Assembly: GCA_030530285.1 (NCBI GenBank)
Contig: JAUMVD010000001.1
Span: 26,273 to 90,272 of the forward strand
DNA: 64,000 nucleotides
DNA from: Bacillota bacterium
GTDB taxonomy: Bacteria > Bacillota > Clostridia > Peptostreptococcales > Anaerovoracaceae
Direction: 5' to 3'
The notes beneath the pieces are model-generated. The model had not been told where the DNA came from and did no database searches. It worked only from the letters and a program-made list of their open reading frames with translations. The position numbers were made by a program, and so were the translations under genes. This document shows, one piece after another, positions 1-64,000 of the stretch (positions within the stretch are counted from its first letter, which is position 1; the number at the start of each line of letters is the position of its first letter).

Positions 1-570
1 GCGTCGAAGGTAGAATATATGAAAATGGCCGCCTTGTTCCACGACATCGGCAAGCCGGACACATTTTTTATCGGTGAGGATGGCATCGGCCACATGTACG
101 GACATCCGGCGAGAGGTGAGGAAATCGTCAGAGAGATCATGGCGGATATGAAGGCGGACAGGTTCACCACAGAGAAGGTGGCGCTGCTGGTCAAGTACCA
201 TGATCTGGTGTTTCAGAATGACAGAAAACTGCTTAAGAAATGGATGAATAAATACGGCGCGGAGCTTTTGCTGGAAATCCTGCACATCAAGCGGGCGGAT
301 AATATCGCAACCGGGAATATGAGCGGTGAGCTTGCCGATAAGTTTGATGCCGTGGAGCAAACGATAGCGGAAATCGTGGAGTCCAGTGAATGTTTCAGTA
401 TCAAAGACCTTGCCATTGACGGCAGAGATGTTACCGCGGCAATAAAAGAAGGACCTGAAGTAGGAATGATCCTGCAGCAGATCCTTGAAGAAGTCATAGA
501 TGGAAGTCTCGAAAACGATCGGGACGAGCTCCTGGCCCGGATGCGCGAACTCGTCAAATCCCTGCCTTGA
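1..570 (+). CDS. HD-domain C-terminal part of a tRNA nucleotidyltransferase/poly(A) polymerase-family (CCA-adding-like) protein; 5' end lies outside the window
   Basis: Frame 1 is open from nt 1 into listed ORF 19..570. HD signature AALFHDIGKP, then YGHP and HIKRADN. Confidence 0.6.
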   Translation, partial: ASKVEYMKMAALFHDIGKPDTFFIGEDGIGHMYGHPARGEEIVREIMADMKADRFTTEKVALLVKYHDLVFQNDRKLLKKWMNKYGAELLLEILHIKRADNIATGNMSGELADKFDAVEQTIAEIVESSECFSIKDLAIDGRDVTAAIKEGPEVGMILQQILEEVIDGSLENDRDELLARMRELVKSLP

Positions 571-1759
571 GCAGTTCGATGAACTGACGCGCGGTACGCG
601 GGCTCCTGCCGTTTCTGCGGATGGCGTGGGCCTCGGCTCTGCGGAACAGTTCCTCGTCTTCCATGATGAGCCCGTATTCGTCGGCCAGTGATCGGACGAT
701 GGACAGATATTCATCCTTGTCCGGTTTCTGGAATGTGATGGTAAGGCCGAATCTGGCGGCCAGGCTCATGGTTTCCTGCAGGGTGTCATTGAGGTGCAGG
801 TCATCGTCAAATCCGCCGCCGGCCATGCGGTCGCTGGCGCGCTCTCTGACCAGATGCCGTCTGTTGCTGGTGGCGTAGATCGCGGTGTTGCTGCTGCATC
901 CGGAAATGCTGCCTTCCAGGATGGCCTTAAGAGCGGAGAAGTTGTCATCGTTTCCGGCGAAACTTAAATCGTCAATAAACAATATGAATTTCAATGGGTT
1001 TGAAGCCAGTTCATCCATGATCTCAGGAATCTGGAAGAGCTGGTTTTTCTTTACCTCTACGATTCTGAGGCCCCGGTTTGCATACGCCGCTGCGACGGCT
1101 TTGATGGTGGAGCTTTTGCCTGTGCCCATATCGCCGTAAAGCAGCATATTGCTGGCGCCGGTGCCGTTTAACAGAGCTTCCGTGTTTTTGATGATAAGAC
1201 CGCGTTCGCGCTCGTAACCGAACAGCTGATCCAGCCGCTGGTAGTCCGGATGTGTGACAGGTGTGATATGCCCGTCAACAATACGGAAGAATGTATATTT
1301 GGCGAAATCCCCGTAGCCGGTTTCTCCCAGTCGGCCCAGCTTAGCGGAAAACTCTGCGGCCAGATGCAGGCTGCGGGTGTTCCATGATGGCAGATAGAGT
1401 TCATCGGCGCATTCCGGCAGATTGCTGCGCAGGATGGCCTGCATATCTGATGAAGTTACAGAAGCGATCTCTTCCAGCGTCTGCAGCTCGTGCTTGACGG
1501 CCTCGGTTATGGCCGCGTCCGGCTCATTGCCTGCGGCGATGGATTTAACATAGAAGTTATCGTCCTCCAGCGCCAGATCCCGTATATGTCCGGACAGATC
1601 ATCGGTGGTCTGATACAGGTTTGAAACAAAACAGCTGTAATCCGAGATCGTAAGACTGTCCAGAAGAATCCTGAGAGAACGGATGACGGGATCTGCCTTC
1701 AGATCAGCAAACACTGTAAGGGAATCTATCTTCATTTTTAATTCGGTCGTGTTTAACAT
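554..1759 (-). CDS. DUF815-type P-loop/AAA ATPase
   Basis: 401-aa ORF. Walker A LLYGDMGTGKSS and Walker B-like FILFIDDLSF. Confidence 0.7.
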   Translation of the reverse strand: MLNTTELKMKIDSLTVFADLKADPVIRSLRILLDSLTISDYSCFVSNLYQTTDDLSGHIRDLALEDDNFYVKSIAAGNEPDAAITEAVKHELQTLEEIASVTSSDMQAILRSNLPECADELYLPSWNTRSLHLAAEFSAKLGRLGETGYGDFAKYTFFRIVDGHITPVTHPDYQRLDQLFGYERERGLIIKNTEALLNGTGASNMLLYGDMGTGKSSTIKAVAAAYANRGLRIVEVKKNQLFQIPEIMDELASNPLKFILFIDDLSFAGNDDNFSALKAILEGSISGCSSNTAIYATSNRRHLVRERASDRMAGGGFDDDLHLNDTLQETMSLAARFGLTITFQKPDKDEYLSIVRSLADEYGLIMEDEELFRRAEAHAIRRNGRSPRTARQFIELLKAGI

Positions 1760-1789
1760 CGTAATACCTCTTAAGGGATTGGATTATCA

Positions 1790-2095
1790 TCAGAAATACG
1801 TTTCTATATGTTTACGAACCAGCGACAAAGCGTTCTCATAGCCGCCGGCATCTTCCCAGTCGCCCGAGATATAATATTTAACGAGATTGTAGATCCGGTC
1901 TCTGTAATAATCCAGAGCGCCTTCCAGATTCCGGCCTTCTGTGATGAGCTGGCGTACATCCGCAGGGGAGTAGTCAATCGTAATTGTTCCGCGTTTCTTA
2001 CCGGTCTCATCGGATTCTGATTCCGTAACATCGATGATGGCCAGTTCGCATCGGCTGCCGAATTCCAGTACGGGTTCCAATCTGATTTTTCGCAT
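1790..2095 (-). CDS. hypothetical protein (101 aa)
   Basis: Listed ORF 1790..2275 trimmed to the ATG at 2095. That ATG is preceded by AAGGAGG (reverse strand); the upstream extension has no RBS. Confidence 0.5.
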   Translation of the reverse strand: MRKIRLEPVLEFGSRCELAIIDVTESESDETGKKRGTITIDYSPADVRQLITEGRNLEGALDYYRDRIYNLVKYYISGDWEDAGGYENALSLVRKHIETYF

Positions 2096-2268
2096 GGTGT
2101 CCTCCTTGTTGATGATGAAAGTATTATACATCATAATTGGCAGGTGGTAAATCAAGCAGATTCTTCTGAATGTCCTCTGCCTCATTATATGGTTATTTCT
2201 ATGCAAATCAAAGAAAGAATCGAGCAATGCAGACAAAAGAACCAATATTCTGAATACGATCAAAAGCA

Positions 2269-2296
2269 TTGACACAAGCTGATGAACTGTGATAAT
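2269..2296 (+). promoter_or_regulatory. sigma-70-type promoter (TTGACA, 16-nt spacer, extended -10 TGtGATAAT)
   Basis: TTGACA at 2269-2274 and TGTGATAAT at 2288-2296. The listed ATG at 2282 lies inside this promoter. Confidence 0.5.
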
Positions 2297-2338
2297 TTTT
2301 TCCCGGCCGCGCGGGAGGCGTGCCGGAAGGGAATGACG

Positions 2339-2548
2339 ATGAGGAAAGACAACGTCACGGAAGAATACGTGAAATTCGAAAATGAGGACGGGATCCTGAA
2401 AGACTACGATCCTGACCTTGTGAGGATAGATGAAGAAGAAAGCCTAAGAGAGGATCTCTCAGGCTATGTTTATGAGAACAAAGAGGGGGACAGCAGGCAA
2501 TACCTGCCGCAGACGCTGTCGGAAAAAAGCCCTGTCATCGCGATCTGA
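2339..2548 (+). CDS. small acidic hypothetical protein (69 aa)
   Basis: Listed ORF 2282..2548 trimmed to the ATG at 2339, which follows GGAAGGG by 7 nt. Confidence 0.4.
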   Translation: MRKDNVTEEYVKFENEDGILKDYDPDLVRIDEEESLREDLSGYVYENKEGDSRQYLPQTLSEKSPVIAI

Positions 2549-2550
2549 TA

Positions 2551-2814
2551 ATGGGAGTAGTCGATAGCTACAATCAGGGGAGAGGTTTTAAAGGGATTGT
2601 TGATGATTTCGTAGTCAACGCGACGTTTGTGGTTGCAGGACTGGTTATTGGAGCGGTTGTTACAACATTAGCGACATCAATAATTGGAAGCGTTGCTGTA
2701 GGTGCTTTTGTAGGTCTGATTGTAAGCAGTGCGGTTAGTGATGCAACTGAAAGGTTTGGGTTAAAGAAACGCTATAGGAAAGGAGTGAAATACATCAGTA
2801 ATGAATTACTATAA
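2551..2814 (+). CDS. small Gly/Ala/Val-rich two-TM membrane peptide (87 aa), translationally coupled to the upstream ORF
   Basis: The ATG lies 2 nt after the upstream TGA and has no RBS of its own. Hydrophobic stretch VVAGLVIGAVVTTLATSIIGSVAVGAFVGLIVSSAV, then a basic tail KKRYRKGVK. Confidence 0.4.
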   Translation: MGVVDSYNQGRGFKGIVDDFVVNATFVVAGLVIGAVVTTLATSIIGSVAVGAFVGLIVSSAVSDATERFGLKKRYRKGVKYISNELL

Positions 2815-2886
2815 GAATGTTGAGGACTTCATTTCCCATAGGGAGTTGCAAGATACGAAAAGATAAAATGGAAAGGGATACTCGGA

Positions 2887-3438
2887 ATGGCAGTATTTAG
2901 CATTATTTGCTCATTGCTGATGTGCCGGGGCCCCCTGATTTATGTTATCAGTGCATTGAATATTGCAGTTGTAATAGTATTATTAGTGATAATACACTCC
3001 CGCAAAGTAAAGTATATATTTTTTTTCGAGGGTCTACAGGGGCTAATTCTTTTGTTTAGTCTTGCTTCTGCTATCAGTGCTTTAATTATTGGCTCCGGAG
3101 GACACGCAAAGTATAAAGTGTTTTTTATAGCAGTATTGGTTTGGATCATAACAGCAGTGATAGAAGTGATACTAACAAGGAGAAGAATCAGGAAGGGGTA
3201 TTATGCCCTAAACAAAATATATAAAAGTAATAGGGAAGATTTATTAGTTGTAGTAGCTCCGGGCTGTTATCTCGCCTACAAACTAGGGGGAGAAATGGAT
3301 TCAACTGTAATATTTGAGGGGTTTCTGATCCTGTTTCTGGTGTTTGTCATAAAAATTGTCGAATCTTTCATGATGCATTACTATGTAAATAAATATGACC
3401 TTGAGGATAAGATCAGAATCGGAGATGTCAGAACCTGA
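2887..3438 (+). CDS. polytopic membrane protein (183 aa), immunity-like by position
   Basis: Several hydrophobic segments. AT-rich codon usage differs from the flanking genes. Confidence 0.5.
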   Translation: MAVFSIICSLLMCRGPLIYVISALNIAVVIVLLVIIHSRKVKYIFFFEGLQGLILLFSLASAISALIIGSGGHAKYKVFFIAVLVWIITAVIEVILTRRRIRKGYYALNKIYKSNREDLLVVVAPGCYLAYKLGGEMDSTVIFEGFLILFLVFVIKIVESFMMHYYVNKYDLEDKIRIGDVRT

Positions 3439-3447
3439 TTGGGTTGA

Positions 3448-4455
3448 CTGACACTGAGAAGATACGGCTTTTACTACTGCAACGCCAGGTATTATGACTC
3501 TCATGATGCGTGCTTTACCAGCATGGATACCTACAGAGGTGACGGTACGCTTCCTCTTACCCTGAACCTTTACATCTACTGCGGCGGGAATCCCATCAAC
3601 TTCACTGACCCGACAGGGCATTCATTTTTGGGGAAGATCTTCAAAAAAGCTAAACGTGTCGTAAGGAAGGCCTTCAGAGCAGTAAAAAGATCTGTAAAGA
3701 GGACGGTCAAAAGAGCCGTCAGGTCAGTCCGAAACAAAGCGAGAGCCGCATCATCAAAGATAAAGGCCGTAAAGAAAAAATTAAAGAAGAAGAGAAAGAA
3801 GAATATACCAACTATGAAAAGTCAAGGGAATAATCAGAAGAAAAGTAAAAGTATGAAATATGAAATTGTTGACATCTCTGTACTGCCGGAGAACTTAAAA
3901 GACCCAAGGGACTTGACAAAGAAAGAAGTTCAAAGAATGTTTGATTGGTATATCGATCAGAAGGATAAAAGGATAGAGATATTAAGAGAATGGGTAAATC
4001 ATACTTCAGATCATCCCATCACTTTTGATTACACACCGGAATCTTTGATAGATATATGGGAATGGTTTGAGGAACGTATGCAGAAAAAGAAAAGGACCCG
4101 GGAAGAGATCCTTGAAGAGAGAAAAGATAACCCGGAATGGATGTACGAATATATACCCGATGATAAGTTCACATATGAGACACTAAGTTATATATATGAC
4201 ATTGCGTATTACTTTGGTGAGGTCATGGTCAGGAACAATCCGGAACTGTACTGGGGGTATTTCACAAAGCCGAGGAACTATGCAGATGTCAATGAGCCTG
4301 TAGTGTTGGGGTTCATTAAGAAGAAGTCTCTTAACCCGCGAAGAATAGTAAATGTTTGCGCGTTGAAATCATGGGATAAAAGAAATAAAGAAGAGGTATA
4401 TGAAACATACAATGTTTGGAAATCATATATACAGCTCACGAGTAAAACAGAATAA
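3448..4455 (+). pseudogene. 5'-truncated RHS/YD-repeat core tail, continuing into a Lys/Arg-rich segment and a ~200-aa domain
   Basis: The frame is open from 3448 and reads LTLRRYGFYYCNARYYDSHDACFTSMDTYRGDGTLPLTLNLYIYCGGNPINFTDPTGH. This matches the RHS core end motif (RYYDxxxGRFxSxDP ... NLYxYxxNNPxxxxDPxG). There is no upstream YD repeat and no start codon before the ATG at 3523. Confidence 0.65.
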
Positions 4456-4546
4456 TGTAAGTACTGAACAAATGTATTATGACACAAACAGTAAAAATGG
4501 AAAGGAGAGTATGATTTAGCTTCTAACTAATCATACAAGCAAAAAA

Positions 4547-5218
4547 ATGAGGATGGATATAGAAAAAGAAGTTGATCAATACTTAGAGGTTATATTAGGG
4601 AAAAATATAGTGGAAGGGCATTTCAAAGCTCACAGTATCGCGCTGTTTGTTTTATGGTGTGTTATTATTTTGGGCTTGAATGCATTTTCGATAATGTGCC
4701 TCAAGCATTGGTGGCCATTGTCTTTTGGATTTTTCATTGTTGTAATACTAATGATAAAGGCAGGGAGCCTAATTCGGAAAAAAGACTATTCGTGGTTCTT
4801 ATATATTCCATATGTGGGGACGGGTCTCATCTTATCATTACTATCCATACTAGCAGGAGTAAGGAGCCTTGAGGTTAGCACTCTTTATTATTTGGTAACA
4901 ATGGCAGTATTTGTTGGTGGGGCGGTGTCGTTTTCACGCATTTTGTTTAAGTCTCTTATGAAACAAATTGAAACAAAAACGACTAAGGACACGTCTTCTG
5001 GTTATGGCGGAATTTCAACCATGCTGGGTCTAATTGCGGCAACCTTTTCGATGGTAATAGCAGAACGGATGTCATCTCCGACGCAGGCCCTTTTTTTTGC
5101 CATTGCACTAGCATTTGTTCAGGGCTGTAATATATATTTTATAACACCGTATGTATTAGGCAAACAATATGATCCGAGCGGAGAACTTATTGCGAAAATC
5201 AGACAAAAGAACGGTTGA
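4547..5218 (+). CDS. polytopic membrane protein (223 aa), immunity-like by position
   Basis: At least five hydrophobic segments and AT-rich codon usage. There is no SD at 4547; an in-frame SD-driven ATG-ATT-TAG sits at 4511-4519. Confidence 0.5.
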   Translation: MRMDIEKEVDQYLEVILGKNIVEGHFKAHSIALFVLWCVIILGLNAFSIMCLKHWWPLSFGFFIVVILMIKAGSLIRKKDYSWFLYIPYVGTGLILSLLSILAGVRSLEVSTLYYLVTMAVFVGGAVSFSRILFKSLMKQIETKTTKDTSSGYGGISTMLGLIAATFSMVIAERMSSPTQALFFAIALAFVQGCNIYFITPYVLGKQYDPSGELIAKIRQKNG

Positions 5219-5302
5219 CACCTGCACTCCAACGATGTATTATGTTAATGCAATATTGTTTTAACGCAATAAAGCAATCAGAGGAGAAAGGAGGCGTCTG
5301 AT

Positions 5303-5446
5303 ATGACCATTATAGTGAAGGACGATAAGGGCGAAGTCGTCATCGAGAAGGAAGTTGACGCGAAGGAATGCAGGATCGATATTACCGAGAGTCTGAACGG
5401 TCAGATCCAGTGCTCCGTCCAGCAGATGATTGCTTCAATACATTGA
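5303..5446 (+). CDS. small ORF (47 aa), not in the ORF track
   Basis: The ATG at 5303 lies 7 nt after GGAGAAAGGAGG. Peptide MTIIVKDDKGEVVIEKEVDAKECRIDITESLNGQIQCSVQQMIASIH. A terminator follows. Confidence 0.4.
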   Translation: MTIIVKDDKGEVVIEKEVDAKECRIDITESLNGQIQCSVQQMIASIH

Positions 5447-5470
5447 TCGGGACATTGATCGCATTGATCA

Positions 5471-5492
5471 GGAGGCCTGCGGGCCTCTTTTT
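5471..5492 (+). terminator. rho-independent terminator
   Basis: GAGGCC-TGCG-GGCCTC followed by TTTTT. Confidence 0.7.
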
Positions 5493-5530
5493 ATATTGTC
5501 AGAAACTGGAATATGCGTTAAAATATAACC

Positions 5531-5767
5531 ATGAATATGATGAATTTTGAGAGTATTTTCAAAGTCATGCAGGCGAAGGATACGTTCATGAGAAACCATC
5601 CTAAGATGGAACGATTCATAGGCAATGTCCAGGCCAAAGGCTTTTGCGAAAATCAGGAGATAGCTGTAGCGGTACGCTATCCCGACGGAACTGAATACAA
5701 GACAGGCATCAGAGTGACGCAGTCGGATCTGGAACTTCTCAATGCCCTGAAGAACATCAAGGGGTAG
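5531..5767 (+). CDS. small hypothetical protein (78 aa) coupled to rluB
   Basis: The ORF ends 3 nt before the rluB ATG. No function recognised. Confidence 0.45.
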   Translation: MNMMNFESIFKVMQAKDTFMRNHPKMERFIGNVQAKGFCENQEIAVAVRYPDGTEYKTGIRVTQSDLELLNALKNIKG

Positions 5768-5770
5768 GCT

Positions 5771-6475
5771 ATGAGATTGAATAAGTATATTGCCTCTGCA
5801 GGCGTATGCAGCAGGCGTAAGGCCGACGAACTCATCGCCAATGGGAACGTGAAGGTCAATCACGCTGTCGTTCGCGAGATGGGTTTTGATGTGGGCGAGG
5901 GCGACAGAGTCGTCGTCAATGGCAAACTGATCGACGGAAGTAAACCTAAGGTCTATGTCGCCGTGAACAAACCCATGGGATACATCACGTCCATGGACGA
6001 CGATAAAGACAGAGCGACGGTCGCGGAGTTGGTGGCGGATATTCCCGAGAGATTATTTCCTGTGGGCAGACTGGACTATAATACGACGGGGCTTTTGCTG
6101 ATGACCAACGACGGTGAGCTGACGTACGCGCTGACGCACCCCAAACACGAGGTCGGTAAAACATATGTCGCTACGGTTGCCGGCGTGCTGTCGGATAAGA
6201 GAATCGCGCAGCTCAGGCGCGGCGTCGATATCGGCGGATTCGTAACATCCCCTGCGAAGGTGAAAGTGATCAGGCAAAACCCGCGCTCCACCGTTGTGGA
6301 GATCACCATACACGAGGGGAAGAACCGTCAGGTGCGTAAGATGTTCGCGGCGGTAGGAAACAGAGTCCAGTCTCTGCAGCGCATCGCGGTGGGCGATATC
6401 AGACTGGGCAGACTCAAAGAAGGTCACTACAGGAAGCTGACCAGGAATGAGATAGAATATTTAAAAACACTATAG
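5771..6475 (+). CDS. rluB: 23S rRNA pseudouridine synthase, RsuA/RluB family
   Basis: S4 domain MRLNKYIASAGVCSRRKADELI, catalytic motif VGRLDYNTTGLLL, and KNRQVRKM. Confidence 0.85.
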   Translation: MRLNKYIASAGVCSRRKADELIANGNVKVNHAVVREMGFDVGEGDRVVVNGKLIDGSKPKVYVAVNKPMGYITSMDDDKDRATVAELVADIPERLFPVGRLDYNTTGLLLMTNDGELTYALTHPKHEVGKTYVATVAGVLSDKRIAQLRRGVDIGGFVTSPAKVKVIRQNPRSTVVEITIHEGKNRQVRKMFAAVGNRVQSLQRIAVGDIRLGRLKEGHYRKLTRNEIEYLKTL

Positions 6476-6488
6476 AATCTGTAAGAGA

Positions 6489-7268
6489 CTATTTCGAAAG
6501 ATTGCGGAAGTGTTTGCGGTGCATGTACTTGCGCCGAGGCATTTTGAGCTTGCTAAGGCCACGGTTGTAGATTTTGTAACCCAGAATCCCGGTCCAGTGG
6601 TCTTTTGCTTTGCCTTTTTTCGTGTCTTTGCGCTCGATGCCGGTGGCGGAAATAATCGTCCCGTTCTTGATGGCGTCGATGAAGTCGACGTTGCAGGTGA
6701 TGTCGGCATCGATCTCCGTCCAGGCCATGCCGATGTACTTGCTGCTGTGGGCGTCGGTGCCGGAAGTTCCGGGAAGACCGTATTTGGCTGCCAGCTCCGA
6801 TGCCAGATAGTTAGAATCGTGCTTCTCGCAGGTGTTAAAGACTTCTACGAAATCGATCTGCTCCAGAAGTTTAATGTCCATGAGCTTGAAACCCATGGCT
6901 GAGGATGAGGCAACGCCAAACGGATGCGCCAGTCCGACGATGCCGCCCAGCGAATGGACGAGGCGGATCAGCTTCATGCAGCGCATGCCGCGGATTTTGA
7001 GCAGTTTAGGGTACAGACCGTCCGGAAGCACCACAAGTACATGGCCGGCATCCTTGGTATCGTACTCGATGCCGCAGATGACTGTCATTCCGGAATATTC
7101 GGGCAGATCTCTCATATACGCCCATTTCTTACATGCGCGGTAGCTGTTATGATCGGCGAACATGAAGCCGTCATAACCCAGCATGCGGTATTTACGCAGG
7201 TATTCCGAAAGCGGCACTTTAGAGTCGAATGATCCCTCTTTCGTGTGGCAGTGCAGGTCAAATTTCAA
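6489..7268 (-). CDS. PHP-domain metal-dependent phosphoesterase
   Basis: MKFDLHCHTKEGSFDS at the N-terminus, then FADHNS and GTDAHS histidine motifs. Confidence 0.75.
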   Translation of the reverse strand: MKFDLHCHTKEGSFDSKVPLSEYLRKYRMLGYDGFMFADHNSYRACKKWAYMRDLPEYSGMTVICGIEYDTKDAGHVLVVLPDGLYPKLLKIRGMRCMKLIRLVHSLGGIVGLAHPFGVASSSAMGFKLMDIKLLEQIDFVEVFNTCEKHDSNYLASELAAKYGLPGTSGTDAHSSKYIGMAWTEIDADITCNVDFIDAIKNGTIISATGIERKDTKKGKAKDHWTGILGYKIYNRGLSKLKMPRRKYMHRKHFRNLSK

Positions 7269-7310
7269 ATCAGTATCCTCTTATCCTCATCCATCATTCT
7301 TTACGAAAAG

Positions 7311-7347
7311 AAAAAGCTGTCGCCGGCAAATGGCGGACGACAGCCTT
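7311..7347 (-). terminator. rho-independent terminator after kal
   Basis: Reverse strand reads GCTGTCGTCCGCC-ATTT-GCCGGCGACAGC followed by TTTTTCTTTT. Confidence 0.6.
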
Positions 7348-7357
7348 GGTAACGAAA

Positions 7358-7747
7358 TTATTTTCTCTTCATTTCTTTAGGGGTAACGCATGTTCCGGAA
7401 GCTCTGGCTACTACGATAGGCTCTTCCAGGAAATCAGCTGCTGAGTCATTGATGTCCTTTCTGGAAACAATGACTTTTCTTGCTTCAAATACCATGTGTC
7501 TTGAAGTGTTACCAATCTTATCTATCTCACCGTATGCTTCGATATAGTCGCCAGCATAAGTCGGTGCCAGGAATTCAACATTGTCATATGCGCAGAAGAG
7601 GCCCTCGTCTCCGTCCAGCTTGATCAGCAGTTCTGTAGCAACATCACCAAAGAGGTGTACCATGTGCGCGCCGTCTACCAGTTCGCCGCCGTAGTGGGCA
7701 TCTTTCGCTGACATTCTGAGTCTTAAAGTTGAAGTGATCTTTTCCAT
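7358..7747 (-). CDS. kal: hotdog-fold protein, probable 3-aminobutyryl-CoA ammonia-lyase
   Basis: 129 aa from the ATG at 7747, which follows AAAGGAG. Size and position beside kdd/kamA/kamDE match Kal of the lysine fermentation pathway. Confidence 0.6.
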
Positions 7748-7799
7748 GTTCAATCTCCTTTTCATTTATACGTTGTTATTTTACCACACTTTTTATTTA

Positions 7800-7817
7800 T
7801 TGCAAAAGCAATGCCAA
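7800..7817 (-). promoter_or_regulatory. sigma-54 (-24/-12) promoter driving kal
   Basis: Reverse strand reads TTGGCAT-TGCTT-TTGCAA, which is TGGCAY-N5-TTGCW with exact spacing, about 50 nt upstream of the kal ATG. Confidence 0.7.
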
Positions 7818-7845
7818 TGGTTTATCATTGAAAATGACAGGAATT

Positions 7846-7861
7846 GAACCGAAAACGGTTC
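7846..7861. promoter_or_regulatory. inverted repeat GAACC-N6-GGTTC (candidate activator site 1)
   Basis: TGAACCGAAAACGGTTCA lies between the kal sigma-54 promoter and the regulator start codon. Confidence 0.5.
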
Positions 7862-7877
7862 ACGAAAGGAAAGAACG

Positions 7878-9950
7878 ATGAACAGTTATGGACTCGACAG
7901 GGTGATATCGCCCAAACAGGTATTTCCGGCATCGGCCTGGGAACTGGACAACAGCAGCGAACTAAAGCCGGGAGAAATGCGCATCGGATTAAGACGCGTG
8001 CACGTTGAGAGCACCAGCTTCAGGCAGATCTGCCAGGAGGCGGCCAACGACGAGGATCTGATCAAAGAAAAGATAAAGGATATTGTCATCCGGCGCGGCA
8101 AGCTCCACAATCCCATTACGGATACGGGCGGTCTGTTCTACGGCTTCATCGAAGAGATCGACAGTCGGTACGAAAATGAAAAAGGCCTGAAGGTAGGAGA
8201 TGAGGTGATCTGCAACGCCTCGCTGGCGGGAGTGCCTTTGTTTATCAACAGTATCACTTCTATCGACAAAACATACCCTCAGTTTGAGGCGGACGGGTAT
8301 GCCATCGCGCTGCCCGGCGTGCCCATCATCAAAAAGCCCGAGGGAATGCCCATGGATCTGCTGCTGTTTACCTTCAACGAGTCCGGGACCATATATAAAG
8401 TAGGCAGAGAAGCGGCGGGCAAGAGCCGGTTTGCCATCATCGGCAATAACATGCTCATGTCGCTGCTCTACGGATACACGGTGAGACAGGCGGCAGGACC
8501 TGACGCGGAGGTCTACTGCGTGCTGGACAGAAACACGGACATCACGATGCAGGGCGATGGACTCAATGAGATCATGGGGCAGGTATTCACCCAGGTTTCC
8601 TACCATAACCTGATGAAACCGGTGGCTTGTCTCAGGAGCTTCAGCAAATATCCCGGCATGGATATGGTGGTGAACTGCGCGGATATTCCCGGTGCGGAGA
8701 CGGTCAGCGTGATGGCCACCAAATCCGGAGGGACCGTTGTATTCGCTAACTTCATCAGCAACTATAATATGGCCCTGTATATCACGGAAGCCATATCCAG
8801 AGATATCCGCATCACCTGCGCCGAAGGGTACCTGGAGGAGTATGACGAGTACGACTTCGAGATCGTGAAGGGCATCGCGCCTTACATCGACGGCGCCATG
8901 GTTCCGAGAAACAAGATGAAGCGCAAAGGCTTCCGGTCGGAGACGGACAAGGCGGTCTTCGATCACTACAACCACTACGATATCTCCGTGGCGGAGGATC
9001 TGGTTGCTGTGAGCAAAAAGATGCACGAAGTTCTGGATGAGATCATGAGCGTATCCCGTTATGACTGCAACGTCCTGATCACGGGAGAAACAGGCGTAGG
9101 TAAGGAAAAGGTGGCGAATATCATACAGAAAAACAGCGCCAGGAAAATGCAGCCGTTCGTCAAGATCAACTGCGCGTCCATACCGCCGAATCTGATGGAA
9201 TCGGAGTTCTTTGGTTATGAGAAAGGCGCATTTACAGGAGCAGACGCGAAGGGCAAACGCGGGTATTTCGAAGTTGCGGAAGGCGGCGTCATCTTCCTGG
9301 ATGAGGTGGGGGAACTGCCTCTTGATATCCAGGCCAAGCTTCTCAGAGTCATCCAGGACGGAGAATTCATGCGGGTCGGCGGCACGAAACCGGTCAAGAC
9401 CAACGTGAGGATTTTATCGGCCACCAACAGGGATCTGGAGGAACAGGTGCGGAACAAAGCCTTCCGAAGGGATCTGTATTACAGGTTGAACGTATTCCCG
9501 ATCAATGTGCCGGCGCTGGACGAGAGGAAGGATGATATCCCGCCGCTGGTGGACAATTTCATCAGGAAATACAACGAGAAATTCGGCATCAATAAGTTTA
9601 TGGACGACGATGCCAAGGATTATCTGGCGGCCCAGAGCTGGCCGGGCAACATCAGGGAATTGGAAAATGTGACCCAGAGACTTATGATCTCAAGTCCCAA
9701 CGACATGATCACGCTGGTCGATGTCATGAAAGAGCTGGGAGGAGACCTGATCAGCGCTGCCGATCTGGACGCGCAGGTCAAGCAGCTGGAGGAAGGAGAG
9801 ATTGGCCTGACCAAGGCGGTGGAGTCATTCGAAAAGGCGATCATACAGAACGCCTGCAAGAAATACGGATCCACCAGAAAGACGGCCAAGGCCATAGGAA
9901 TCTCCCAGACGCAGCTGGTGAGAAAAAAGAACAAATACGAAATAGGATGA
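7878..9950 (+). CDS. sigma-54-dependent transcriptional activator with an N-terminal Kdd-like (3,5-diaminohexanoate dehydrogenase-like) domain
   Basis: AAA+ domain with GETGVGKE, GAFTGA, VIFLDEVGEL and RDLYYRLNV. C-terminal Fis-type HTH STRKTAKAIGISQTQLVRK. Residues ~1-345 align by eye along the full length of the Kdd encoded at 10250. Confidence 0.85.
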   Translation: MNSYGLDRVISPKQVFPASAWELDNSSELKPGEMRIGLRRVHVESTSFRQICQEAANDEDLIKEKIKDIVIRRGKLHNPITDTGGLFYGFIEEIDSRYENEKGLKVGDEVICNASLAGVPLFINSITSIDKTYPQFEADGYAIALPGVPIIKKPEGMPMDLLLFTFNESGTIYKVGREAAGKSRFAIIGNNMLMSLLYGYTVRQAAGPDAEVYCVLDRNTDITMQGDGLNEIMGQVFTQVSYHNLMKPVACLRSFSKYPGMDMVVNCADIPGAETVSVMATKSGGTVVFANFISNYNMALYITEAISRDIRITCAEGYLEEYDEYDFEIVKGIAPYIDGAMVPRNKMKRKGFRSETDKAVFDHYNHYDISVAEDLVAVSKKMHEVLDEIMSVSRYDCNVLITGETGVGKEKVANIIQKNSARKMQPFVKINCASIPPNLMESEFFGYEKGAFTGADAKGKRGYFEVAEGGVIFLDEVGELPLDIQAKLLRVIQDGEFMRVGGTKPVKTNVRILSATNRDLEEQVRNKAFRRDLYYRLNVFPINVPALDERKDDIPPLVDNFIRKYNEKFGINKFMDDDAKDYLAAQSWPGNIRELENVTQRLMISSPNDMITLVDVMKELGGDLISAADLDAQVKQLEEGEIGLTKAVESFEKAIIQNACKKYGSTRKTAKAIGISQTQLVRKKNKYEIG

Positions 9951-9977
9951 AACATGATCATCATTAAAGGAGATTGG

Positions 9978-10011
9978 ATATGCGAACCGATTTTGGTTCG
10001 CATATTTTTTG
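9978..10011 (+). terminator. rho-independent terminator of the activator gene; its stem also contains GAACC-N6-GGTTC (site 2)
   Basis: ATATGCGAACC-GATTTT-GGTTCGCATAT followed by TTTTTT. Confidence 0.7.
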
Positions 10012-10139
10012 CCTTTGAACCGAAAGCGGAGCGCATAGGGCGGCGCCGCCTTTCACGGCGTGCGCGCCTTGACGGAAACAAAAAAATATAACGTGCGGAA
10101 CCCTTGGAGTTTCAACGCCGCAACTTGATTGTTAAGAAA

Positions 10140-10157
10140 TTGGCATACAAGTTGCTT
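10140..10157 (+). promoter_or_regulatory. sigma-54 (-24/-12) promoter of the kdd-kamA-...-atoA operon
   Basis: TTGGCAT-ACAAG-TTGCTT, with GG at 10142-43 and GC at 10154-55. It lies about 95 nt upstream of the kdd ATG. Confidence 0.75.
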
Positions 10158-10249
10158 AATATAGAGACACGTTAAAGCAGCCTTTGTGACAAAGGCGTAG
10201 GCCTTGGCACAAGGCTATCAGATAATTTGTTTTAGGAGGAATTAGAAAC

Positions 10250-11317
10250 ATGAAACACGGAAGCCCTTACGGAACACACAGAGTTATTTCACCAAAAGGC
10301 GTACTGCCACAGCCTGCAGATGTCATCGACAACACGATGGAAATCTATGACAACGAAGTTCTGATCGACGTACAGACACTGAACATCGACTCAGCTTCAT
10401 TCACAGAGATCGTCAGAAGATCATGTGACGGCAAGAAGCCTGTTGACATCGACAATTCACCTGAAGATCAGGAAAAAGTTAAGAAGACAATGATGGAAAT
10501 CGTTGCCAAGGCCGGTAAGCACAAGAACCCTTGGACAGGTTCCGGCGGCATGCTGATCGGTACAGTTAAGGAAATCGGACCTGCTTACGAAGGCGACCTG
10601 AAGGTTGGCGACAAGATCGCAACTCTGGTTTCACTGTCACTGACTCCGCTGGTAATCGAAGAGATCCACGAAATGAGACCTGGAATCGATCAGGTTGACA
10701 TTACCGGACAGGCAATCCTCTTCCAGAGCGGTATCTATGCAGTACTTCCGGATGATATGCCGGAAGGTCTGGCACTGTCAGCACTGGACGTTGCAGGAGC
10801 TCCTGCACAGGCTGCGAAACTGTCACACCCTGGCGACACGATCCTGGTTATCGGCGGCGGCGGCAAGTCAGGTCTTCTCTGCCTGTATGAAGCAAAGAAG
10901 AGAGCTGGCGTAACCGGTAAGGTAATCTGCGCTGCAGGTTCACAGAAATCAGAAGACAGAGCCAGAAATCTGGATCTGGCAGACGAATACTTCCACATGG
11001 ATGCAACGGATGCAGTCGGAATGTATGAGAAGATCATGGAGCTGACTGACGGCAAACTGTGTGACGTTGTTATCAACTGCGTAAACATCCCGAACACAGA
11101 AATGGCATCCATCCTTTCCTGTAAGGATGACGGCGTAGTTTACTTCTTCTCAATGGCAACTGACTTCACAAAGGCAGCCCTGGGCGCAGAAGGCGTTGGC
11201 AAGGACGTAAACATGATGGTAGGAAACGGATACACCAAGGGCCACGCAGCAATCACTCTGCAGGTTCTCAGAGAGCACGAAGGCATCAAGAAGCTCTTTG
11301 AAGAAATGTATGCGTAA
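10250..11317 (+). CDS. kdd: L-erythro-3,5-diaminohexanoate dehydrogenase
   Basis: 355 aa with Rossmann loop VIGGGGKSGLL. It sits directly upstream of kamA, and strong SD AGGAGG precedes the ATG. Confidence 0.75.
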   Translation: MKHGSPYGTHRVISPKGVLPQPADVIDNTMEIYDNEVLIDVQTLNIDSASFTEIVRRSCDGKKPVDIDNSPEDQEKVKKTMMEIVAKAGKHKNPWTGSGGMLIGTVKEIGPAYEGDLKVGDKIATLVSLSLTPLVIEEIHEMRPGIDQVDITGQAILFQSGIYAVLPDDMPEGLALSALDVAGAPAQAAKLSHPGDTILVIGGGGKSGLLCLYEAKKRAGVTGKVICAAGSQKSEDRARNLDLADEYFHMDATDAVGMYEKIMELTDGKLCDVVINCVNIPNTEMASILSCKDDGVVYFFSMATDFTKAALGAEGVGKDVNMMVGNGYTKGHAAITLQVLREHEGIKKLFEEMYA

Positions 11318-11374
11318 GCGAGCCGCTTAAATCAAGTTGAGTAGTTTTACCAAATCGATGAAAAGGAGATAAAC

Positions 11375-12634
11375 ATGGCTATTAGAAATTGGAAAGACAT
11401 TCCTCTCTTCAAGGATGTAACAGAGGAACAGTGGAACGACTGGCATTGGCAGGTCGCGAACAGACTGGATTCAGTAGAAAAGATCAAGCAGGTTGTGAAC
11501 CTTACTCCTGAAGAAGAGGCAGACATTGCTAAGGTTATGAACGGCTTCAGAGTTGGCATCACTCCATACTACGCTTCACTGATGGATCCTGATGATCCAC
11601 ACTGCCCGGTAAGGATGCAGGCGGTTCCTACACTCGCTGAAACTCACAGAGCAGAATCAGATATGCTGGACCCTCTTCACGAAGATGAAGACTCCCCGGC
11701 ACCTGGACTGACTCACAGATATCCTGACAGAGTTCTCTTCCTGATCACAGACCAGTGCTCCATGTACTGCAGACACTGTACGAGAAGAAGACTGGCAGGA
11801 GAAACTGATGGCGCCAGAAGCATGGACGACATCAATGCATGTATCGAATATATCCGTAAGACTCCTGTAGTAAGAGACGTTCTCCTCTCAGGCGGCGATG
11901 CGCTTTGCGTTGAGACTGACGTTCTCGAATACATCATCAGCGAGCTGAGAAAGATCGATCACGTTGAGATCGTAAGAATCGGATCCAGAACTCCTGTCGT
12001 TATGCCGCAGAGAATCACAGATGAGCTTTGCGATATGCTGAAGAAATATCATCCGATTTGGCTGAACACTCACTTCAATCACCCGAAGGAATTCACTCCG
12101 GAATCAGCAGAAGCATGCAGGAAGCTGGCAGACGCAGGAATTCCGCTCGGAAACCAGTCAGTACTCTGCAGAGGCATCAATGACGACGTACATGTCATGA
12201 GAAATCTGGTTCAGCTCTGCTGCAAGAACAGAGTTCGTCCGTACTACATTTATCAGTGCGACCTGTCACTGGGTATTGAACACTTCAGAACTCCTGTCGC
12301 AAAGGGCATCGAGATCATCGAAGGACTCAGAGGTCACACATCAGGTTATGCGGTACCGACATTTGTCATCGACGCTCCCGGCGGCGGCGGCAAGACTCCG
12401 GTAATGCCGCAGTATGTCATTTCACAGACTCCTGATAAGGTTATCCTGAGAAACTACGAAGGCGTTATCACGACTTACACCGAGCCGTCCAACCTGCCTC
12501 CGCTTCAGTGCAGCTACGAGAACTGCAAGAACATCGAAGATTATCACTATGAAGGTGTTGCAGGACTGGCACAGGGCGAAAGAATGTCAATGGAACCGGC
12601 TCATCTGCTGAGACACGAAAGAAACAAGAAATAA
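11375..12634 (+). CDS. kamA: L-lysine 2,3-aminomutase (radical SAM, PLP)
   Basis: CSMYCRHCTRRR cluster motif, LLSGGDAL, and a typical 419-aa length. Confidence 0.9.
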   Translation: MAIRNWKDIPLFKDVTEEQWNDWHWQVANRLDSVEKIKQVVNLTPEEEADIAKVMNGFRVGITPYYASLMDPDDPHCPVRMQAVPTLAETHRAESDMLDPLHEDEDSPAPGLTHRYPDRVLFLITDQCSMYCRHCTRRRLAGETDGARSMDDINACIEYIRKTPVVRDVLLSGGDALCVETDVLEYIISELRKIDHVEIVRIGSRTPVVMPQRITDELCDMLKKYHPIWLNTHFNHPKEFTPESAEACRKLADAGIPLGNQSVLCRGINDDVHVMRNLVQLCCKNRVRPYYIYQCDLSLGIEHFRTPVAKGIEIIEGLRGHTSGYAVPTFVIDAPGGGGKTPVMPQYVISQTPDKVILRNYEGVITTYTEPSNLPPLQCSYENCKNIEDYHYEGVAGLAQGERMSMEPAHLLRHERNKK

Positions 12635-12638
12635 TTAA

Positions 12639-13649
12639 ATGTACCTATTAGAAGAATTATCACAGAAATACAAGAGAATATCTATAGTCGGCATGGCGAA
12701 AAACGCCGGCAAGACTACAGCGCTGAATTACCTTATAGAGGAGGCCATGGACGAAGGCATCGCCCTGGGCGTCACTTCTACAGGCAGAGACGGCGAAGGA
12801 ACAGATGTTGTCACGGGTACTGACAAACCTCGTGTATTTCTGGATACAGACACTATCGTATCGGTGCCAACACAGCTTTATGAGCTGGCAGACGCCGGCC
12901 TGGAGATCGTTAAGATGACTGAATACGGCTCGTCACTGGGGCAGATCATGCTCTGCAGAGTTGTCAGCAGCGGATACGTGCAGGTAGCAGGGCCGGTAAT
13001 CAACGCGCAGCACATCAAGATGTGTGAAGAAATGATCCGGTTAGGTGCCCAGCTGGTGCTTATAGATGGTGCGATAGACAGGAAATCTATCGCGGCACCG
13101 GGGACATCGGATGCGATAATCCTGTCCACAGGAGCGGTTTTATCGAGAAAAATGAGCAGAGTCGTAGAGGAGACGGCGCATACCGTCAACCTCTACCGCC
13201 TGCCTTGTCTCGAGGATGGACGGGAGAGAGAATTATTGACCGGAGAGAGCGAAAATATCCTCCTGATCAGGGATGGGGAACTGGTGGCCCTCGATCTGAA
13301 CACAGGCCTTGGCGCAGGGAGATTCCTGGACGCCAAGATCGATGATAAGGTCAGCCACATCTATGTTCCGGGGGCGTTTACACAAAGCATTGTTTCGGAC
13401 ATCAATCCTAAGAAATTAAAGAACGTCACATTCGTGCTCAAAGATCCTACGAAGATCTTTATCGGAGCTACGATGTGGAATCAGTTCAGAAAAAAGGGAC
13501 TTACGGTAAAGGTGCTCGAAAATATCAATGTTGCAGCGATCACAGTAAACCCCACATCGCCGGGAGGCTATTCGTTCGATCATGAAAGTTTGCTGAACGC
13601 CATGCAGGAAGCGATTCCGGATATACCTGTTCTGGATGTACGTATGTAG
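12639..13649 (+). CDS. P-loop NTPase of unknown function embedded in the kam operon
   Basis: Walker A VGMAKNAGKTT near the N-terminus. Tightly packed between kamA and the MutS-like gene. Confidence 0.6.
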   Translation: MYLLEELSQKYKRISIVGMAKNAGKTTALNYLIEEAMDEGIALGVTSTGRDGEGTDVVTGTDKPRVFLDTDTIVSVPTQLYELADAGLEIVKMTEYGSSLGQIMLCRVVSSGYVQVAGPVINAQHIKMCEEMIRLGAQLVLIDGAIDRKSIAAPGTSDAIILSTGAVLSRKMSRVVEETAHTVNLYRLPCLEDGRERELLTGESENILLIRDGELVALDLNTGLGAGRFLDAKIDDKVSHIYVPGAFTQSIVSDINPKKLKNVTFVLKDPTKIFIGATMWNQFRKKGLTVKVLENINVAAITVNPTSPGGYSFDHESLLNAMQEAIPDIPVLDVRM

Positions 13650-13658
13650 GAGACCGAG

Positions 13659-15296
13659 ATGTCTATAGCTGTAAAGAGACTGGCAAATCAAAAGACAAGA
13701 CGTGAAACAGGGCTGGACTATGTCGTTTCCGCCATGAATCTGCTGACTCCCTTTGGAAGCAAGCAGATCAAAGAGCAGAAGCCGTTTTTCCCGGGGCAGG
13801 AGGGAGCCCTGGAAGAAGAGCTTTTGCGCGTAGAGAAGATGGTTGATACGGCGGAAGCGAACAGCAGAGAAATAGGCGTGCTGCAGGAAACATTCATGAT
13901 GTTAAAGGACAACACCTTCACCATCGAGAGAAGTGAGAATTCGGTGCTGTCCGTCGTAGAGATCTTTGAGATCAAAAATCTGCTGCTGCTGATGGAGAAA
14001 ATCAGAGGCATCAGCGGCAGGATAGAATTGCCTGGCGAATTCGTGCCCGAAGATGTGACCGAGCTGCTGGACGTGCTCGATCCGGGCGGAGATAGGCTCA
14101 ATACCTTTTACATTTATGATTCTTTTTCCGAGAAGCTTGCGGAGCTCAGGAAAGAAAAGAAGCAGATGGACAGGGAAATCAGAGTCAGACAAAAGGCGCT
14201 GAAATCAGAGATCCAGAAAACGTATGGCTTGGTGCTCACACCCAAATTCGATATCACCGTATCGAGGAGCGACGAAGCCGGTATAAAAATGATAGAAGAG
14301 ATTTCCGATTTGACGAAATCGGATGAAGACTATATGTCAGTAACCTACACTCTCGTGCCCGGCGAAGACGTTCAGGAGCTTTTGCGAAAATCGGACGATA
14401 TTTCGGCGGACATTGAGGAAGAAGAGCTGAGAGTGCGGGAAATACTGTCAAAGGAAATCCACAAACATGCAGAACTGCTTCTGGACAATTGCGATCGGAT
14501 CGGCAAGCTGGACATCGTTCTGGCAAAGGCTTTGTACGCCATATCGCATCACTGCGTACGCCCTGAGATCGTCCGGGAGCACGTGGTGGAATTTACGGAC
14601 GGCAGGCATCTGCAGGTAGAAGAGATCATCAAGAAAAAAGGCGGGGAATACTGCCCCGTTAGTATATCTCTAAGTGATGGGGTAACATGCATTACGGGAG
14701 CCAATATGGGGGGAAAGACCATTTCGCTGAAACTCACCGGAATGGTCGCCATCCTGGCTCAGTACGGATATTTCGTCCCGTGCAAAAGCGCGCGGGTAGG
14801 TCTCAGCAATTTCATGCAGATACTGATCGGGGACAGTCAGTCGATCGAGAGAGGACTCTCCAGTTTCGGAAGCGAGATGGAAGAACTGAAGGAGATCATG
14901 GACAACAGCACGGACAGATCGCTTTTGCTCATCGATGAGATCGCCAGCGGAACAAATCCGGTAGAGGGACTGGCGCTCACGAAGAGCATCGTTGACTATC
15001 TCAAAGGCAAGGCGTTCATCTCCCTGATCACCACTCATTTCGAGACGGTGACGGCGGATAAGGACGTCGTCAATATGCAGGTCACGGGACTTGCGAATGT
15101 GGATTTCGACAAACTAAACAGGGAGATCAGGTACGCAAACAGGCGCGAGAGGATCGGGATCATCCAGAAGTACATGGATTACCGCCTGACGCGGGTTGAC
15201 GACGCTGCCGAGATCCCTAAAGATGCCTTGAACATAGCGAAGATGCTGGGCATCGATGACAGCATTATAGAAAAGGCAAAACAGTACATAGTTTAA
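13659..15296 (+). CDS. MutS-family ATPase (domain V only; no mismatch-binding or Smr domain)
   Basis: ITGANMGGKTISLK (Walker A), LLLIDEIASGTNPVEG (Walker B/signature), TTHF. The N-terminal ~300 aa are helical and charged. Confidence 0.75.
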   Translation: MSIAVKRLANQKTRRETGLDYVVSAMNLLTPFGSKQIKEQKPFFPGQEGALEEELLRVEKMVDTAEANSREIGVLQETFMMLKDNTFTIERSENSVLSVVEIFEIKNLLLLMEKIRGISGRIELPGEFVPEDVTELLDVLDPGGDRLNTFYIYDSFSEKLAELRKEKKQMDREIRVRQKALKSEIQKTYGLVLTPKFDITVSRSDEAGIKMIEEISDLTKSDEDYMSVTYTLVPGEDVQELLRKSDDISADIEEEELRVREILSKEIHKHAELLLDNCDRIGKLDIVLAKALYAISHHCVRPEIVREHVVEFTDGRHLQVEEIIKKKGGEYCPVSISLSDGVTCITGANMGGKTISLKLTGMVAILAQYGYFVPCKSARVGLSNFMQILIGDSQSIERGLSSFGSEMEELKEIMDNSTDRSLLLIDEIASGTNPVEGLALTKSIVDYLKGKAFISLITTHFETVTADKDVVNMQVTGLANVDFDKLNREIRYANRRERIGIIQKYMDYRLTRVDDAAEIPKDALNIAKMLGIDDSIIEKAKQYIV

Positions 15297-15309
15297 AAGG
15301 AGAAAAAGG

Positions 15310-16866
15310 ATGAAAAGCAAACTGAACCTGGACCCTAAAAAGGTTGATCATGCTCGAAACAGCGCTGCCAAGATCGCTAAGAGCATGCAGGAATTCATCG
15401 ACAGGCACACTACAGTAAGTACGGAGAGAACCATTCTCAGACTTCTGGGTGTTGACGGTGTCGATGAGGTAGATACTCCACTGCCGAATGTGGTAGTTGA
15501 CCAGATCCTCGATGCGGGCGGCCTGCCAAGGGGTGTTGCGTATTGGATTGGAAATGCTATGATCCAGACCGGCAAAGAGCCGCAGGAAATAGCTGAGGAA
15601 ATGGCCGCAGGTAATCTGGACGTGACGAAGCTGCCGCTGGCTTCAAAGGAAGAAGCGGAAGCCAAGATCATGCCTAAGGTACACGAAGCATTAAAGACTA
15701 TCAGGGCACAGACAGAGAAACGAAATGAGTATCTGGCCACTATCGGAGAAGGCAGAAGGCCGTATCTGTATGTAATCGTTGCTACAGGTAATATCTACGA
15801 AGACGTCGTTCAGGCACAGGCTGCGGCGAGACAGGGCGCTGATATCATCGCCGTTATCAGAACCACCGCGCAGTCACTGCTGGACTACGTTCCTTATGGA
15901 CCTACGACTGAAGGTTTCGGCGGCACATATGCCACGCAGGAAAACTTTAGAATCATGAGAAAAGCGCTTGACGAGGTTGGTGAAGAAGTCGGCAGATATA
16001 TCAGACTTTGCAACTACTCATCAGGAATGTGCATGCCTGAAATCGCTGCAATGGGAGCTATCGAGAGACTGGATGTCATGCTCAATGACGCGCTCTACGG
16101 AATCCTGTTCAGAGACATCAACATGCAGAGAACACTGGTAGACCAGTACTTCTCCAGAGTCATTATCGGTTACTGCGACATTATCTTCAACTCAGGTGAA
16201 GATAACTATCTGACTACAGATGACGCGTATGAAAACGCGCATACCGTTCTGGCGTCACAGCTGATCAACGAACAGTTCGCCGTACTGGCAAACGTTAAAG
16301 AAGAGCAGATGGGTCTCGGCCACGCCTTCGAGATGGATCCGGATATCGAGAACGGATTCCTCTATGAACTGGCACAGGCCGTCATGGCCAGGGAGATCTT
16401 CCCGAACGCTCCTCTGAAGTACATGCCTCCAACGAAGTACATGACAGGAAATATCTTTAAGGGCAATGTACAGGACGCGCTGTTCAACATGATCGCGATC
16501 TGGTCAGGACAGTCACTGCAGCTTTTGGGTATGCTGACAGAAGCCATCCACACACCGCATATGCATGACAGATACCTCTCCATCGAAAATGCGCAGTACA
16601 TTTTCAACAATATGAGAGATATCGGATCAGAAGTGGAATTCAAAGAGGGCGGTATCATCCAGTCCAGAGCGCAGCTCGTACTGGACAAGGCGGATAAGCT
16701 CCTGGAAGAGATCGTCGAAGAAGGTCTGTTCTCAACAATTGAACAGGGTAAGTTCGGCGGAGTCAAGAGACCTAGAGATGGCGGAAAAGGACTCAGCGGC
16801 GTTTGCGTCAAGGATGACGAGTACTTCAATCCGTTCATTCCACTCATGTTAGGAGGTGCAGAATAA
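15310..16866 (+). CDS. kamD: lysine 5,6-aminomutase alpha subunit
   Basis: 518 aa TIM-barrel-type sequence, immediately followed and overlapped by the B12-binding subunit gene. Confidence 0.8.
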   Translation: MKSKLNLDPKKVDHARNSAAKIAKSMQEFIDRHTTVSTERTILRLLGVDGVDEVDTPLPNVVVDQILDAGGLPRGVAYWIGNAMIQTGKEPQEIAEEMAAGNLDVTKLPLASKEEAEAKIMPKVHEALKTIRAQTEKRNEYLATIGEGRRPYLYVIVATGNIYEDVVQAQAAARQGADIIAVIRTTAQSLLDYVPYGPTTEGFGGTYATQENFRIMRKALDEVGEEVGRYIRLCNYSSGMCMPEIAAMGAIERLDVMLNDALYGILFRDINMQRTLVDQYFSRVIIGYCDIIFNSGEDNYLTTDDAYENAHTVLASQLINEQFAVLANVKEEQMGLGHAFEMDPDIENGFLYELAQAVMAREIFPNAPLKYMPPTKYMTGNIFKGNVQDALFNMIAIWSGQSLQLLGMLTEAIHTPHMHDRYLSIENAQYIFNNMRDIGSEVEFKEGGIIQSRAQLVLDKADKLLEEIVEEGLFSTIEQGKFGGVKRPRDGGKGLSGVCVKDDEYFNPFIPLMLGGAE

Positions 16867-17636
16867 TGGCAGAATGCAACACAGCAGTAGCTCAGATCGA
16901 TCTGACGAAAGTAAAGCCATATGGCGACACGCTTAACGATGGTATGACAGAAGTTGCTTTCACGCTTCCTGTACCTTACGGTGATGAAGCGAATGAAGCG
17001 GCAAAGATCCTGGCGAAGAAGATGGGACTCGATGAGCCTAACGTAGTATACGCCAAGGAAATGACAAAGGAATACACATTCTTCGTAGTATACGGCAAAT
17101 GCCAGCATACGGTTGACTACACTACCATTAAGGTAGCAAAGGTTGACGTAGATGTGATGGATAGGTTAGAATGTGCTGAGTACATTAAAGAAAATATCAA
17201 GAGACCTGTAGTGATCGTCGGCGCATCCACCGGTACAGACGCGCACACGGTAGGTATCGACGCGATCATGAACATGAAGGGCTTCCACGGCCACTTCGGT
17301 CTCGAAAGATATGAAGGCATCGAAGCATACAATCTGGGTTCACAGGTTCCAAACGAAGATCTTATCGCAAAGGCCAAGGAAGTACATGCGGACGCGATTC
17401 TGGTTTCACAGACGGTTACACAAAAGGATATCCACATCGAAAACCTGACCAACATGGTTGAACTCCTCGAAGCGGAAGGCATGAGAGATAAGGTCATTCT
17501 GGTTTGCGGCGGTCCTAGAATATCGCATGAACTGGCTCAGGAACTGGGTTATGATGCGGGTTTTGGTCAGCATAAGTACGCAGAAGACGTAGCGTCATTT
17601 GTTCTGACTGAAATCGTGAACAGGAATATGATTTAA
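16866..17636 (+). CDS. kamE: lysine 5,6-aminomutase beta subunit (B12- and PLP-binding)
   Basis: Cobalamin DxHxxG motif GTDAHTVGID. ATGA overlap with kamD. Confidence 0.8.
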   Translation: MAECNTAVAQIDLTKVKPYGDTLNDGMTEVAFTLPVPYGDEANEAAKILAKKMGLDEPNVVYAKEMTKEYTFFVVYGKCQHTVDYTTIKVAKVDVDVMDRLECAEYIKENIKRPVVIVGASTGTDAHTVGIDAIMNMKGFHGHFGLERYEGIEAYNLGSQVPNEDLIAKAKEVHADAILVSQTVTQKDIHIENLTNMVELLEAEGMRDKVILVCGGPRISHELAQELGYDAGFGQHKYAEDVASFVLTEIVNRNMI

Positions 17637-17665
17637 GCTATTCTAAAGAAGAAAGGTAAAGTAAT

Positions 17666-18391
17666 ATGTTCAACAAGATTTTAACAGCTGATGAAGCGGT
17701 AGCTGGCGTAGAAGACGGCATGACCATAATGGTCGGTGGATTCCTCGGCACAGGCTCACCTGAGGTTCTCATGGACGCGCTGGTAAGAAAGGGCGTCAAG
17801 CACCTGACTGTCATTGGTAATGACGGCGGACTGGCTGAGGGTCAGCCTGCAGGAGAATTTGCAGGCAAAACTCCGAGAGGCATCGGTAAGCTTTTGGAAA
17901 ACCATATGGTAGATCACGTCATCATGTCACATGTAGGTGTAAACCCGAGACTGAATGAACAGTTTGCAGACGGCAGCCTGAAGTACACACTGGTTCCACA
18001 GGGCACTCTGGCAGAAAAGATCAGAGCCGCGGCATACGGCCTGGGCGGAGTCCTCACTCCGGTAGGTCTGGGAACGCCGATGGAAACGGAACTGGATGAG
18101 CTGGGCAGAAAGAAAGAAGTCATGGTTATCGATGGTAAGAAGTACCTCTTCGAAAGACCTCTTCACGCGGATTATTCGTTCATCAGAGCAACTATGGCTG
18201 ACAAATTCGGCAACTATATGTGTTCCAAGGCAACGAGAAACTTTAACCTCGTCATGGCCGGAGCAGCAGACCACACCGTTATCGCAGCAGAGAAACTGGT
18301 CGAAGTCGGATCCGTTGATCCTGACATCTGGCAGGTAGCCGGAGTACTGGTTGAGTCTATCGTGGAAGGAGAACCAAAATGGCAGATTTAA
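17666..18391 (+). CDS. atoD: acetoacetate/butyrate CoA-transferase subunit A
   Basis: MTIMVGGFLGTGSPE N-terminus typical of 3-oxoacid CoA-transferase A subunits. Confidence 0.75.
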   Translation: MFNKILTADEAVAGVEDGMTIMVGGFLGTGSPEVLMDALVRKGVKHLTVIGNDGGLAEGQPAGEFAGKTPRGIGKLLENHMVDHVIMSHVGVNPRLNEQFADGSLKYTLVPQGTLAEKIRAAAYGLGGVLTPVGLGTPMETELDELGRKKEVMVIDGKKYLFERPLHADYSFIRATMADKFGNYMCSKATRNFNLVMAGAADHTVIAAEKLVEVGSVDPDIWQVAGVLVESIVEGEPKWQI

Positions 18392-19035
18392 AAGCAAGAA
18401 TCGCAAAGAGATGCGCGAAGCACTTCAAAGATGGTGACTTCATCAATCTGGGAATCGGCCTTCCGACTATGGTAGCGGATTATCTTCCTGAAGACGTTAT
18501 CATCACCTGCCATTCCGAGAACGGATTTGCAGGCATCGATATCCTGGCTGACCAGGAAACACTGGATGTTAATATCATCAATTCAGGCGGACAGTACGTA
18601 ACAGCGCTGCCAAGAGCCAAGTTCTTTGACACAGCAGAGAGTTTCGGCCTGGTTAGAGGCGGACACGTAAAGGCTACCGTTCTGGGCGCTATGGAAGTTG
18701 CCGAAAACGGAGACCTGGCAAACTGGATCGTTCCTGGCAAGAAAGTTGCCGGAATGGGCGGAGCCATGGACCTTTGCGTAGGATGTCCTGAAGTAATCAT
18801 CACCATGCTTCACACACAGAAGGGCAACCACAAGATCAAGAAGGAATGCACACTGCCGCTGACTGCAGAAAAGTGCGTAACAAACATCATCACAGAGATG
18901 GCAGTGATGAAAGTTACCGACGAAGGAATCGTAGTAACGGAACTGCACCCTGACTACACTAAGGAAGAAGTTCAGGAAGCAACCGGCGTTGAACTGATCT
19001 GGTCACCTGATCTGAAGCCTTACGATGAGACCTGA
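18379..19035 (+). CDS. atoA: acetoacetate/butyrate CoA-transferase subunit B
   Basis: Catalytic-Glu motif CHSENG. Overlaps the subunit A gene. Confidence 0.75.
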   Translation: MADLKARIAKRCAKHFKDGDFINLGIGLPTMVADYLPEDVIITCHSENGFAGIDILADQETLDVNIINSGGQYVTALPRAKFFDTAESFGLVRGGHVKATVLGAMEVAENGDLANWIVPGKKVAGMGGAMDLCVGCPEVIITMLHTQKGNHKIKKECTLPLTAEKCVTNIITEMAVMKVTDEGIVVTELHPDYTKEEVQEATGVELIWSPDLKPYDET

Positions 19036-19095
19036 TTGGGAGCATCAATCTGATTTGAATCAGTCTGATTCGAATCATCAATAAGACAACGTGAA

Positions 19096-19128
19096 AGAGA
19101 CTGCTGCGGCTCGCGGCAGTCTCTTTTG
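19096..19128 (+). terminator. rho-independent terminator of the lysine operon
   Basis: AGAGACTGC ... GCAGTCTCT followed by TTTT. Confidence 0.7.
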
Positions 19129-19185
19129 GTGTTCCGCGAGAGGCGCTTGCTAGTCGATTTGCTCGCCACGCTCGATACAATCGAG

Positions 19186-19240
19186 ACGCTCGTCGCGCTC
19201 GCCACGCTCACCACGCTCGCCGCGCTCGTCGCGCTCGCGG
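19186..19240. repeat. GC-rich 9-nt tandem repeat, about 6 units of C(A/G)CGCTC(G/A)(C/T)
   Basis: ACGCTCGTC GCGCTCGCC ACGCTCACC ACGCTCGCC GCGCTCGTC GCGCTCGCGG, read directly. Confidence 0.75.
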
Positions 19241-19255
19241 TTAAAACGGCAAAAA

Positions 19256-19440
19256 CCCCACCAACTCATTTATTTGCAACGGCTCCAGCCATCGTGGTGG
19301 GGACAGAAATGTAATATCTTGCGAGAATACCCCACTAAACAGCTTTGACAGACATCGCTGGTGGGGAATTTTTCGGCAATATTCAATTTTAAACCCCACC
19401 GCGAACCCGCAAACGTTGATAATAAAGGGCGTTGGTGGGG
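19256..19440. repeat. three tandem hairpin units with conserved CCCCAC(C)/(G)GTGGGG stems and variable loops
   Basis: Arms pair as 19256-63 with 19295-302, 19330-35 with 19361-66, and 19394-400 with 19434-40. Units 2 and 3 share the tail TGGTGGGGAA..TCGGC. Confidence 0.7.
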
Positions 19441-19520
19441 AAAATCGGCGAGCTAAGCTTGAGTGATATGGGCTTGAGTGCCTGAGCATGAGTGACATGA
19501 GCTTGATTGTCAACGCTCCG

Positions 19521-19694
19521 TTTCATGAAATGGAAATTGCTTTTGCCCGATCCGAATGAAAATGTTGCCATAAATTACCAATTGCGCGGGATTTCATGAA
19601 ATGCATTTTGCCATAAGAAAATCCGAATGAAATTCCGCCAACTCTGCCGGTTTTTCATTCGGATTAGGTATGTACTATCTGTATTTCATGAAAC
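19521..19694. repeat. ~50-nt direct repeat (2 copies), with three copies of the palindrome TTTCATGAAA
   Basis: 19521-19570 and 19592-19640 both read TTTCATGAAATG..TTTTGCC..ATCCGAATGAAA..GCCA. A third TTTCATGAAA starts at 19684. Confidence 0.75.
19614..19665 (-). terminator. probable cysK terminator (12-13 bp stem built from the ATCCGAATGAAA repeat)
   Basis: ATCCGAATGAAA (19621-32) pairs with TTTCATTCGGAT (19653-64). On the reverse strand the stem is followed by TTTTCTTAT. Confidence 0.5.
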
Positions 19695-19745
19695 GGTTGC
19701 TACACATCCTAAAATGTGCTAGACAGGACCGCCCACTTTGACACA

Positions 19746-20654
19746 TTACAGAAGGCCGGTGCTGAAGTAACGCTCCATTCTGTCAGGAAGAACGGTTGCG
19801 ATGACTTTGTCTTCACCGAATTTTCGAGCAGCCTTCATGGCAGCCCAGATGTTGGCGCCTGAAGAGGTGCCGCACATGAGTCCCTGTTCTTTGGCCAGTT
19901 TTCTCGTGGTTCTCATGGCGTCATCGTCAGTTACCGTGATGACTTTATCCACGATATCAACATCCAGCACTGACGGGATGAAACCATCGCCGATGCCCTG
20001 GATCTGGTGCAGTCCCGGCTCATCACCCAAAAGGGCGGATACATTTCTCGGCTCTACTGCTACGCAAATCAAATCGGGGTTCTTTTCCTTCAGGAATTCC
20101 GTCGTGCCCTGGAGCGTGCCGCCGCTTCCAAGTCCCGAAACAAAAATGTCCACTTTACCATTGAGCTGTTCCCAGATTTCAGGCCCCGTAGTCAAATAGT
20201 GAATTTCAGGATTGTGCGGGTTCTCGAACTGCTGCGGTATGAAATAATCGTCAGATTTAGACGCGATTCTGTAGGCTTCTTCAACGGCTCCTTCCAGACT
20301 GTGCCGCGCTGAGGTGAGAACCAGCTTAGCGCCGAGCGCTTTGATGACGGCTCTTCTTTCGGAGCTCATGTTTTCCGGCATGACTATGGTGACATCATAT
20401 CCCATCTGCACACCGCAAAGGGCCAGGCCGATGCCGGTGTTGCCGGATGTCGGTTCCACGATATGCATACCTTTTTTTAATTTTCCTTCCTTCTCGGCAG
20501 CTTCGATCATGTTTTTAGCCACGCGGTCTTTGATGCTTCCGCCCGGATTGAGAAATTCAGCCTTTGCGAAAATCTTAAGCCCGGTAGACGGCTCCATATC
20601 GATCATCGGGGTGTTGCCGATCAGGTCCAGTACATTATGTGTGATCATTGCCAT
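19746..20654 (-). CDS. cysK: cysteine synthase A (O-acetylserine sulfhydrylase)
   Basis: PLP lysine motif NPGGSIKDRVA, PTSGNTGIGLA, GSGGT. Confidence 0.9.
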   Translation of the reverse strand: MAMITHNVLDLIGNTPMIDMEPSTGLKIFAKAEFLNPGGSIKDRVAKNMIEAAEKEGKLKKGMHIVEPTSGNTGIGLALCGVQMGYDVTIVMPENMSSERRAVIKALGAKLVLTSARHSLEGAVEEAYRIASKSDDYFIPQQFENPHNPEIHYLTTGPEIWEQLNGKVDIFVSGLGSGGTLQGTTEFLKEKNPDLICVAVEPRNVSALLGDEPGLHQIQGIGDGFIPSVLDVDIVDKVITVTDDDAMRTTRKLAKEQGLMCGTSSGANIWAAMKAARKFGEDKVIATVLPDRMERYFSTGLL

Positions 20655-20711
20655 ATTGCTACTCCTTGTTTATGTTAGTGCGCTGTGACGCTCTTGTCGT
20701 GACGCTCTTAT

Positions 20712-20740
20712 ACTTTACGCTTTTGGTCAACTTATGTCAA
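20712..20740 (-). promoter_or_regulatory. candidate sigma-70 promoter of cysK (TTGACA-17-TAAAGT)
   Basis: Reverse strand has TTGACA at 20740-20735 and TAAAGT at 20717-20712. Confidence 0.35.
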
Positions 20741-20766
20741 GCAGTGTGGCAGTTTGGCAGCATGCT

Positions 20767-20851
20767 TTATGAAATGGAATCCAAAAGGCCAAACGGCCAA
20801 TTTCAGAGGGCTAAACTATGCGTTTTCGGACTTTTGGATTCTATTTCATAA
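20767..20851. repeat. large inverted repeat (21-nt arms, 1 mismatch, 43-nt spacer) upstream of the cysK promoter
   Basis: TTATGAAATGGAATCCAAAAG (20767-87) against CTTTTGGATTCTATTTCATAA (20831-51). Confidence 0.75.
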
Positions 20852-20912
20852 ACCTGAGACTGTCACCAGGAAGTTTTCTCGGGAGGGAATGAAAGAATAG
20901 GCGAAATTCGTG

Positions 20913-20941
20913 TTGACTATTCTTGACTAAAATAGTATAAT
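20913..20941 (+). promoter_or_regulatory. sigma-70 promoter of the rubrerythrin gene (TTGACT-17-TATAAT)
   Basis: TTGACT at 20913-18, a 17-nt spacer, and TATAAT at 20936-41. Confidence 0.65.
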
Positions 20942-21002
20942 ATAACCAAATCAAGTAAACAAAGCGTTAGATCATAAAGATTAATCAAGGAGGACAATAA
21001 TT

Positions 21003-21545
21003 ATGAAATGGACATGTTCAGTATGCGGATACACTCATGAAGGCGATACACCACCGGAAAAGTGCCCACAGTGCGGAGTTCCTGCTGAGAAGTTCCTCAA
21101 GGTCGAAGAAGGCGAGAGAGAATGGGCAGCAGAGCACGTTGTAGGCGTTGCAAAGGGCGTTGATGAAGAGATCCTTCAGGGTCTGAGAGACAACTTCAAC
21201 GGCGAATGTTCAGAAGTTGGTATGTATCTGGCTATGTCAAGAGTTGCACATAGAGAAGGATATCCGGAGATCGGTCTGTATTGGGAAAAGGCTGCTTTCG
21301 AAGAAGCAGAACACGCAGCTAAGTTTGCAGAACTGCTCGGCGAAGTAGTAACAGATTCAACGAAGAAGAATCTCGAGATGAGAGTTGACGCTGAAAACGG
21401 TGCAACTGCCGGCAAGACAGCTCTGGCTAAGAAAGCGAAGGAACTGGGTCTGGATGCAATTCACGATACAGTTCACGAAATGGCAAGAGACGAAGCCAGA
21501 CACGGCAAGGCATTCGAAGGCCTGCTGAAGAGATACTTCGGCTAA
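21003..21545 (+). CDS. rbr: reverse rubrerythrin (N-terminal rubredoxin domain + ferritin-like diiron domain)
   Basis: [10 protein letters not shown]...CPQCG at the N-terminus. EExxH diiron motifs EEAEHAAKF and DEARHGKAF. Confidence 0.85.
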
Positions 21546-21592
21546 ATCGAACACAGCTTAGCGGCTAAAACCAACAGCTGAAATAGAATGAG

Positions 21593-21620
21593 AAAGGGCT
21601 GCCACATGGCAGCCCTTTTA
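21593..21620 (+). terminator. rho-independent terminator after rbr
   Basis: AAAGGGCTGCC-ACAT-GGCAGCCCTTT followed by TA. Confidence 0.65.
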
Positions 21621-21715
21621 TACTCTCAACAAAGCTACGCGACTTCATCTTATAACAATCAAAAGCAGTATGCAATAAATAAGACATACCAATTTGATAG
21701 GCGTAATGTTGAGCG

Positions 21716-21744
21716 TAAAAAGCCCCGCGTCACAAACGCGGGGC
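21716..21744 (-). terminator. rho-independent terminator after the surface-protein gene
   Basis: Reverse strand reads GCCCCGCG-TTTGTGA-CGCGGGGC followed by TTTTT. Confidence 0.7.
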
Positions 21745-21786
21745 CAGCTTTTATTCAGCGTCTCTGTCTCTATTTCACCGCAATGA

Positions 21787-23433
21787 TTATTTCACCGTAA
21801 TTGTTATCGTTTTGCTTACACCATTCTGGGCATAGACGGTAATAGCGCATTTTCCGGGAGCCATGGCGGTGATGAGGCCATTCGGCGATACAGCCGCCAC
21901 ATTTATGTCTGATGATTCATAGCGAAGCCCCACATGCTTATAGACTTTGACTTTCTTTGCTTTTGTTGCCTTGCACTTGAGTTTCAGTGTCTTGCCAGTT
22001 GCGACAGAAGCTGTTTTTGCGGCTTTCCACTTCTTGCCTTTCTTGATCTTGATGGTGACGGCTTTGTTGTTGCCAGGCTTGCCGCCCTTTGTCGCGACGT
22101 GGATCATCATGGAAGCGGTCAGAACTTCGTTGCTGCCATCAAGAGCGACCAGCATGTATTTGTGGTATGTTTTCGCCTGCAGACCGGTGACATTGTACGA
22201 AGGTGAATTCGTTTCATCGATCAGTTCCATTTTATGTTCAGCGCCGCACTTATTGCCGTAGATAAGGTAGGTCACGGCACTGGCCTGAGCGTTCCATGTT
22301 AGGGTAACGTCTGTCTTTGTCTGCTTTACGGACTTGAGTCTGAGCGGATCAAGCACGGTGCCCGCTGGATCATCATCTGAACTCATTTGCCTGATCGCTT
22401 CATCTGCCGCCAGAAATGACGCGCCCTTGCCGAGAGCAGTACCATCAGCTCCGGCTGCCGGCTGAGCTTCAACCTTTGTTTCCCCACAGCTTGTGCAGGT
22501 ATACAATATGCTTCCATCACCCTGGACCTCTCCTCTATCCCACGCGTGCTTGGCCGTGACCGCGGCATTGCATACGATCGGCCCTCTCATATAGTTAGCC
22601 ATATCCTGCGGCTGCTGCCCGTTGACCGTGATGACCGAATCCTCGGAGAAGCAATATCCATATGCCAAAGACGGGCAGACCATCGCGTTATACGTCTCGC
22701 CGCCTTCAATGGTGCCGCTGATATAAGATGAGTTTACTCGCGGGGTTCCTGCCCAATAGGCGTTAGTTGTTTCGACGATTCCCTTACCGTCCGGGAATGA
22801 GACTGCCGGAACGTTTGTCTGAGAGCGCCCACGGAAAGTTTCTGTGGTCACTACTTCAGTTCCGCAAACAGGGGCGTCTACTGTTATATCCGCAACGACT
22901 TTTACAGGCTTGTACCATTGTATGTAGTATGTTGAACCCGGTCCCATCGGTTCCATGATAAAGGTGTTCATATCTGCCTGATACTGGGATACGGTTTTGT
23001 AGCTGCTTGCCGGTTTAGGACCCACATCTCCTGTGTATAAACTTCCGTTGTATCTGAATATACCTCTATCGAGCTCCTCGACTCCCACATTTCTCATGTA
23101 GCTCTGCGGAAGTTGTCCCGCGGCATAACCCGGAAGCTGTCCGCTGATCAGAAACGAAAGCTTCTCACCGGAGAGTTTAGGGGACAGATCGGGATTGTTC
23201 GCCTTCATCCAGTTGTAGATTTTTTTCGCCAGCGCTTTCTTATCATTTCCGAAATGGTAGGTGACACGCAAACCGGAATTCAGCATCGCGCCGTCATCCG
23301 CGGATTCTTCGGCGACCGATTCGTTATCTATTGCCTCCTGATCTGCAAAGGCCATGGCCGGCGTTACGGTAAAGACCATCATGACAGACATCAGTATGGC
23401 GATAAGTTTTGCTTTTGTATTTACTTTCATCAT
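21787..23433 (-). CDS. secreted/cell-surface protein with an FN3-like and a C-terminal Big_2 (bacterial Ig-like) domain
   Basis: Signal peptide MMKVNTKAKLIAILMSVMMVFTVTPAMAFA follows GGGAGGAGG. C-terminal ESSDINVAAVSPNGLITAMAPGKCAITVYAQNG is Big_2-like. The start may be 23430 or 23433. Confidence 0.65.
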   Translation of the reverse strand: MMKVNTKAKLIAILMSVMMVFTVTPAMAFADQEAIDNESVAEESADDGAMLNSGLRVTYHFGNDKKALAKKIYNWMKANNPDLSPKLSGEKLSFLISGQLPGYAAGQLPQSYMRNVGVEELDRGIFRYNGSLYTGDVGPKPASSYKTVSQYQADMNTFIMEPMGPGSTYYIQWYKPVKVVADITVDAPVCGTEVVTTETFRGRSQTNVPAVSFPDGKGIVETTNAYWAGTPRVNSSYISGTIEGGETYNAMVCPSLAYGYCFSEDSVITVNGQQPQDMANYMRGPIVCNAAVTAKHAWDRGEVQGDGSILYTCTSCGETKVEAQPAAGADGTALGKGASFLAADEAIRQMSSDDDPAGTVLDPLRLKSVKQTKTDVTLTWNAQASAVTYLIYGNKCGAEHKMELIDETNSPSYNVTGLQAKTYHKYMLVALDGSNEVLTASMMIHVATKGGKPGNNKAVTIKIKKGKKWKAAKTASVATGKTLKLKCKATKAKKVKVYKHVGLRYESSDINVAAVSPNGLITAMAPGKCAITVYAQNGVSKTITITVK

Positions 23434-23516
23434 TCCTCCTCCCATCTTATGGGACAATTATATCATGTTTTCACGAAAAGTATTTTTTAACTGCCAGGGG
23501 TAATAAAAAAAAGTGC

Positions 23517-23545
23517 TTGACGTGTACTATCTGTAATAGTACACT
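23517..23545 (+). promoter_or_regulatory. promoter (TTGACG-17-TACACT) overlapped by a perfect 9-bp inverted repeat operator
   Basis: GTGTACTAT-CTGTA-ATAGTACAC at 23522-23544, directly upstream of the GntR/YtrA gene. Confidence 0.55.
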
Positions 23546-23566
23546 TATGGCGAAAGGAGGGGCGCT

Positions 23567-23950
23567 ATGTTTGAACTTGATATGAAAAGCCGCAAGGCCA
23601 TCAGCGATCAGATCATCGAAAACATGAAAGAACTTATTGTCTCCGGCGTGATCAAGGCAGATGATAAGATTCCATCAGTAAGAGAGATGGCGGGTCAGCT
23701 GCTCGTGAATCCGAATACGGTGCAGAAGGCCTACCGGACACTGGAAGCGCAGGGATATATCTTCACCGTGAAGGGCAGGGGGACATTTGTTGCCGATACC
23801 AGCTGCCTGCCGGTGGACAGCAGAGAACTGCAGGAAGCGAAAACGCAGATCAGAGACAGCATCAGCAAGCTGTACTATCTGGGCATAAAGAAAACAGAAG
23901 CGAAAGACATCGTAGAACAAATTATCGACGAGAGGGGTGACTGGAAATGA
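23567..23950 (+). CDS. GntR-family (YtrA-subfamily) transcriptional regulator
   Basis: 127 aa; wHTH PSVREMAGQLLVNPNTVQKAYRTLEAQGYI. Confidence 0.85.
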   Translation: MFELDMKSRKAISDQIIENMKELIVSGVIKADDKIPSVREMAGQLLVNPNTVQKAYRTLEAQGYIFTVKGRGTFVADTSCLPVDSRELQEAKTQIRDSISKLYYLGIKKTEAKDIVEQIIDERGDWK

Positions 23951-24858
23951 TTCGAGTCATAGACGCAGTAAAGAGTTTTGAAAAAGGCAAAAAGGCTTTG
24001 GATGGCCTTTGCATAAATGTGAAAAGGGGTTCTATATATGGACTGGTCGGAACCAATGGGGCGGGGAAGACCACAGTCATCAAAAGCATCCTGGGGATCC
24101 TTCACCTCGATGCCGGGGAGATCTTAGTATCGGAGCGGTTGGTGAGTGACGATCCGCAGGTGAAACAGTTGATCGGATATGTTTCCGACGATCCGTTTGC
24201 CTTTAGAGGGTACTCTTTGAAGGAAATGGGCGCGTATACGGCAGGTCTTTATGAGAGCTGGAACGAAGAGCGATTCAGGCAGCTGATCGGTGAATTCGAA
24301 CTGGATGACAAAGCGAAGCTCTCGTCGTTTTCCAAGGGCATGCGAAAGCAGGCGGCTTTCATACTGGCGTTGTCCGTGATGCCGGAATATCTGATCCTGG
24401 ATGAGCCTATCGACGGACTGGATCCGCTAGTCAGGCGAAAGACCTGGAAGTACATTATCGATGATGTGGCAGAACGGGAAATGACGGTTCTCGTGTCATC
24501 GCATAACCTGAGAGAAATGGAAGGCTACTGCGATCATATCGGGATCATCGCAGACGGGCGCATGGTCATTGAGCGAGATCTGGAGGATCTGAAATCCGAC
24601 ATTCATAAAATACAGGTGGCCTTCAAGGATGAGGATGAGGATACATTCGCAAAGGCCACAGAATCCATGGCGGTCATGCACCACGAAACGCGGGGCTCCG
24701 TGCATATCGCCATCATCCGTGAGCCGGCGGACAAAATACAGGAAGCATTCAGCGCATTCGATACTCCGGTATTCGACATGCTGCCGCTTACACTCGAAGA
24801 AATTTTTGTTTATGAGCTTGGAGGTGAGACCAATGAGATCCATGACATCATCCAGTGA
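23947..24858 (+). CDS. ABC transporter ATP-binding protein
   Basis: GTNGAGKTT Walker A, FSKGMRKQ signature-like motif, LILDEP Walker B. Confidence 0.85.
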   Translation: MIRVIDAVKSFEKGKKALDGLCINVKRGSIYGLVGTNGAGKTTVIKSILGILHLDAGEILVSERLVSDDPQVKQLIGYVSDDPFAFRGYSLKEMGAYTAGLYESWNEERFRQLIGEFELDDKAKLSSFSKGMRKQAAFILALSVMPEYLILDEPIDGLDPLVRRKTWKYIIDDVAEREMTVLVSSHNLREMEGYCDHIGIIADGRMVIERDLEDLKSDIHKIQVAFKDEDEDTFAKATESMAVMHHETRGSVHIAIIREPADKIQEAFSAFDTPVFDMLPLTLEEIFVYELGGETNEIHDIIQ

Positions 24859-26611
24859 AATAAAAACAATACTGAGAGATAATTTCAAAAAATACTGGAC
24901 GGTTCCGGCCCTTGGCCTTTTCTGGCTGCTGGTATGGGGATTCGTGCCGACTCTCCTGTCGGGAAGCGATATGGAGAACTTAAGGATGATGGCGGCTAAC
25001 GAGAATTTCGGATATGTTTCGGGCATTTTGATTCTGGCCATCGGAAGCGGCATGACGGTTTTCTCGTACCTCAGAGATCCGGGGGCGGCTAATTACATCC
25101 ACAGTCTGCCGGTAAGCAGGAAAAAGCTTTATCTCGCCAACATCCTCAGCGGCATCCTGATGATCGCAGGGCCTTTGGTCGTAAACGCGGCAGTCATGAG
25201 CGCTCTTGCGGGCAGCCTGCTGTTTGTGAAGTGGTTGATCATAACAGCTGTCAGCTGTTTTGCGATATTCTCCATCACCGTATTTGCGGCGGCGATAAGC
25301 GGCAACACGCTGATGCACCTGTTTAATTCCGGGCTGATATGCAGCCTGGTGACCGGCGTGACGGCGGTGATATATGCGGCGTGCCAATCATTATTGCTCG
25401 GATATGATACGCCTCGCGGACTGCTGAATTTTATGTATAACGCGAATCCGCTGATGCCGTTTATCAGTCCGGGAAAATCGATTGTGATGCTCGGTATCAT
25501 ATATCTGGCCGTGGGACTCGCCGCTCTTCTGATTGGGTGGCTGCTCTACGCCAGACGGCCAATCGAGCGTACGGGAAGCTCTCTGATTTTCCCTTGGACC
25601 AGAGCGGGGCTGCTGATCATATGTGTGTTCTGCGGAGCGATCCTTTCGGGATTGTTTTTTGCGGAGATATTCTCTGACTTGGAGAGTATCAAATTCGGCA
25701 GCGGCATGATCACAGGAATGGTCATCGGCGCATTGATCGTTTTCGTCGTGGGAAGCGTCATGATCGACCGGTCTGCCAGGATCTTCACCAAGCGAAATCT
25801 GATTCCGGCAGCGCTTTCGCTGGTACTGGCCTTTGCAGTCACTGCCGGCCTCAGCGCGGACATTACCGGATACGGCAGCAAAATCCCGGCGGCAAACGAG
25901 GTGGAGACGGCCTATGTGGATCTGTCATCCATCGATCTGTTCGGCACAATGGGTGAGATGGGCGCAGAGAGCGGTGGATATCAATTCCGATACGACGCGA
26001 ACAATTATATCCTTGACGGCGCAGGTACCTATAAGTTTCCGGACACCGAAATCAAGGTCATCGGCATGAACAGCGGGGATACGATCGACGCGGTCAGAGA
26101 TTTGCATAAAAGCCTGATGAATCAGGATAGTGAAAATGGTTCCTGGGATGACGATGTGCAAATCGTTTACCAATTGAAGAATGGGAAAGAGATGAGACGC
26201 TGCTATTCGATTTACACATCCAATTCCGATGCGAAAGATCCGAGAAAATATATCGATCCGGCAGTCAGAGGCGCAGCCAAAAAAATCTATGAGTCCGAGG
26301 AATTCAAAACCAGATACAGCCTTCACAACATAAAGCCGGGGCTTTTGGAACACAGTATGTTTACCTATAACAGGACTGTATATAAAAACGGGCAGGAACA
26401 GGATGAGTACATTCAGATACCGAATCAGAAAGTTCCGGAGCTGATCAAAGCCATGGAACAGGATTTCCAGGAAAACAGCTATGAGGAGAGCCTGGTCTAT
26501 GAGACATTCATAGACGTAACACCGAATGATTATTTCTACGGTGATGGATTGATACTGGCAATCACAAAGGATTCGAAACATACGAAAGCATGGCTCGATG
26601 ACAATCTCTAA
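24833..26611 (+). CDS. ABC-2-like polytopic membrane protein with a C-terminal extracytoplasmic domain
   Basis: Listed ORF 24629..26611 trimmed to the ATG at 24833, 6 nt after GGAGGTGAG. The upstream extension overlaps the ATPase gene and is not hydrophobic. Confidence 0.65.
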   Translation: MRSMTSSSEIKTILRDNFKKYWTVPALGLFWLLVWGFVPTLLSGSDMENLRMMAANENFGYVSGILILAIGSGMTVFSYLRDPGAANYIHSLPVSRKKLYLANILSGILMIAGPLVVNAAVMSALAGSLLFVKWLIITAVSCFAIFSITVFAAAISGNTLMHLFNSGLICSLVTGVTAVIYAACQSLLLGYDTPRGLLNFMYNANPLMPFISPGKSIVMLGIIYLAVGLAALLIGWLLYARRPIERTGSSLIFPWTRAGLLIICVFCGAILSGLFFAEIFSDLESIKFGSGMITGMVIGALIVFVVGSVMIDRSARIFTKRNLIPAALSLVLAFAVTAGLSADITGYGSKIPAANEVETAYVDLSSIDLFGTMGEMGAESGGYQFRYDANNYILDGAGTYKFPDTEIKVIGMNSGDTIDAVRDLHKSLMNQDSENGSWDDDVQIVYQLKNGKEMRRCYSIYTSNSDAKDPRKYIDPAVRGAAKKIYESEEFKTRYSLHNIKPGLLEHSMFTYNRTVYKNGQEQDEYIQIPNQKVPELIKAMEQDFQENSYEESLVYETFIDVTPNDYFYGDGLILAITKDSKHTKAWLDDNL

Positions 26612-27498
26612 TCGGACATGATGCGGCTCATCCATTCTCTGGTGAAGTCGGCAAAATTCAGAATGGATTTCGTCAACAGGTTCTTGTTTTTAACAGCGAG
26701 AACGATATGACGTCTGGCAGGAAAGGCAAGGGGTCTTACAGACACCTTGTCTTTTACGTCATTGAGAATCATTTGCGGCAATACGCTGATTCCCAGTCCG
26801 TGCTGGACCATATTGATTACGGCGAAATCATTGGACTCGGAATAAGCAACGTCAGGCGTAATATGATACTCGTCGAATATCTCCGATATTTCCGGCACCT
26901 GATTGATACTTCCTTCATTGAGTTTGATAAATGGATAAGACATGAGGTCATCAGCGGTGACCTTTTTCTTTTTTTGAAGCGGATGTCCGATGGGCATGAT
27001 TGCCAGCATTTCTTCAAATCCCAAATCATAATATGGCAGTGGATAATCAGGGGAAGGACAGTCAAAGGTCAGGTCGATATCACCATTCAGAAGCCATGTG
27101 CGGAGTTCTTCTGTCGTACCATCTCTCGGTTCGATCCGGATACCGGGGTATCGTTCACGAAATTCACTGAGTATTTGAGGCAGACACATGACCGATATGG
27201 TATTGAAGGAGCCAATACGAATAAGGCCGGTTTCAAGCCTTTGCATGTCTTCTACCTGCCGGTAGAGGCTGTCGTAGGAGGATTTGATCTCTCTAAAATA
27301 AGGCATAAGCTGTTGGCCCTCGGCGGTGAGATAGGCGCCTTTTTTTTCGCGGACGATCAGTTTATATCCGCAGTCGGATTCCAGTTTATCGATCAGTTGT
27401 GTGATCCCGGATTGTGTGTAACCCAGACTCTGGGCAGCGCGGCTCAGGTTGCCCAGCTCTACGGCTGCTATGATGGCGCTGAATTGCGAGTAGCTCAT
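26608..27498 (-). CDS. LysR-family transcriptional regulator
   Basis: N-terminal HTH FSAIIAAVELGNLSRAAQSLGYTQSGITQLIDKLE and a 296-aa length. Confidence 0.85.
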   Translation of the reverse strand: MSYSQFSAIIAAVELGNLSRAAQSLGYTQSGITQLIDKLESDCGYKLIVREKKGAYLTAEGQQLMPYFREIKSSYDSLYRQVEDMQRLETGLIRIGSFNTISVMCLPQILSEFRERYPGIRIEPRDGTTEELRTWLLNGDIDLTFDCPSPDYPLPYYDLGFEEMLAIMPIGHPLQKKKKVTADDLMSYPFIKLNEGSINQVPEISEIFDEYHITPDVAYSESNDFAVINMVQHGLGISVLPQMILNDVKDKVSVRPLAFPARRHIVLAVKNKNLLTKSILNFADFTREWMSRIMSD

Positions 27499-27512
27499 GT
27501 GGTCTCCTTAAT

Positions 27513-27562
27513 ATAAGTAAAACTTATTAAAATTATAATAAAGTACCGTTTTACTTATTATA
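27513..27562. promoter_or_regulatory. AT-rich palindromes in the LysR divergent region (candidate LysR T-N11-A type sites)
   Basis: ATAAGT-AAA-ACTTAT at 27513-27. TATAATAAAGTA-CCGTTT-TACTTATTATA at 27534-62. Confidence 0.35.
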
Positions 27563-27626
27563 AGCCATAGGATATAGTAGAGTCAAGAAGAGACTACTAA
27601 AGAAAGATTTCAAGGAGGTAAATGAA

Positions 27627-27872
27627 ATGTTAAACGAAAGAATGATGAACAGACAGTACAACATAGCAGCTTCCATGGAACCTGCTTTCCCGAATGATAT
27701 GGACCTGAGAAACAGAATGATCCAGCAGTACATGAAGGCGGCATTCGACAGAATGAATGTGAAAGTCGATGAAGATACACTTTCAAGATATATTGCAGCA
27801 AGGACCGGAGAAGTCATGAGAAACGTATGCGCGGCGAACAGAATCATAAACGAAGCCGGCGCGAGAATCTGA
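27627..27872 (+). CDS. small hypothetical protein (81 aa), divergent from the LysR gene
   Basis: SD AAGGAGG precedes the ATG by 8 nt, and a terminator follows. Confidence 0.5.
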   Translation: MLNERMMNRQYNIAASMEPAFPNDMDLRNRMIQQYMKAAFDRMNVKVDEDTLSRYIAARTGEVMRNVCAANRIINEAGARI

Positions 27873-27918
27873 AATCGGACAGAAGATTAAAATAATTCCT
27901 CAATATAAAACCAGAAAA

Positions 27919-27947
27919 GCCGCAGGCGGGAAGGCCGGCGGTTTTTC
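27919..27947 (+). terminator. rho-independent terminator
   Basis: GCCGCAGGC-GGGAAG-GCCGGCGG (one internal mismatch) followed by TTTTTC. Confidence 0.5.
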
Positions 27948-28008
27948 TTTACCTTTGTGGATATTAAAGGTATAATGACTATGTATGCAACATAAAGAGG
28001 TGAACAAG

Positions 28009-29226
28009 TTGGGACGAAAGAAATCCATTACATCTATACTAATAGTATTACTGATCATGCTGGGGCTTTCAGGATGTACGACATTTGATAATTTTAAGGA
28101 AGCCTTTATCGATAAACCCCAGGATAAAGATACCACGGTATTCATCGGCGTGTTTGAACCCATGTCGGGCTCCGATAAGGAGGCGGCCTCAGCAGAGGTT
28201 GAAGGCATCGAGCTGGCTTATGAAATGTACCCGACCGTCAAAGGCAAAAGCGTTGAGCTGGTTTACGCCGACAACAGTTCTGATATAGATGCCGCGGAGA
28301 CGGCGGTGAGCACGCTGATTTCCAAGGAACCGACCATCATACTCGGCAGCTACGGCAACGTGTATTCACTGGCCGCCAGCAGCTATATCAAGGAAGCGCA
28401 GATTCCGGCCATAGCCATCACCAATACGAATCCGCTGATCACAAAAAACAACGACTATTACTGCAGAGTCTGTTATGTGGATTCGAATCAGGGCGACCTG
28501 CTGGCCAATTACGTGCTGAACGACAGGAAAGAAAAAACAGCCGGGGTTCTGGTGCCCGGAGGGGACGATGCCGCTCAGGCGGAAGCCACTGCCTTTGCTG
28601 ACAGAATGAGAGCCGAAACGGGTAACGATGACGCCATCACCGTGTATGAATATTTCGAGGCCGGAAGCAAGGACTTCTCCAAGGAACTGGGTAAAGTCCG
28701 CAGAGCCGGAGTCAAACAGGTGATGCTGTCAGGGGAGATGCCGGACGCGGCGAACATCATCAATCAGGCAGCGGAGATGGGTCTGGATGTACAGTTCCTG
28801 GGAAGCACCGACTGGGGCAGCGAGGAGTTCAGACAGATGCTGGGAAGCTCGGTCAAGTCCAGCAATATGGCCTTTGTCCAGTTCTTCGCGGCGGATGGAG
28901 ACGCGGTCACAGCGAATGTCAACCAGCAGAAGGAGACTTTCCTCAAGGCATATCAGAAGAAGCACGGAGCCAAAACCGAGCCGGAGGATGCCGTCGCGCT
29001 GGGGTATGACGCTTACTGTCTGGCCCTGGATGTCATCAACAAATCCCCGGACGATGCCACCGGCAAAGACATCAGAAACCTGCTGACGGGACCGCAGTAC
29101 CAGTACGAGGGAGCCAGCGGCCTGATCTACTTCAGCAGCATCGGCGACCCGATCAAGACGGCCTATATCAGTACATGGGTCGAAGGTAAAGTCCATACGC
29201 TCTACACGGTAGAGCCTATCGAATAA
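28009..29226 (+). CDS. ABC transporter substrate-binding lipoprotein (LivJ / branched-chain amino acid-binding type)
   Basis: TTG start 6 nt after AAGAGGTG. Lipobox LGLSGC. The listed ATG at 27985 lies only 9 nt after a TATAAT (27971-76) and has no SD. Confidence 0.7.
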   Translation: MGRKKSITSILIVLLIMLGLSGCTTFDNFKEAFIDKPQDKDTTVFIGVFEPMSGSDKEAASAEVEGIELAYEMYPTVKGKSVELVYADNSSDIDAAETAVSTLISKEPTIILGSYGNVYSLAASSYIKEAQIPAIAITNTNPLITKNNDYYCRVCYVDSNQGDLLANYVLNDRKEKTAGVLVPGGDDAAQAEATAFADRMRAETGNDDAITVYEYFEAGSKDFSKELGKVRRAGVKQVMLSGEMPDAANIINQAAEMGLDVQFLGSTDWGSEEFRQMLGSSVKSSNMAFVQFFAADGDAVTANVNQQKETFLKAYQKKHGAKTEPEDAVALGYDAYCLALDVINKSPDDATGKDIRNLLTGPQYQYEGASGLIYFSSIGDPIKTAYISTWVEGKVHTLYTVEPIE

Positions 29227-29269
29227 ATCAAGTAATCAAAGTAATAAAGAATCATAAAGGAGAAAACAA

Positions 29270-29494
29270 ATGGAAAAGAAAATCATGGAAGCATTGGATC
29301 AGATCAGACCATTCCTGCAGAGAGACGGCGGAGACATCGAATTCGTTGAATATACTGATGACAACATCGTTAGAGTAAGACTGCAGGGTCACTGCGCAGG
29401 CTGCCCGGGCGCTCAGATGACGATCAAGGGCGTTGTTGAGAGAATCCTCAAGGAAAGCTATCCGGAAGTTGCCGGCGTTGAAGCCGTACAGTAG
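29270..29494 (+). CDS. NifU-like (Nfu C-terminal domain) Fe-S cluster protein
   Basis: 74 aa; CAGCPG motif in LQGHCAGCPGAQMT. Confidence 0.8.
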   Translation: MEKKIMEALDQIRPFLQRDGGDIEFVEYTDDNIVRVRLQGHCAGCPGAQMTIKGVVERILKESYPEVAGVEAVQ

Positions 29495-29518
29495 TTCCGC
29501 GAAAAGCAGGGGAGCAGG

Positions 29519-30949
29519 ATGGATTTATTAGAACAGGTAAATCAAAAAATAGAAGAAAACAAGGCAGAGATGATATCATCTCTGTCTCAGCTTATTGCGA
29601 TACCAAGTGTCGCCACCGATGAAAAAGGGTTCAGGCCATTTGGCGAACATGTCCAGAATGCGTACAGCCGGATGCTGGATATGGCGCAGGGTGATGGATT
29701 CTCCGTTTATAATGCGGACAATTATGGGGGACACATTGATTTCCCCGGCAAAGGCGAAGGAATCGCCGGCATCGTGGGGCATCTGGATGTGGTGCCTGAA
29801 GGGGACGGATGGGACTTCGAGCCCTATGGCGGAGCGGTGATAGACGGCTTCGTGTGCGGCAGAGGAACGGTAGACGACAAAGGCCCCGTCATCGCGTCCT
29901 ATTATGCCATGAAAGCCCTCAAAGAATGCGGATTTGAGCCGGATAAGACCATCCGGCTGATTCTCGGTCTGGACGAGGAGACGAACTGGGACGGCATGAA
30001 GTATTACCTGTCACAGGTGCCGGATCTGCCAGACTGCGGGTTCACTCCCGATGGTGATTTCCCCGTTATCCACGCCGAGAAGGGGATTCTGGTATTCGAC
30101 CTCGTCAAGAAGCTTCCCGCATCCAGGGGCAAAGGCCTGGAACTCAGTTCCATCAAAGGCGGAACGGCTGCCAATTCGGTACCTGATTATGCCAGAGCCG
30201 TCGTCAATGATACGGCGGGCTCCGGATACGCGCTGATCAAAGAAATGGTAGCCAATGCCCGCACGGAAAAGGGCTGGAAGATCAACTGCAAAGGCGTCGG
30301 AAAGAGCTTTGAGATATCGGTCAAAGGCGTTTCCGCCCATGGCGCCCACCCGGAACGGGGTGAAAACGCCATCAGCATATTGATGGACTTCCTGAGCAGG
30401 CTGAATTTCCTGAACGACGGCGCGGCAGACTTCATAGAATTCTACAATAAACGCATCGGGTATGACCTGAAAGGCGCAAACATCGGTTGCGAAATGCACG
30501 ATGAGCTGTCGGGTGATCTGGTCTTTAATGTGGGCATGATAGATGTGGACCGCAATACGGCCAGACTTACCATCAACGTCAGATACCCGGTCACCTGCGA
30601 AGGAGAGCAGGTATATGACCGGCTTTTGCCGGTGCTCTCGGAGTATGATATCGGCGTGGTCAAGGGCAAGCATCAGCTGCCTTTGTATGAAGACGCGGAA
30701 AGCGACCTGATCACCACGTTAATGGATATATACAGGAAACATACAGGCGATCTCGAAAGCCGGCCGCTGGTGATAGGCGGAGGCACCTATGCCAGAGCGA
30801 TGGACAATATCGTCGCCTTCGGCGCCAGGTTCCCGGGGCAGAAAGAGCTGGGCCATCAGAAGAATGAGTGCATTTCCATCGATGATCTGATGAAACTGAC
30901 CAGGATATACGCGGAAGCAGCCTATGAATTATCTAAAGTCAAAGTATAA
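29519..30949 (+). CDS. pepV: M20-family dipeptidase (PepV/Sapep type)
   Basis: GHLDVVPEGDGW, GRGTVDDKGP, and a typical 476-aa length. Confidence 0.8.
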   Translation: MDLLEQVNQKIEENKAEMISSLSQLIAIPSVATDEKGFRPFGEHVQNAYSRMLDMAQGDGFSVYNADNYGGHIDFPGKGEGIAGIVGHLDVVPEGDGWDFEPYGGAVIDGFVCGRGTVDDKGPVIASYYAMKALKECGFEPDKTIRLILGLDEETNWDGMKYYLSQVPDLPDCGFTPDGDFPVIHAEKGILVFDLVKKLPASRGKGLELSSIKGGTAANSVPDYARAVVNDTAGSGYALIKEMVANARTEKGWKINCKGVGKSFEISVKGVSAHGAHPERGENAISILMDFLSRLNFLNDGAADFIEFYNKRIGYDLKGANIGCEMHDELSGDLVFNVGMIDVDRNTARLTINVRYPVTCEGEQVYDRLLPVLSEYDIGVVKGKHQLPLYEDAESDLITTLMDIYRKHTGDLESRPLVIGGGTYARAMDNIVAFGARFPGQKELGHQKNECISIDDLMKLTRIYAEAAYELSKVKV

Positions 30950-31727
30950 CAGCAGAAGGACGTTCTACAAAGTATTGGCGGGTGCCATCGCGGTAAACCT
31001 CGCCCTTATTGGCGTGCTCATCGGAACCCAGATCATCGTCAAGGATATCACCGTTACCGTCAACGGCAAGACGGCGCTGTATAAAACAGCAAAGGCTTCG
31101 GTGGACGAGATGCTCTCAGGCTGGAACGTCAGCCTCGACAAGAAGGATGTCGTGGATCCGGGAAAGACGGCGAAGCTCCAGGACGGCATGGATGTCAATA
31201 TCAAGCTCTATGAAGTCAAGGAAGAAACCGTCGAAGAAGAAACAAAATTCAAAACCAAAGAGTCATACACTTCCGACATCATGGAAGGGGAAAAGCGTGT
31301 GACGCAAAAGGGCAAAAAAGGCATCGACAGCGTCACATATAAGGTAACTTATCTGGGCGGCGAAGAACAGAGCCGCAAGGAGATCGGGCGAAAGACGATC
31401 AAGGAGCCGGTCACAGAGAAAATCGAGCTGGGAACGGCCGTATCCTATGACGGCGTGAAATACAGCCGGGTGATCACCGTCGTGGCAACGGGATACACCC
31501 ATACGGGAAACAGAACGGCTACGGGAACTCATCCTCACAGAGGAACCATGGCAGTTGACCGGGGCGTGATCGCCATGGGATCCTATGGCTATGTGCCGGG
31601 ATACGGCGAGGTCCACGCTGAGGATACCGGCGGCGCCATCAGAGGCAACCGCATCGACCTGTTCTTTGAGACCAGAGGCCAGGCAATCTCCTGGGGAAGA
31701 CGAACCGTCAGCTTATACATCAAATGA
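30924..31727 (+). CDS. G5 + 3D domain cell-wall-associated protein (YabE/Rpf-like)
   Basis: N-terminal TM segment. G5-like VTQKGKKGIDSVTYKVTY. 3D domain ATGYTHTGNRTATG...AEDTGGAIRGNRIDLFF. Confidence 0.75.
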   Translation: MNYLKSKYNSRRTFYKVLAGAIAVNLALIGVLIGTQIIVKDITVTVNGKTALYKTAKASVDEMLSGWNVSLDKKDVVDPGKTAKLQDGMDVNIKLYEVKEETVEEETKFKTKESYTSDIMEGEKRVTQKGKKGIDSVTYKVTYLGGEEQSRKEIGRKTIKEPVTEKIELGTAVSYDGVKYSRVITVVATGYTHTGNRTATGTHPHRGTMAVDRGVIAMGSYGYVPGYGEVHAEDTGGAIRGNRIDLFFETRGQAISWGRRTVSLYIK

Positions 31728-32554
31728 CAGAACACATAAACCCTGAACACATCAAAGGAAATACATACATGACCAGACTCGGTCATACGGATGTGGGCCT
31801 GTATATCAAAGGGAATGAGGCCGTGTTGATCGACACCGGCAGCGAGGAAGTGCCGGAACTGATCCGCTGGTTTGAAGATCATGATATCAAACCGAAGGCC
31901 ATCATCAATACCCATCTGCACATCGACCACATCGGATGCAATCAACTTCTCTGCGAGCGGTACGCCTGCAGAGTTTTTGCGTCGGGAGACGAAATCCGCC
32001 ATGAGAACGACGCGGGGTATACGGACAGCAGCGGGGTTTGCGTAAACGACGATAACGGCCCGCTCCATATCGATGAGGATGCCTTCGAGATCATATCCCT
32101 CAGAGGACATTCGGAGGGACACCAGGCGGTGGTGAGCCCGGACGGTGTTTGCTTCCTGGGAGATGCGGTCATGTCCATCGACAAACTGAACAAGACGAAA
32201 ATGCCGTATCACTACGACCTGAAAGACTCGCTGGCTTCCATGGAGAAGCTGCAAAAGCTGGCGACGGCTCGTCCGGATTTCGTTTATGTGATCTCCCATT
32301 TCGGTGTATACGACCGTGACGGCATCATCGCCGTATCTGAAGCGAATCAACAAAAAGAGCTGGCGCTGATGGAAGCAGCGGCCAGCCTTATGGATGAACT
32401 ATCGCAGAAACATCTGCGGCATATGCGCCGTGACAAACTTGCCTCGCTGTTTATGGACCGCATCGGCATATCCAGAGAAAAACAGGATATTTACTGGGTG
32501 CAGGAAACGGCGAGGGAGAGAGTCGGATATGTATGCGGCGAAACCATCATCTGA
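31724..32554 (+). CDS. MBL-fold metallo-hydrolase
   Basis: NTHLHIDHIGCN (HxHxDH) motif. Confidence 0.8.
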   Translation: MTEHINPEHIKGNTYMTRLGHTDVGLYIKGNEAVLIDTGSEEVPELIRWFEDHDIKPKAIINTHLHIDHIGCNQLLCERYACRVFASGDEIRHENDAGYTDSSGVCVNDDNGPLHIDEDAFEIISLRGHSEGHQAVVSPDGVCFLGDAVMSIDKLNKTKMPYHYDLKDSLASMEKLQKLATARPDFVYVISHFGVYDRDGIIAVSEANQQKELALMEAAASLMDELSQKHLRHMRRDKLASLFMDRIGISREKQDIYWVQETARERVGYVCGETII

Positions 32555-33812
32555 GATGGTTTTTCAAAAGCTCCGCAAACAGGCCGGCGTTCTCATCGCT
32601 GGCAAACATGGCTCTGGCGCTGACATCGTTTCCGCCGCCTTTGCCCTGATAGAAATTCGCGTATTCGCGAACCAGCTGTCCGCATTTGATGCTGCCGTCA
32701 GAAACCAGCACATAGGACGCTGCGGGCACGGAGTAGAGAAGCAGCAGTTTACCGCCGGTGCGGTCGCTTCCCATATATGACTTCGCCATGTTGAAGGCGT
32801 CATCTACAGAAAAGTGCTCCAGCGGGCAGACAACCACATTTTCGTCTGTCTCCGCAATCATCTGATCCAATCTGGCCGACTCGATCTCGGTGAACGCTTT
32901 TTTGAGCTGGAACAGTTCGTTCTTTACCGAAGCTAGGTGTTCTTCCTGGGCGTGGATCTTTTTAGGAAAATCGTCAATAGACGATGAGTATCTGTTTGCA
33001 AGGTCTGTAAGCATATCGTGCTTAAGATCGTAATCCTTAAGCGCTCTTTCTCCGGCCTCGAAATAGATCCGGAACATCTCTTTGTATTTCTCAACTTTAT
33101 AGATTTTGATCAGCCCCACCTGGCCCGCCGTGGACGGGTGCGTGCCGCAGCAGGCGACGCAGTCGGCGGCATTTTCGGGTGAGCCCACGCAGACGATGGA
33201 AATGTCCTCATCAAAAGCCAGCTTCTTTCTGAGCGGGAGCTTTTCGGCTTCCTCACGGGAATCGAATCGCATCACGATGACAGGGGCGTTGGACCAGATC
33301 ACCTGGTTGGCCAGCTGTTCACAGTGGAGCGCCAGCTGCATGTCGATCACAGAAGGTCTGGTGCGGTCAGGATTTGTTGGCTCGTCTTCCAGACTGATGT
33401 CGATGGTCATATAATCCTCACCCATGTGGAATCCGCGGTTTACGCCGCCGCATTCCTGGTAGAAAATGCCCGACAGAATATGTTCCCCGCAGTGGCGCTG
33501 CATGTTATCAAAGCGCCTGTCCCAGTCGATGCCGCACTTGACGGCGTCTCCGGCAGAGAAGGCTGCCCCCTCAGGAGCATCGGCAATGGCAATGGTGTGG
33601 GCCACATCTTCACCATCTTCCTGTACATCCGTAACCCGGGCCCGCAGCCTGCCGTCACTTGAGCAAATATATCCCACATCGCAGGACTGTCCGCCGCCCT
33701 CCGGGAAGAAGGCGCTTTCCGTCAGATAAACGGTGTCTTTCTCGATTCTGGAAATAGTGGTTTCCCATTCTTTGATATAAACGTCCTGCTGATATAATTT
33801 TGTCATCTTCAT
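32547..33812 (-). CDS. AlaX-L-type alanyl-tRNA editing protein (ThrRS/AlaRS second additional domain + DHHA1)
   Basis: Trimmed to the ATG at 33812, which follows AGGGGGA. Zinc motifs HCGEH and CCGTH. C-terminal GKGGGN (DHHA1). Confidence 0.7.
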   Translation of the reverse strand: MKMTKLYQQDVYIKEWETTISRIEKDTVYLTESAFFPEGGGQSCDVGYICSSDGRLRARVTDVQEDGEDVAHTIAIADAPEGAAFSAGDAVKCGIDWDRRFDNMQRHCGEHILSGIFYQECGGVNRGFHMGEDYMTIDISLEDEPTNPDRTRPSVIDMQLALHCEQLANQVIWSNAPVIVMRFDSREEAEKLPLRKKLAFDEDISIVCVGSPENAADCVACCGTHPSTAGQVGLIKIYKVEKYKEMFRIYFEAGERALKDYDLKHDMLTDLANRYSSSIDDFPKKIHAQEEHLASVKNELFQLKKAFTEIESARLDQMIAETDENVVVCPLEHFSVDDAFNMAKSYMGSDRTGGKLLLLYSVPAASYVLVSDGSIKCGQLVREYANFYQGKGGGNDVSARAMFASDENAGLFAELLKNHLR

Positions 33813-34058
33813 GTTTTTAAATCCCCCTAAAAATAGCAAGTCTATGAATAGAAGTTTAATCATCATAAGCAAAAAAGTCAAATTAAGCATTGTAGAGAGT
33901 GTGAGCAAAGGAGTATAATAACGTTAAGATTACTAATTTGCGGTGACAAATAATATTTTCGTGGAAAAATGTGAAAATAGTTACAAAACGCCCGCAATCC
34001 CCTAAAATGGGGGATTTGTGACGGTTTGCATCACAATAATAAAATTGTTCGCTGAACC

Positions 34059-34189
34059 TGTGGAAAAACAAGTATCTAAAATAGTACTTGACATGTAAAA
34101 CCGTTGAAATTTCAACAATAGTAAAAAAATGGTTATCCACAGCACCCTTTGGATAAGATTGTATACAATCCTGAAAAAACTGTGGATAA
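34059..34189. promoter_or_regulatory. DnaA-box cluster (2 perfect boxes + 2 one-mismatch boxes)
   Basis: TGTGGAAAA at 34059-67, TTATCCACA at 34133-41 (perfect), TTTGGATAA at 34148-56, and TGTGGATAA at 34181-89 (perfect). Confidence 0.55.
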
Positions 34190-34291
34190 ACCCCAAAAAC
34201 CTTAAAATATTAGGCTTTTTGGATTGTTGAACCAAATATTTACAAAAAAGAACATTGGTTGACATAAAACCAGAAAATAGAGGAGCCAGAT

Positions 34292-35827
34292 ATGCTGAAA
34301 GAAAAAATTGTTTACCGGGACGAGCTTCCAATTAATGTAATTACAGCCAATATCGAAGAATATCCGATACACTTCCATGATGACATGGAGGTCGTATATG
34401 TTTTGGACGGCAGCATCACGCTCAGGAACGGATATTATACCTACGCACTGAAGCAGGGCGACATCTTTATCCTGAACGACAGAGAAATGCACAGCTTCGA
34501 AAGTACCGGCGAAGACAACATGGTCATGATGCTCCAGATGGATCTGTCATATTTCTCAAGGTACTATGATAATCTGAAGAATAATTTCTTTGTTACCGAC
34601 ATGGAGGATGACAGCGACGAGAGTCTGGACGTTCTTAAGAATATCCTGGCGAGGATCATGATGGAAGTCCTCCAAAAGGGATACGGATACGAACATAAGG
34701 TCATTGAGAGTACCCATAACCTCATCGCCTGCCTCATGTCAGACTTCCAGTATTTCGTGATGGAGGATGGCAAGTTCAAGAACGAATCCAAGAACAAAGG
34801 CAACAAAATCCTGGCCGGAAGGCTCAACCGCATCACAGATTATATGTACGACAACTATAACAGGAAGCTTACGCTCAGCGAGATCGCTGACAGGGAGCAC
34901 CTGAGCATTTACTATCTGTCTCATATCATAAAGGAAGCCACGGGACTCAGCTTCCAGGATCTGCTCAGCTATATCAGAGTGGAAGAGTCGGAGAAGCTTT
35001 TGCTCGGCACGAATAAAAAAATCGGGGCTATCGCTGACGAGACGGGGTTCTCCGCCGTCAGATACTATATCAAGCATTTCGAAAACTGGTTCGGCATGCA
35101 TCCGCTGGAGTACCGAAAGAAATATATCGGCAAGATCATCAGCAGGGAAATCGAAGCCAAATATACCAGATGCAGTCCGGCCAGCATAGAGGAAGCCATC
35201 CGAAGTCAGGTCAAAGGCGTTTATGCCGACTACGCGGATAAACTGAAGATCAAACCGGTCATCGTCGACGTCGATGTTTATGACGATTACGCGGAGGTCA
35301 AAAAAGGCGAGCCTGAGCTGGCGGAAATCATGAACAGAAGCGTCAACAGTATTTTGGCTCAGCCGTATAACACGCTGATGAGCATGGGAGAAAATCTGAT
35401 CGCTTCCGGCAGCAAATATGTAGTAACGACGAAGTGTCAATATCCGGGCGCGCTGACCAGTCTCAGCATTTTGGTTTACAATTTCGACGACAATGTCATC
35501 AAAGCGTTAAAGAGAATCGGAACCAGCAGCGACCTTTTGAGAATCGTGAAAAACTATGAAGGAGAGTCTGAATTTCTTATCAGGTGCACGGGCATGTCAG
35601 GAGAGTTCAGAGTGCTCAGATACAGGCTTGACAGCGACAACATTATTAAGCAAATAGAAGAAAACGGCCGTGAAAAAGAAGAAGAAACGGTACGTGAAAT
35701 GATCATCAACAAAATGCTTACAGAGCCTGCAATCAGCTCCGCCACATACACCAGCTCGGACGCCATGAGCATCAGAAGTATCTTTAAGGGAGTGGGCGCC
35801 GAACTGATCATGATAGACAGCAAATAA
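34292..35827 (+). CDS. AraC-family regulator (cupin + HTH_AraC + long C-terminal extension)
   Basis: Cupin-like N-terminus, AraC HTH LSEIADREHLSIYYLSHIIKEATG...FSAVRYYIKHF, and a ~230-aa C-terminal domain. Confidence 0.8.
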   Translation: MLKEKIVYRDELPINVITANIEEYPIHFHDDMEVVYVLDGSITLRNGYYTYALKQGDIFILNDREMHSFESTGEDNMVMMLQMDLSYFSRYYDNLKNNFFVTDMEDDSDESLDVLKNILARIMMEVLQKGYGYEHKVIESTHNLIACLMSDFQYFVMEDGKFKNESKNKGNKILAGRLNRITDYMYDNYNRKLTLSEIADREHLSIYYLSHIIKEATGLSFQDLLSYIRVEESEKLLLGTNKKIGAIADETGFSAVRYYIKHFENWFGMHPLEYRKKYIGKIISREIEAKYTRCSPASIEEAIRSQVKGVYADYADKLKIKPVIVDVDVYDDYAEVKKGEPELAEIMNRSVNSILAQPYNTLMSMGENLIASGSKYVVTTKCQYPGALTSLSILVYNFDDNVIKALKRIGTSSDLLRIVKNYEGESEFLIRCTGMSGEFRVLRYRLDSDNIIKQIEENGREKEEETVREMIINKMLTEPAISSATYTSSDAMSIRSIFKGVGAELIMIDSK

Positions 35828-35939
35828 GTACAGTAATAAAGCAAATAGCTCATTGCAAACCCCAAGTGAAAGGACTATCATTTAAACAGATTGAATAAAA
35901 TAACACTGATGTAGTTATTAGATTTTGGAGGTAACACTA

Positions 35940-37226
35940 ATGAAATTACTTATTATCGGAGCAGGCGGAGTTGGAACGTCAGCTGCTAAGATCATCCAGA
36001 GAGCTGGAGCAGATGCAGATTGGGCAGAAAAGGTCGTCGTATCAGACTACGATCTGAAGAGAGCTGAGAAAGTTGCTAACGAGATCTGCGGCGGCGGCAA
36101 GTTTATACCTGCACAGATCAATGCTATGGATGCTGAGAGCATCAAGAAAGTGGTAAATGAACACGGCTGCGATTTCGCGATGAACGCATGTGACCCTAGA
36201 ATGAATGCGACTATTTTTGATACATGCCTGGCACTGGGAATCGGATATCTGGATTGCGCTATGACACTGGGAACTGAGCACCCTGAAAAGCCATATGAAC
36301 TGACCAACATCAAGCTCGGTGACTATCAGTTTGCTAAGCAGAAGGAATGGGAAGCTTCCGGCAAGATCGCGATCTGCGGATCAGGTGTTGAACCTGGAAT
36401 GGCAGACGTTTTCGCGAAGTACGCTGCTAAGCACCTGTTCGATAAGATCGACAGAGTTGACGTACGTGACGGCGATAACTACGGAAATACTGATTCCGAC
36501 TTTGGTTTCTCAGTATGGACAACCATCGAAGAATGCTTACAGCCACCTGTAATCTGGGAAAAGAACGAAGAGTTCCCTGAAGGTCACTGGTTCTGCACAC
36601 CTCAGTTCTCAGAGCCTGAAGTATTTAACTTCCCTGGCGGCATTGGCGACGTAGAAGTTGTTAACGTAGAGCACGAAGAAGTACTGCTGGTACCGAGAGA
36701 AATCGATTGCAACAGAGTAACATTCAAGTATGGCGTACCTGCTGATTTCAGAGCTAAGCTGATGGTACTGTTTGAGTATGGTCTCTCAGACAAGAGAACG
36801 AAGATCAAAGTCGGCGACAGCGAGATCACTCCAAGAGATTTCGTATGTAAGGTAATACCTTCACCGGTTGACGCAACGATGACGATGACTGGTAAGGGCT
36901 GCGCCGGTACTTGGGTAACCGGATGGAAAGACGGCAAGTACAGATCAGTATATCTGTATCAGGTCGCTGACAACCAGGAATGCATCTCCAAGTACACTAC
37001 AAACTCAGTCGTTGCACAGACTGCAGTAGGTCCTGTCATCATGATGGAACTCATCGCTAAGGGCATCTGGAATGAAGCCGGAGCATGGGGTCCTGAGCAC
37101 TTCGATCCAGATCCGTTCGTAGAAAGACTCGCGAAGTATGAATTCCCTGCAGGAATCAAGGAAATGGATTCAGAATATGCTGATGAACTGAACGAGAAGG
37201 CATTTCTTGACGCAGTAAGCAAATAA
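35940..37226 (+). CDS. saccharopine dehydrogenase-family NAD(P)-dependent oxidoreductase
   Basis: The ATG at 35940 lies 8 nt after GGAGG. Rossmann loop LLIIGAGGVGTS and a 428-aa length typical of Sacchrp_dh N+C domain proteins. Confidence 0.7.
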   Translation: MKLLIIGAGGVGTSAAKIIQRAGADADWAEKVVVSDYDLKRAEKVANEICGGGKFIPAQINAMDAESIKKVVNEHGCDFAMNACDPRMNATIFDTCLALGIGYLDCAMTLGTEHPEKPYELTNIKLGDYQFAKQKEWEASGKIAICGSGVEPGMADVFAKYAAKHLFDKIDRVDVRDGDNYGNTDSDFGFSVWTTIEECLQPPVIWEKNEEFPEGHWFCTPQFSEPEVFNFPGGIGDVEVVNVEHEEVLLVPREIDCNRVTFKYGVPADFRAKLMVLFEYGLSDKRTKIKVGDSEITPRDFVCKVIPSPVDATMTMTGKGCAGTWVTGWKDGKYRSVYLYQVADNQECISKYTTNSVVAQTAVGPVIMMELIAKGIWNEAGAWGPEHFDPDPFVERLAKYEFPAGIKEMDSEYADELNEKAFLDAVSK

Positions 37227-37253
37227 GAAAAACTTACACTTTCATCAACTCAT

Positions 37254-37285
37254 AAAGAGCCGCTTTTGTAAAGCGGCTCTTTAAT
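37254..37285 (+). terminator. rho-independent terminator
   Basis: AAAGAGCCGCTTT-TGT-AAAGCGGCTCTTT followed by AATT. Confidence 0.7.
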
Positions 37286-37351
37286 TGTACGCTTTAATGT
37301 GCTAAAATATTTCTGGGAAGAGCGCTTCCCGGAAAGGGAGTATAGTAAGAA

Positions 37352-39133
37352 ATGCTTGAGGAAAAGGCAGGGTATCTAAAAGATTTTCCAATCAACATCA
37401 GAGTACTGCATATCGAAAATTACCCGCTCCACTATCACTTTGATCCGGAGTTTATTTATGTGCTCAAAGGCTTCGTGACGCTTAAGTGCGGGTCGAGTAT
37501 ATATAAAATGCAGCAGGGAGATATATTCGTGGTCAATGAGAGCGAGGTCCACGGGATCTATCACTGCTCCACCGACAATGTGGTGCTGATGATACAGATC
37601 GATACGGCATATTTCAGCAAAATGTTCCCCGCCCTCAAGAACAGCGTATACCGAACCCTGAGCAAGGACAGAAACGACGAGAATCTGGTATATCTGCGGA
37701 GCCAGCTTTTGCATGTGACCTTCAATTATCTCAAGCGCTCGCCGGGATATAAGATCGAAGATACGAATCTGATGGAAGACGTGATCACCTTCATGGATAA
37801 ATACTTCGCCACATTCTATTTCGAAGGGCAGACCGTCATGCAGCGAAAGTACGAAAAACCGGATCAGACGGAGCGGCTCAGCAGGATCATCAGCTATCTA
37901 TACGAGCATCACTCCGATAACATCACGCTGAAAGACCTGGCGGACATGGAGTATCTGAGCGAATACTATATCTCGCACCTGATTACGGACGGCACGGGAC
38001 TGAACTTCAGAGAGCTTCTGGCTTTTGCCCGGGTCGAAGAGTCGGAGAAACTCCTGCTGCAAAGCAACGAGAAGGTAAGCGCCATCGCCAAGAAAAGCGG
38101 GTTCAGCACCACGGCGTACTACATCAAGTTCTTCAAGAAATGGTACATGTGCGAACCGGAGGAGTACCGCCGGTCCTACGCGGGGCACATCAAAGGCTTC
38201 GATCTGAAAAAGACGAAGGAGATATCCACCAGCAAGGCGCTGGATCTGGTCACGGAGCTGATCAATTTCCTGTCCTTTGAGTCGGACGAAGAGGTGGGAG
38301 TCAAATTCAGTTATGACGAGGTGAACATAGATCTCAGAGACGCGCCGGAGGAGCCTGCCGTGTTCGGCAAGCCTGTGGAGCTGGGAGGAGACTATCTCAG
38401 AAACAAATACATCATTTACGGCAGTGAATTCATCGCGAAAACGCTGGGCACCGAGCTGTCAGAAGATATCAAACCGTATGTTGAAGGTGAGGGGAATTAT
38501 GTCTGGGACAGCCTGGCGACCATCCCGCATCTGTTCTATAAATTCATGGATCCCGGGATAGATGTCATAAGGGAGAATAACCATATCGATTCCGGGAAAT
38601 TCGATACTCTGCTGGCAGGTGAAAAGGGCATCATCATTTCCGACGAAATAGCCAAACCGGCATTTTACGGATACAGAATATTCAACTCCATGAAAGGAGA
38701 GATCCTGTCGAGAGGCGATCAGTATCTGGTGACGAAAGGCAAGAGCGGCAGGTCGGATCAGATTTCGGTGTTTGCGTTCAATTATGACGACTCCATCGAA
38801 AGACTGTTTGAGAAGGGCGGCAACATCACCCGCGTGCAGAAAACAATCACCGCCTTCAGGGACTCACACACGTACAAGGTGACGATCAAAGGCCTGGAAC
38901 CCGGCACATATGAAATCATCAGGACCGGGCAGAGTCACGGGGATACGATTTTTTCCCACGCTGTCATGGATAACAGCAGACGGCATAAACATACCGAAGA
39001 GGAAATTCTGACTCTGGACGAGGCGACGGTGCCGGATACCGTCATCGAACACAGATACCTGAATGAGGACATCCAGCTGGACATCAATCTGAAGGGGTTA
39101 AGCTATTATTATGTCAGAATTATCAAAAGATAG
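37352..39133 (+). CDS. AraC-family regulator, paralog of 34292..35827 (cupin + HTH_AraC + ~300-aa C-terminal domain)
   Basis: Same architecture and a colinear N-terminus (MLEEKAGYLKDFPINI... against MLKEKIVYRDELPINV...). HTH LKDLADMEYLSEYYISHLITDGTG. Confidence 0.8.
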   Translation: MLEEKAGYLKDFPINIRVLHIENYPLHYHFDPEFIYVLKGFVTLKCGSSIYKMQQGDIFVVNESEVHGIYHCSTDNVVLMIQIDTAYFSKMFPALKNSVYRTLSKDRNDENLVYLRSQLLHVTFNYLKRSPGYKIEDTNLMEDVITFMDKYFATFYFEGQTVMQRKYEKPDQTERLSRIISYLYEHHSDNITLKDLADMEYLSEYYISHLITDGTGLNFRELLAFARVEESEKLLLQSNEKVSAIAKKSGFSTTAYYIKFFKKWYMCEPEEYRRSYAGHIKGFDLKKTKEISTSKALDLVTELINFLSFESDEEVGVKFSYDEVNIDLRDAPEEPAVFGKPVELGGDYLRNKYIIYGSEFIAKTLGTELSEDIKPYVEGEGNYVWDSLATIPHLFYKFMDPGIDVIRENNHIDSGKFDTLLAGEKGIIISDEIAKPAFYGYRIFNSMKGEILSRGDQYLVTKGKSGRSDQISVFAFNYDDSIERLFEKGGNITRVQKTITAFRDSHTYKVTIKGLEPGTYEIIRTGQSHGDTIFSHAVMDNSRRHKHTEEEILTLDEATVPDTVIEHRYLNEDIQLDINLKGLSYYYVRIIKR

Positions 39134-39173
39134 TGCAAGGAAATAAACCAGAATTGCAAGCTGATTATAGAAA
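39134..39173 (+). promoter_or_regulatory. conserved 40-nt operator/promoter-like element, copy A (upstream of the GRE gene)
   Basis: GCAAGGAAATAAACCAGAATTGCAAGCTGATTATAGAAAT aligns without gaps to copies B and C. GCAA half-sites are 21 nt apart, followed by TTATAGAAA. Confidence 0.6.
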
Positions 39174-39176
39174 TGG

Positions 39177-39219
39177 ACCGCGTTTGAAAGTAACATTAAC
39201 TTAAGAGAACGCGGTTTTT
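39177..39219 (+). terminator. terminator-like hairpin between element A and the GRE start codon (AraC terminator or leader attenuator)
   Basis: ACCGCGTT (39177-84) pairs with AACGCGGT (39208-15) across a 23-nt loop, followed by TTTTTC. Confidence 0.45.
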
Positions 39220-39250
39220 CATTGCTTTAGATATAACGGAGGTGTTTGTT

Positions 39251-41623
39251 ATGATGACAGAAAGGGTCGCGAGACTAAAGAAACAGTTTTTATCAGTAAG
39301 GCCTAACATTACACCGGAGAGACTGCTTCTGGCTACGGAAGCATATAAGAAATACGCGGGTGATTCAGTTCCCATCTTCAAGGCGCGGGTCCTGGAGTAC
39401 GTTCTGGATAACCTGAGCATCACCATTCATCCGGAGGAAATGATCGTTGGGGTACCGACGTACAGCCTCAGAGGCGCCAACCTGTTCCCGGAATTCACTT
39501 CCACGGACTGGCTGCTGGAGGAGATACCGGAATTTCCGACGAGGCCGATGGACCAGATCGACGTTACAGAAGAAGACCAGAAAATCATCATCGACTGTCT
39601 GGAAAGCTTCTGGAAGGGCAGAGCCATCGAGGACCTGCTGGCCAGAGAACTGCCGGCTGACGTCAAAGAACTGTTCGATACAGCGGTTATCGATATCGGA
39701 CTGACCAATACGACATCCGGAGAAACGGTTCCGGATTATGTTTCACTGCTTAAGAAGGGGATCAGAGCTTATGCCGAGGAATGCAGGGAAAAAATAGAAA
39801 ACGAGCCGACGGGTACATTCGAGGCGCACGCCAAGATCGATTTCTGGAGAGCGTGCATCATCGTTTGTGAAGCGGTAATCAGGTTTGCCAACAGGTATGC
39901 GGATGAAGCGGAAGCGCAGGCCGCGAAGGAAACGGATCCGAAACGAAAGGCCGAGCTTCTGGTGATCGCGTCGAACTGCAGAAACGTTCCGGAGAATCCG
40001 CCGAGAGGATTCTATGAGGCACTCCAGTTCGTATGGTTCATCCATCTGGTATTCCACATCGAAGGACCTACCACCGCCTGCAGCTTCGGCAGATTCGACC
40101 AGATGCTGTATCCGTATATGGAGATGGATATGAAGAGCGGCATGTTCGATGAGCCGGCATTCCAGGAGATACTGGACTGCTTCTTCCTGAAGTGCGGTGA
40201 GGTTATCGAAGTCAGAGATAAATTCTACTCCAAAGCCTTTGCAGGATTCCCGATGTGGGCGATCATCATGCTGGGCGGACTGGATTCAGAAGGAAACGAC
40301 GCGACAAACAAGCTCAGCTACATGTGTCTGACCGCAGGCGCGGACGTACAGACCGCACAGCCTGTTCTGGCCATGAGAATCAGCGACAAGACGCCGGAGG
40401 ATCTGTTCAGACAGGCGGCTGAGATGATACAGGCCGGCATGGCAAATCCGGGATTCTTCAGTGAATATGGAAATGCCAACGTCATCAGATCCAAGGGCGG
40501 CAGCGAATGGGAGGCCAGAAACTGGTGCATCGTAGGCTGCACGCAGCCGCAGTACGGCGGCGGCGGTACCGACGCTACGCCGGATGCGGGATATGTGAAT
40601 TTCGCAAAGGCTCTGGAACTGGTGCTGCATAATGGCGTGGATCCGGCAACCGGCAAGAAAGTAGGTCTGGAAACGGGAGATCCGACCAAGTTTACTTGTA
40701 AGGAAGACCTGATCGAAGCATCGAAGAAGCAGATCATGTTCCTGTATGGGAAGATCGTAGAAGGCTTCAGGATCATGCAGTGCCAGGCGGCCAGGAGACA
40801 GCCGATGATCTGGGCGTCCCTGACGATGGACGGATGTATCGAAAGCGGCAAATCCGTACAGGAAGGCGGCACCAAGCATAATTCGGCAGGTCTGTTCAGT
40901 ACGGGCACAGCAAATCTGGCAGACTCCATCGTTGCCATCGAGCAGGTCGTATTCAAGGACAAGACCCTGACCATGAAGGAACTCATCGACATCCTGGATA
41001 ACGACTTCGACGGCGAGGAGAGAATCAGACAGCTGCTGCTCAACAAACCGCCTAAGTTCGGAAACGACGACGAATATGTCGACAATATCAATAAGGAAAT
41101 CGTTACTTACGCGGCGAATATCGTGCAGACCTGGGAAGACGCCAGAGGAGGACACTTCGACTTCACGCTGATGTCCCAGTCCATGAACGTGCCGCACGGT
41201 GAGGTTGTAGGTGCGACTCCTGACGGCAGACATGCCGGAGCTCCGCTTAACGACAACGCCTCGCCGATGATGGGCATGGATACCAATGGCCCGACGGCAA
41301 CGATCAAATCCGTAGCCGCGCTGGAACCTGTACACTTCTGGGCAGGAGCACTGTTCAATCTGAGGTTCGATCCTCACGGCGTGCAGGGAGAGAAAGGCAT
41401 ACAGACCATCGAAGGTGTCATCAAGTCATTCTTCGAGGAAGGCGGACTGCATATCCAGATCAACGTCGTTGACGACGCTACGCTGAGAAAAGCGCAGGAA
41501 AATCCGGAAGACTACAGAGGATTGGTCGTAAGAGTTGCCGGTTACATGGCATATTTCACAGAACTTGACAGGAGCGTACAGGATGCGCTCATAGACAGAA
41601 CAGCTCATCTTGGAGGGTGCTGA
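39251..41623 (+). CDS. glycyl radical enzyme (PFL-fold, eliminase-like) with a non-canonical Cys loop
   Basis: The ATG at 39251 lies 8 nt after GGAGG. Glycyl radical motif VVRVAGYMAYF near the C-terminus. Cys loop ARNWCIVGCTQPQYGGGG. Length 790 aa. Confidence 0.9.
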   Translation: MMTERVARLKKQFLSVRPNITPERLLLATEAYKKYAGDSVPIFKARVLEYVLDNLSITIHPEEMIVGVPTYSLRGANLFPEFTSTDWLLEEIPEFPTRPMDQIDVTEEDQKIIIDCLESFWKGRAIEDLLARELPADVKELFDTAVIDIGLTNTTSGETVPDYVSLLKKGIRAYAEECREKIENEPTGTFEAHAKIDFWRACIIVCEAVIRFANRYADEAEAQAAKETDPKRKAELLVIASNCRNVPENPPRGFYEALQFVWFIHLVFHIEGPTTACSFGRFDQMLYPYMEMDMKSGMFDEPAFQEILDCFFLKCGEVIEVRDKFYSKAFAGFPMWAIIMLGGLDSEGNDATNKLSYMCLTAGADVQTAQPVLAMRISDKTPEDLFRQAAEMIQAGMANPGFFSEYGNANVIRSKGGSEWEARNWCIVGCTQPQYGGGGTDATPDAGYVNFAKALELVLHNGVDPATGKKVGLETGDPTKFTCKEDLIEASKKQIMFLYGKIVEGFRIMQCQAARRQPMIWASLTMDGCIESGKSVQEGGTKHNSAGLFSTGTANLADSIVAIEQVVFKDKTLTMKELIDILDNDFDGEERIRQLLLNKPPKFGNDDEYVDNINKEIVTYAANIVQTWEDARGGHFDFTLMSQSMNVPHGEVVGATPDGRHAGAPLNDNASPMMGMDTNGPTATIKSVAALEPVHFWAGALFNLRFDPHGVQGEKGIQTIEGVIKSFFEEGGLHIQINVVDDATLRKAQENPEDYRGLVVRVAGYMAYFTELDRSVQDALIDRTAHLGGC

Positions 41624-42561
41624 TGACAGATAAACTGACTGCTTTCGTGGGAAGCATCCAGAAATTTTCAACCGAAGACGGACCGGGCGTACGGAGCACG
41701 GTATTCCTTAAGGGGTGCCCGCTTAACTGCGCCTGGTGCCATAATCCGGAGATGATTTCTCCGAGCCAGCAGATGATCGTAAGTCCTAAGAAGTGCATCG
41801 GCTGCGGAGAGTGCATCGCCGCGTGCCCGAACGGCGGCATCAAAGTCGGCGAAAACGGACCGCAGATCGACTGGGCGATGTGCGTTGCCTGCGGAGAGTG
41901 TTCGGAGGTATGTTTCGCCAGCGCCATCAGACCGGTGGCACAGGAGATGACCGTAGAGGAAGTCTTTGCCAAAGTGCTTCAGGATAAGGATTTCTATGTC
42001 AACACGGCAGGCGGCGTGACCATTAGCGGCGGAGAGGTGCTGATGCACCACGACTTCGCGAAGGCTTTGATCGAAAAGTGCGCGGCAGAAGACATCAACG
42101 TATGCATCGATACTTCCGGGTACAGCTCGTATGCCGTGCTGGAGGATCTGGCGAATTGCGAGAATGTGGAATTTTTGCTCTATGACATGAAACACATCGA
42201 CAGCAGCGAGCATCTGAAGTATACCGGAGTGGGGAACGAGCTGATCATCGAAAACCTCAGGAAGCTGGCGGCGGACGACCGGCTCCGGGGCAAGATCTGG
42301 ATGAGAATGCCGCTGATGAAGGGAATCAATGACAGCGATGACGTGCTTGCCCGCACCAGAGATCTGTATGAGGAACTCGGTATCGGCAGGCTGTCCTTCA
42401 TGGGGTACCACGATTATGGCAACTCCAAAGCGGAACACACCGGACGCCGGATGGAGAAGTTCGAAGCCCCGTCGGATGAGAGGCTGGATGAAATCAAGGA
42501 AATGTTTGAGTCGATCGGAATGGCTGTTGAGATCACCGGTCGTGAGGAAACTATAGCGTAG
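41623..42561 (+). CDS. glycyl-radical enzyme activating protein (radical SAM with two extra ferredoxin-type clusters)
   Basis: CPLNCAWCHNPE (CxxxCxxC), CIGCGECIAACP and CVACGECSEVC. TGATG overlap with the GRE stop codon. Confidence 0.9.
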   Translation: MTDKLTAFVGSIQKFSTEDGPGVRSTVFLKGCPLNCAWCHNPEMISPSQQMIVSPKKCIGCGECIAACPNGGIKVGENGPQIDWAMCVACGECSEVCFASAIRPVAQEMTVEEVFAKVLQDKDFYVNTAGGVTISGGEVLMHHDFAKALIEKCAAEDINVCIDTSGYSSYAVLEDLANCENVEFLLYDMKHIDSSEHLKYTGVGNELIIENLRKLAADDRLRGKIWMRMPLMKGINDSDDVLARTRDLYEELGIGRLSFMGYHDYGNSKAEHTGRRMEKFEAPSDERLDEIKEMFESIGMAVEITGREETIA

Positions 42562-42577
42562 AAGTAAGGAGGCCAAT

Positions 42578-43372
42578 ATGACACATAAAAACAGAGTTGG
42601 GATAGTTACGGGCGCAGGAATGGGAAACGGCAAAGGAATCGCCGAATGCCTGTGCAAGCAGGGCGTAAAGGTCGCCATCTTTGACATCAGCAAAGTGATG
42701 GAAGAAACCGTGGCGGAATTCAAAGAAAAGGGATATGAAGTCGAAGGCTACTACGTGGACATAAGAGAACATGATCAGATCGATAAGGCGGTAGCCGCAG
42801 TGCTGGAAAAATGGGGCAAGATCGACATTCTGGTAAACAATGCCGGCGTAATGGCCTGCAAGCCGTTCCTGGAAGCCGATGACGCCAACAGAGATTTCCA
42901 TATCGATGTAAATCTGAAGGGTCCGTGGAACATGACCCAGGCGGTTATCCCGAACATGCTGGAGAATCAATACGGCAGGATCGTTTCCATCGCATCCGTC
43001 ACAGGCGCCCACGTCTCCGACGGTGCCGATACGGCGTACGCCCTGACAAAGGCAGGAATCGTAGGTTTCGGCAAGAGTATCGCCATGGAATACATCCGAG
43101 ACGGCATCACTTCCAATGTGGTATGCCCGGGATACTGCAGGACGCCTATGGTCATGCAGGAAGCGCTGGAACAGTTCCCGGACGATCCGGAAGAGTTCTT
43201 CAGACAGCTGGCGCAGAGCCTGCCGATCAAGAGACTTGGAACGCCGGAAGATATTGGCGGTCTGGTGGCTTATCTGACCAGTGATGAGGCAAGCTTCATT
43301 ACAGCGCAGGATATCGTCATTGACGGCGGATGTATTTCTCCTGAAACAGGTCTTGACTGCTTCGAGGATTAA
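42578..43372 (+). CDS. SDR-family oxidoreductase
   Basis: TGAGMGNGKG (TGxxxGxG), NNAG, catalytic S...YALTK. Confidence 0.85.
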   Translation: MTHKNRVGIVTGAGMGNGKGIAECLCKQGVKVAIFDISKVMEETVAEFKEKGYEVEGYYVDIREHDQIDKAVAAVLEKWGKIDILVNNAGVMACKPFLEADDANRDFHIDVNLKGPWNMTQAVIPNMLENQYGRIVSIASVTGAHVSDGADTAYALTKAGIVGFGKSIAMEYIRDGITSNVVCPGYCRTPMVMQEALEQFPDDPEEFFRQLAQSLPIKRLGTPEDIGGLVAYLTSDEASFITAQDIVIDGGCISPETGLDCFED

Positions 43373-43400
43373 TCTTATATTCAAGATAAAACAACAAGAA

Positions 43401-43427
43401 GGGCAGTGCGTATCGCACTGCCCTTTT
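43401..43427 (+). terminator. rho-independent terminator
   Basis: GGGCAGTGCG-TAT-CGCACTGCCC followed by TTTT. Confidence 0.75.
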
Positions 43428-43430
43428 ATC

Positions 43431-43470
43431 GCAAAGAAATCGAATTTTATTGCATGGCGATTATAGAAAA
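43431..43470 (+). promoter_or_regulatory. conserved 40-nt element, copy B (upstream of APC permease 1)
   Basis: GCAAAGAAATCGAATTTTATTGCATGGCGATTATAGAAAA. Confidence 0.6.
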
Positions 43471-43543
43471 AATATTCTGAAAAAAGTACCATGGAAGTAG
43501 GAATTATTTAATGATTTAAAGTACAAGAATAGGAGGCGAGGCA

Positions 43544-44929
43544 ATGGGTGAAGTAAAGAAAATCAACCTATCAGTAAGTGGACTATTTGTCATCCTTTTC
43601 GGCAGCGTTTGCGCCGGATGCTTCGGTATGGAAGACATGGTAGGAGAGTCCGGACCTGGACTGACCCTTCTCATGATTCTGCTGGTACCGTGTATCTGGG
43701 CTGTGCCGATCGCACTGTCATGCGCCGAAATGGGGGCGACTTTGCCTGTACAAGGCGGGTACTATATCTGGATCAAGGAAGCACTGGGACCATTCTGGGG
43801 CTACTGCGCCGGATTCTGGAGAACATGGATATGGTACCTCAATGAGGGTATTCTTCTGGTATTATCCATGGAATACGTGGCATCATTCTTCGACTTGAAC
43901 ATGTTTGAGTACCTGCTGGTAGTAGGAGTCATACTGGCTGGTGTCGCGTATGTCAACATCGTTGGCGTCAAAGCGGTAAAATGGGTTTCCATAGCATTCC
44001 TTGTACTCATCATGGTACCGTTCGGACTCCTTGTCATTTTCGGGTTATTCAAAATGCAGTTCAATCCTATGGATCCGTTCTTTAACCCGGCAGACAGCAA
44101 ATCAAACAACATCGCCTATGCGATAGTTCTTGGCGTATGGATGTACGGCGCCTTTGAGGGACCGGCAAGCTATGCCGGAGAAGTCAATAACTTCCAGAAG
44201 ATATTCCCGAAGGCTCTGGCGGTAACGGTATTCGCGATGACGCTTACATACTTCCTGCCGATGCTTGTAGGCTTGTCTGCTATAGGTCAGTGGGAGTTAT
44301 GGGGATTTGCCGGAGGAGATCAGGCGATTACCGTCGTTGAGCTTTGCAACGCTGTTGGCGGACACGCCCTTGGCGTTGCCATGCTGGTATCGGCGATGTG
44401 CTCGAACATTATTCAGGTAAACGATAATATGGCGGCTACGGTAAGAATTCCTGCGATCATCTCACAGGATGGTCTGGCTCCACACTTCTTCCAGAAACTG
44501 AGTAAGAAGTATAAGACACCGACCATATCCATCATATTCACATGCGCGCTGGCATTCCTGCTTCTGCTGTACAATCAGGTTTCAGCGGCGGGATTTGCGG
44601 CACTGATCGAATTCCAGACATTCGTATTCTTCGCGACATATATCATGCTCATGGTAGCGATGATCGCGCTGAGAATCAAACGGCCGGATCTGCCAAGACC
44701 GTATAAGGTACCGCTTCCTACCTGGGGGCTTGTATGCTACGCGATACCTGTAATCGTGATATGCTTCTACTGCATCATTTTCTGCAGCACCTTCGCTAAG
44801 ATCGGGGCGATCGTATTCGGGCTGGGTGCTCCTGTTTCGTATTTCATCTTCAAGAAGATCTACGGAGGAGTTGACGGACCGAATGCCGTAGAGCACTACG
44901 AATTTGGCGACTTGGATGATAGCATGTAA
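43544..44929 (+). CDS. APC-superfamily amino acid/amine permease (paralog 1)
   Basis: 461 aa, about 12 TM segments, SD AGGAGG. Colinear and highly similar to 45140..46510. Confidence 0.8.
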   Translation: MGEVKKINLSVSGLFVILFGSVCAGCFGMEDMVGESGPGLTLLMILLVPCIWAVPIALSCAEMGATLPVQGGYYIWIKEALGPFWGYCAGFWRTWIWYLNEGILLVLSMEYVASFFDLNMFEYLLVVGVILAGVAYVNIVGVKAVKWVSIAFLVLIMVPFGLLVIFGLFKMQFNPMDPFFNPADSKSNNIAYAIVLGVWMYGAFEGPASYAGEVNNFQKIFPKALAVTVFAMTLTYFLPMLVGLSAIGQWELWGFAGGDQAITVVELCNAVGGHALGVAMLVSAMCSNIIQVNDNMAATVRIPAIISQDGLAPHFFQKLSKKYKTPTISIIFTCALAFLLLLYNQVSAAGFAALIEFQTFVFFATYIMLMVAMIALRIKRPDLPRPYKVPLPTWGLVCYAIPVIVICFYCIIFCSTFAKIGAIVFGLGAPVSYFIFKKIYGGVDGPNAVEHYEFGDLDDSM

Positions 44930-44983
44930 TCAACGGCAGCAATAGAACATACCCGGACAGGAAATGAATTAGAAAAGATAAAG

Positions 44984-45019
44984 GATGTCTCATCATGAAT
45001 GAATGATGGGACATCTTTT
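44984..45019 (+). terminator. rho-independent terminator
   Basis: GATGTCTCATCAT-GAATGA-ATGATGGGACATC (1 mismatch) followed by TTTT. Confidence 0.65.
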
Positions 45020-45025
45020 CTAATA

Positions 45026-45065
45026 GCAAAGAAATTGAATTTCGTTGCAAACTAGTTATAGAAAG
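45026..45065 (+). promoter_or_regulatory. conserved 40-nt element, copy C (upstream of APC permease 2)
   Basis: GCAAAGAAATTGAATTTCGTTGCAAACTAGTTATAGAAAG. Confidence 0.6.
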
Positions 45066-45139
45066 AGTGCTTGTTAATAAGTTATCATAATTGTAGGAAT
45101 TATTTGACTATTTTAAAAAAACAAGAAAAGGAGGTTACA

Positions 45140-46510
45140 ATGGAAGGCAACTTCAAAAAAATGGACATGAAAGTCCGAACCTTATTTGTAATCCTTTTTG
45201 CCAGCGTATGCGCCGGTTGTTTTGGTATGGAGGATATGCCTGGTGCGTCCGGTCCCGGACTTACTTTGGTGATGATCCTGGTAGTTCCTATTATATGGGC
45301 GGTACCGATCGCACTGGCATGCGCAGAGATGGGAGCTACGCTTCCTGTTCAGGGCGGTTATTACATGTGGGTCAGAGAAGCGTTGGGACCGTTCTGGGGT
45401 TACTGTGCCGGATTCTGGCGAACCTGGATTTGGTATCTGAACGAAGGTATCCTGCTCGTACTTGGTCTTGATTATATGGTAGGATTCTTCCACATGAACA
45501 GAGTCATGTACTTAATCGTTGCGGCAATCATTATGGCTCTTATTGCCTGGGTAAATATCATCGGACTGAAAGCAGTCAGCTGGGTATCGGTCGTATTTCT
45601 GATCATGATCATGGTACCGTTTGGATTACTTGTAGTTATTGGCGTATTCCAGATGGATACGAATCCTATGACACCGTTCTTTAATCCGCACGAGAGCGTA
45701 AGTAACGATATCGCATACGCGATCGTCCTTGGTGTCTGGATGTACGGAGCGTTCGAGGGACCTGCAAGTTATGCAGGAGAAGTAAACAACTTCCAGAAGA
45801 TCTTCCCTAAGGCATTGGCACTCACCGTATTTCTGATGACCCTCACGTACTTCCTTCCTATGCTGGTAGGACTTGCGGCTGTAGGCGAATGGGAGTCATG
45901 GAGCTGCTCCGGAGCTGAAGGAGCGATTGATATCGTAGTAGTATGTAATAAGGTTGGCGGCCATGCCCTCGGACTTGCGATGGTTATTTCGGCCATGTTC
46001 TCCAACATCATCATGTGCAGCGATAATATGGCGGCTACGGTAAGAATTCCTGCAATCATCTCCGAAGACGGCCTGGCGCCTAAATTCTTCAGGCACCTGC
46101 ACAAGAAATACAAAACTCCGTCATATTCCATCATCTTCACTTGCCTGCTGTCCTATGCGGTAATATGCTACGGCAAGTTTGACGCGCTGATCGAATTCCA
46201 GACATTTGTATTCTTCTCGACGTATATCATGCTGATGATCGCGCTGATCGCGCTCAGAGTCAAACGGCCTGAATTGCCGAGACCGTACAAGGCGCCGCTT
46301 CCAACGTGGGGACTTGTATGCTACGCGATACCGGTCATCATCATATGCTTCTACTGCATCATCTTCTGTTCCACTGCGGCTAAGGTGGGAGCGATGATAT
46401 TCGGATTCGGAGCGCCTGTATCGTATTTCATCTTCAAGAAGATTTACGGAGGAATCGATGGACCGAATGCGGTGCCTCATGATTTCTCAAATGACAGCCA
46501 CGAAATGTAA
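45140..46510 (+). CDS. APC-superfamily amino acid/amine permease (paralog 2)
   Basis: Trimmed to the ATG at 45140, which follows AAAGGAGG. 456 aa. Confidence 0.8.
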   Translation: MEGNFKKMDMKVRTLFVILFASVCAGCFGMEDMPGASGPGLTLVMILVVPIIWAVPIALACAEMGATLPVQGGYYMWVREALGPFWGYCAGFWRTWIWYLNEGILLVLGLDYMVGFFHMNRVMYLIVAAIIMALIAWVNIIGLKAVSWVSVVFLIMIMVPFGLLVVIGVFQMDTNPMTPFFNPHESVSNDIAYAIVLGVWMYGAFEGPASYAGEVNNFQKIFPKALALTVFLMTLTYFLPMLVGLAAVGEWESWSCSGAEGAIDIVVVCNKVGGHALGLAMVISAMFSNIIMCSDNMAATVRIPAIISEDGLAPKFFRHLHKKYKTPSYSIIFTCLLSYAVICYGKFDALIEFQTFVFFSTYIMLMIALIALRVKRPELPRPYKAPLPTWGLVCYAIPVIIICFYCIIFCSTAAKVGAMIFGFGAPVSYFIFKKIYGGIDGPNAVPHDFSNDSHEM

Positions 46511-46530
46511 TGAAGTCATTGATTGATGAA

Positions 46531-46558
46531 GGGCGCCGCTTGAAGCGGCGCCTCTTTT
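46531..46558 (+). terminator. rho-independent terminator
   Basis: GGCGCCGCT-TGA-AGCGGCGCC followed by TCTTTT. Confidence 0.7.
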
Positions 46559-46571
46559 GCTGCACCAAATA

Positions 46572-46601
46572 TTGACAATTGCAGATGCAAAGTCTTACAA
46601 T
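46572..46601 (+). promoter_or_regulatory. sigma-70 promoter (TTGACA-18-TACAAT) ending 7 nt before the GT2 start codon
   Basis: TTGACA at 46572-77 and TACAAT at 46596-601. Confidence 0.5.
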
Positions 46602-46608
46602 ATTTCTG

Positions 46609-47613
46609 ATGAACAGTAAACGCGTAGATATCATCGTTCCCTGCTACAATGAGGAACCCAATATTGAAGCTTTTTTTGAAAACGTCCAGGCTGTATCCGC
46701 GAAGATTTCAGAAGACGCGGGTTTCATGAACAGCTATGATTTTAGTTACATTTTCGTAGACGACGGCAGCACGGACGGAACGTTGGAGCAGATCAAACTG
46801 GTGGCCGAAAGGGGAGTAGAAGACCTCACCGCCGTCAAGTACATCTCGTTCAGCAGGAACTTCGGCAAAGAAGCTGCCATGTTCGCCGGAATCAAGGCTT
46901 CGGCATCCGGACCGGAGGGCGGAACGCCCAGCGATCTGGCCATCATCATGGACGCGGATCTGCAGCATCCGCCGGAACTCATCATAGAGATGCTGAAGAA
47001 GATGGAGGAGACCGGATGCGACACGGTGGCGGCAAGACGCGTTACCAGGAAGGGCGAACCGAGGATCCGCAGCGCCTTTGCCAGACTGTTCTATAAGATC
47101 ATGAATAAATACTGCGAAATCGAGATCGCCGACGGAGCGGTGGATTTCAGACTCATGAACCACGCCATGGTGAAGGCTGTGGCCGCTATGCCGGAGACCC
47201 AGAGATTCAGCAAAGGCATCTTCGCCTGGGTAGGCTTTGACACCCAGTGGGTCGAGTTTCAGAATGTGAAGCGCCTGTCGGGTGAAAGCAAGTGGTCGGT
47301 ATGGAAACTGACAAAGTACGCCATTGACGGATTCATCGATTTCGCCGATTCACCGCTGAAATTCGTTGGAGCCTTTGGCGGAGTGATCGCCGCGGGCTCG
47401 GCCATATATCTGATCGTCGAGATCATCAAAGTCCTGATCATGGGCAAGGATACCCCGGGTTACGCGTCCACCATATGTCTGATCCTCTTCTTCGGAGGCA
47501 TGATCATCGCCATACTGGGGCTGATCGGAGAGTATATCGGCAGGATGTACATGGAGACCAAACGGCGCCCGGTGTACATCAAGAAGGACAGCAACATAGA
47601 AGAAGATAAATAA
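46609..47613 (+). CDS. GT2-family polyprenol-phosphate glycosyltransferase (CsbB/GtrB-like) with C-terminal TM helices
   Basis: VDIIVPCYNEE, VDDGSTDGT, SRNFGKEAA, DADLQHPPE. Confidence 0.8.
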   Translation: MNSKRVDIIVPCYNEEPNIEAFFENVQAVSAKISEDAGFMNSYDFSYIFVDDGSTDGTLEQIKLVAERGVEDLTAVKYISFSRNFGKEAAMFAGIKASASGPEGGTPSDLAIIMDADLQHPPELIIEMLKKMEETGCDTVAARRVTRKGEPRIRSAFARLFYKIMNKYCEIEIADGAVDFRLMNHAMVKAVAAMPETQRFSKGIFAWVGFDTQWVEFQNVKRLSGESKWSVWKLTKYAIDGFIDFADSPLKFVGAFGGVIAAGSAIYLIVEIIKVLIMGKDTPGYASTICLILFFGGMIIAILGLIGEYIGRMYMETKRRPVYIKKDSNIEEDK

Positions 47614-47628
47614 TGAAGATAAACCGTA

Positions 47629-50238
47629 ATGAAAAAATCGCTTAAGAAATTCCTTGTCAATAACAGATTCGCTTTCGCAGCATTCTTTTTGCCGGTGCTT
47701 ATATTAGTACTGGCTTTTGCTGTTACGGGCATCTATCCGTTTGGGGACAGCCAGATTGCGATCATCGACATGTACCATCAGTACGTGCCGTTCTTAAGCG
47801 AACTGCAGCACAAACTCCAGACAGGCGGAAGTCTGTTTTACACCTGGAACGGCGCCAGCGGCAGCAATTTCTGGTGTCTGTTGGCGTACTACGGAGCCAG
47901 CCCGCTGAACCTGCTTCTGGTCCTGTTCCCGGCAAAGTATATTATGGAAGGCATCACCACGGTGCTCCTGATCAAACTGGGACTGGCGGGCAGTTTCATG
48001 TACATCTATCTCAGCAAAGTCCAGTACACCGCGCCTCTCAGCAGGAGAGCGGCGAATTGGCAGTGCGTGGGGTTTTCCTGCATGTATGCGCTCAGCTCCT
48101 ATGTGATGGGCTACTTCTGGTGCATTATGTGGATGGATGCGGTCATGCTCCTGCCGCTGTGCATCCTGGGACTGAACCGGCTCATCGAAGGCAGAAACCC
48201 GGCCCTGTACATCATCACACTGGCGCTGATCATTATCTGCAACTACTACATCGGCATCATCGTATGCATCTTTATCACGGTATATTATCCGGTTCTTTAC
48301 TTTATCAAGACCAGGGGTGACGGTGCAAAAGCCTGCGCCCTGACCACCATAAAAGCCGTCATCTGTTCGGTGATGGGCGTGGCCATATCCGCATTCATAC
48401 TGCTGCCGACCTACATCAGCATGCAGTCGACATACTACATCTCTTCGGAGCTTCCTGAGGATATGCTTCTGTACAATGATCCTCTGGACATCCTGAATCA
48501 GCTGCTGCCGGCTTCGCAGCTGACCTTCAGGGAAGGATTGCCGAATCTTTACTGCGGCATGCTGAGCGCGATCCTCCTGGCGGTCTTTATCGTAAACAGG
48601 AGAATTCCGCTTAAGGAGAAGCTGCTCAACGGCGCGCTTCTGGTGTTCATGTTCTTCAGTCTGAATGTCAATGTGCTGAACTTTATGTGGCACGGTTTTC
48701 ATTTCCCGAATCAGCTGCCGTTTAGGTTCTCTTTCGTGGTATGCTTCCTTCTGGTGGGCATAGCGTGCAGGAGCCTGTCCCGGATCAATGGAATCGGCAC
48801 CAGGGTTCTGACCGCCATTTTGGCTGCGGGATGCGCATACTATCTCATCGTGCCGAAGCTCATCACGGACAAACTGGATGATACGAATGTATTCTTTTAC
48901 CTGGGCATCGCGCTTCTGGCGGCCTACTGCATCCTGATTATCGTATACAGAAACGGCAGGATAGGAGCCATGGCCTTCAGCCTGATCCTGGTGCTGTTTG
49001 TCGCGGGAGAATTTTCTCTGAATACGATTTCGTCCTTCGAAAAAACCGGCAACACCACCAGGTCTACGTATTTCGAAAATATCGAGGGGATCGAAAACCT
49101 GGCGAAGCAGCTGGAGTCGAAGCCTTTTGCCAGGGCTGAGATCAATGAAGGATACACGCTGAACAGTCCGGCCCTGTATCACTACAAGGGTGTATCGCAA
49201 TTTTCATCATCCATCAGCGCGGCCTACACCGGGTGTATGGAGAAGATAGGGCTGGAAGGAACCCCGGCCAAAAACAGAGCCAATTACAACATGACCGATC
49301 CGGTCACCAACGCTCTGCTGAACATCAGATATATTATCACCAAAGACGGTCCGGCAGATGATGATGATCTGACACAAGTCGGCCAGTCCGGCTACTCCCG
49401 TCTGTACGAGAACAAGTATCCGTTATCCGTCGGATATGTGCTGCCGGATAATATTCACCTTTATGATCCGTACAGCCTGGATCCGTTCACGAATCTGGAC
49501 GAGTATGTCGGATACGCGACGGACGGCAAGGTCAATGAAGTCTTCGACCGCGTGTACGATTATACGATCAACGCATCGGAAATGACAGCCACGGATGACG
49601 GGTTCGGTGAAATCGATACGACGGTAGACAGCACCGCGGCGCAGGGAGACGTGGATATCACGTATACCGCGGATAAAACATGCAAGTATTATGTTTTCGT
49701 GGAAGCGGATAACGCGGAAGCCATCACCATAGAGAGGGAAGACGACACGAAGAGTATCGACGTCGAGGAAGACAGCGGATCCATCATCAATATCGGAGAG
49801 CTGGAAGAGGGCGAGACATTTACCGTAGCCGTACTGTTCGAGACGGGCTGCGAAGGCAGCATCTCAAGCTATGTCAGCACCATTGACCAGAAGGCGTGGG
49901 ATGAAGCTTACGGATACATGTCTCAAAACCTCATGGACGTAACGGACTATAGCGACAGGAGCATCAAAGGCACCGTAACTGCGGATCAGGACGGCGTGCT
50001 GGTCCTCTCGATTCCTGCCGACAAAGGCTGGAGTCTTACCGTGGATGGTCAGGAGAGAAGCACGTCAAACAAGATCGGAGATCTGTGGATGTCCACATCC
50101 CTCACTGCCGGGCATCATGACATCGAATTGAAATTCACGCCGCCGGGCATCAGACTTGGGTTCATCATATCCATTCTGGCGATACTGGCGCTGGCAGCCA
50201 TCTGTGTCAGGCGCGCCAGACGTCCACAAGACCGCTGA
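47629..50238 (+). CDS. YfhO-family polytopic membrane glycosyltransferase
   Basis: 869 aa, many TM segments. N-terminal GIYPFGDSQIAIIDMYHQYVPFLSEL is typical of YfhO. Paired with the GT2 gene. Confidence 0.75.
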   Translation: MKKSLKKFLVNNRFAFAAFFLPVLILVLAFAVTGIYPFGDSQIAIIDMYHQYVPFLSELQHKLQTGGSLFYTWNGASGSNFWCLLAYYGASPLNLLLVLFPAKYIMEGITTVLLIKLGLAGSFMYIYLSKVQYTAPLSRRAANWQCVGFSCMYALSSYVMGYFWCIMWMDAVMLLPLCILGLNRLIEGRNPALYIITLALIIICNYYIGIIVCIFITVYYPVLYFIKTRGDGAKACALTTIKAVICSVMGVAISAFILLPTYISMQSTYYISSELPEDMLLYNDPLDILNQLLPASQLTFREGLPNLYCGMLSAILLAVFIVNRRIPLKEKLLNGALLVFMFFSLNVNVLNFMWHGFHFPNQLPFRFSFVVCFLLVGIACRSLSRINGIGTRVLTAILAAGCAYYLIVPKLITDKLDDTNVFFYLGIALLAAYCILIIVYRNGRIGAMAFSLILVLFVAGEFSLNTISSFEKTGNTTRSTYFENIEGIENLAKQLESKPFARAEINEGYTLNSPALYHYKGVSQFSSSISAAYTGCMEKIGLEGTPAKNRANYNMTDPVTNALLNIRYIITKDGPADDDDLTQVGQSGYSRLYENKYPLSVGYVLPDNIHLYDPYSLDPFTNLDEYVGYATDGKVNEVFDRVYDYTINASEMTATDDGFGEIDTTVDSTAAQGDVDITYTADKTCKYYVFVEADNAEAITIEREDDTKSIDVEEDSGSIINIGELEEGETFTVAVLFETGCEGSISSYVSTIDQKAWDEAYGYMSQNLMDVTDYSDRSIKGTVTADQDGVLVLSIPADKGWSLTVDGQERSTSNKIGDLWMSTSLTAGHHDIELKFTPPGIRLGFIISILAILALAAICVRRARRPQDR

Positions 50239-51613
50239 TGACGGTATCGATGCTTTTTAGCGGGATCTGGTTATAATAAAAGATCAAATTGGTTTCATAT
50301 CCGTCACCAGACGGAAAGCTGTCCAGAACTACAGAGGGAAGTCCGGAAGACAGGGCTTCCTTTTTTAATGTGTCCCCGTCTTTCGGAGAGCGGATGTGCA
50401 ATATGATATTGATTCCCGAAGCCGTATCAGTGACGTTGACGAAGTCGGGAGCCTTTCGCTGGAAGGCTTCCGTGACGCGGCTGAGCTTGCCGGAGTAGAG
50501 CTTTCGCAGCTTTTTGATATGCGTCTGATAGTAGCCGGTCTCCATAAACATAGCCAGAGTGAGCTGCTCCGTTTTGGAACAGGTCTGGGAATAATCCGAT
50601 ACGATGGACGCGAAGATGCGGGCGATGGTTTCCGGCAGCACCATGTAGCTGATCTTGACGGCGGCAAACAGGGTGCTGGAGAAGGACCCCAGATAAATCA
50701 CCCGTTCATTTCTGTCCAGGCTTTTGAGGGCGGGAATCGGCCTGCCGAAATACCGAAGCTCGCTGTCGTAATCGTCCTCGATGATGAAACTGTCATTGGC
50801 CTGCGCCCAGGATAAAAGCTGATACCTGCGGCCTACCGGCATGACAGATCCGGTAAACGCGTTGTTGGATGGACTGACGTAGGCCGCGGCTCTGATGTTA
50901 GCCGGAAGCTTCTCTATGACCAGTCCGTCCGCAGCCACCTTGACGGGACTGATGGCAAAGCCTCTGTCTCTGAAGGTGTTCCTGACCGGAAGGTATCCCG
51001 GATCCTCCAGAGCGACGTGATCGATGGACAGCTTGCGCAAAAGCGTCGCCAGCTGGTTGGTGATCTGCTGCGTGCCGGCACCGATGACGATCTGTTCCGG
51101 GTTGCAGGTTACGCCTCTGGACATGTACAGATATTTGGAGATCTCGGTCCTGAGGCCGCGTTCCCCCTGCGGGTCTCCTTCAAACAGCAGGGCAGGAGAA
51201 AATTCCGTCAGTATCTTGTTCATGCATTTCTTCCATTTATTGAAATCAAAGCACTCGGCGTCATACTGCATTTGCGGCGTGTCCGAATCGATGGCGTCCT
51301 CCAGAGAAGGAACGTTTTGCCCTAAAAATCCACTGTCAGTATGTACAGTTCCCTCTCCCTTCGAAAAGATCCGGCTCACATAATACCCGGATTGGGCTTT
51401 GCTGTAGATGTAGCCTTCCACAAGGAGCTGGTTATATGCCTGCTCGATGGTGGTGATGCTGAGACCCGTTGATTTTGCTAGATTCCTGAGGGAGGGGAGT
51501 TTCTCTCCTTCCGCGATATCCCCCGTCATGATGGAATGTTTGATGTGATCATATAACTGTATATAGTATGGACTCCTGCGTGAATCGTCAAAGACCGGAA
51601 GGATGGCTTTCAT
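50207..51613 (-). CDS. MocR-family regulator (GntR wHTH + class-I aminotransferase-like domain)
   Basis: PSLRNLAKSTGLSITTIEQAYNQLLVEGYI, then the AAT-like domain EDDYDSELRY ... YLGSFSSTLFAAVKISYMVLP. Confidence 0.8.
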   Translation of the reverse strand: MKAILPVFDDSRRSPYYIQLYDHIKHSIMTGDIAEGEKLPSLRNLAKSTGLSITTIEQAYNQLLVEGYIYSKAQSGYYVSRIFSKGEGTVHTDSGFLGQNVPSLEDAIDSDTPQMQYDAECFDFNKWKKCMNKILTEFSPALLFEGDPQGERGLRTEISKYLYMSRGVTCNPEQIVIGAGTQQITNQLATLLRKLSIDHVALEDPGYLPVRNTFRDRGFAISPVKVAADGLVIEKLPANIRAAAYVSPSNNAFTGSVMPVGRRYQLLSWAQANDSFIIEDDYDSELRYFGRPIPALKSLDRNERVIYLGSFSSTLFAAVKISYMVLPETIARIFASIVSDYSQTCSKTEQLTLAMFMETGYYQTHIKKLRKLYSGKLSRVTEAFQRKAPDFVNVTDTASGINIILHIRSPKDGDTLKKEALSSGLPSVVLDSFPSGDGYETNLIFYYNQIPLKSIDTVISGLVDVWRA

Positions 51614-51729
51614 GGCATAATCTCCTAACTGTACCTATAGAAAAAAATATTTTTGTCTATTTAATAATATACAATATTCCTTTAATATAGTATACAGCAA
51701 ACAGAATCACTTGAAAAGAGGAGGTAAAA

Positions 51730-52293
51730 ATGCAAACAAATCTTGTAACCTCAAAGACATCCAAGTTGGTGATGACTGCTATGATGATGTGTATGATCAT
51801 GGTAGCCATTTTCCTGTTCAGGATACCGATCCCGTTTACGCAAGGGTACGTAAACCTGAGCGATGCCATTATTTTCATAGGGATACTCGTGCTTGGATGG
51901 AAATATGGAATGATCGCGGCGGCCCTGGGCAGCATGCTGGGCGATATCATCGGCGGGTTTGCCATGTGGGCTCCATGGACGCTGGGCATCAAAGCCGGGA
52001 TGGCGATCATTGCGGGAACGCTGATCTGCGGCCTTTGCAAGAAAGAAGGCATATCGGACAGAACGTTTGTCGTTCTCGAAATCCTTTCCATGGTGGCAGG
52101 CGGATTATTTATGGTGTTTGGCTACTATATCGGAGAAGGCGTTATGTACGGCAGCTGGGCTGTAGCAGCCCTTGGCGTGCCTTGGAACATTTGTCAGTTC
52201 TCCGTGGGCATCGCCCTCTGTCTGGTGCTCACAGAACCCCTGAAAAAAACATCCTTCAGAAAGTTCTTTACCTACAAGAAACGATCACATTGA
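51730..52293 (+). CDS. ECF transporter S (substrate-capture) component; substrate unknown
   Basis: 187 aa, about 6 TM segments, SD AGAGGAGG. It lies upstream of ecfA1A2T and divergent from the MocR gene. Confidence 0.6.
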   Translation: MQTNLVTSKTSKLVMTAMMMCMIMVAIFLFRIPIPFTQGYVNLSDAIIFIGILVLGWKYGMIAAALGSMLGDIIGGFAMWAPWTLGIKAGMAIIAGTLICGLCKKEGISDRTFVVLEILSMVAGGLFMVFGYYIGEGVMYGSWAVAALGVPWNICQFSVGIALCLVLTEPLKKTSFRKFFTYKKRSH

Positions 52294-52349
52294 AGTGATA
52301 TCATCACTCGAAACGAGAGGGGTAAAAACTCTGGGGGAGGTATTTAAGC

Positions 52350-53156
52350 ATGAAAGATATGAAAGTGAAAGGAATCGAGCTGACCTGCGGCAGACCAAAG
52401 GTAGCCGTTCCGCTGACGGGGCAGACGCAGGAAGAAATCATCAAGCAGTGCCAGGCGGCAATTGAATCCCACGCCGATATACTGGAGTGGCGCGCGGATT
52501 ATTTCCTGAGCGGCATAGAGAACCTGGAAGAAAAATTAAACGAAGACAGTGTACATATACAGATCATCCGTATCCTCGACGACATCGATTATGTCACCGG
52601 CGGCATGCCGGTGATCTTCACCATAAGGAGCAAAAGCCAGGGCGGCAGGATAGCGCTGGAGCGAAAGCACATAGATGACCTTTCGAGTCTGGCGGCGCAG
52701 TCGCAGCTGGCTGCTTTTGTGGATGTGGAGATTTTTGATGAAAACGGCAAACTGGACAGCGTAAGTCTCACGGAGCACGTCAACGAGCTGCACAGCTTCG
52801 GGTGCAAGGTCATCATGTCGTATCACGATTTCAAGTCCATGCCAAAGGCAGAAGAAATCGCGAATCTGGTCAACACCATGAGGGATCTGGACGCGGATAT
52901 CCCGAAGGTGGCAGGCTATGCCCACACGAAAAAGGATGCCGTGAACATGGTCAAGATCTCACAGATCCTGACCCAGGGCGATAATGGACCGGTCATACTT
53001 GTGGGAATGGGCAAAAATGGTATAATAACGAGGATATTCGGCGGACAGTACGGATCCGTCATCACCTTTGCTTCAGCGGGAGAAGCATCTGCTCCCGGGC
53101 AGATCGACGCGAAGACAATCAACAGACTGCTGGATGAGTTTTACGTTAAACAATGA
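52350..53156 (+). CDS. aroD: type I 3-dehydroquinate dehydratase
   Basis: [23 protein letters not shown] (catalytic His), IPKVAG (Schiff-base Lys). Confidence 0.8.
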
Positions 53157-53992
53157 ATTTTATTGAAGCGAAAGATCTGACATTTGACTATATAAAAACG
53201 GACGAGAATGGCAACGTGATCAAAAACAGAGCGATTGAGGACGTGAGCTTCACCATCGAAAAGGGCAGGTTCACCGCCATCATCGGACAGAACGGGTCCG
53301 GCAAATCGACTCTGGCGAAGAACATGAACGCGCTGCTTACGCCGACGGGAGGATCCATGCTGGTGGACGGCATGGATACTTGTAGTGAGGCAAACACCTG
53401 GAAGGTGCGTCAGAAGGTGGCGATGGTATTCCAGAATCCGGACAACCAGATCGTCTCCGCCATCGTCGAAGACGATGTGGCCTTTGGACCTGAGAATCTG
53501 GGCATCGAATCCGCGCAGATCAGAACCCGCGTGGACGAAGCGCTCATGGGCGTGGATATGTACGAGTTCCGGAAGAAAGCGCCCCACCTCTTGTCAGGCG
53601 GACAGAAACAGCGCATCGCCATTGCCGGCGCTGTGGCCATGCAGCCTGAGTGCATCGTGTTCGATGAACCCACATCCATGCTTGATCCAAAGGGCAGGCA
53701 GGACGTTCTTAAGGTCATCAAGGCGCTGAACGCCAAGGGGATCACAACGGTCCTCATCACGCACTTTATGGAGGAAGCCGCCCTGGCGGATAAGATTATC
53801 GTTATGGATCTGGGGAAGATCGTCATGGAAGGCACGCCGGATGAGATATTCAGGCGGGCGGATGAATTGAAGGCGCTGTCCCTGGGCGTTCCTGCCGCAG
53901 TGGATCTGGGGCTGGCCCTCAGACAGCGGGGCATCGACGTTCCCGAAGAGATAATGACAATGGATGAAATGGTGGATTTCTTATGTCGATAG
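53153..53992 (+). CDS. ecfA1: ECF transporter ATPase component 1
   Basis: [23 protein letters not shown]. Confidence 0.85.
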
Positions 53993-54843
53993 AAGTACGC
54001 GATCTGATACACATATACGCAGAAGGTCTGCCCCATGAGTCGGTGGCAGTGGACGGCGTCAGTTTCCATATCGATGACGGCGAGTTCGTCGGCATCATCG
54101 GGCATACCGGAAGCGGCAAGTCCACATTGCTGCAGCATCTCAACGGACTGCTGAAACCGAAGTCCGGATCCATCGTGATCGACGGCACGGATATCACGGC
54201 GGCCGGCACGGCAATGCGGGATATCAGGAAGAAGGTAGGACTGGTGTTTCAGTATCCTGAATACCAGCTCTTTGAAGAGACCGTAGCGAAGGACGTGGCT
54301 TTTGGCCCTGGGAATCTGGGTCTGGGCGAGGAGGAGATCCGCGCCAGAGTTGAGGAGGCCATCAGGCTGGTGGGCCTGGACTACGAGACGATAAAGGACG
54401 CCTCCCCATTCGACCTTTCGGGAGGCCAGAAGAGAAGAGTGGCCATCGCGGGGGTCATCGCCATGAAGCCCCAGGTGCTGATACTGGACGAACCGACAGC
54501 GGGACTGAACCCGAAGGCCCATAACGATATCCTGGACATGGTGAGTTCGATACACAGATCAGAAAAGAACATCATCATCTTCGTTTCGCATAACATGAAC
54601 GATATCGCCAGAATGTCCGACAGAGTCTTGGTGATGGATCACGGCAAGATGGTGATGAACGGTTCCCCTCAGGACGTATTTGCCCGGGAAGAGGAGCTGA
54701 AACAGATGGGGCTCGCCCTGCCTGATTCCATGGAATTCATCTCCAGACTCAGGCGTAAAGGCATGAACATAGATAAAAACTGCATGGACATCAGTTCGCT
54801 GGCAGATGAGATCGCAAGAATCAGGAAGCAGTACGGGAAATGA
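53983..54843 (+). CDS. ecfA2: ECF transporter ATPase component 2
   Basis: [23 protein letters not shown]. Confidence 0.85.
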
Positions 54844-55640
54844 TACGAGACATCACACTAGGACAATACTATCCCGGAAACTCGTGGGTACACAGACTGG
54901 ATCCCAGGATCAAAATCATAGCAACGCTGCTGTATATCGTGGCGTTGTTTGTGGTACATGATTTTATAGGATTCGCCATTTCCTTCATCGCACTGGCGGT
55001 GATCATCGCCATATCCAGAGTTCCTCTGAAATTTATTCTCAAAGGCCTCAAACCGGTTTTCATTATCATCGCGTTTACCTTGATCGTGAATCTGTTCATG
55101 GTCAAGGGCGAGATCATCTTCCAGTTCTGGATCTTCCACATTACCAGAGAGGGAGCCAGGATGGCTGCCTTCATGGGCATCAGACTGGTGCTGCTCATCA
55201 TCGGCTCGTCGATGCTGACCCTGACCACGAAACCCATCGGTCTGACCGACGGGATCGAGGCGCTGCTTTCGCCGTTTAAGAAAATCGGCGTTCCGGCCCA
55301 TGAACTGGCCATGATGATGACCATCGCCCTGAGATTCATCCCGACGCTTTTGGAAGAGACCGATAAGATCATCAAGGCGCAGCAAGCCAGAGGGGCGGAT
55401 TTTGAGAGCGGAAATATTATGAGGAGAGCCAGAGCGCTGGTTCCGATCCTGGTGCCTTTGTTCATCAGCGCCTTCAGAATCGCGCAGGAACTGGCCATGG
55501 CCATGGAAGCCAGATGTTACGGCAGCGGCGTGAAACGCACGAGGATGAATGCCATGAAGCTGGCCAGGCGAGATCTGGCAGCGGCCATTCTTTTGGCGGC
55601 ATTTCTGGCGGTCATCATCCTGCAGAGGATTTTGATGTAA
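54840..55640 (+). CDS. ecfT: ECF transporter transmembrane (T) component
   Basis: 266-aa polytopic protein with ARG coupling motifs (QQARGADF). Follows ecfA1/ecfA2. Confidence 0.85.
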   Translation: MIRDITLGQYYPGNSWVHRLDPRIKIIATLLYIVALFVVHDFIGFAISFIALAVIIAISRVPLKFILKGLKPVFIIIAFTLIVNLFMVKGEIIFQFWIFHITREGARMAAFMGIRLVLLIIGSSMLTLTTKPIGLTDGIEALLSPFKKIGVPAHELAMMMTIALRFIPTLLEETDKIIKAQQARGADFESGNIMRRARALVPILVPLFISAFRIAQELAMAMEARCYGSGVKRTRMNAMKLARRDLAAAILLAAFLAVIILQRILM

Positions 55641-55661
55641 GAGATTAGATGTGAGGAAACC

Positions 55662-56360
55662 ATGAGACAGCGAAAAGCGAAAGATATGGAAGCCAGGATC
55701 AAAAGCTGCAGCCACCTGCTGGTGGAAGATCCATCACCTAAGGCCTGGCAGGCGTGCTTTGCGCATAGCGGCGCGGAGCTTTTCCTTGAGATCGGCTGCG
55801 GCAAAGGTCAGTTCATCATCAAGAAGGCCCTGGCGGATCCGGACAGCAATTATATCGCCATCGAGGGACAGGAAACGGTCATCCTCCGGTCTTTAGAGAA
55901 GACCATGGCGGCTGCGGGAGAGCAGGTCAAGAATGACAAGATCCGGATTTCCGAGACCAAGAGGGAGATCAAGAACCTGAAATTCGCCTGCACCTTTGTG
56001 GAACACATGGCGGATCTGTTTGATGAATCGCAGCTTGCGGGCATATATCTCAATTTCAGCGACCCATGGCCCAAGGCGCGCCACGCCAAGAGGCGGCTGA
56101 CTTACAGAACCAGACTCAGGGATTATGGATGGGCTCTCAAAGACGGCGGGTTCATCGAGATCAAGACTGACAATGACGGGCTGTTCGCGTTCACGCTGGA
56201 GGAGCTGGAGGAAACGGATTTTGAGATCATTGAATTGACCAGAGATCTGCACGCCAGTAATTTCGATTCCAGAAACGTCACGACGGAATACGAGGACAAA
56301 TTCAGCGGCAAAGGCAAAAACATCAATTACGTCAAGGCGATCATCAGAAAGAATAAATAA
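55662..56360 (+). CDS. trmB: tRNA (guanine46-N7)-methyltransferase
   Basis: LEIGCGKGQF SAM motif and NFSDPWPKARHAKRRL. Confidence 0.85.
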   Translation: MRQRKAKDMEARIKSCSHLLVEDPSPKAWQACFAHSGAELFLEIGCGKGQFIIKKALADPDSNYIAIEGQETVILRSLEKTMAAAGEQVKNDKIRISETKREIKNLKFACTFVEHMADLFDESQLAGIYLNFSDPWPKARHAKRRLTYRTRLRDYGWALKDGGFIEIKTDNDGLFAFTLEELEETDFEIIELTRDLHASNFDSRNVTTEYEDKFSGKGKNINYVKAIIRKNK

Positions 56361-56408
56361 GAATAAGAAATAATAAAAAATAATAGATAAACAAAGAAGG
56401 AGAACGAA

Positions 56409-57650
56409 GTGAGCGAGTATATTTTGGCCAGAGGAAACGGCAGAAAGATTCCGCAGGAAGATAAGATCTTCGGGATCAGCAGCAGAGCGAAGGCTGCCAT
56501 CGCCGAAAAGGGTGCCGATCAGGTGATCAACGCTACGATCGGAGCGCTTTTGGATGACGACGGCAAACTGGTGGTTCTGGAATCAGTGGACAGGGTGTTC
56601 AGACAGCTGAAGCCGGTGGATTACGCGGAGTACGCGCCGATAGGCGGCACGAAACCATTCAGGGACGCGGTAAAAGAGGCGGCCTTTGGGGCCCACGCGC
56701 CGGAAGGATATATGGAGGCGGTGGCGACACCCGGCGGCACAGGGTCGCTGCGAAACGTCATCTCCAATTACTCGGATGCAGGGGATCAGATCCTGACCAG
56801 TGACTGGCACTGGGCGCCGTATAACACCATCGCCGGTGAAATCGGACGAAGCATCGCCACATTCAGACTCTTTACAGAGGACGGCAGATTCGATGTCGGA
56901 TCCTTCGCGGAGCGCACGGCGGAAATACTGGCCAAACAGGAAAGTCTCGTGGTCATTCTCAATACGCCGGCCCACAATCCGACGGGCTATTCTCTGACGC
57001 TGGAGGACTGGGACGCGGTCATCGATGTGCTCAATCAGGAGGCGCAGGCAGGCAAAGCCATCGCCCTTCTCATCGATGCGGCATATATCGATTTCGCGGG
57101 AGACGCGGATGAATACCGGGAGTTCATGCCGAAGCTCTCCGGCCTGGCGGAGAACGTGATCAGTATCGTGGCTTACTCTCTGAGCAAGACCTTCACCCTT
57201 TACGGCGCCAGATGCGGCGCCATGATATGCGTGGCCAAAACCCAGGAAATCGCGGATGAATTCAAGCGGGTATGCGAGTTTTCGTCCAGAGGTTCATGGT
57301 CCAATACGGCGAAGATCGCCCAGGTGATCCTGTCCAGGATCTACAGCGATCCGGAGCTGTTGAAGATCGTGGACGATGAGAGAAAGCAGTATCGGGATAT
57401 GCTGCTGGCAAGGGGCAAAGCCTTTGGTGAAGCGGCCAGAGAATGCGGACTGGAAATCGTGCCTTATGATGCGGGGTTCTTTATCAGTATCCCGTGCGAG
57501 GATCCCGATAAATACAGCAGGATCCTGGAGGAGCAGGATGCCTTCCTGGTGCCGCTGGCGAAGGGCCTGAGGGTATCGGTGGCTTCGATATCGGAAGCAA
57601 AGTGCAGAAAACTGCCGCGCATGATCAAAGCGGCGCTGGAACAGAAATAA
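56409..57650 (+). CDS. class I/II PLP-dependent aminotransferase (aspartate/aromatic type)
   Basis: GTG start 6 nt after GAAGGAG. NTPAHNPTGY and the PLP lysine in YSLSKTF. Confidence 0.75.
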   Translation: MSEYILARGNGRKIPQEDKIFGISSRAKAAIAEKGADQVINATIGALLDDDGKLVVLESVDRVFRQLKPVDYAEYAPIGGTKPFRDAVKEAAFGAHAPEGYMEAVATPGGTGSLRNVISNYSDAGDQILTSDWHWAPYNTIAGEIGRSIATFRLFTEDGRFDVGSFAERTAEILAKQESLVVILNTPAHNPTGYSLTLEDWDAVIDVLNQEAQAGKAIALLIDAAYIDFAGDADEYREFMPKLSGLAENVISIVAYSLSKTFTLYGARCGAMICVAKTQEIADEFKRVCEFSSRGSWSNTAKIAQVILSRIYSDPELLKIVDDERKQYRDMLLARGKAFGEAARECGLEIVPYDAGFFISIPCEDPDKYSRILEEQDAFLVPLAKGLRVSVASISEAKCRKLPRMIKAALEQK

Positions 57651-57753
57651 CAGCCGAAACCAATAAATGGAAAATAATGGTTGACAAATTTTACCAATTA
57701 TGATATCGTAATCTCCGAAAGAGGTAGCGCTTGGCGCGGAAAGGAGATATGAT

Positions 57754-58104
57754 ATGCCAATGAATTATGATGACGGTGAAGTGAGTTTCGACATCGTCGA
57801 ACACATCGGTGTTCTGGCCACTTACTCTACGGGGTGGGCCAAGGAAATCAACCTTGTGTCATGGAACGGAGGCCCCGCCAGATATGATCTGAGGGATTGG
57901 GCCCCGAATCACACGAGGATGTCTAAGGGCGTCACATTTGAAGAGAAGGAAATGCGTGCTCTGATCGACAGCTTCCGGAAGAGGAGAACCGCAGGCATGC
58001 GCAGCATGCGGGATGCCGCGGAAGAGCAGGAGCCTAAGGAAGAGGAGGCGCTTTGCGCTGAGGAAATGACAGGCACCGAACAGACAGAAACAGAAAGCTT
58101 TTAG
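57754..58104 (+). CDS. YdbC/PC4-like single-stranded nucleic-acid-binding protein
   Basis: VSFDIVEHIGVLA...GWAKEINLVSWNGGPARYDLRDWAPNH resembles B. subtilis YdbC as I recall it. Confidence 0.55.
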   Translation: MPMNYDDGEVSFDIVEHIGVLATYSTGWAKEINLVSWNGGPARYDLRDWAPNHTRMSKGVTFEEKEMRALIDSFRKRRTAGMRSMRDAAEEQEPKEEEALCAEEMTGTEQTETESF

Positions 58105-58129
58105 GAATAACACGTACACTGCAAAAAAA

Positions 58130-58158
58130 CTGAGCACGGCGAGGTGCTCAGTTTTTTG
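58130..58158 (+). terminator. rho-independent terminator
   Basis: CTGAGCAC-GGCGAG-GTGCTCAG followed by TTTTTTG. Confidence 0.8.
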
Positions 58159-58218
58159 TTTTTGGCCGCTCTATGGTATACTTGAACTATCACAATCCAC
58201 ATGAGAGGTAAATAAGAT

Positions 58219-59907
58219 ATGATACTAACGATAAAAATAGGAAAGAACGAAACGAGGAGAATAGAGGCGGCGCCTGAGACGACGCTGCAGACCATCGCGG
58301 CGGATCTGCTGGCGGAGTTTCCGTACCGCATCCTTTTGGCCAGAGTGAACGGCGTTGACAGGGAACTGATCGATACCGTGGGAGAGGTGGCTGACGGTGA
58401 TGCCGCGGAACTCGCCGTAGAGTTTCTGGATATGAGGACGCACAGCGCTGACCTGACCTATCAGCGCAGTATATCCATGATTTATCTGAAGGCGGTCAAG
58501 GACGTCTTTGACACCGATGCGATTATCGACAACACGCTGAACAAGGGCTTCTATACCAAACCAAAGCTGGGACGGGAAGTGACCGAAGAAGACGTGGCTA
58601 AAATCGACGCCAGAATGAGGCAGATCGTGGCGGAGGACATGCCGATCAGGCGATTCACGCTGACCAAGCAGGAAGGCGTGAGCCTGTGGATCAAGGAAGG
58701 CTACGAGCAAAAGGCCAGGCTCCTGCAGAATGTGAGAAGTGATGCTTACAGGCCGGTCTTTTATGATATGGATGGATATATCAACTATTTCTACGGGCCG
58801 ATGGTTCCGTCCGCGGGCTACATCGAGCATTTCGAACTGAGAAAGTACGACGAGAGAGCGATACTGTTGAGATTTCCTTATCACGGTCAGCCGGACGAAC
58901 TGCCGGAATACTATAACGACAGACTGATCTACGAAGCCTTCAGGCAGACCCATGACTGGCTGAACCTGCTCCACGCCCAGACTCTGGGGGATTTCAACAA
59001 GGCGGTAGCCAAGGGAGGCATCAAGGACCTGATTCTGCTTTCGGAGGCTTTGCATGAGAAAAAAGTCGCGGAAATCGCCGACGCCATCACGGAAGGGAAC
59101 AAGAGAATCATCCTGATCGCGGGACCGTCCTCCTCCGGCAAGACGACGTTTGCCAGGAGGCTGTGCATCCAGCTGAGGGTAAACGGCCTGCAGCCTTTGT
59201 ACATGGGAACGGACGATTACTTCGTCAATCGCGTGGATACGCCGCGGGATGAGGACGGCAAGTATAACTATGAAGGTCTGGACGCGCTGGACATCGACCT
59301 GTTCAACAGGAACATGAACGACCTGCTGGCCGGCAAGGAAGTAGACCTTCCGGAATTCGACTTCATCGAGGGGGTCAAAGTCTTCGGCAAGAGGATCACC
59401 ACCATTACGGAGAATCAGCCCATCGTCATAGAGGGCATCCACGCGTTGAACGGCAAACTTACCGCGCAGATCGAAGACAAGCACAAGTATAAGATATACA
59501 TCAGTCCGCTGACCCAGATGAACATTGATGTGCACAACAGGGTGGCGTCAACGGACGGCAGAATGCTCAGGAGAATGGTCAGGGACAATAAATACAGGGG
59601 ACACAACGCGGAGAAGACCATCGAAGCGTGGCCTAAGGTGCGCGCGGGGGAAAACGTGAATATCTTCCCGTATACGGACGAGGCTGACGTGCTGTTCAAT
59701 TCCAATCTCTGTTATGAAACGGCGCTGCTTAAGAAGTACGCGGAGCCTTTGCTTCGTGAGATCGGACCGGATTCCCCGCAGCACAGCGAGGCGGTCAGAC
59801 TTCTGGAGTGGCTCAAATTCTATAACACCGTAGAAGAAGACAGGTACGTGCCGAATAATTCCATCCTGAAGGAATTCATCGGCGGCAGCGTATTTACTGA
59901 TGAATAG
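58219..59907 (+). CDS. uridine kinase/phosphoribulokinase-family nucleoside kinase with an N-terminal TGS/ThrRS-like extension
   Basis: P-loop IAGPSSSGKTTFARRL in the C-terminal half; 562 aa. Confidence 0.65.
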   Translation: MILTIKIGKNETRRIEAAPETTLQTIAADLLAEFPYRILLARVNGVDRELIDTVGEVADGDAAELAVEFLDMRTHSADLTYQRSISMIYLKAVKDVFDTDAIIDNTLNKGFYTKPKLGREVTEEDVAKIDARMRQIVAEDMPIRRFTLTKQEGVSLWIKEGYEQKARLLQNVRSDAYRPVFYDMDGYINYFYGPMVPSAGYIEHFELRKYDERAILLRFPYHGQPDELPEYYNDRLIYEAFRQTHDWLNLLHAQTLGDFNKAVAKGGIKDLILLSEALHEKKVAEIADAITEGNKRIILIAGPSSSGKTTFARRLCIQLRVNGLQPLYMGTDDYFVNRVDTPRDEDGKYNYEGLDALDIDLFNRNMNDLLAGKEVDLPEFDFIEGVKVFGKRITTITENQPIVIEGIHALNGKLTAQIEDKHKYKIYISPLTQMNIDVHNRVASTDGRMLRRMVRDNKYRGHNAEKTIEAWPKVRAGENVNIFPYTDEADVLFNSNLCYETALLKKYAEPLLREIGPDSPQHSEAVRLLEWLKFYNTVEEDRYVPNNSILKEFIGGSVFTDE

Positions 59908-59920
59908 AGGATAAGTTGAA

Positions 59921-61576
59921 ATGGCAGTCAAAGTAAGGGATATTTTGAATTTCGGAGGGCTGCTTGGCTCCACGGTGATCGCCGGAGAAGGAGGACTGGA
60001 CACCAACGTGGAGAGCGTCAGCGTGCTGGAGATCGCGGACAGCAGCATCGCCAGGTGGGTGGAACCCAACCAGCTGTATATTACATCGTTTTATGCCATA
60101 TGGGACGATGTGGCGCAGCAAAAGGTCGTCATCAGAAACCTGAAGGACAGCGGATGCTGCGGCCTTGTTCTCTGCAACGTGGGACTGCTCATGCAGACGG
60201 TAGACAGAGAAGTTCTGGAGTATTGCGATGAGAGAAATTTCCCGCTGATCCGGGCCAGAGCCAACGTCTCCTACATCGATATCATGTCGCCGATCATGAA
60301 CGTCCTGTTCACCGACGACAGTTCCTCCATGCAAAGGATACCGTATGACGGTTCGGAGCCTTTGCAGAATGTCTTCTATAATATGATCATCAACGGGGAC
60401 AGTCAGGACAAGGTGCTCCGGGAGATGAATCATTCCATGGGGGCGAAGATCTCGTATTACGACACCTTCGGCAAGCTGTTATTCAGCGATGAACCGCCGG
60501 AGGAAGTGAAACGCGAGACCGAGTATCTGCGGCTGCAATACAATCACGTGCTGTACAGCTGCAGAGAAAAGGGGTATACGGTGCTGGACTGCGACGGCAG
60601 GCAAAAGCTTTTCGTGCAGATCAGATCGCATCAGAACATGTTCGGCATCATGATCACCGATTACGACTCGTCCTTTGAGGGGGATTTCATCGATACCCTC
60701 ATGAACACGCTGATCATGCCGTGCGCGCTGATATTCGGGCGTGAAGACCGTATCATCGATTATCAGAAACGTTCCCGGGCTGAGTTCATCACGGATCTCA
60801 TTACCGGAAACTTCACCACCGACGCCAACGACCTTAGGAGAGCCGGGGACATCGGGCTGGATATACAGGGCGTGGATCATCTCATGATCATCAACATCAA
60901 CACGTTTCACAGGACGGGAAATGATGATTTGACCAGAGACCTGAGGTCATATATCAGCAGGAACCTGATGCCCCAGGTGGAACAGATCCTGTCAAAGGAG
61001 TGCCCCGGATCCTGGAGCGAGTACCGAAGTGATGTGACCATACTGTTTCTGAACATGCAGCAAAGCCTCACGGATCTGGACAGGCTGGCGCATAAATTTC
61101 TGGACATGTTCCACAATAACAAGCTGGAGCTGTCGGTGTCCATCGGCATCAGCAATGAGGCCGGGGATTTCCATGAACTGCCGAATGCCTATAATCAGGC
61201 TTACAACGCGGCGATCATGGGGCGTAATTACTACGGAACGGAAAGGATCATATCCTACGATCAGATCTGGTTTCTGTCGCAGCTGCATAAGATGAGGGAG
61301 ACGGACGAAGGCGTCAGGATCTGCAGGGAGATGCTGCGGCCGCTGCTGAAGTATGACGAGGAACACGGAACGGAGCTGGTGAAGACCGCCTATGTACTTC
61401 TGCATAATAGTTGCAATGTAAAGGAAGCGGCGGAACAGTTATATGTGCATAAGAACACAATGCTCCAGAGAAAAAATAAAATCATAGAGATTTTGGGCTA
61501 TTCACCGTATGAAATGCCGCATTCTCTGAATTTCCTCATGGCGTTTGAGATCATGGGATACGGAGAAGACCTCTAA
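59921..61576 (+). CDS. PucR-family transcriptional regulator
   Basis: 551 aa. C-terminal HTH NVKEAAEQLYVHKNTMLQRKNKIIEILG is typical of PucR_C. Confidence 0.75.
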   Translation: MAVKVRDILNFGGLLGSTVIAGEGGLDTNVESVSVLEIADSSIARWVEPNQLYITSFYAIWDDVAQQKVVIRNLKDSGCCGLVLCNVGLLMQTVDREVLEYCDERNFPLIRARANVSYIDIMSPIMNVLFTDDSSSMQRIPYDGSEPLQNVFYNMIINGDSQDKVLREMNHSMGAKISYYDTFGKLLFSDEPPEEVKRETEYLRLQYNHVLYSCREKGYTVLDCDGRQKLFVQIRSHQNMFGIMITDYDSSFEGDFIDTLMNTLIMPCALIFGREDRIIDYQKRSRAEFITDLITGNFTTDANDLRRAGDIGLDIQGVDHLMIININTFHRTGNDDLTRDLRSYISRNLMPQVEQILSKECPGSWSEYRSDVTILFLNMQQSLTDLDRLAHKFLDMFHNNKLELSVSIGISNEAGDFHELPNAYNQAYNAAIMGRNYYGTERIISYDQIWFLSQLHKMRETDEGVRICREMLRPLLKYDEEHGTELVKTAYVLLHNSCNVKEAAEQLYVHKNTMLQRKNKIIEILGYSPYEMPHSLNFLMAFEIMGYGEDL

Positions 61577-61593
61577 ATGTAATAAAAATGAAC

Positions 61594-61630
61594 GGCTATG
61601 TGCAAATGCACATAGCCTTATTGTTTTTTT
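61594..61630 (+). terminator. rho-independent terminator
   Basis: GGCTATGTGCA-AA-TGCACATAGCC followed by TTATTGTTTTTTT. Confidence 0.8.
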
Positions 61631-61727
61631 GGAACGGAGACACAATGACACACTTCACGGCGTTAATGTAGAATAACGTTAATAAAATCTAGCCATTATA
61701 CATATTCAAGTTGGGAGGAAACAAACC

Positions 61728-63035
61728 ATGTCACAACACAAGAACGTCAACATTGACGCAGTTCATGACAGCGACCACGCGACACACCGCGTACCTGACG
61801 ATCAGCGAAAGGGATTCATATCCATCGCGGCCGTTGCTGCGGGCTTTTGCATCTGCATGTCAGGTCTTTATACCGGAGCGGCGATCGCTTTCGGAATGTC
61901 GCTGAGAAACGCTATCATTGCGGCAGTTATCGGTAATATTATTCTCAGCCTTTACGGCGGAGCTATCGGCGCGGCAGGCGCCAAGGAAGGCGTCGCGTCA
62001 GCCATGCTTTCACGTCACAGCTTCGGCAGACAAGGATCCAAGTTCGTTGGAGCGCTGCTCGCCATCGTAATGCTGGGATGATTCGCTGTACAGGTCGGTT
62101 TCTTCGGATCCACCATGCAGGCTCTGTTCCCTGGAGCAGGCTTCATCACTTCACAGTATGTAGCAGCTGCCTGGGGCGGTATCCTGATGATCTTCACCGC
62201 GTACTATGGATATAAAGGTCTGAACTATCTGAGTTATATCGCCGTTCCTGCAGTAGGCATCCTGGCCATCATCGGCATGGTGCTGGCGGTCAAGGGCGCA
62301 GGAGGACTGGAGATTCTGTCACAGGTAGTGCCGACTGAACCGATGACCATCGGAGCGGCCATCGTAGCTGTTGTAGGTTCATTCGCCGGCGGCGCGTCAG
62401 CGCAGGCTGATATCACCAGATATGCCAGAACTCCAGGCGTAGCATGGGGCGGAACAATCTTCGGATATCTTATCGCCAACACATTCATTATATTCGCAGG
62501 ATACATGGTAGCGGTAGCAACAGGTGAGGGAGATCTGCCTGTAGCATTCCTGGCCATGGGTCTGGGAGCAGCTGCGCTGATCATTCTGATCCTGGCACAG
62601 TGGACGACAAACGACAACAACCTGTACACAGCCAGCCTTGGTCTCGCCAACGTTATTCCTGTAAACAAGAAGACACTGGTAATCATCACCGGTATCATCG
62701 CTACAATCGTAGGTGCTATGGGTCTGTCCGATTACTTCGTTTCCTGGATTTCATTCCTGGGCATCGGCATCCCGCCTGTAGCAGGTGTCATCATATGCGA
62801 CTACTATTTCCTCAGAAGCAGAAAATACGAATACGGTCCTGGAACGAAATACTGCCAGGTCAACATCTGGGCATTCGTATGCATGATCATCGGAGCCATC
62901 GTAGGATTCTGCTGGCACTGGGGTGTTGCGTCAGTCAACTCACTGGTCGTAAGCGTAGTACTTTACTTCATCTGCATGAAGGCCTTTGGCAATAAGGGCA
63001 TCGGCATCATCGGAGAGAACATAGAAGAAGAGTAA
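61728..63035 (+). pseudogene. NCS1-family (CodB-like cytosine/purine) permease interrupted by one in-frame TGA
   Basis: ORFs 61728..62081 and 62115..63035 are in the same frame. The only interruption is the TGA at 62079-81, inside a hydrophobic segment (AIVMLG*FAVQVGFFG). Confidence 0.7.
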
Positions 63036-63051
63036 TTAAGGAGGGAACAAA

Positions 63052-64000
63052 ATGCCTAAGTACAGAGATTTAGAATTAGCAAACGCATGTTATAAATTGA
63101 TGCATGATCTGGTACAGGTCAAGAAGGGTGAGAGCGTACTCATCACTACTGACACCAAGCCTGATTTCGGTATCATCGAAGAAATGGCAAAGGCTGCGGA
63201 GGTGCTGGGAGCCAAGACAATGATCGCATATCACTCCACACCAAAGGGCTACGGCGCGCTGACGATGCCATACCTGCCTGAACCGCTCATCGAGTGTGTA
63301 GATAAGACAGACGTATGGGTCGAAATGAATGACCAGTGGCTGCTCTACTCACCAATCTGGGACAAGGCCGTAACCAACGGACGCACCAGACAGGTCATGC
63401 TGGGCGGACTGGCTGTGGATCAGTTCGTAAGATGCATCGGCGAAATCGATCTGGAAGCGCAGCTTCAGTTCCAGAATAAGCTGACAGCTATGACAAAAGC
63501 TGCCAAGCACATGAGAATCACTAACGCGGCAGGCACCGATATCGAGTTCGATAACGATCCGGCAAGACCTGTTGCCAACGAAGGCGATTACAGTTTCCCT
63601 GGCGGTCACTTCCTGATCGGACAGATCGGATGGGCTCCTAAGGAAGACACCATCAACGGCGTGATCGCATTTGACGGAACGATTTCAGGCGGCGGCGACG
63701 CAGAACTGGGACACCTGGAAGAGCCTGTTAAGTACATTGTCAAGGAAGGCCGCATCCAGGAGATCCAGGGCGGCTGGCAGGCCGATAAGCTGAGAGCATA
63801 TTATAAGAGTCTGAACGATCCTAACATGTACATCGCGGCGCACGTATGCTACGGCGTAAATCCGAATGCAAAGCTTGAAGGCTGCACGACAGAGGACGAG
63901 AGACTTTGGGGTAGTACGCAGTGGGGATTTGGTCATCAGGGTTCATGTTACTCCGGAGGAGAGCCGAGAAACGCGGTAAGCCATATCGACGGCATCTGCA
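63052..64000 (+). CDS. M29 aminopeptidase-like (AmpS/NicX-like fold) protein; 3' end outside the window; not in the ORF track
   Basis: The ATG at 63052 lies 6 nt after AAGGAGGG. The frame stays open to nt 64000 (MPKYRDLELANACYKLMHDLVQVKKGESVLITTD...). Family assignment is by resemblance only. Confidence 0.5.
   Translation, partial: MPKYRDLELANACYKLMHDLVQVKKGESVLITTDTKPDFGIIEEMAKAAEVLGAKTMIAYHSTPKGYGALTMPYLPEPLIECVDKTDVWVEMNDQWLLYSPIWDKAVTNGRTRQVMLGGLAVDQFVRCIGEIDLEAQLQFQNKLTAMTKAAKHMRITNAAGTDIEFDNDPARPVANEGDYSFPGGHFLIGQIGWAPKEDTINGVIAFDGTISGGGDAELGHLEEPVKYIVKEGRIQEIQGGWQADKLRAYYKSLNDPNMYIAAHVCYGVNPNAKLEGCTTEDERLWGSTQWGFGHQGSCYSGGEPRNAVSHIDGIC

Follow-up and report, generated by a model that had tools for sequence, protein, structure and literature searches.

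Of the four routes by which gut bacteria make butyrate, one is lysine fermentation, with Intestinimonas as its best-known agent. What turns this pathway on in Clostridia is a question on which we found nothing published. It is raised by a 64-kb stretch of DNA, here called the window, from a Bacillota bacterium of the Anaerovoracaceae (contig JAUMVD010000001.1, assembly GCA_030530285.1). Within a lysine-fermentation cluster, the window carries the gene of a sigma-54-dependent activator (EBP), flanked on both sides by sigma-54 promoters (Table 1). The gene order kal / EBP / kdd-kam-ato is kept in 31 species-level genomes; kal is divergent from the activator gene in 28 related loci, the synteny of the CoA-transferase (atoD/atoA-like) genes is likewise maintained across related loci, and 299 nt separate the activator gene from kdd in the window. 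A tblastn search with two BKACE proteins found kce neither in the window nor in the 31 related loci, so the regulon is seen here incompletely. There is no rpoN within the 64 kb, and no Rfam family matches anywhere in the window at gathering thresholds, so the window holds neither a lysine riboswitch nor another known leader. What, then, does the activator respond to?

Table 1. Features of the activator locus, in coordinates of the 64-kb window.
Feature	Position	Strand	Evidence or remark
kal, 3-aminobutyryl-CoA ammonia lyase	7358-7765	-	NF052388 Lys_ferment_KAL, 186.8 bits against a cutoff of 160
Candidate sigma-70 promoter of the activator gene (TTGCAA-17-TATCAT)	7800-7828	+	consensus scan only, weak
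Sigma-54 -24/-12 promoter for kal (TGGCATTGCTTTTGCA)	7801-7816	-	at most 1 mismatch
Candidate UAS palindrome GAACCGAAAACGGTTC, kal side	7846-7861
Sigma-54-dependent activator (EBP) gene	7878-9950	+	ORF, 690 aa
Kdd-like sensor domain (KDD_N + degenerate Rossmann), residues 1-345	7878-8912	+	BLASTP, NCBIfam, phmmer, AF2/Foldseek
RGKLHNPITDTGG loop (RGKxHNPxTxxGG), common to Kdd enzymes	8094-8132	+
Degenerate dinucleotide-binding loop IIGNNMLMSLL, residues 187-197	8436-8468	+
Poorly conserved linker, residues 346-375	8913-9002	+	44% mean orthologue identity
AAA+ sigma-54 interaction domain, residues 376-542	9003-9503	+	PF00158, E = 7e-69
Walker A GETGVGKE, residues 403-410	9084-9107	+
GAFTGA sigma-54 contact loop, residues 450-455	9225-9242	+
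Walker B IFLDEVGE, residues 472-479	9291-9314	+
AAA+ lid domain, residues 549-621	9522-9740	+	PF25601, E = 2e-20
C-terminal HTH DNA-binding domain, residues 641-689	9798-9944	+	HTH_50 (PF18024), E = 2.6e-12
14-bp hairpin with T tail	9976-10007	+	holds GAACCGATTTTGGTTC
Candidate UAS palindrome GAACCGATTTTGGTTC, kdd side	9984-9999		within 14-bp hairpin
Degenerate second UAS copy (GAACCGAAAGCGGAGC)	10017-10032		2 mismatches; 33 bp from first
Sigma-54 -24/-12 promoter for the kdd operon (TGGCATACAAGTTGCT)	10141-10156	+	at most 1 mismatch
kdd, true 3,5-diaminohexanoate dehydrogenase	10250-11317	+	NF052381, 244 bits against a cutoff of 200; VIGGGGKSGLL loop intact
kamA, kamB, kamC, kamD, kamE (lysine 2,3-aminomutase; 5,6-aminomutase reactivase subunits; 5,6-aminomutase alpha and beta)	11375-17636	+
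CoA-transferase subunits A and B (atoD/atoA-like)	17666-19035	+	PF01144; last genes of conserved operon

The first-pass annotation had described residues ~1-345 of the activator as colinear with the Kdd encoded downstream, and the alignments bore this out. BLASTP aligned the first 361 aa of the regulator with the window Kdd over 344 columns (26% identity, 45% positives, E = 1e-36), the alignment containing all four peptide pairs quoted originally; phmmer and Foldseek agreed. Against the PDB, phmmer matched residues 4-330 to the 3,5-diaminohexanoate dehydrogenase (3,5-DAHDH) structure 7dl3 with E = 2.6e-29. The structural comparison proposed at the same time pointed the same way: an AF2 model of the sensor (pLDDT 82, pTM 0.83) matched 7dl0, 7dl3 and 7dl7 in Foldseek (E = 3e-25 to 1e-23, TM 0.66-0.79). 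The best match was 7dl0_B (E = 3e-25, TM 0.78), the overall 3,5-DAHDH fold being present, and the next-best matches were medium-chain dehydrogenases at ~1e-10. On the NCBIfam model NF052381 (Lys_ferment_KDD) the regulator scored 120.9-122.4 bits, significant but below the 200-bit equivalog cutoff, as opposed to 244 bits for the neighbouring true Kdd. This score argues that the regulator is not an enzyme of the Kdd family. The Pfam name KDD_N (PF26370) was taken from precomputed labels on homologues.

Among 30 orthologues the N-domain is 63-83% identical (average 70%), compared with a mean of 44% for the linker, and 117 of the 345 sensor residues are invariant; residues 341-361 fall below pLDDT 50 in the AF2 model. 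The sensor is a member of an old, widespread family, and the difference in conservation shows purifying selection on it. A recent or decaying duplication of the adjacent kdd was considered as its origin and rejected, on the 26% identity and on the placement of the sensor in a separate, 99%-bootstrap clade of the tree. The window Kdd itself clusters with 7dl3, far from the sensor.

The dinucleotide-binding loop was compared in a MAFFT alignment that included 62 stand-alone enzymes (enzyme residues are numbered as in 7dl3). In the window Kdd the Gly-rich stretch is VIGGGGKSGLL; 7dl3 has IIGANGKSGIL at this place, and the regulator IIGNNMLMSLL, with GNNMLMS instead of the enzyme pattern G-x-(x)-G-K-[SA]-G. 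The degeneracy of the loop, noted in the first-pass annotation, thus persisted on proper alignment. The 62 stand-alone proteins retain G199 in 100%, G202 in 98%, K203 in 84% and G205 in 97% of cases; G202, K203 and G205 are retained in 0% of the loop-less clade, and the first loop glycine is also missing from 11 of the 30 orthologues. The window protein has other residues in place of every one of the enzyme-invariant Q22, D49, F296, M298, T300, F302 and G321, as do 94-100% of the clade (E for D49 in 94%), and the beta-5 motif FFSMATSF is rewritten. A second set of positions, R12, E38, S52, R83, K85, N88, T91, G94-95, D268, E280 and E310, shows at least 83% retention in each group, mostly 89-100%. 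Several of these belong to the RGK...GG loop, whose R, G, K, N, T and GG are each found in no fewer than 89% of enzymes; in the two fusion groups the figure is 83% or more, mostly 94-100%. Its low pLDDT in the model suggests that this loop is mobile. It is also retained in clade members that adjoin unrelated genes, so its role may be a general one, in structure or signalling, and not the recognition of 3,5-diaminohexanoate. In the enzyme, E310 and G323 contact the amide of NADPH (review PMC9902596), and both are retained in the regulator, as E304 and G317. Part of the nicotinamide pocket may therefore survive in a new role, and the division into a cofactor site that was lost and a substrate site that was kept is not clean. 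We read the N-domain as a pseudoenzyme sensor, in which, to judge from the sequence, NAD(P) binding has presumably been lost.

As to the output side, fusion of the sensor to a GAFTGA-containing AAA+ module and an HTH stood as first annotated, with one small correction: HTH_50 (PF18024) was the best HTH model, and the match to the Fis-type HTH_8 was weak. A Pfam search found no PAS domain in the regulator. Just two -24/-12 sites with at most one mismatch exist in the 64 kb, and these are the kal and kdd promoters, correctly placed and oriented. The kal promoter is kept in all 28 kal-holding loci, the kdd promoter in 28 of 28 loci. Both sides also carry a putative enhancer palindrome, TGAACCG-N4-CGGTTCA. 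The exact core GAACC-N6-GGTTC has only two matches in 64 kb, both in the intergenic regions flanking the activator gene, and each of the 55 exact palindrome copies found in 477 kb of related loci lies in those same two regions. The kal-side palindrome occupies the equivalent position in nearly all 31 loci. The kdd-side equivalent is conserved as well, related loci having two copies there, 32-33 bp apart. The kdd-side palindrome also makes a good intrinsic terminator. A role as terminator only was rejected, since the core recurs upstream of the activator gene, a second copy lies 32-33 bp away, and the arms are conserved in sequence across 31 genomes while the spacer varies. The hairpin probably acts both as terminator of the activator gene and as enhancer site. 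On the other side, the candidate sigma-70 promoter would place the kal-side palindrome just downstream of its start site, an arrangement that fits autorepression; the activator may thus repress its own gene through that palindrome.

Taken together, we consider it likely that the gene encodes the pathway-specific sigma-54 EBP of the lysine-to-butyrate cluster, with a pseudoenzyme sensor that binds a pathway intermediate. In the mechanism that we propose, the HTH would bind TGAACCG-N4-CGGTTCA, at a single copy on the kal side and, on the kdd side, at a pair of copies spaced by about three helical turns. The AAA+ ring, using ATP, would then open the sigma-54 promoters of kal and of kdd-kamA-kamB-kamC-kamD-kamE-atoD-atoA. 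The N-terminal 345 residues would represent an ancient Kdd paralogue that kept the two-domain dehydrogenase fold and the substrate-side residues while the dinucleotide loop went. The ligand of this domain is probably 3,5-diaminohexanoate or an intermediate close to it: some diamino or keto-amino acid that the pathway produces, likeliest the Kdd substrate 3,5-diaminohexanoate itself, with the Kdd product 3-keto-5-aminohexanoate and beta-lysine as alternatives. Lower-pathway intermediates, 3,5-diaminohexanoate among them, would be favoured over lysine because kal, kdd and kce recur in the gene context of the family. Closure of the cleft on the ligand would free the AAA+ domain for hexamer assembly.

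Other explanations draw on some of the same observations. Because the entire Kdd fold is kept, the sensor could instead pair with real Kdd through the dehydrogenase oligomer interface, free or substrate-bound Kdd titrating the activator much as DhaR senses DhaK/DhaL. That a true kdd stands first in the operon to be activated, both in the window and among several basal family members, is consistent with such pairing; the ~26% identity between the sensor and the neighbouring Kdd and the occurrence of clade members in loci without a nearby kdd make it unlikely. Retention of the Rossmann half at high pLDDT raises a different thought, namely that the sensor still binds NAD(P)(H) and, like Rex, makes lysine fermentation responsive to the NAD(P)H pool. 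The nicotinamide-amide contacts E304 (E310) and G317 (G323) would fit this, as would an acidic D217 at the end of beta-2, invariant among orthologues, and the Gly-rich loop kept in basal family members. Throughout the 99%-bootstrap clade, the window protein included, however, the second and third loop glycines and the lysine have become bulky residues, and with the first glycine absent from 11 of 30 orthologues and beta-5 rewritten we regard redox sensing as quite improbable.

The N-domain might also receive no signal and serve only as a scaffold or for dimerisation, the activator being constitutive or controlled purely through its own expression. Ligand binding by the sensor is, after all, inferred, and the palindrome downstream of a sigma-70-like promoter makes autoregulation a candidate. 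Those polar or charged residues of the cleft that the enzyme also has are, however, conserved more strongly than a scaffold would need, and N-terminal domains of such size are regulatory in known EBPs (PMC6615313), so that we give this idea very little credence. Least credible is a trigger enzyme with both functions, still able to oxidise 3,5-diaminohexanoate: colinearity with Kdd over the full length would suit it, but the cofactor loop is gone, many enzyme-invariant residues are replaced, the NCBIfam score lies far under the equivalog cutoff and an intact kdd adjoins.

Comparison with known systems sets the proposed sensor in context. With Kdd (3,5-DAHDH; 7DL3, 7DL7; NF052381; PF26370) the regulator shares the two-domain fold over ~330 residues, the RGKxxNPxTxxGG loop and R12, E38, S52, D268, E280 and E310; it differs in having gained the AAA+ and HTH modules and lost the G-x-x-G-K-S-G loop. 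KamR of Bacillus thuringiensis, a PAS-containing sigma-54 activator of kamA (PMC4428206; Zhang et al. 2014, J Bacteriol), is likewise an EBP encoded beside a lysine 2,3-aminomutase gene, and activates kamA from a -24/-12 promoter. The sensor of KamR is a PAS domain, that of the window protein a Kdd-like domain, and the Bacillus kam/yod locus contrasts with the full fermentation cluster of the window. PrdR, the best NCBIfam match of the regulator's AAA+ and HTH region, and OrdR are one-component EBPs too, their genes lying next to Stickland or fermentation operons and with palindromic enhancers close by (PMC6615313). That survey distinguished 39 EBP groups, none covering lysine or kam genes, and listed PAS, GAF, HPr, PrpR_N, ACT, CBS, Fer4, Fe-hydrogenase-like, V4R and RR as N-terminal domains; a dehydrogenase-like domain is absent from its list.

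Reuse of a catabolic-enzyme paralogue as effector-binding domain has a parallel in MocR/GabR (GntR HTH plus aminotransferase fold). There the fold is another one, the output is that of a sigma-70 repressor/activator, and MocR keeps PLP whereas the cofactor site of the window protein looks lost. A MocR/GabR-type regulator is also encoded in the window, at 50207-51613. Rex and NmrA similarly use a dehydrogenase-type fold for regulation rather than catalysis, but both keep dinucleotide binding as the signal, whereas the window protein keeps the catalytic (substrate) domain and not the loop. In the literature on sigma-54, lysine fermentation, DAHDH, KamR and KDD_N we found no published Kdd-like EBP sensor, and none is described in PMC6615313 and its supplement, PMC4697335, PMC3149608, PMC4428206, PMC12316311 or PMC9902596. 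The nearest reports concern the PAS-type KamR of Bacillus, together with a general remark that sigma-54 regulates kamA in Bacilli. The design thus appears undescribed in the publications found.

The phylogenetic survey suggested at the outset showed the KDD_N + Sigma54_activat fusion (Pfam architecture PF26370 + PF00158; no curated family name) to form at least 21 clusters at 50% identity; the design recurs in many gut Clostridia, Intestinimonas among them. The 21 full-length representatives at this clustering level all have the AAA+ part, and family members measure ~680-720 aa. Basal members, from Intestinimonas and Peptoniphilus, retain the Gly-rich loop and adjoin kal, kdd or kce; the window protein lies within the 99%-bootstrap loop-less clade. 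Members with other gene orders are still found beside kal, kdd or kce, some of the loop-less clade adjoin other genes, and no convincing sigma-54 sites were seen near three divergent members (L038, L039, L041). Holding both loop-keeping and loop-less members, the family offers an unusually clear natural series from enzyme to receptor. A possible, though tentative, reading of this series is that all KDD_N-EBPs descend from a single fusion of a Kdd paralogue with its loop intact, followed by loss of the cofactor site and by re-tuning of the receptor as it moved to new operons. The Intestinimonas and Peptoniphilus types may then depend on both NAD(P)(H) and substrate, or may even convert the substrate; one descendant lineage, without the cofactor site, would be a pure small-molecule receptor. 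The new operons would include those for a HemL-like aminotransferase with a permease and for DcuC- and NhaC-type transporters, and the ligands would be new amino compounds.

For lysine fermentation, the locus offers a testable circuit made up of an activator, two sigma-54 promoters, an enhancer motif and a candidate inducer. It adds the medium-chain-dehydrogenase fold to the known EBP sensor domains. Beta-amino acids are a target of 3,5-DAHDH engineering, and the sensor domain could become a biosensor for them. If the stepwise reading of the family is true, these proteins would constitute an unrecognised, evolvable class of sensor domains for beta- and diamino acids, a possible biosensor scaffold, and one that controls lysine-derived butyrate in gut Clostridia.

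The N-terminal part of the sigma-54 activator (residues 1-361) and the 355-residue protein encoded at 10250..11317 gave a single colinear BLASTP alignment of 344 columns, with 26% identity, 45% positives and an E-value of 1e-36. This alignment bears out the colinearity claimed in the first-pass annotation and contains every one of the peptide pairs quoted there. At 244 bits on NCBIfam model NF052381 (cutoff 200), the downstream protein is a genuine L-erythro-3,5-diaminohexanoate dehydrogenase (Kdd or 3,5-DAHDH); the activator scored 121 bits, a significant value yet under the cutoff. When all PDB sequences were searched with phmmer, only 3,5-DAHDH entries (7dl3, 7dl0 and 7dl1) were returned for the activator (E=2.6e-29 to 1.6e-27, residues 4-330). 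An AlphaFold2 model of the sensor was built from 37 sequences (pLDDT 82, pTM 0.83) and compared with Kdd structures as had been proposed; the overall fold matched those entries in Foldseek (E=3e-25 to 1e-23, TM 0.66-0.79), the next medium-chain dehydrogenases lying about fourteen orders of magnitude behind. Since BLASTP, NCBIfam, phmmer and Foldseek agree, the homology of the sensor to Kdd is real and far beyond chance. The first 370 residues had no match in the local Pfam library. The GAFTGA-bearing AAA+ module and the HTH domain to which the sensor was said to be fused are all present, as Pfam domains and motifs. The activator is a complete enhancer-binding protein (EBP) with a Kdd-fold N-domain devoid of the dinucleotide loop.

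The sensor was aligned with 62 stand-alone Kdd-like proteins, the Kdd of the window and 7dl3, whose numbering is used here for enzyme residues. The motif G-x-(x)-G-K-[SA]-G is near-universal in the enzymes (G199 100%, G202 98%, K203 84%, G205 97%); the regulator has G-N-N-M-L-M-S instead, and the dinucleotide loop is degenerate, as first surmised. Loops of 30 orthologues from related genomes read GNN(M/P/T/A)(L/M)M(N/S) or ANNV(I/M)MA, the first glycine also being gone in 11. Q22, almost invariant in enzymes, is replaced in sensors, as is the near-invariant G321; near-invariant D49 is changed to E in 94% of the regulator's clade and V178 to E in sensors. In beta-5 (FFSMATSF in enzymes), sensors have N for T300, Y for F302 and other residues in place of F296 and M298. 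Residues common to enzymes and sensors (R12, E38, S52, R83, G84, K85, N88, T91, G94, G95, G99, D268, E280, G291 and E310) are mostly charged or polar; the loop RGKxHNPxTxxGG (regulator residues 73-85), flexible in the AlphaFold2 model, is among the features kept.

Distribution of the fusion, a survey also suggested at first pass, was assessed by an exhaustive HMMER search with the N-domain against 1.84 billion representatives, which found 645 proteins at E<=1e-3. The best 150 of these include at least 21 full-length fusions: 21 representatives of 679-717 aa, every one with an AAA+ module behind the Kdd-like N-domain. Precomputed Pfam labels give the architecture as KDD_N (PF26370), Sigma54_activat, AAA_lid_14 and HTH_50; database names are only "sigma 54-interacting transcriptional regulator" or "TyrR". 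The Gly-rich loop is absent from 15 of the 21 and from the window protein (16 in all) and is kept wholly or partly in six (GAGGRSG, GASGRIG, GAEGKIG, GASEKVG, GASSKMG, GADNRGG). A neighbour-joining tree (341 columns, 100 bootstraps) grouped the loop-less fusions with 99% support, all fusions but one with 93% and all fusions together with 47%. Loop-keeping fusions were placed between the enzymes and the loop-less clade, and the window Kdd fell with 7dl3, far from the sensor. Sensor-specific replacements at 178, 296, 298, 300, 302 and 321 are common to both fusion groups. Most simply, a single ancient fusion would have arisen, and one of its lineages would later have lost the cofactor loop. The search also returned P0193 (1063 aa), in which a Kdd-like part precedes an AMP-binding (adenylating) domain, and P0210 (442 aa), in which the N-terminal part of Kdd is joined to the C-terminal half of KamD; the latter protein may be a chimera created by gene calling or assembly.

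Scanning the whole 64 kb for TGGCAC-N5-TTGCW with at most one mismatch detected only two sigma-54 sites, which flank the activator gene and precede kdd and the 3-aminobutyryl-CoA ammonia lyase gene, kal. A genome scan yielded 31 related loci from uncultured Bacillota labelled Candidatus Copromorpha, Lentihominibacter (a member of the family Anaerovoracaceae) and similar. The order kal (-), activator (+), kdd-kamABCDE-atoDA is found in all 31 as far as contigs reach, and kdd and kal are each preceded by a -24/-12 element in 28 of 28 loci. Two loci, L007 and L009 (horse-faeces and other MAGs), have no kamC between kamB and kamD; this gene, for the MutS-like ATPase of 5,6-aminomutase reactivase, is kept in other loci whose contigs extend there. 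A PHP/CehA-type metallohydrolase gene (6489-7268, -) lies directly downstream of kal; since few related loci carry it (L002, L004), it is probably not in the conserved regulon. Both kce and rpoN fall outside the 64-kb window (1-64000), and a tblastn search with two BKACE proteins detected no kce in the related loci L001-L031 either. In Intestinimonas- and Peptoniphilus-type loci kce is part of the regulated operon.

Features of the activator locus (nucleotide positions in the window unless residues are stated)
Feature	Position	Strand	Remarks
kal	7358..7765	-	NCBIfam cutoff passed
sigma-70-like promoter of activator	7800-7828	+	consensus match only
sigma-54 -24/-12 site, kal side	7801-7816	-	36 nt before divergent kal
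Palindrome, kal side	7846-7861		between kal promoter and activator ATG
Activator ORF	7878..9950	+	690 aa
Sigma-54 interaction domain	residues 376-542		Pfam, E=7e-69
Walker A	residues 403-410
GAFTGA	residues 450-455
Walker B	residues 472-479
AAA+ lid	residues 549-621		Pfam
HTH	residues 641-689		Pfam
Palindrome, kdd side	9984-9999		~150 nt upstream of kdd promoter
sigma-54 -24/-12 site, kdd side	10141-10156	+	94 nt before kdd start codon
Downstream operon	10250-19035		kdd, kamA, kamB, kamC, kamD, kamE, two CoA-transferase subunits

These two promoters and the conserved synteny are accompanied by a conserved palindrome. GAACC-N6-GGTTC occurs without mismatch exactly twice in the window, and a degenerate second copy lies 33 bp beyond the kdd-side one. 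In related loci the kal side has one palindrome and the kdd side usually a pair, 32-33 bp apart. The 477 kb of these loci contain 55 perfect matches, every one of them within the two intergenic regions, and the consensus is (T/C)GAACCG-(A/T)4-CGGTTC(A/G). This is the signature expected of the predicted enhancer for the activator's HTH. The distal kdd-side palindrome forms part of a 14-bp hairpin with a T run behind it (9976-10007), an element that is probably the terminator of the activator gene as well as the activator's candidate binding site. On the kal side, the putative sigma-70-like promoter would place the palindrome just past the activator's own start site, an arrangement compatible with autorepression. 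A third palindrome-like sequence (10098-10113, GAACCCTTGGAGTTTC, one mismatch) precedes the kdd -24 element by 28 nt; it could have arisen by chance or act as a weak proximal site. Downstream of the sigma-54 promoter, the kdd leader (10172-10216) contains a conserved GTTAAAG followed by two adjoining small elements, hairpin or palindrome in form (GCCTTTG..CAAAGGC and GCCTTG..CAAGGC). About a dozen related loci share them; L003 and L005 (Copromorpha/Lentihominibacter-labelled) and L011 (Oscillospiraceae-labelled), where leaders are short, lack them. Covariation is only weak (two of eight pairs, RNAalifold), and the leader has no Rfam match. The elements could act at the RNA level or as a second operator.

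Reuse of enzyme paralogues as effector domains is an established theme (MocR/GabR, ROK repressors, Rex, NmrA), and the principle of this sensor is therefore not new. A second, classical enzyme-derived sensor of the window is a MocR-type regulator (50207-51613, -) with a GntR HTH fused to an aminotransferase-fold domain. What looks like another amino-acid catabolic island (34292-42561) encodes a glycyl-radical enzyme (793 aa, PFL-like and Gly_radical) and a radical-SAM activase; ahead of these come a saccharopine-dehydrogenase-like gene and two AraC/cupin regulators, and two amino-acid permeases follow at 43544-46510. Lysine 2,3-aminomutase is under sigma-54 control in Bacillus thuringiensis via KamR, whose sensor is a PAS domain (PMC4428206), and PMC12316311 remarks on such control as a trend among Bacilli. 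A survey of clostridial sigma-54 regulons distinguished 39 EBP groups with about ten kinds of N-terminal domain and makes no mention, in main text or supplement, of lysine/kam genes or a dehydrogenase-like domain (PMC6615313). Regulation is not discussed in the Intestinimonas lysine-to-butyrate paper, and we found no description of this sensor, its family or its circuit in the searchable literature.

By analogy with EBPs in general, the N-domain would restrain the AAA+ domain in the absence of a signal, and this signal may be a small molecule that occupies the cleft formed by the catalytic-type and Rossmann-type halves. Less probably, the protein could be a still-active trigger enzyme or retain residual NAD(P)H sensing. 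No member of the regulator's clade (0%) has G202, K203 or G205, and the loop sequences strongly suggest that NAD(P) binding has been lost. According to a review of the 7DL3 work (PMC9902596), E310 hydrogen-bonds the NADPH amide and G323 lies at 3.8 A from it. The two residues persist in the sensor (there E304 and G317), so the pocket may still be present at its nicotinamide end even though the diphosphate-binding loop is gone. The N-domain is less likely to be a signal-less scaffold. Across 30 orthologues of the window protein the sensor averages 70% identity, AAA+ 80%, the HTH 73% and the linker 44%, and 117 of 345 sensor residues are invariant; selection maintains the domain, which is no decaying relic.

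Another, less probable reading is that the activator senses Kdd as a partner. Neighbouring genes were scored with NCBIfam equivalog models, and loop-keeping members adjoin lower-pathway genes: kal, activator, kdd, kce and TRAP transporter in Intestinimonas massiliensis (the sigma-54 site of this type before kdd was found in cluster representative P0104, locus L032); activator, kal, kce and TRAP transporter, with a perfect sigma-54 site, in the Peptoniphilus type; and activator, kdd, permease, kce and kal in a third locus. Divergent loop-less members adjoin other genes, namely a HemL-like class-III aminotransferase in two loci (one with both an amino-acid permease and a sigma-54 site) and otherwise a DcuC transporter, an NhaC-type antiporter, or NicX and peptide-transporter genes. 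As regards the proposed small-molecule signal, the conserved cationic (R8, R73, K75) and anionic (E33, D262, E274, E304) residues of the sensor would suit a ligand that carries a single carboxylate together with one or two ammonium groups. Since the contexts of basal members have kal, kdd and kce, rather than kamA, as common denominator, 3,5-diaminohexanoate tentatively ranks first as the candidate ligand, followed by its keto product, beta-lysine and lysine.

Follow-up and report, generated by a model that had tools for sequence, protein, structure and literature searches.

The two genes located between kamA and kamDE in the window (the whole 64 kb stretch of DNA that was analysed) belonged to families KamB and KamC. 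Their products most probably constitute the accessory 'E2' system that keeps lysine 5,6-aminomutase KamDE, an enzyme dependent on AdoCbl and PLP, in an active state. An ATP-dependent chaperone or reactivase of a B12 mutase had already been proposed in the preliminary description of this DNA, and NCBIfam equivalog scores, a RefSeq protein name and the co-occurrence of the genes all supported it. The idea was right but not new, because both families had previously been named KamB and KamC by NCBI and the reactivase reading thus exists as curated annotation.

Organization of the locus

The operon displayed the order kdd-kamA-kamB-kamC-kamD-kamE-ctfAB and was sigma-54-driven. The features considered were the following.

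7358..7765, minus strand: kal, 3-aminobutyryl-CoA ammonia-lyase, divergent (NF052388, 187 bits)
7801-7816, minus strand: own sigma-54 promoter of kal (motif match)
7878..9950, plus strand: sigma-54 enhancer-binding activator with an N-terminal Kdd-like sensor domain (Pfam Sigma54_activat)
10141..10156, plus strand: sigma-54 (-24/-12) promoter TGGCAT-N5-TTGCT, 5' of kdd (motif match)
10250..11317, plus strand: kdd, 3,5-diaminohexanoate dehydrogenase, first gene of the operon (NF052381, 244 bits)
11375..12634, plus strand: kamA, radical-SAM lysine 2,3-aminomutase, upstream neighbour of kamB (TIGR03820, 601 bits)
12639..13649, plus strand: kamB, P-loop NTPase of 336 aa and 36.5 kDa, reactivase subunit (NF052386, 380 bits)
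13659..15296, plus strand: kamC, MutS2-like ABC-type ATPase of 545 aa and 61.5 kDa (NF052383, 581 bits)
15310..16866, plus strand: kamD (NF052384, 922 bits; Pfam Lys-AminoMut_A)
16866..17636, plus strand: kamE (NF052385, 412 bits; Pfam OAM_dimer and B12-binding)
17666..19035, plus strand: ctfA/ctfB, CoA-transferase subunits A and B, last genes of the operon (Pfam CoA_trans; TIGR02429/TIGR02428)

The sigma-54 promoter motif was matched twice in 64 kb, against 0.08 matches expected by chance. Residues 5-170 of the activator matched the Kdd model NF052381 with 121 bits, and this protein is likely the regulator of the kam operon. A terminator with a 14-bp stem (9976-10007) separated the activator gene from the kdd promoter, and no strong internal terminator was found within the operon. 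kamB and kamC can be co-transcribed with kamDE from the sigma-54 promoter.

As kamA ends at 12634 and kamD starts at 15310, the intergenic gaps amount to 4 nt (between the kamA stop codon and the kamB start), 9 nt (kamB/kamC) and 13 nt (kamC/kamD), in agreement with the tightly packed pair of plus-strand ORFs of 336 and 545 aa described at the outset. kamB was situated 1.66 kb upstream of kamD, and AGGAG-type ribosome-binding sites preceded kamC and kamD. Near-identical rumen metatranscriptome contigs fell within kamB and kamC, indicating expression. Of the two kamDE products, KamE is where cofactor exchange likely takes place. Pfam searches with 46 of the 51 predicted window genes (at least 110 aa) returned no match to kce (PF05853, BKACE) or to cobalamin adenosyltransferase families.

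Family assignment

Both proteins matched NCBIfam equivalog models over their full length. KamB reached 380.2 bits with NF052386, 'lysine 5,6-aminomutase reactivase subunit KamB' (cut-off 210), residues 14-334 covering positions 1-326 of the 326 in the model, and KamC reached 581.2 bits with NF052383, 'reactivase ATPase KamC' (cut-off 300), residues 18-544 covering positions 2-508 of 508. The RefSeq name of WP_133527450.1 is likewise 'lysine 5,6-aminomutase reactivase subunit KamB'. With kamDE beside them and no detectable difference from the two families, the window proteins were ordinary members. Two words of the preliminary description had to be corrected in consequence: the P-loop protein, there called uncharacterised, has an NCBIfam model of its own, and KamC, there called truncated, is complete and belongs to a separate family.

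No paper directly testing or naming KamB or KamC was found in the open literature; the assignment therefore draws on curation, the genomic context of the pair and early enzymology, and the curated names may themselves derive from context and old biochemistry. Homologues of each protein number in the thousands (1948 representative clusters at E<=1e-3 for the KamB family), so neither gene is a chance ORF.

The KamB protein

KamB displayed the Walker A motif GMAKNAGKT at residues 18-26 (18-27 for GMAKNAGKTT, as it had been noted from the sequence). Further conserved motifs were TSTGRDGE (46-53) and the Walker-B-like LIDGAIDR (141-148), and an alpha/beta domain at the C-terminus, extending from about 186 to 336, bore an invariant N304-P305. 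In the alignment of 42 diverse homologues from which invariant residues were taken, the P-loop was invariant and the Walker-B-like aspartate was retained. The sole Pfam match was a sub-threshold one to the P-loop of DUF1611 (16.7 bits, cut-off 25). Similarities to MobB (E 0.02-0.1) and to cDPG synthetase (E 0.07) extended over about 50 residues only and were also sub-threshold. No close solved relative was retrieved by sequence and profile searches of the PDB. The AF2 model had a pLDDT of 92; its best Foldseek matches over the full length were weak ones to SIMIBI-class NTPases (Get3, SRP, FleN; TM about 0.3), and the C-terminal domain, modelled separately, had no PDB match (best Foldseek E 0.15).

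The KamC protein

The only Pfam domain of KamC was MutS_V (residues 344-525, E 2e-32); MutS domains I-IV and Smr were not detected by Pfam, and mismatch-binding, connector, KOW and Smr domains were absent in both Pfam and NCBIfam searches. This matched the original picture of a 545-aa MutS domain-V protein with GANMGGKT and LLLIDEIASGT motifs and devoid of mismatch-recognition and Smr domains. The alignment of KamC with MutS2 comprised the N-terminal part, the ATPase domain and the helix-turn-helix at the C-terminus. With its defining domains missing and scores below the cut-offs, it qualified neither as MutS2 (TIGR01069, 210 bits for a cut-off of 400, model positions 36-454 of 790) nor as MutS (TIGR01070 and NF003810, 140 and 154 bits for cut-offs of 642 and 480). 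PDB matches were to MutS/MutS2 only (E about 1e-25), the Msh3 alignment reaching residue 540.

Invariance was judged over 58 non-redundant KamC sequences, including that of the window. Walker A (345-353), D392/Q394, GLSxFGxE (399-406), Walker B D426-E427 and T459-H460 were invariant; the full set of catalytic motifs found in dimeric MutS/ABC-type ATPases is retained in KamC. Invariant N-terminal residues specific to this family were L97, K106, D141-P142, F150 and R164.

Conservation of gene order

The order kamA-kamB-kamC-kamD-kamE was kept in essentially every locus examined, and kamB lay beside lysine 5,6-aminomutase genes in every homologous locus with sufficient flanking DNA. With kamB as the anchor (80 loci), kamC was found after it in 65/65 and kamD in 51/51, and kamA before it in 65/65. 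With kamD as the anchor (again 80 loci), kamC was directly upstream in 70/73 and kamB was present upstream in 67/68; this second scan comprised only Anaerovoracaceae-like genomes with a KamD at least 80% identical and therefore says little on its own about other phyla. Wider taxonomic coverage was contributed by a consensus-seeded metagenome scan and by single look-ups of distant representatives. KamB proteins only 31-36% identical were still encoded within kal-kce-kdd-kamA-kamB-kamC-kamD-kamE operons. Co-occurrence of both genes with kamDE across genomes, suggested earlier as a check, was thus positive. A published drawing of the lysine-fermentation genes of F. nucleatum, a Bacteroidetes contig and Ca. 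Cloacamonas includes an 'HP' and a 'mutS' among them (PMC3149608).

A KamC-KamD fusion appearing in the stop-to-stop ORF list of one locus (L064) proved to be spurious and arose from a stretch of N letters separating the two genes.

KamB encoded without kamC or kamA

One subclade of KamB was encoded directly 3' of kamDE in unrelated clusters, with neither kamA nor kamC nearby. Eight such contexts were recorded (L163, L165, L166/L167, L168, L169, L170-L172, L174); they were independent of each other, and none contained kamA within 8 kb of kamB. One member of the subclade adjoined glutamate mutase genes. In addition, two related MAGs (L015 and L016) had an intact kamB in an operon from which kamC was cleanly lost. 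All KamB proteins from loci devoid of kamC scored above the NF052386 cut-off.

KamC is therefore not always required, which suggests that it is an add-on. There is a small but real chance that the mutase chaperone consists of KamB alone and that KamC stands outside reactivation proper, being confined to lysine fermenters, where it might for instance provide the ATP-dependent allosteric activation described in the past, or serve assembly or stability. The lack of a MutS-like gene near the subclade in every context seen, as well as the two MAGs, favours this division of labour. However, kamB and kamC were adjacent in all 65 fermentation-type loci, the ATPase motifs of KamC were strictly conserved, NCBI curates KamC as a reactivase ATPase, and, as only local DNA was covered, kamC could sit elsewhere in the exceptional genomes.

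Relation to the E2 component

Recombinant KamDE alone undergoes suicide inactivation: cob(III)alamin remains in the active site after electron transfer during turnover, and the core enzyme E1 (KamDE) is reactivated with ATP by E2, an auxiliary sulfhydryl protein (PMC3958899, PMC9081730). The ATP-dependent activating component of beta-lysine mutase mentioned in the preliminary description agrees with this. E2 was also reported to have AdoCbl synthetase activity and to pass label from [8-14C]ATP to E1 (PMC3958899). Reactivation of E1 with ATP, as carried out by E2 of beta-lysine mutase and D-alpha-lysine mutase, is the activity expected of KamB/KamC. The sizes count against this reading: E2 was estimated at about 80 kDa, whereas KamB and KamC at 1:1 amount to 98 kDa, which a dimer of the MutS kind would exceed. 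An identity of E2 with KamB/KamC is absent from the reviews (PMC3958899, PMC9081730).

With OraS, recombinant KamDE regains the ATP effect, according to the account of Tseng 2007 given in the same reviews (PMC3958899, PMC9081730). It is a published alternative for the ATP effect and as such counts against the reactivase reading of KamB/KamC. The 'sulfhydryl' clue attached to E2 was uninformative, since KamB has no conserved cysteine and those of KamC are only partly conserved (C344 in 76% of the 58 sequences).

CobA-type adenosyltransferases have a P-loop, as does KamB. It is rather improbable, though compatible with the accessory role preferred here, that KamB is or contains an ATP:cob(I)alamin adenosyltransferase rebuilding AdoCbl on or near the enzyme. 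Such an activity would explain the AdoCbl synthetase reaction and label transfer attributed to E2 (PMC3958899), and no cobalamin adenosyltransferase family was encountered in the 46 window genes that were searched. On the other hand, KamB displayed no link to CobA, PduO or EutT in Pfam, NCBIfam, PDB or the Foldseek top 50, and the old E2 preparation may have held a separate adenosyltransferase.

The client enzyme

The constant proximity of kamA in fermentation-type loci, where it adjoined kamB in 65/65 cases, means that position alone cannot separate KamA from KamDE as clients there. A service to KamA rather than to KamDE, such as Fe-S cluster insertion or reductive activation, is nevertheless highly improbable. 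The subclade encoded after kamDE without kamA ties KamB to the B12 mutase and not to KamA, one member adjoining glutamate mutase, which also uses AdoCbl, and the ATP-dependent accessory protein known from published work is one of the B12 enzyme (PMC3958899, PMC9081730).

Comparison with known accessory systems

MeaB/MMAA is the G-protein chaperone of methylmalonyl-CoA mutase, a SIMIBI-class P-loop NTPase that controls when cofactor is loaded and inactive cobalamin expelled. The best structural neighbours of the KamB model were SIMIBI NTPases as well. In sequence, however, KamB was unrelated and displayed an extra C-terminal domain without a PDB match; families MeaB and CobW were not matched in Pfam or NCBIfam (E<=0.01) or in PDB profile searches (E<=10), and no NKxD guanine motif was conserved in the 42-sequence alignment. 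KamB had a GxxKNxGKT loop like that of DUF1611 and cDPG synthetase. At the sequence level it gave hits only to MobB, DUF1611 and cyclic 2,3-diphosphoglycerate synthetase; these sub-threshold hits spanned the P-loop strand-loop-helix and a GRxGE-like segment after it, and the overall architecture was different.

DdrAB/GdrAB, EutA and GlmL-type proteins reactivate diol/glycerol dehydratase, ethanolamine ammonia-lyase and glutamate mutase through ATP-dependent release of damaged cobalamin from these AdoCbl enzymes after suicide inactivation. DdrA, GdrA, EutA and GlmL are ATPases of the actin/Hsp70 fold (ASKHA). KamB and KamC would have this job in common with them but are P-loop proteins, the KamB model being alpha/beta and KamC MutS-like, and no similarity to these reactivases was found in Pfam, PDB or Foldseek searches.

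With MutS2 (RqcU) and MutS, KamC had in common domain V, Walker A and B, a signature-like SxF..E, the TH motif and the helix-turn-helix; it differed by the absence of domains I and II, KOW and Smr and by a context that is metabolic and not related to DNA or ribosomes. It is barely credible that KamC acts on nucleic acids as a MutS2 paralogue (in recombination control or ribosome rescue) and is present in the operon by chance: its closest solved relatives are indeed MutS/MutS2 and the C-terminal helix-turn-helix dimerisation motif is kept, but the domains and scores required of MutS1 or MutS2 are lacking, even distant lineages keep the gene in its slot between kamB and kamD, the N-terminus has invariant residues of its own, and PADLOC gave no meaningful defence match. 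A DNA-repair role, judged implausible from the start, is indeed unlikely; a role in a defence system was likewise discarded, PADLOC having given nothing meaningful.

Proposed mode of action

Within the preferred reading, KamB, a SIMIBI-class NTPase with a novel C-terminal domain, would dock on KamDE, probably on the B12-binding domain of KamE, and would act as a nucleotide-gated gatekeeper of the cofactor, in the role that MeaB plays for methylmalonyl-CoA mutase. A KamC dimer might then work as a MutS2-like, ATP-driven lever or clamp pulling the B12 domain from the TIM barrel, which would allow damaged cobalamin to leave and fresh AdoCbl to enter, and ATP hydrolysis would release the complex. 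The docking of KamB and KamC on KamDE is what we infer.

Implications

The annotation is unchanged by this analysis and the two genes are simply kamB and kamC. Suicide inactivation of recombinant lysine 5,6-aminomutase has limited its use as a biocatalyst, and the natural repair system of the enzyme would be encoded right beside its genes. No structure or mechanistic study of KamB or KamC was found in the open literature or the PDB. This putative reactivase combines a P-loop protein resembling MobB/DUF1611 with an ATPase resembling MutS2, parts that differ from those of all other known B12 reactivases.

A broader proposal is put forward tentatively, at somewhat less than an even chance: KamB may be the core of a structurally undescribed class of B12-mutase chaperones, combining a DUF1611/cDPGS-like SIMIBI P-loop with a C-terminal domain without PDB match and serving KamDE-type aminomutases in fermentative and biosynthetic clusters, possibly also glutamate mutase, while KamC would be an ATPase derived from MutS2 that lysine fermenters alone have recruited. 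If this is true, KamC would be a rare case of a MutS-fold clamp remodelling an enzyme and not DNA or the ribosome. The kamDE-kamB pairs without kamC point to a minimal system, which would lend itself most easily to testing.

Family assignment and gene order

The preliminary description had placed two tightly packed ORFs between kamA and kamD. This arrangement was confirmed, with spacers of 4, 9 and 13 nt around the two ORFs, in the following row of genes.

10250-11317, + strand: kdd (3,5-diaminohexanoate dehydrogenase)
11375-12634, + strand: kamA (radical-SAM lysine 2,3-aminomutase)
12639-13649, + strand: 336-aa ORF (kamB)
13659-15296, + strand: 545-aa ORF (kamC)
15310-16866, + strand: kamD
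16866-17636, + strand: kamE
17666-19035, + strand: CoA-transferase subunits A and B

The 545-aa ORF and kamD were each preceded by an AGGAG-type ribosome-binding site. All motifs quoted earlier were found in the translations of both ORFs; MutS domain V was indeed the sole Pfam match of the 545-aa protein, and the 336-aa protein displayed only a sub-threshold P-loop match in Pfam. Against the equivalog models of NCBIfam release 20, the 336-aa protein aligned end to end with NF052386 ("lysine 5,6-aminomutase reactivase subunit KamB"; 380 bits, cut-off 210) and the 545-aa protein with NF052383 ("lysine 5,6-aminomutase reactivase ATPase KamC"; 581 bits, cut-off 300). KamB and KamC are members of these curated families, and the gene formerly called truncated is instead full-length for the family to which it belongs. 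Neighboring genes matched the models for Kdd, KamA (AblA-type), KamD, KamE and Kal (3-aminobutyryl-CoA ammonia-lyase). The nearest relatives of both proteins were encountered in Anaerovoracaceae MAGs from rumen and gut. Older records list them as "hypothetical" or "MutS-related", and the Aminicella lysinilytica orthologue WP_133527450.1 is already named "reactivase subunit KamB" in RefSeq. The identity of the pair is thus already known from current NCBI annotation.

Promoters and transcription

The sigma-54-type pattern TGGCAY-N5-TTGCW was matched twice in 64 kb, where 0.08 matches were expected by chance.

7801-7816, - strand: sigma-54-type promoter match, 36 nt upstream of the divergent kal
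7878-9950, + strand: sigma-54 activator gene
9976-10007: terminator with a 14-bp stem, ending the activator gene that precedes kdd
10141-10156, + strand: sigma-54-type promoter match, ~95 nt upstream of kdd

No strong terminator was found on the + strand between kdd and ctfB. The N-terminal domain of the activator is homologous to Kdd (NF052381, 121 bits, residues 5-170) and may be a sensor derived from a pathway enzyme. Gut metatranscriptomes of sheep and cattle yielded short contigs that fell inside kamB (12634-12984) and kamC (14545-14973) with 0-3 mismatches, at lower depth than those covering kdd, kamA and parts of kamD and kamE. They support transcription of kamB and kamC in vivo, with the reservation that DNA carry-over is possible and that such contigs cannot prove a single transcript.

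Conservation of the operon

Two surveys bore out the co-occurrence of both genes with kamDE (lysine 5,6-aminomutase) across genomes. Among 80 KamD-anchored genome loci, all Anaerovoracaceae-like and counted only where enough flank was available, kamC was directly upstream in 70 out of 73, kamB was present in 67 out of 68 and kamA in all 60. The KamB-anchored survey used a consensus-first alignment of 50%-identity representatives in order to spread matches over lineages. In its 80 metagenome loci kamC came next in 65/65, kamD after it in 51/51 and kamA before kamB in 65/65. Together with the curated family assignments, this co-occurrence supports the reactivase or chaperone function first proposed for the pair.

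Three of the KamD-anchored loci (L064, L070 and L016) had been counted as without kamC. In L064 this was an artefact from a run of N. Clean loss of kamC from the operon with retention of kamB was genuine in L016 and in the related MAG L015, which was outside the KamD-anchored count due to its short flank; in the local DNA (L015:1228-1417, L016:9828-9985) only ~160-190 non-coding nt lay between an intact kamB and kamD. In one MAG (L070:440-3063) the otherwise fixed order was broken by two secreted-protein genes between kamC and kamD, judged by eye to carry copper-amine-oxidase-like and RCC1-like repeats.

Even at 31-36% identity, KamB remained within kal-kce-kdd-kamA-kamB-kamC-kamD-kamE operons. 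In the more distant operons L161 and L164, kce adjoined kal and kdd; in the window, Pfam detected no kce in 46 of the 51 predicted genes of 110 aa or more. Genes labeled "HP" and "mutS" were drawn among the lysine-fermentation genes of Fusobacterium nucleatum, a Bacteroidetes contig and Ca. Cloacamonas (PMC3149608).

Anatomy of KamB and KamC

An alignment of 42 diverse KamB sequences displayed invariant or near-invariant residues in the P-loop (G18-x2-K21-N22-x-G24-K25-T26), in the segment T46-S47-x-G49-x-D51-G52-E53, in a Walker-B-like D143-G144-A145-x2-R148, at G165-A166, and at N304-P305 of the C-terminal domain. Neither a conserved NKxD motif nor a conserved cysteine was found in it. The AlphaFold2 model was confident (pLDDT 92, pTM 0.89) and its Foldseek matches, weak (best E 1e-3, TM ~0.3), were all SIMIBI-class NTPases (Get3/ArsA, SRP54/FtsY, FleN). 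When the PDB was searched by sequence and by profile, the sole matches were to MobB and cyclic 2,3-diphosphoglycerate synthetase and spanned ~50 residues (E 0.02-0.1); the C-terminal domain modelled alone (pLDDT 94) had no meaningful PDB match.

Over model positions 36-454, KamC aligned to mutS2; it also aligned to MutS, MutS2 and Msh3 structures (E ~1e-25) as far as the terminal helix-turn-helix. Across 58 non-redundant sequences, the catalytic set (Walker A, D392/Q394, GLSxFGxE, D426-E427, T459-H460) was invariant, as were the family-specific N-terminal residues L97, K106, D141-P142, F150 and R164. Such conservation is the mark of a working, dimeric MutS-type ATPase.

When tested for membership, the pair fell outside true MutS and MutS2, the G3E GTPases of MeaB type, reactivases with an actin fold (DdrA/GdrA/EutA/GlmL) and all three families of cobalamin adenosyltransferase.

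Other regions of the window

The stretch 34292-41623 encoded two AraC/cupin regulators, a saccharopine-dehydrogenase-like protein and a glycyl radical enzyme of 793 aa (PFL-like + Gly_radical); the scanned ORFs included no recognisable activase. The adjoining 351-aa ORF (41668-42723, - strand) had no Pfam match. Region 2001-6000 was low in GC (0.41 against ~0.50 elsewhere), included three ORFs without Pfam match (2887-5218) and may be foreign DNA.

A probable two-part reactivase

Recombinant KamDE (E1) is active, yet it is inactivated in turnover by electron transfer, with cob(III)alamin remaining in the active site; a second component, E2, reactivated E1 with ATP, an AdoCbl synthetase activity was reported for E2, and its mass was given as ~80 kDa (PMC3958899, PMC9081730). 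The ATP-dependent activating component mentioned in the preliminary description matches this E2. According to a report cited in the same reviews, OraS also brings back the effect of ATP on KamDE. The masses of KamB and KamC (36.5 + 61.5 kDa) do not match that of E2.

From their anatomy, KamB and KamC most likely form a reactivase of two parts. In it, KamB would dock on the mutase as a nucleotide-gated partner and govern cofactor exit and entry, a role analogous to that of MeaB in a different family. KamC would use ATP to do mechanical work, opening the B12 domain with a MutS2-like lever and clamp. The pair would act as a B12 reactivase, but its building parts are different.

KamB without kamA and kamC

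In the fermentation operon kamA was always adjacent, so that position alone cannot separate KamA from KamDE as client. A separate KamB subclade (18 of 132 full-length representatives; all members tested above the NF052386 cut-off) displayed kamD-kamE-kamB, or kamE-kamB on short contigs, in eight independent contexts, and kamA and the MutS-like gene were absent near kamB in all eight. Its loci included the following.

L163, L166/L167: 2OG oxygenase/DAO/DHDPS
L170-L172: ATP-grasp + glycosyltransferases
L174: AMP-binding enzyme
L165, L168, L169: short contigs

These clusters look unrelated to lysine fermentation and seem to serve biosynthesis or some other kind of catabolism, which suggests that lysine 5,6-aminomutase is also used outside this pathway. 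On one further contig (JGI metagenome 3300047160), the KamB-family protein P0344 (283 bits against NF052386) was encoded next to the two subunits of glutamate mutase (B12-binding + Met_asp_mut_E), together with a carrier protein, a P450 and two thioesterases. From this single example there is a hint that glutamate mutase, in a natural-product cluster, is another client of the family. Because kamB was found beside kamDE without kamA, and once beside glutamate mutase genes, KamB tracks AdoCbl mutases and not the radical-SAM KamA. KamC seems to have been added only in operons of the fermentation type, and there is a hint that the universal partner of KamDE-type mutases is KamB by itself.

Follow-up and report, generated by a model that had tools for sequence, protein, structure and literature searches.

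A glycyl radical enzyme clade with a predicted inversion of the His/Glu dyad beside the thiyl cysteine, encoded with an activase, a reductase and amino-acid-type permeases

Introduction

All eliminases and isomerases among the glycyl radical enzymes (GREs) keep the CXE motif, according to a review of June 2026. The catalytic Glu429 of HplG is hydrogen-bonded to the C4-OH of its substrate, and in CutC Asp216 stabilises the cationic amine, with Asp216 and Phe395 interacting with the choline cation. HypD takes the hydrogen adjacent to N and eliminates the beta-OH to give an imine, which a separate reductase then reduces; the substrate carboxylate is bound by Tyr450 and Thr645, and the acid/base role is proposed for Asp278 rather than for the CXE Glu. 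Replacing the CXE Glu by Gln inactivates both CutC and HypD. The aryl-acetate (phenylacetate) decarboxylase PhdB carries Cys482-x-Gln484, and its Q484E variant is inactive.

A window of 64,000 nucleotides from a Bacillota bacterium of the Anaerovoracaceae was analysed here, in which a preliminary description had pointed to a GRE with a GCTQP loop and possibly undescribed chemistry. Two of its general premises do not hold, as PhdB contradicts the statement that all characterised eliminases and decarboxylases carry GCVE, and HypD, for which Asp278 is proposed instead, contradicts the statement that the CXE Glu is the general base throughout.

Results

Organization of the locus

The genes and elements of the locus are collected in Table 1. 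The GRE, activase, SDR and APC permease genes have about an even chance of forming an AraC-controlled catabolic unit. The GRE starts at an ATG 8 nt downstream of GGAGG (39238-39242), and the proposed overlap of its stop codon with the activase ATG was confirmed as TGATG (41621-41625), the mechanical ORF of the activase beginning at GTG 41617. The activase scored 295 bits against TIGR02494 (cut-off 174). The SDR gene does follow the activase, as had been described; its product reached 301 bits against the UcpA-like model, below the cut-off of 356, and its top PDB match was 6qhe, an "Alcohol Dehydrogenase" (199 bits). SDR orthologues with 61-83% identity come after the activase in the close subclade, and the SDR is probably either the reductase of the GRE product or the maker of the GRE substrate. 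The hairpin 3' of the SDR gene is the predicted terminator of the GRE-activase-SDR transcript. Permease 2 likely starts at ATG 45140, after AAGGAGG, the mechanical start at TTG 45071 directly abutting the promoter element.

Table 1. Features of the GRE locus, numbered by position in the window.
Feature	Position	Strand	Basis
Long AraC-family regulator, 593 aa: cupin, HTH_18 and C-terminal domain of ~300 aa	37352..39133	+	Pfam
Shared promoter/operator element, copy 1, upstream of GRE: GCAAGGAAAT-N9-TTGCA...ATTATAGAAA	39132..39173	+	Repeat family D3
Leader stem-loop then T-run, between promoter element and GRE RBS	39176..39219	+	RNA fold -22.5 kcal/mol, z = -3.06
Glycyl radical enzyme (GRE), 790 aa	39251..41623	+	ORF, Pfam, profiles, alignments, AF2 model
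GRE Glu158	39722-39724	+	
GRE Cys loop GCTQPQYGGGG	40535-40567	+	
GRE Cys430 (thiyl Cys)	40538-40540	+	
GRE Gln432	40544-40546	+	
Other key GRE residues: GGGG 436-439, Asp445, Tyr448, Ser642-Gln643			
GRE radical motif RVAGY, residues 761-765	41531-41545	+	
GRE radical Gly764	41540-41542	+	
GRE-activating radical SAM enzyme, CX3CX2C and two ferredoxin-like Cys motifs	41623..42561	+	Pfam Radical_SAM, Fer4 x2
Classical SDR oxidoreductase, 264 aa	42578..43372	+	Pfam adh_short_C2, E 1e-58
Perfect 12-bp hairpin 3' of SDR gene	43399..43425	.	
Shared promoter/operator element, copy 2, upstream of APC permease 1	43428..43469	+	Repeat and pattern search
APC-superfamily permease 1, 461 aa	43544..44929	+	Pfam AA_permease_2, E 2e-39
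Shared promoter/operator element, copy 3, upstream of APC permease 2	45023..45064	+	Repeat and pattern search
APC-superfamily permease 2	45140..46510	+	Tandem paralogue, 73% identical to permease 1
Terminator-like hairpin after permease 2	46531..46553	+	

The shared element of ~40 nt that had been proposed for the GRE and both permeases was recovered upstream of all three, with 3 matches of its pattern against 0.01 expected, and the copy upstream of the GRE is also kept in the related loci L010 and L029. In these two loci the leader stem is maintained by changes in both arms, with a conserved loop sequence; the leader had no match in Rfam, and it is possibly an attenuator and possibly also the terminator of the AraC gene. 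Locus L010 carries a 72% identical AraC orthologue immediately upstream of its GRE and an 85% identical orthologue of permease 1 at the same position, and the long AraC protein is probably the cognate regulator of the GRE operon. The saccharopine-dehydrogenase-like gene, which had been counted with the unit, lacks the shared promoter element and is absent in relatives of 90-92% identity.

Superfamily membership and fold of the GRE

The earlier assignment to the GREs, with an RVAGY motif and the layout of the 1,2-eliminases, was upheld by a match over the full length of Pfam PFL-like (PF02901; 1-647/647, E 3e-185) and by the AF2 model (pLDDT 90.7), for which Foldseek returned HplG as the best structural match (TM 0.96), followed by PD and GD, the B12-independent propanediol and glycerol dehydratases. 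Pfam Gly_radical (PF01228) matched with E 2e-30, the RVxG[FWY] radical motif is present, as is a catalytic Cys at the Cys-loop tip, Cys430 falling on the catalytic Cys of HplG, GD, PD, CutC and HypD, and the adjacent gene encodes the dedicated radical SAM activase expected of the superfamily. The score against TIGR01774 was 679.4, above the cut-off of 678.2, and the best PDB matches were HplG, GD and PD, none of the solved structures being closer than HplG at 39% identity. On sequence and predicted fold, the GRE is thus placed in the 1,2-eliminase/isomerase branch.

Curated NCBIfam cut-offs (release 20, June 2026) were used for the equivalog tests, and the claim that the protein matches no characterised GRE stood, with scores of 568 bits for the HypD model (NF043068, cut-off 1100), 529 bits for CutC (TIGR04394, cut-off 1050), 541 and 513 for HpsG and HpfG (NF048011 and NF048009, cut-off 1000 each), 156 for PFL (TIGR01255, cut-off 994), 476 bits in three pieces for IAD (cut-off 1100) and 324 bits for HPAD (cut-off 1150). 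No equivalog model of that release was passed by the GRE clade.

The Cys loop and the Glu158/Gln432 dyad

The Gln that had been read by eye in place of the CXE Glu was retained in proper alignments. A Glu at +2 after the Cys, which would have undone that reading, is absent; Gln432 sits at the CXE position of HplG, GD, PD and CutC in the phmmer alignments to solved structures, and a MAFFT alignment of 142 representative GREs agrees. The phmmer alignments also reveal a one-residue insertion in the loop, creating a GGG(G) run. Among the best 120 homologues (54-94% identity), GC[ITV]QP..GGG was found in 119/119 loop-covering sequences, so the change from Glu to Gln is no one-off substitution, and the CXE motif that defines the 1,2-eliminases and isomerases is replaced by C-T-Q here and by C-[ITV]-Q clade-wide. 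The other loop differences noted earlier proved less distinctive: Thr does stand at +1, where the clade varies (I 82, T 33, V 5), and N-W does replace D-Y, but ARNW is common to HplG and most of the clade has D-W, which makes N-W a feature of the branch rather than of this protein.

Glu158 is invariant (121/121 sequences), as is Gln432 in the 120 sequences that cover the loop. The position of Glu158 is taken by His164 in GD, His160 in HypD and Asp216 in CutC, all three with Glu at the position of Gln432, and the side chains of the corresponding dyad in HypD lie 2.5 A apart. In the survey of 142 representative GRE clusters, 88 (the query excluded) have the His and Glu pair, and Glu with Gln occurs only in this clade. 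The canonical His...Glu dyad flanking the thiyl Cys is therefore, as read from these alignments, inverted to Glu158...Gln432, so that a carboxylate probably still lies beside the thiyl Cys. The conserved Gln and the failure of every family model agree with the earlier proposal of undescribed chemistry, but the relocated carboxylate of Glu158 accounts for the lost CXE Glu at least as well. Relocation of the base is put forward as a hypothesis, given that both CutC and HypD lose activity when their Glu is mutated to Gln.

The inactivity of those mutants might suggest a catalytically dead or purely structural paralogue, which is highly improbable here, since the motif, like Gly764 and Cys430, is strictly kept across the range of 54% to 94% identity, and the gene has a dedicated, translationally coupled activase and its own regulator and transporters. 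An active, oxygen-sensitive enzyme, with activase, Gly764 and Cys430 all intact, is the best reading. A second cysteine, Cys277, is near-invariant (117/121), and the pocket-lining positions 152, 337 and 637-641 vary between subclades.

Clade, phylogeny and gene neighbourhood

Clustering at 50% identity left the clade as one full-length representative (1337 bits), with the next full-length cluster at 708 bits and 44% identity, and 0/10 of the nearest clusters passed an equivalog model. The clade is discrete and uncharacterised, and widespread in gut and rumen bacteria. GRE discovery moves fast and our literature search, which covered few subscription journals, found no report characterising the clade; prior characterisation under another name, making it a known enzyme, is nonetheless quite unlikely, as the comprehensive review of June 2026 lists no such enzyme and describes CXE as universal in eliminases and isomerases, NCBIfam release 20 holds no matching equivalog, and HplG at 39% identity is the nearest solved structure.

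In the NJ tree, the clade groups with the HplG-like cluster P0127 and with P0121 and P0123, of which P0123 adjoins two P5C reductase genes and further GREs, and P0121 adjoins genes for sarcosine-oxidase-type DAO/FAD-dependent flavoproteins and for a sodium:solute symporter. Uncharacterised clusters grouping with the clade thus neighbour proline- or hydroxyproline-type genes, and the clade is placed on the HplG-like, probably amino-acid-acting branch of the eliminase/isomerase group.

The neighbourhood was found to be conserved, GRE-activase-SDR with APC permeases being a conserved unit that is co-regulated in the window. Among 65 non-redundant loci, many on incomplete contigs, the activase follows the GRE in 47 and a long AraC gene lies beside it in 34; reductases (SDR in 14, AKR in 7) are adjacent in only about one third of loci. 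Permeases are LysP-like in 9 loci, NhaC-type in 11 and APC of the window type in 8, and an EutH gene lies near the GRE in one lineage (L025-L027). Some loci also contain M20 or Amidohydro_3 hydrolase genes. Transporter types and pocket-lining positions differ between subclades, and the clade therefore probably covers several substrates.

Discussion

Proposed reaction and its alternatives

The dyad is swapped relative to all studied relatives, and an imported amino compound is therefore probably broken down in an undescribed way. Our favoured explanation, which we would put at roughly one in two from the sequence evidence, is that the enzyme is active and carries out a 1,2-elimination or isomerisation of an imported hydroxylated amino acid or amino alcohol, the SDR then reducing a carbonyl or imine product. 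The permeases would bring in an amino compound, cationic or zwitterionic and most likely of that hydroxylated or amino-alcohol kind, whose carboxylate would be held by Tyr448 and Ser642-Gln643, which align with the carboxylate-binding residues of HypD. The Cys430 thiyl would strip the carbon adjacent to OH or N of a hydrogen atom; Glu158, with Gln432 holding it, would run the proton transfers done elsewhere by the CXE Glu (in HypD by Asp278) and would also pair with the substrate ammonium group; the vicinal group, water or amine, would depart; and return of the hydrogen atom would give a ketone, aldehyde or imine for reduction by the SDR with NAD(P)H.

A new GRE reaction, in which the Glu158/Gln432 dyad serves to deaminate or dehydrate a vicinal amino-alcohol motif independently of B12, is suggested tentatively, with ethanolamine, 5-hydroxylysine or an untested isomer of hydroxyproline or hydroxypipecolate as one possible set of candidate substrates. 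If true, the enzyme would be the first of the eliminase-type GREs to lack the CXE glutamate, and would add a route by which gut and rumen anaerobes use amine or collagen-derived nutrients.

A B12-independent ammonia-lyase for ethanolamine or another small amino alcohol, whose aldehyde product the SDR or AKR would reduce, is improbable. Glu158, Trp336, Thr443 and Tyr448 occupy the positions of Asp216, Phe395, Thr502 and Tyr506 of the CutC choline pocket and are longer or bulkier there, as expected for a smaller amine, in L025-L027 EutH is found two genes downstream of AKR-GRE-activase-permease, some loci contain carboxylesterase-like and amidohydrolase genes, and a GRE ethanolamine lyase was not found in the literature searched. 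However, EutH is confined to that one lineage, aldehyde dehydrogenase and microcompartment genes are not linked, the closest relatives act on amino acids, LysP-like amino-acid permeases are given as the commonest type, and the HypD carboxylate-binding positions are conserved or strengthened (Tyr448, Ser642-Gln643).

Chemistry other than 1,2-elimination, with a radical alpha to the amino-acid carboxylate leading to decarboxylation, epimerisation or rearrangement, is unlikely but carries more weight than the ethanolamine proposal. On this view the substrate carboxylate would be accommodated by the neutral Gln, in the manner proposed for PhdB, and the ammonium would be bound by Glu158. The changes from Glu to Gln and from His to Glu fit a zwitterionic head group near the Cys; the Gly-rich insertion could make an anion-binding site, and the near-invariant Cys277 (117/121) also speaks for it. 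That the sole characterised Cys-x-Gln GRE, PhdB, is a decarboxylase and no eliminase counts against the favoured reading, and its Gln484 is no acid/base residue, because Q484A and Q484L are inactive as well as Q484E. On the other side, the HPAD and IAD scores (324 and 476, the latter in three pieces) fall below those of the HypD profile (568) and the HplG chain (612 bits), the clade groups with HplG and the eliminases rather than the decarboxylases, and linked reductases suggest a carbonyl or imine product. His327, Trp495 and Tyr691 of PhdB would correspond by Cys offset to Thr275, Thr443 and Met641, and Cys277 may point away from the pocket, as judged from strand alternation, because it aligns with GD Ile283, which adjoins the substrate-facing Ser282. 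Alpha-carbon chemistry on free amino acids is, furthermore, usually radical-free.

Comparison with known GREs

PhdB is the only characterised GRE with an essential Cys-x-Gln, a feature shared by Cys430-Thr-Gln432, but the remaining pocket positions mutated in PhdB are not conserved when estimated by Cys offset, its essential Trp495 and Tyr691 becoming Thr443 and Met641, and the profile scores of the GRE favour eliminases over decarboxylases. GD and PD have the same fold (TM 0.96, 36% identity), with GD Asp447 aligned to Asp445; His164, Glu435, Ser282 and Tyr339 of GD become Glu158, Gln432, Ala276 and Trp336, and the transporters of the GRE unit are, by comparison, of amino-acid type. CutC, choline trimethylamine-lyase, has an acidic residue, Asp216, at the position of Glu158, and its likeness extends to the aromatics at 336 and 448 and Thr at 443; it retains Glu491 as essential base, whereas the GRE has Gln432, and microcompartment and aldehyde dehydrogenase genes are absent at the GRE locus.

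HplG comes closest in both sequence and structure (612 bits, 39% identity, TM 0.96). Common to the two enzymes are the ARNW that precedes the Cys, Trp at 336 and Tyr448, as well as the S/T-Gln pair at 642-643 and the DNASPM.G.D loop. HplG differs in having CIE (Glu429), Asn at the position of Glu158, Asp at that of Ala276 and no GGG insertion, and with Gln432 and 39% identity the GRE lacks both the CIE Glu429 and the close identity that would mark it as an HplG. The product of HplG is reportedly cleaved by a thiolase in its pathway, whereas a reductase is linked in the GRE unit. For HypD, Tyr450 and Thr645 align with Tyr448 and Gln643, His160 and Glu436 give way to Glu158 and Gln432, and Asp278 to Thr275/Ala276; the likeness proposed here lies in an amino-acid substrate, removal of the hydrogen adjacent to N with departure of the vicinal OH, an acid/base off the CXE position and a separate reductase for the product.

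Cys-x-Gln Loop and Delimitation of the Clade

In phmmer alignments to solved structures, Cys430 of the 790-aa glycyl radical enzyme (GRE) was placed on the catalytic cysteine of HplG, glycerol dehydratase (GD), propanediol dehydratase (PD) and CutC, Gln432 occupied the position held in these enzymes by the glutamate of the usual Cys-x-Glu (CXE) motif, and one residue was inserted in the Cys loop relative to the structures, giving a GGG(G) run. The same placement of Cys430 and Gln432 was obtained in a MAFFT alignment of 142 representative GREs. The replacement of Glu by Gln after the thiyl cysteine, proposed in the preliminary description, was thus borne out by both methods, and a mere misalignment of the catalytic Glu was ruled out, as three independent alignments concur. 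GC[ITV]QP..GGG and R[VI]AGY were present in all 119 loop-covering sequences among the 120 best homologues (54–94% identity), so that the Gln substitution is a family trait. This CXQ-GGG clade is also discrete, as the bit score drops from 1337 for its one full-length representative in the 50%-identity library to 708 for the next full-length cluster (44% identity).

The only model passed by the query was the broad subfamily model TIGR01774 (679.4 vs. a cut-off of 678.2). The query scored below the cut-off of every equivalog model (HypD, CutC, HpsG, HpfG, PFL, IAD and HPAD), none of these was passed by the ten representative clusters nearest to the clade, and membership of a known family was therefore ruled out by profile; the claim that the enzyme matches no characterised GRE is in keeping with these failures. 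According to a review dated June 2026, every GRE eliminase and isomerase retains CXE. The CXQ-GGG clade is not treated in the AARE paper, and no description of it was found in literature searches on GREs and candidate substrates; that its function has already been published outside the literature covered is quite improbable. The clade is uncharacterised and widespread, with an inverted catalytic dyad.

Inverted Dyad and Other Conserved Residues

In GD the partner of the CXE glutamate is His164, for which a role as proton donor to the departing OH has been proposed; in HypD it is His160, 2.5 Å from Glu436, and in CutC it is Asp216, which stabilises the cationic amine. Pairwise and multiple alignment, anchored on the verified HypD cluster P0196 (1427 bits on NF043068), placed Glu158 at this position in the query, and this residue was invariant in 121/121 clade sequences. 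A catalytically dead enzyme appears highly improbable. His plus Glu was found in 88 of the 142 representative clusters, and Glu plus Gln only in this clade. As aligned, the His/Glu dyad is inverted, not destroyed, so the carboxylate of Glu158, held by the Gln432 amide, probably still lies next to the thiyl cysteine. The inference from an absent base to new chemistry is weakened by Glu158, although the dyad arrangement itself is without precedent among characterised GREs. Among characterised GREs, only PhdB has an essential Cys-x-Gln, and its Q484E variant is inactive; by analogy, the query might instead act at the carbon alpha to a carboxylate, which we regard as unlikely.

Further clade-invariant residues include Thr275-Ala276 (His281-Ser282 in GD, Asp at the Ala276 position in HplG, Asp278 in HypD), Trp336 (GD Tyr339, CutC Phe395, HypD Phe340), Asp445 (GD Asp447), Tyr448 (CutC Tyr506, HypD Tyr450) and Ser642-Gln643 (Thr-Gln in HplG, with HypD Thr645 aligned to Gln643). 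The substrate carboxylate of HypD is bound by Tyr450 and Thr645. Cys277, a candidate second catalytic cysteine, may face away from the pocket, as it aligns with GD Ile283, the neighbour of the substrate-facing Ser282.

Structural and Phylogenetic Placement

The AF2 model of the query (pLDDT 90.7, pTM 0.91) matched HplG best (TM 0.96, 39% identity), followed by PD and GD (36%), and a neighbour-joining tree of representatives joined the clade to HplG-like P0127 and to two clusters as yet uncharacterised, P0123 and P0121. Like the clade, P0123 carries Cys-x-Gln (as C-V-Q), yet its partner position is still His and the GGG insertion is missing, while P0121 has CXE and adjoins genes for sarcosine-oxidase-type DAO/FAD-dependent flavoproteins and a sodium:solute symporter. 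Besides three GRE genes (two more of HplG length), two P5C reductase genes and a single activase, the gene cluster of P0123, an uncharacterised Cys-x-Gln GRE of 41% identity (L109–L111, 1–16367), encodes a MutL-like protein, a protein with a B12-binding domain, a 2-hydroxyacid dehydrogenase and a GntR regulator. It has the appearance of a pathway of the proline or hydroxyproline type that has yet to be described. From the gene neighbours of P0123 and P0121, the HplG-like branch looks devoted to proline- or hydroxyproline-type amino acids.

Operon Organisation and Promoter Elements

The GRE, its activase and a short-chain oxidoreductase (SDR) are encoded in one direction within 39251–43372. The GRE starts at ATG 39251, with GGAGG 8 nt before it, and the overlap with the activase noted earlier was confirmed as TGATG, the activase ATG and the GRE stop codon having one A in common.

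Features of the GRE locus in window coordinates
Feature	Position	Evidence or remark
Second long AraC and carboxy(nor)spermidine-dehydrogenase-like gene	34292–37226	AraC 40% identical to the GRE-adjacent AraC
Saccharopine-dehydrogenase-like gene (the dehydrogenase gene of the row above)	35925–37226	
Long AraC regulator	37352–39133	directly upstream of GRE
Leader stem-loop, then T-run	39176–39219	between shared promoter element and GRE ribosome-binding site
Glycyl radical enzyme, 790 aa	39251–41623 (+)	Pfam PFL-like full length E 3e-185; Gly_radical E 2e-30
SGETV	39716–39730	translation
GCTQPQYGGGG	40535–40567	translation
RVAGY	41531–41545	translation
Radical SAM activase	ATG 41623	TIGR02494 295 bits vs. 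cut-off 174
Classical SDR	42578–43372	
Strong hairpin	43399–43425	end of GRE-activase-SDR transcript
APC permease 1	43544–44929	
APC permease 2	45140–46510	
Terminator-like hairpin	46531–46553	

A 42-nt element was found 5' of the GRE, permease 1 and permease 2, with the pattern GCAARGAAAT-N6-12-TTGCA followed by ATTATAGAAA in every copy (three matches vs. 0.01 expected by chance), indicating one promoter/operator type common to three transcription units and upholding the proposed co-regulation with the two APC permeases. The permeases are a tandem duplication with 73% amino-acid identity, each copy having its own element; in L010, a 90% identical relative, there is a single copy. An exact-pattern search gave no match to the element in 112 fetched loci, and a diverged version was seen by alignment in the orthologous upstream regions. 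The leader stem-loop has counterparts at about 9715–9760 in L010 and 7915–7960 in L029, where both arms have changed yet the stem is preserved, and its loop sequence, GAAAGTAACAT.AAC, hardly differs between the window and these two loci. The stem-loop could be a transcription attenuator; it is absent 5' of both permease genes, and an Rfam search of the leader region gave no match.

The saccharopine-dehydrogenase-like gene, earlier noted as a neighbour of the unit, is not counted in it, since it is without the shared element and is absent, along with the preceding AraC gene, from the 90–92% identical L010 and L029. In the PDB it is best matched by carboxy(nor)spermidine-dehydrogenase-like proteins, of which it is a paralogue (NCBIfam 163 bits vs. 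a cut-off of 800), and with the second AraC it seems to form an inserted, independent module. More remote Sacchrp_dh-like genes adjoin the GRE in L016 and L017 (only 26% identity to the window gene) and also occur 7 kb downstream in L005, so that some loose functional tie to the GRE is possible.

Genomic Context across the Clade

From genomes and metagenomes, 112 loci were gathered, 108 by clade-member searches and the last four from the sister clusters P0123 and P0121; the 108 and the window reduce to 65 non-redundant places. Genes within 5 kb of the GRE were counted, all counts being lower bounds because many contigs are incomplete: activase (47/65), long AraC, mostly divergent upstream (34), SDR (14), NhaC-type transporter (11), LysP-like AAT permease (9; PRK10836, about 520–545 bits), APC permease of the window type (8), aldo-keto reductase (AKR; 7), M20 hydrolase (5) and Amidohydro_3 hydrolase (4). 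The close subclade (70–92% identity, GCTQP) comprises gut and rumen MAGs of Bacillota, Candidatus Copromorpha and Lentihominibacter with the order AraC, permease, GRE, activase, SDR. Members are common in human-gut, rumen and digester metagenomes, with up to 924 sequences per 90%-identity cluster, and the cultured Aminipila luticellarii (CP035281) has a 57% identical member adjoining activase, permease, AraC regulator and AKR.

In one lineage (L025–L027, about 13000–15200), AKR-GRE-activase-LysP-like permease is followed by a divergent RedAm-like_C gene (hydroxyacid-dehydrogenase/imine-reductase-like) and by EutH, of the ethanolamine transporter family, which is the second gene downstream of the permease. 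A more specific reading to which EutH would point, a B12-independent lyase of ethanolamine or of an amino alcohol, is improbable. Two CXQ-GGG paralogues stand side by side in L036 (8001 to about 14500; GRE-activase-AKR-GRE-activase), L033 and L022, which fits several substrate specificities inside the clade. Upstream of the AraC gene, beside the AraC-GRE pair, five non-redundant loci (L024, L067, L078, L093 and L103) have a rhodanese-domain flavoprotein resembling CoA-disulfide reductase, a recurrence that may reflect shared ancestry of these genomes.

Putative Mechanism and Comparison with Known Systems

A cationic or zwitterionic amino compound would be imported by the permease, and the Cys430 thiyl of the activated enzyme would take one hydrogen atom off a carbon bearing or adjacent to OH or N. 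Glu158, placed by Gln432, would perform proton transfer and pair with the ammonium group, and a substrate carboxylate, if present, would be held by Tyr448 and Ser642-Gln643. Loss of the vicinal group as water or amine and return of the hydrogen atom would give a ketone, aldehyde or imine, presumably reduced by the SDR, or by the AKR in other clade members. Pocket-lining positions differ among subclades, with Thr152, Ala337, Asp637 and Leu640-Met641 in the query's group and Arg152, Glu337, Ser637 and Asn640-Leu641 in the largest group, so the clade probably covers several related substrates. The earlier interpretation is supported in part, and its Cys-x-Gln observation holds.

Gut-microbial GREs affect the host, for example by turning choline into trimethylamine, by releasing hydrogen sulfide from sulfonates and by forming p-cresol and skatole out of aromatic acids. 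The present clade departs from the CXE rule in a specific way, the inversion of the His/Glu dyad; should the enzyme prove active, the carboxylate used for catalysis in GRE eliminases would be able to shift position, motif-based function prediction would change, and anaerobic catabolism of amino compounds would gain a new substrate class. The clade is a good experimental target, with A. luticellarii as a cultured host. A precedent is offered by HypD, in which hydrogen is abstracted next to N and the vicinal OH is lost, the acid/base residue is not the CXE Glu, and a separate enzyme reduces the imine product.
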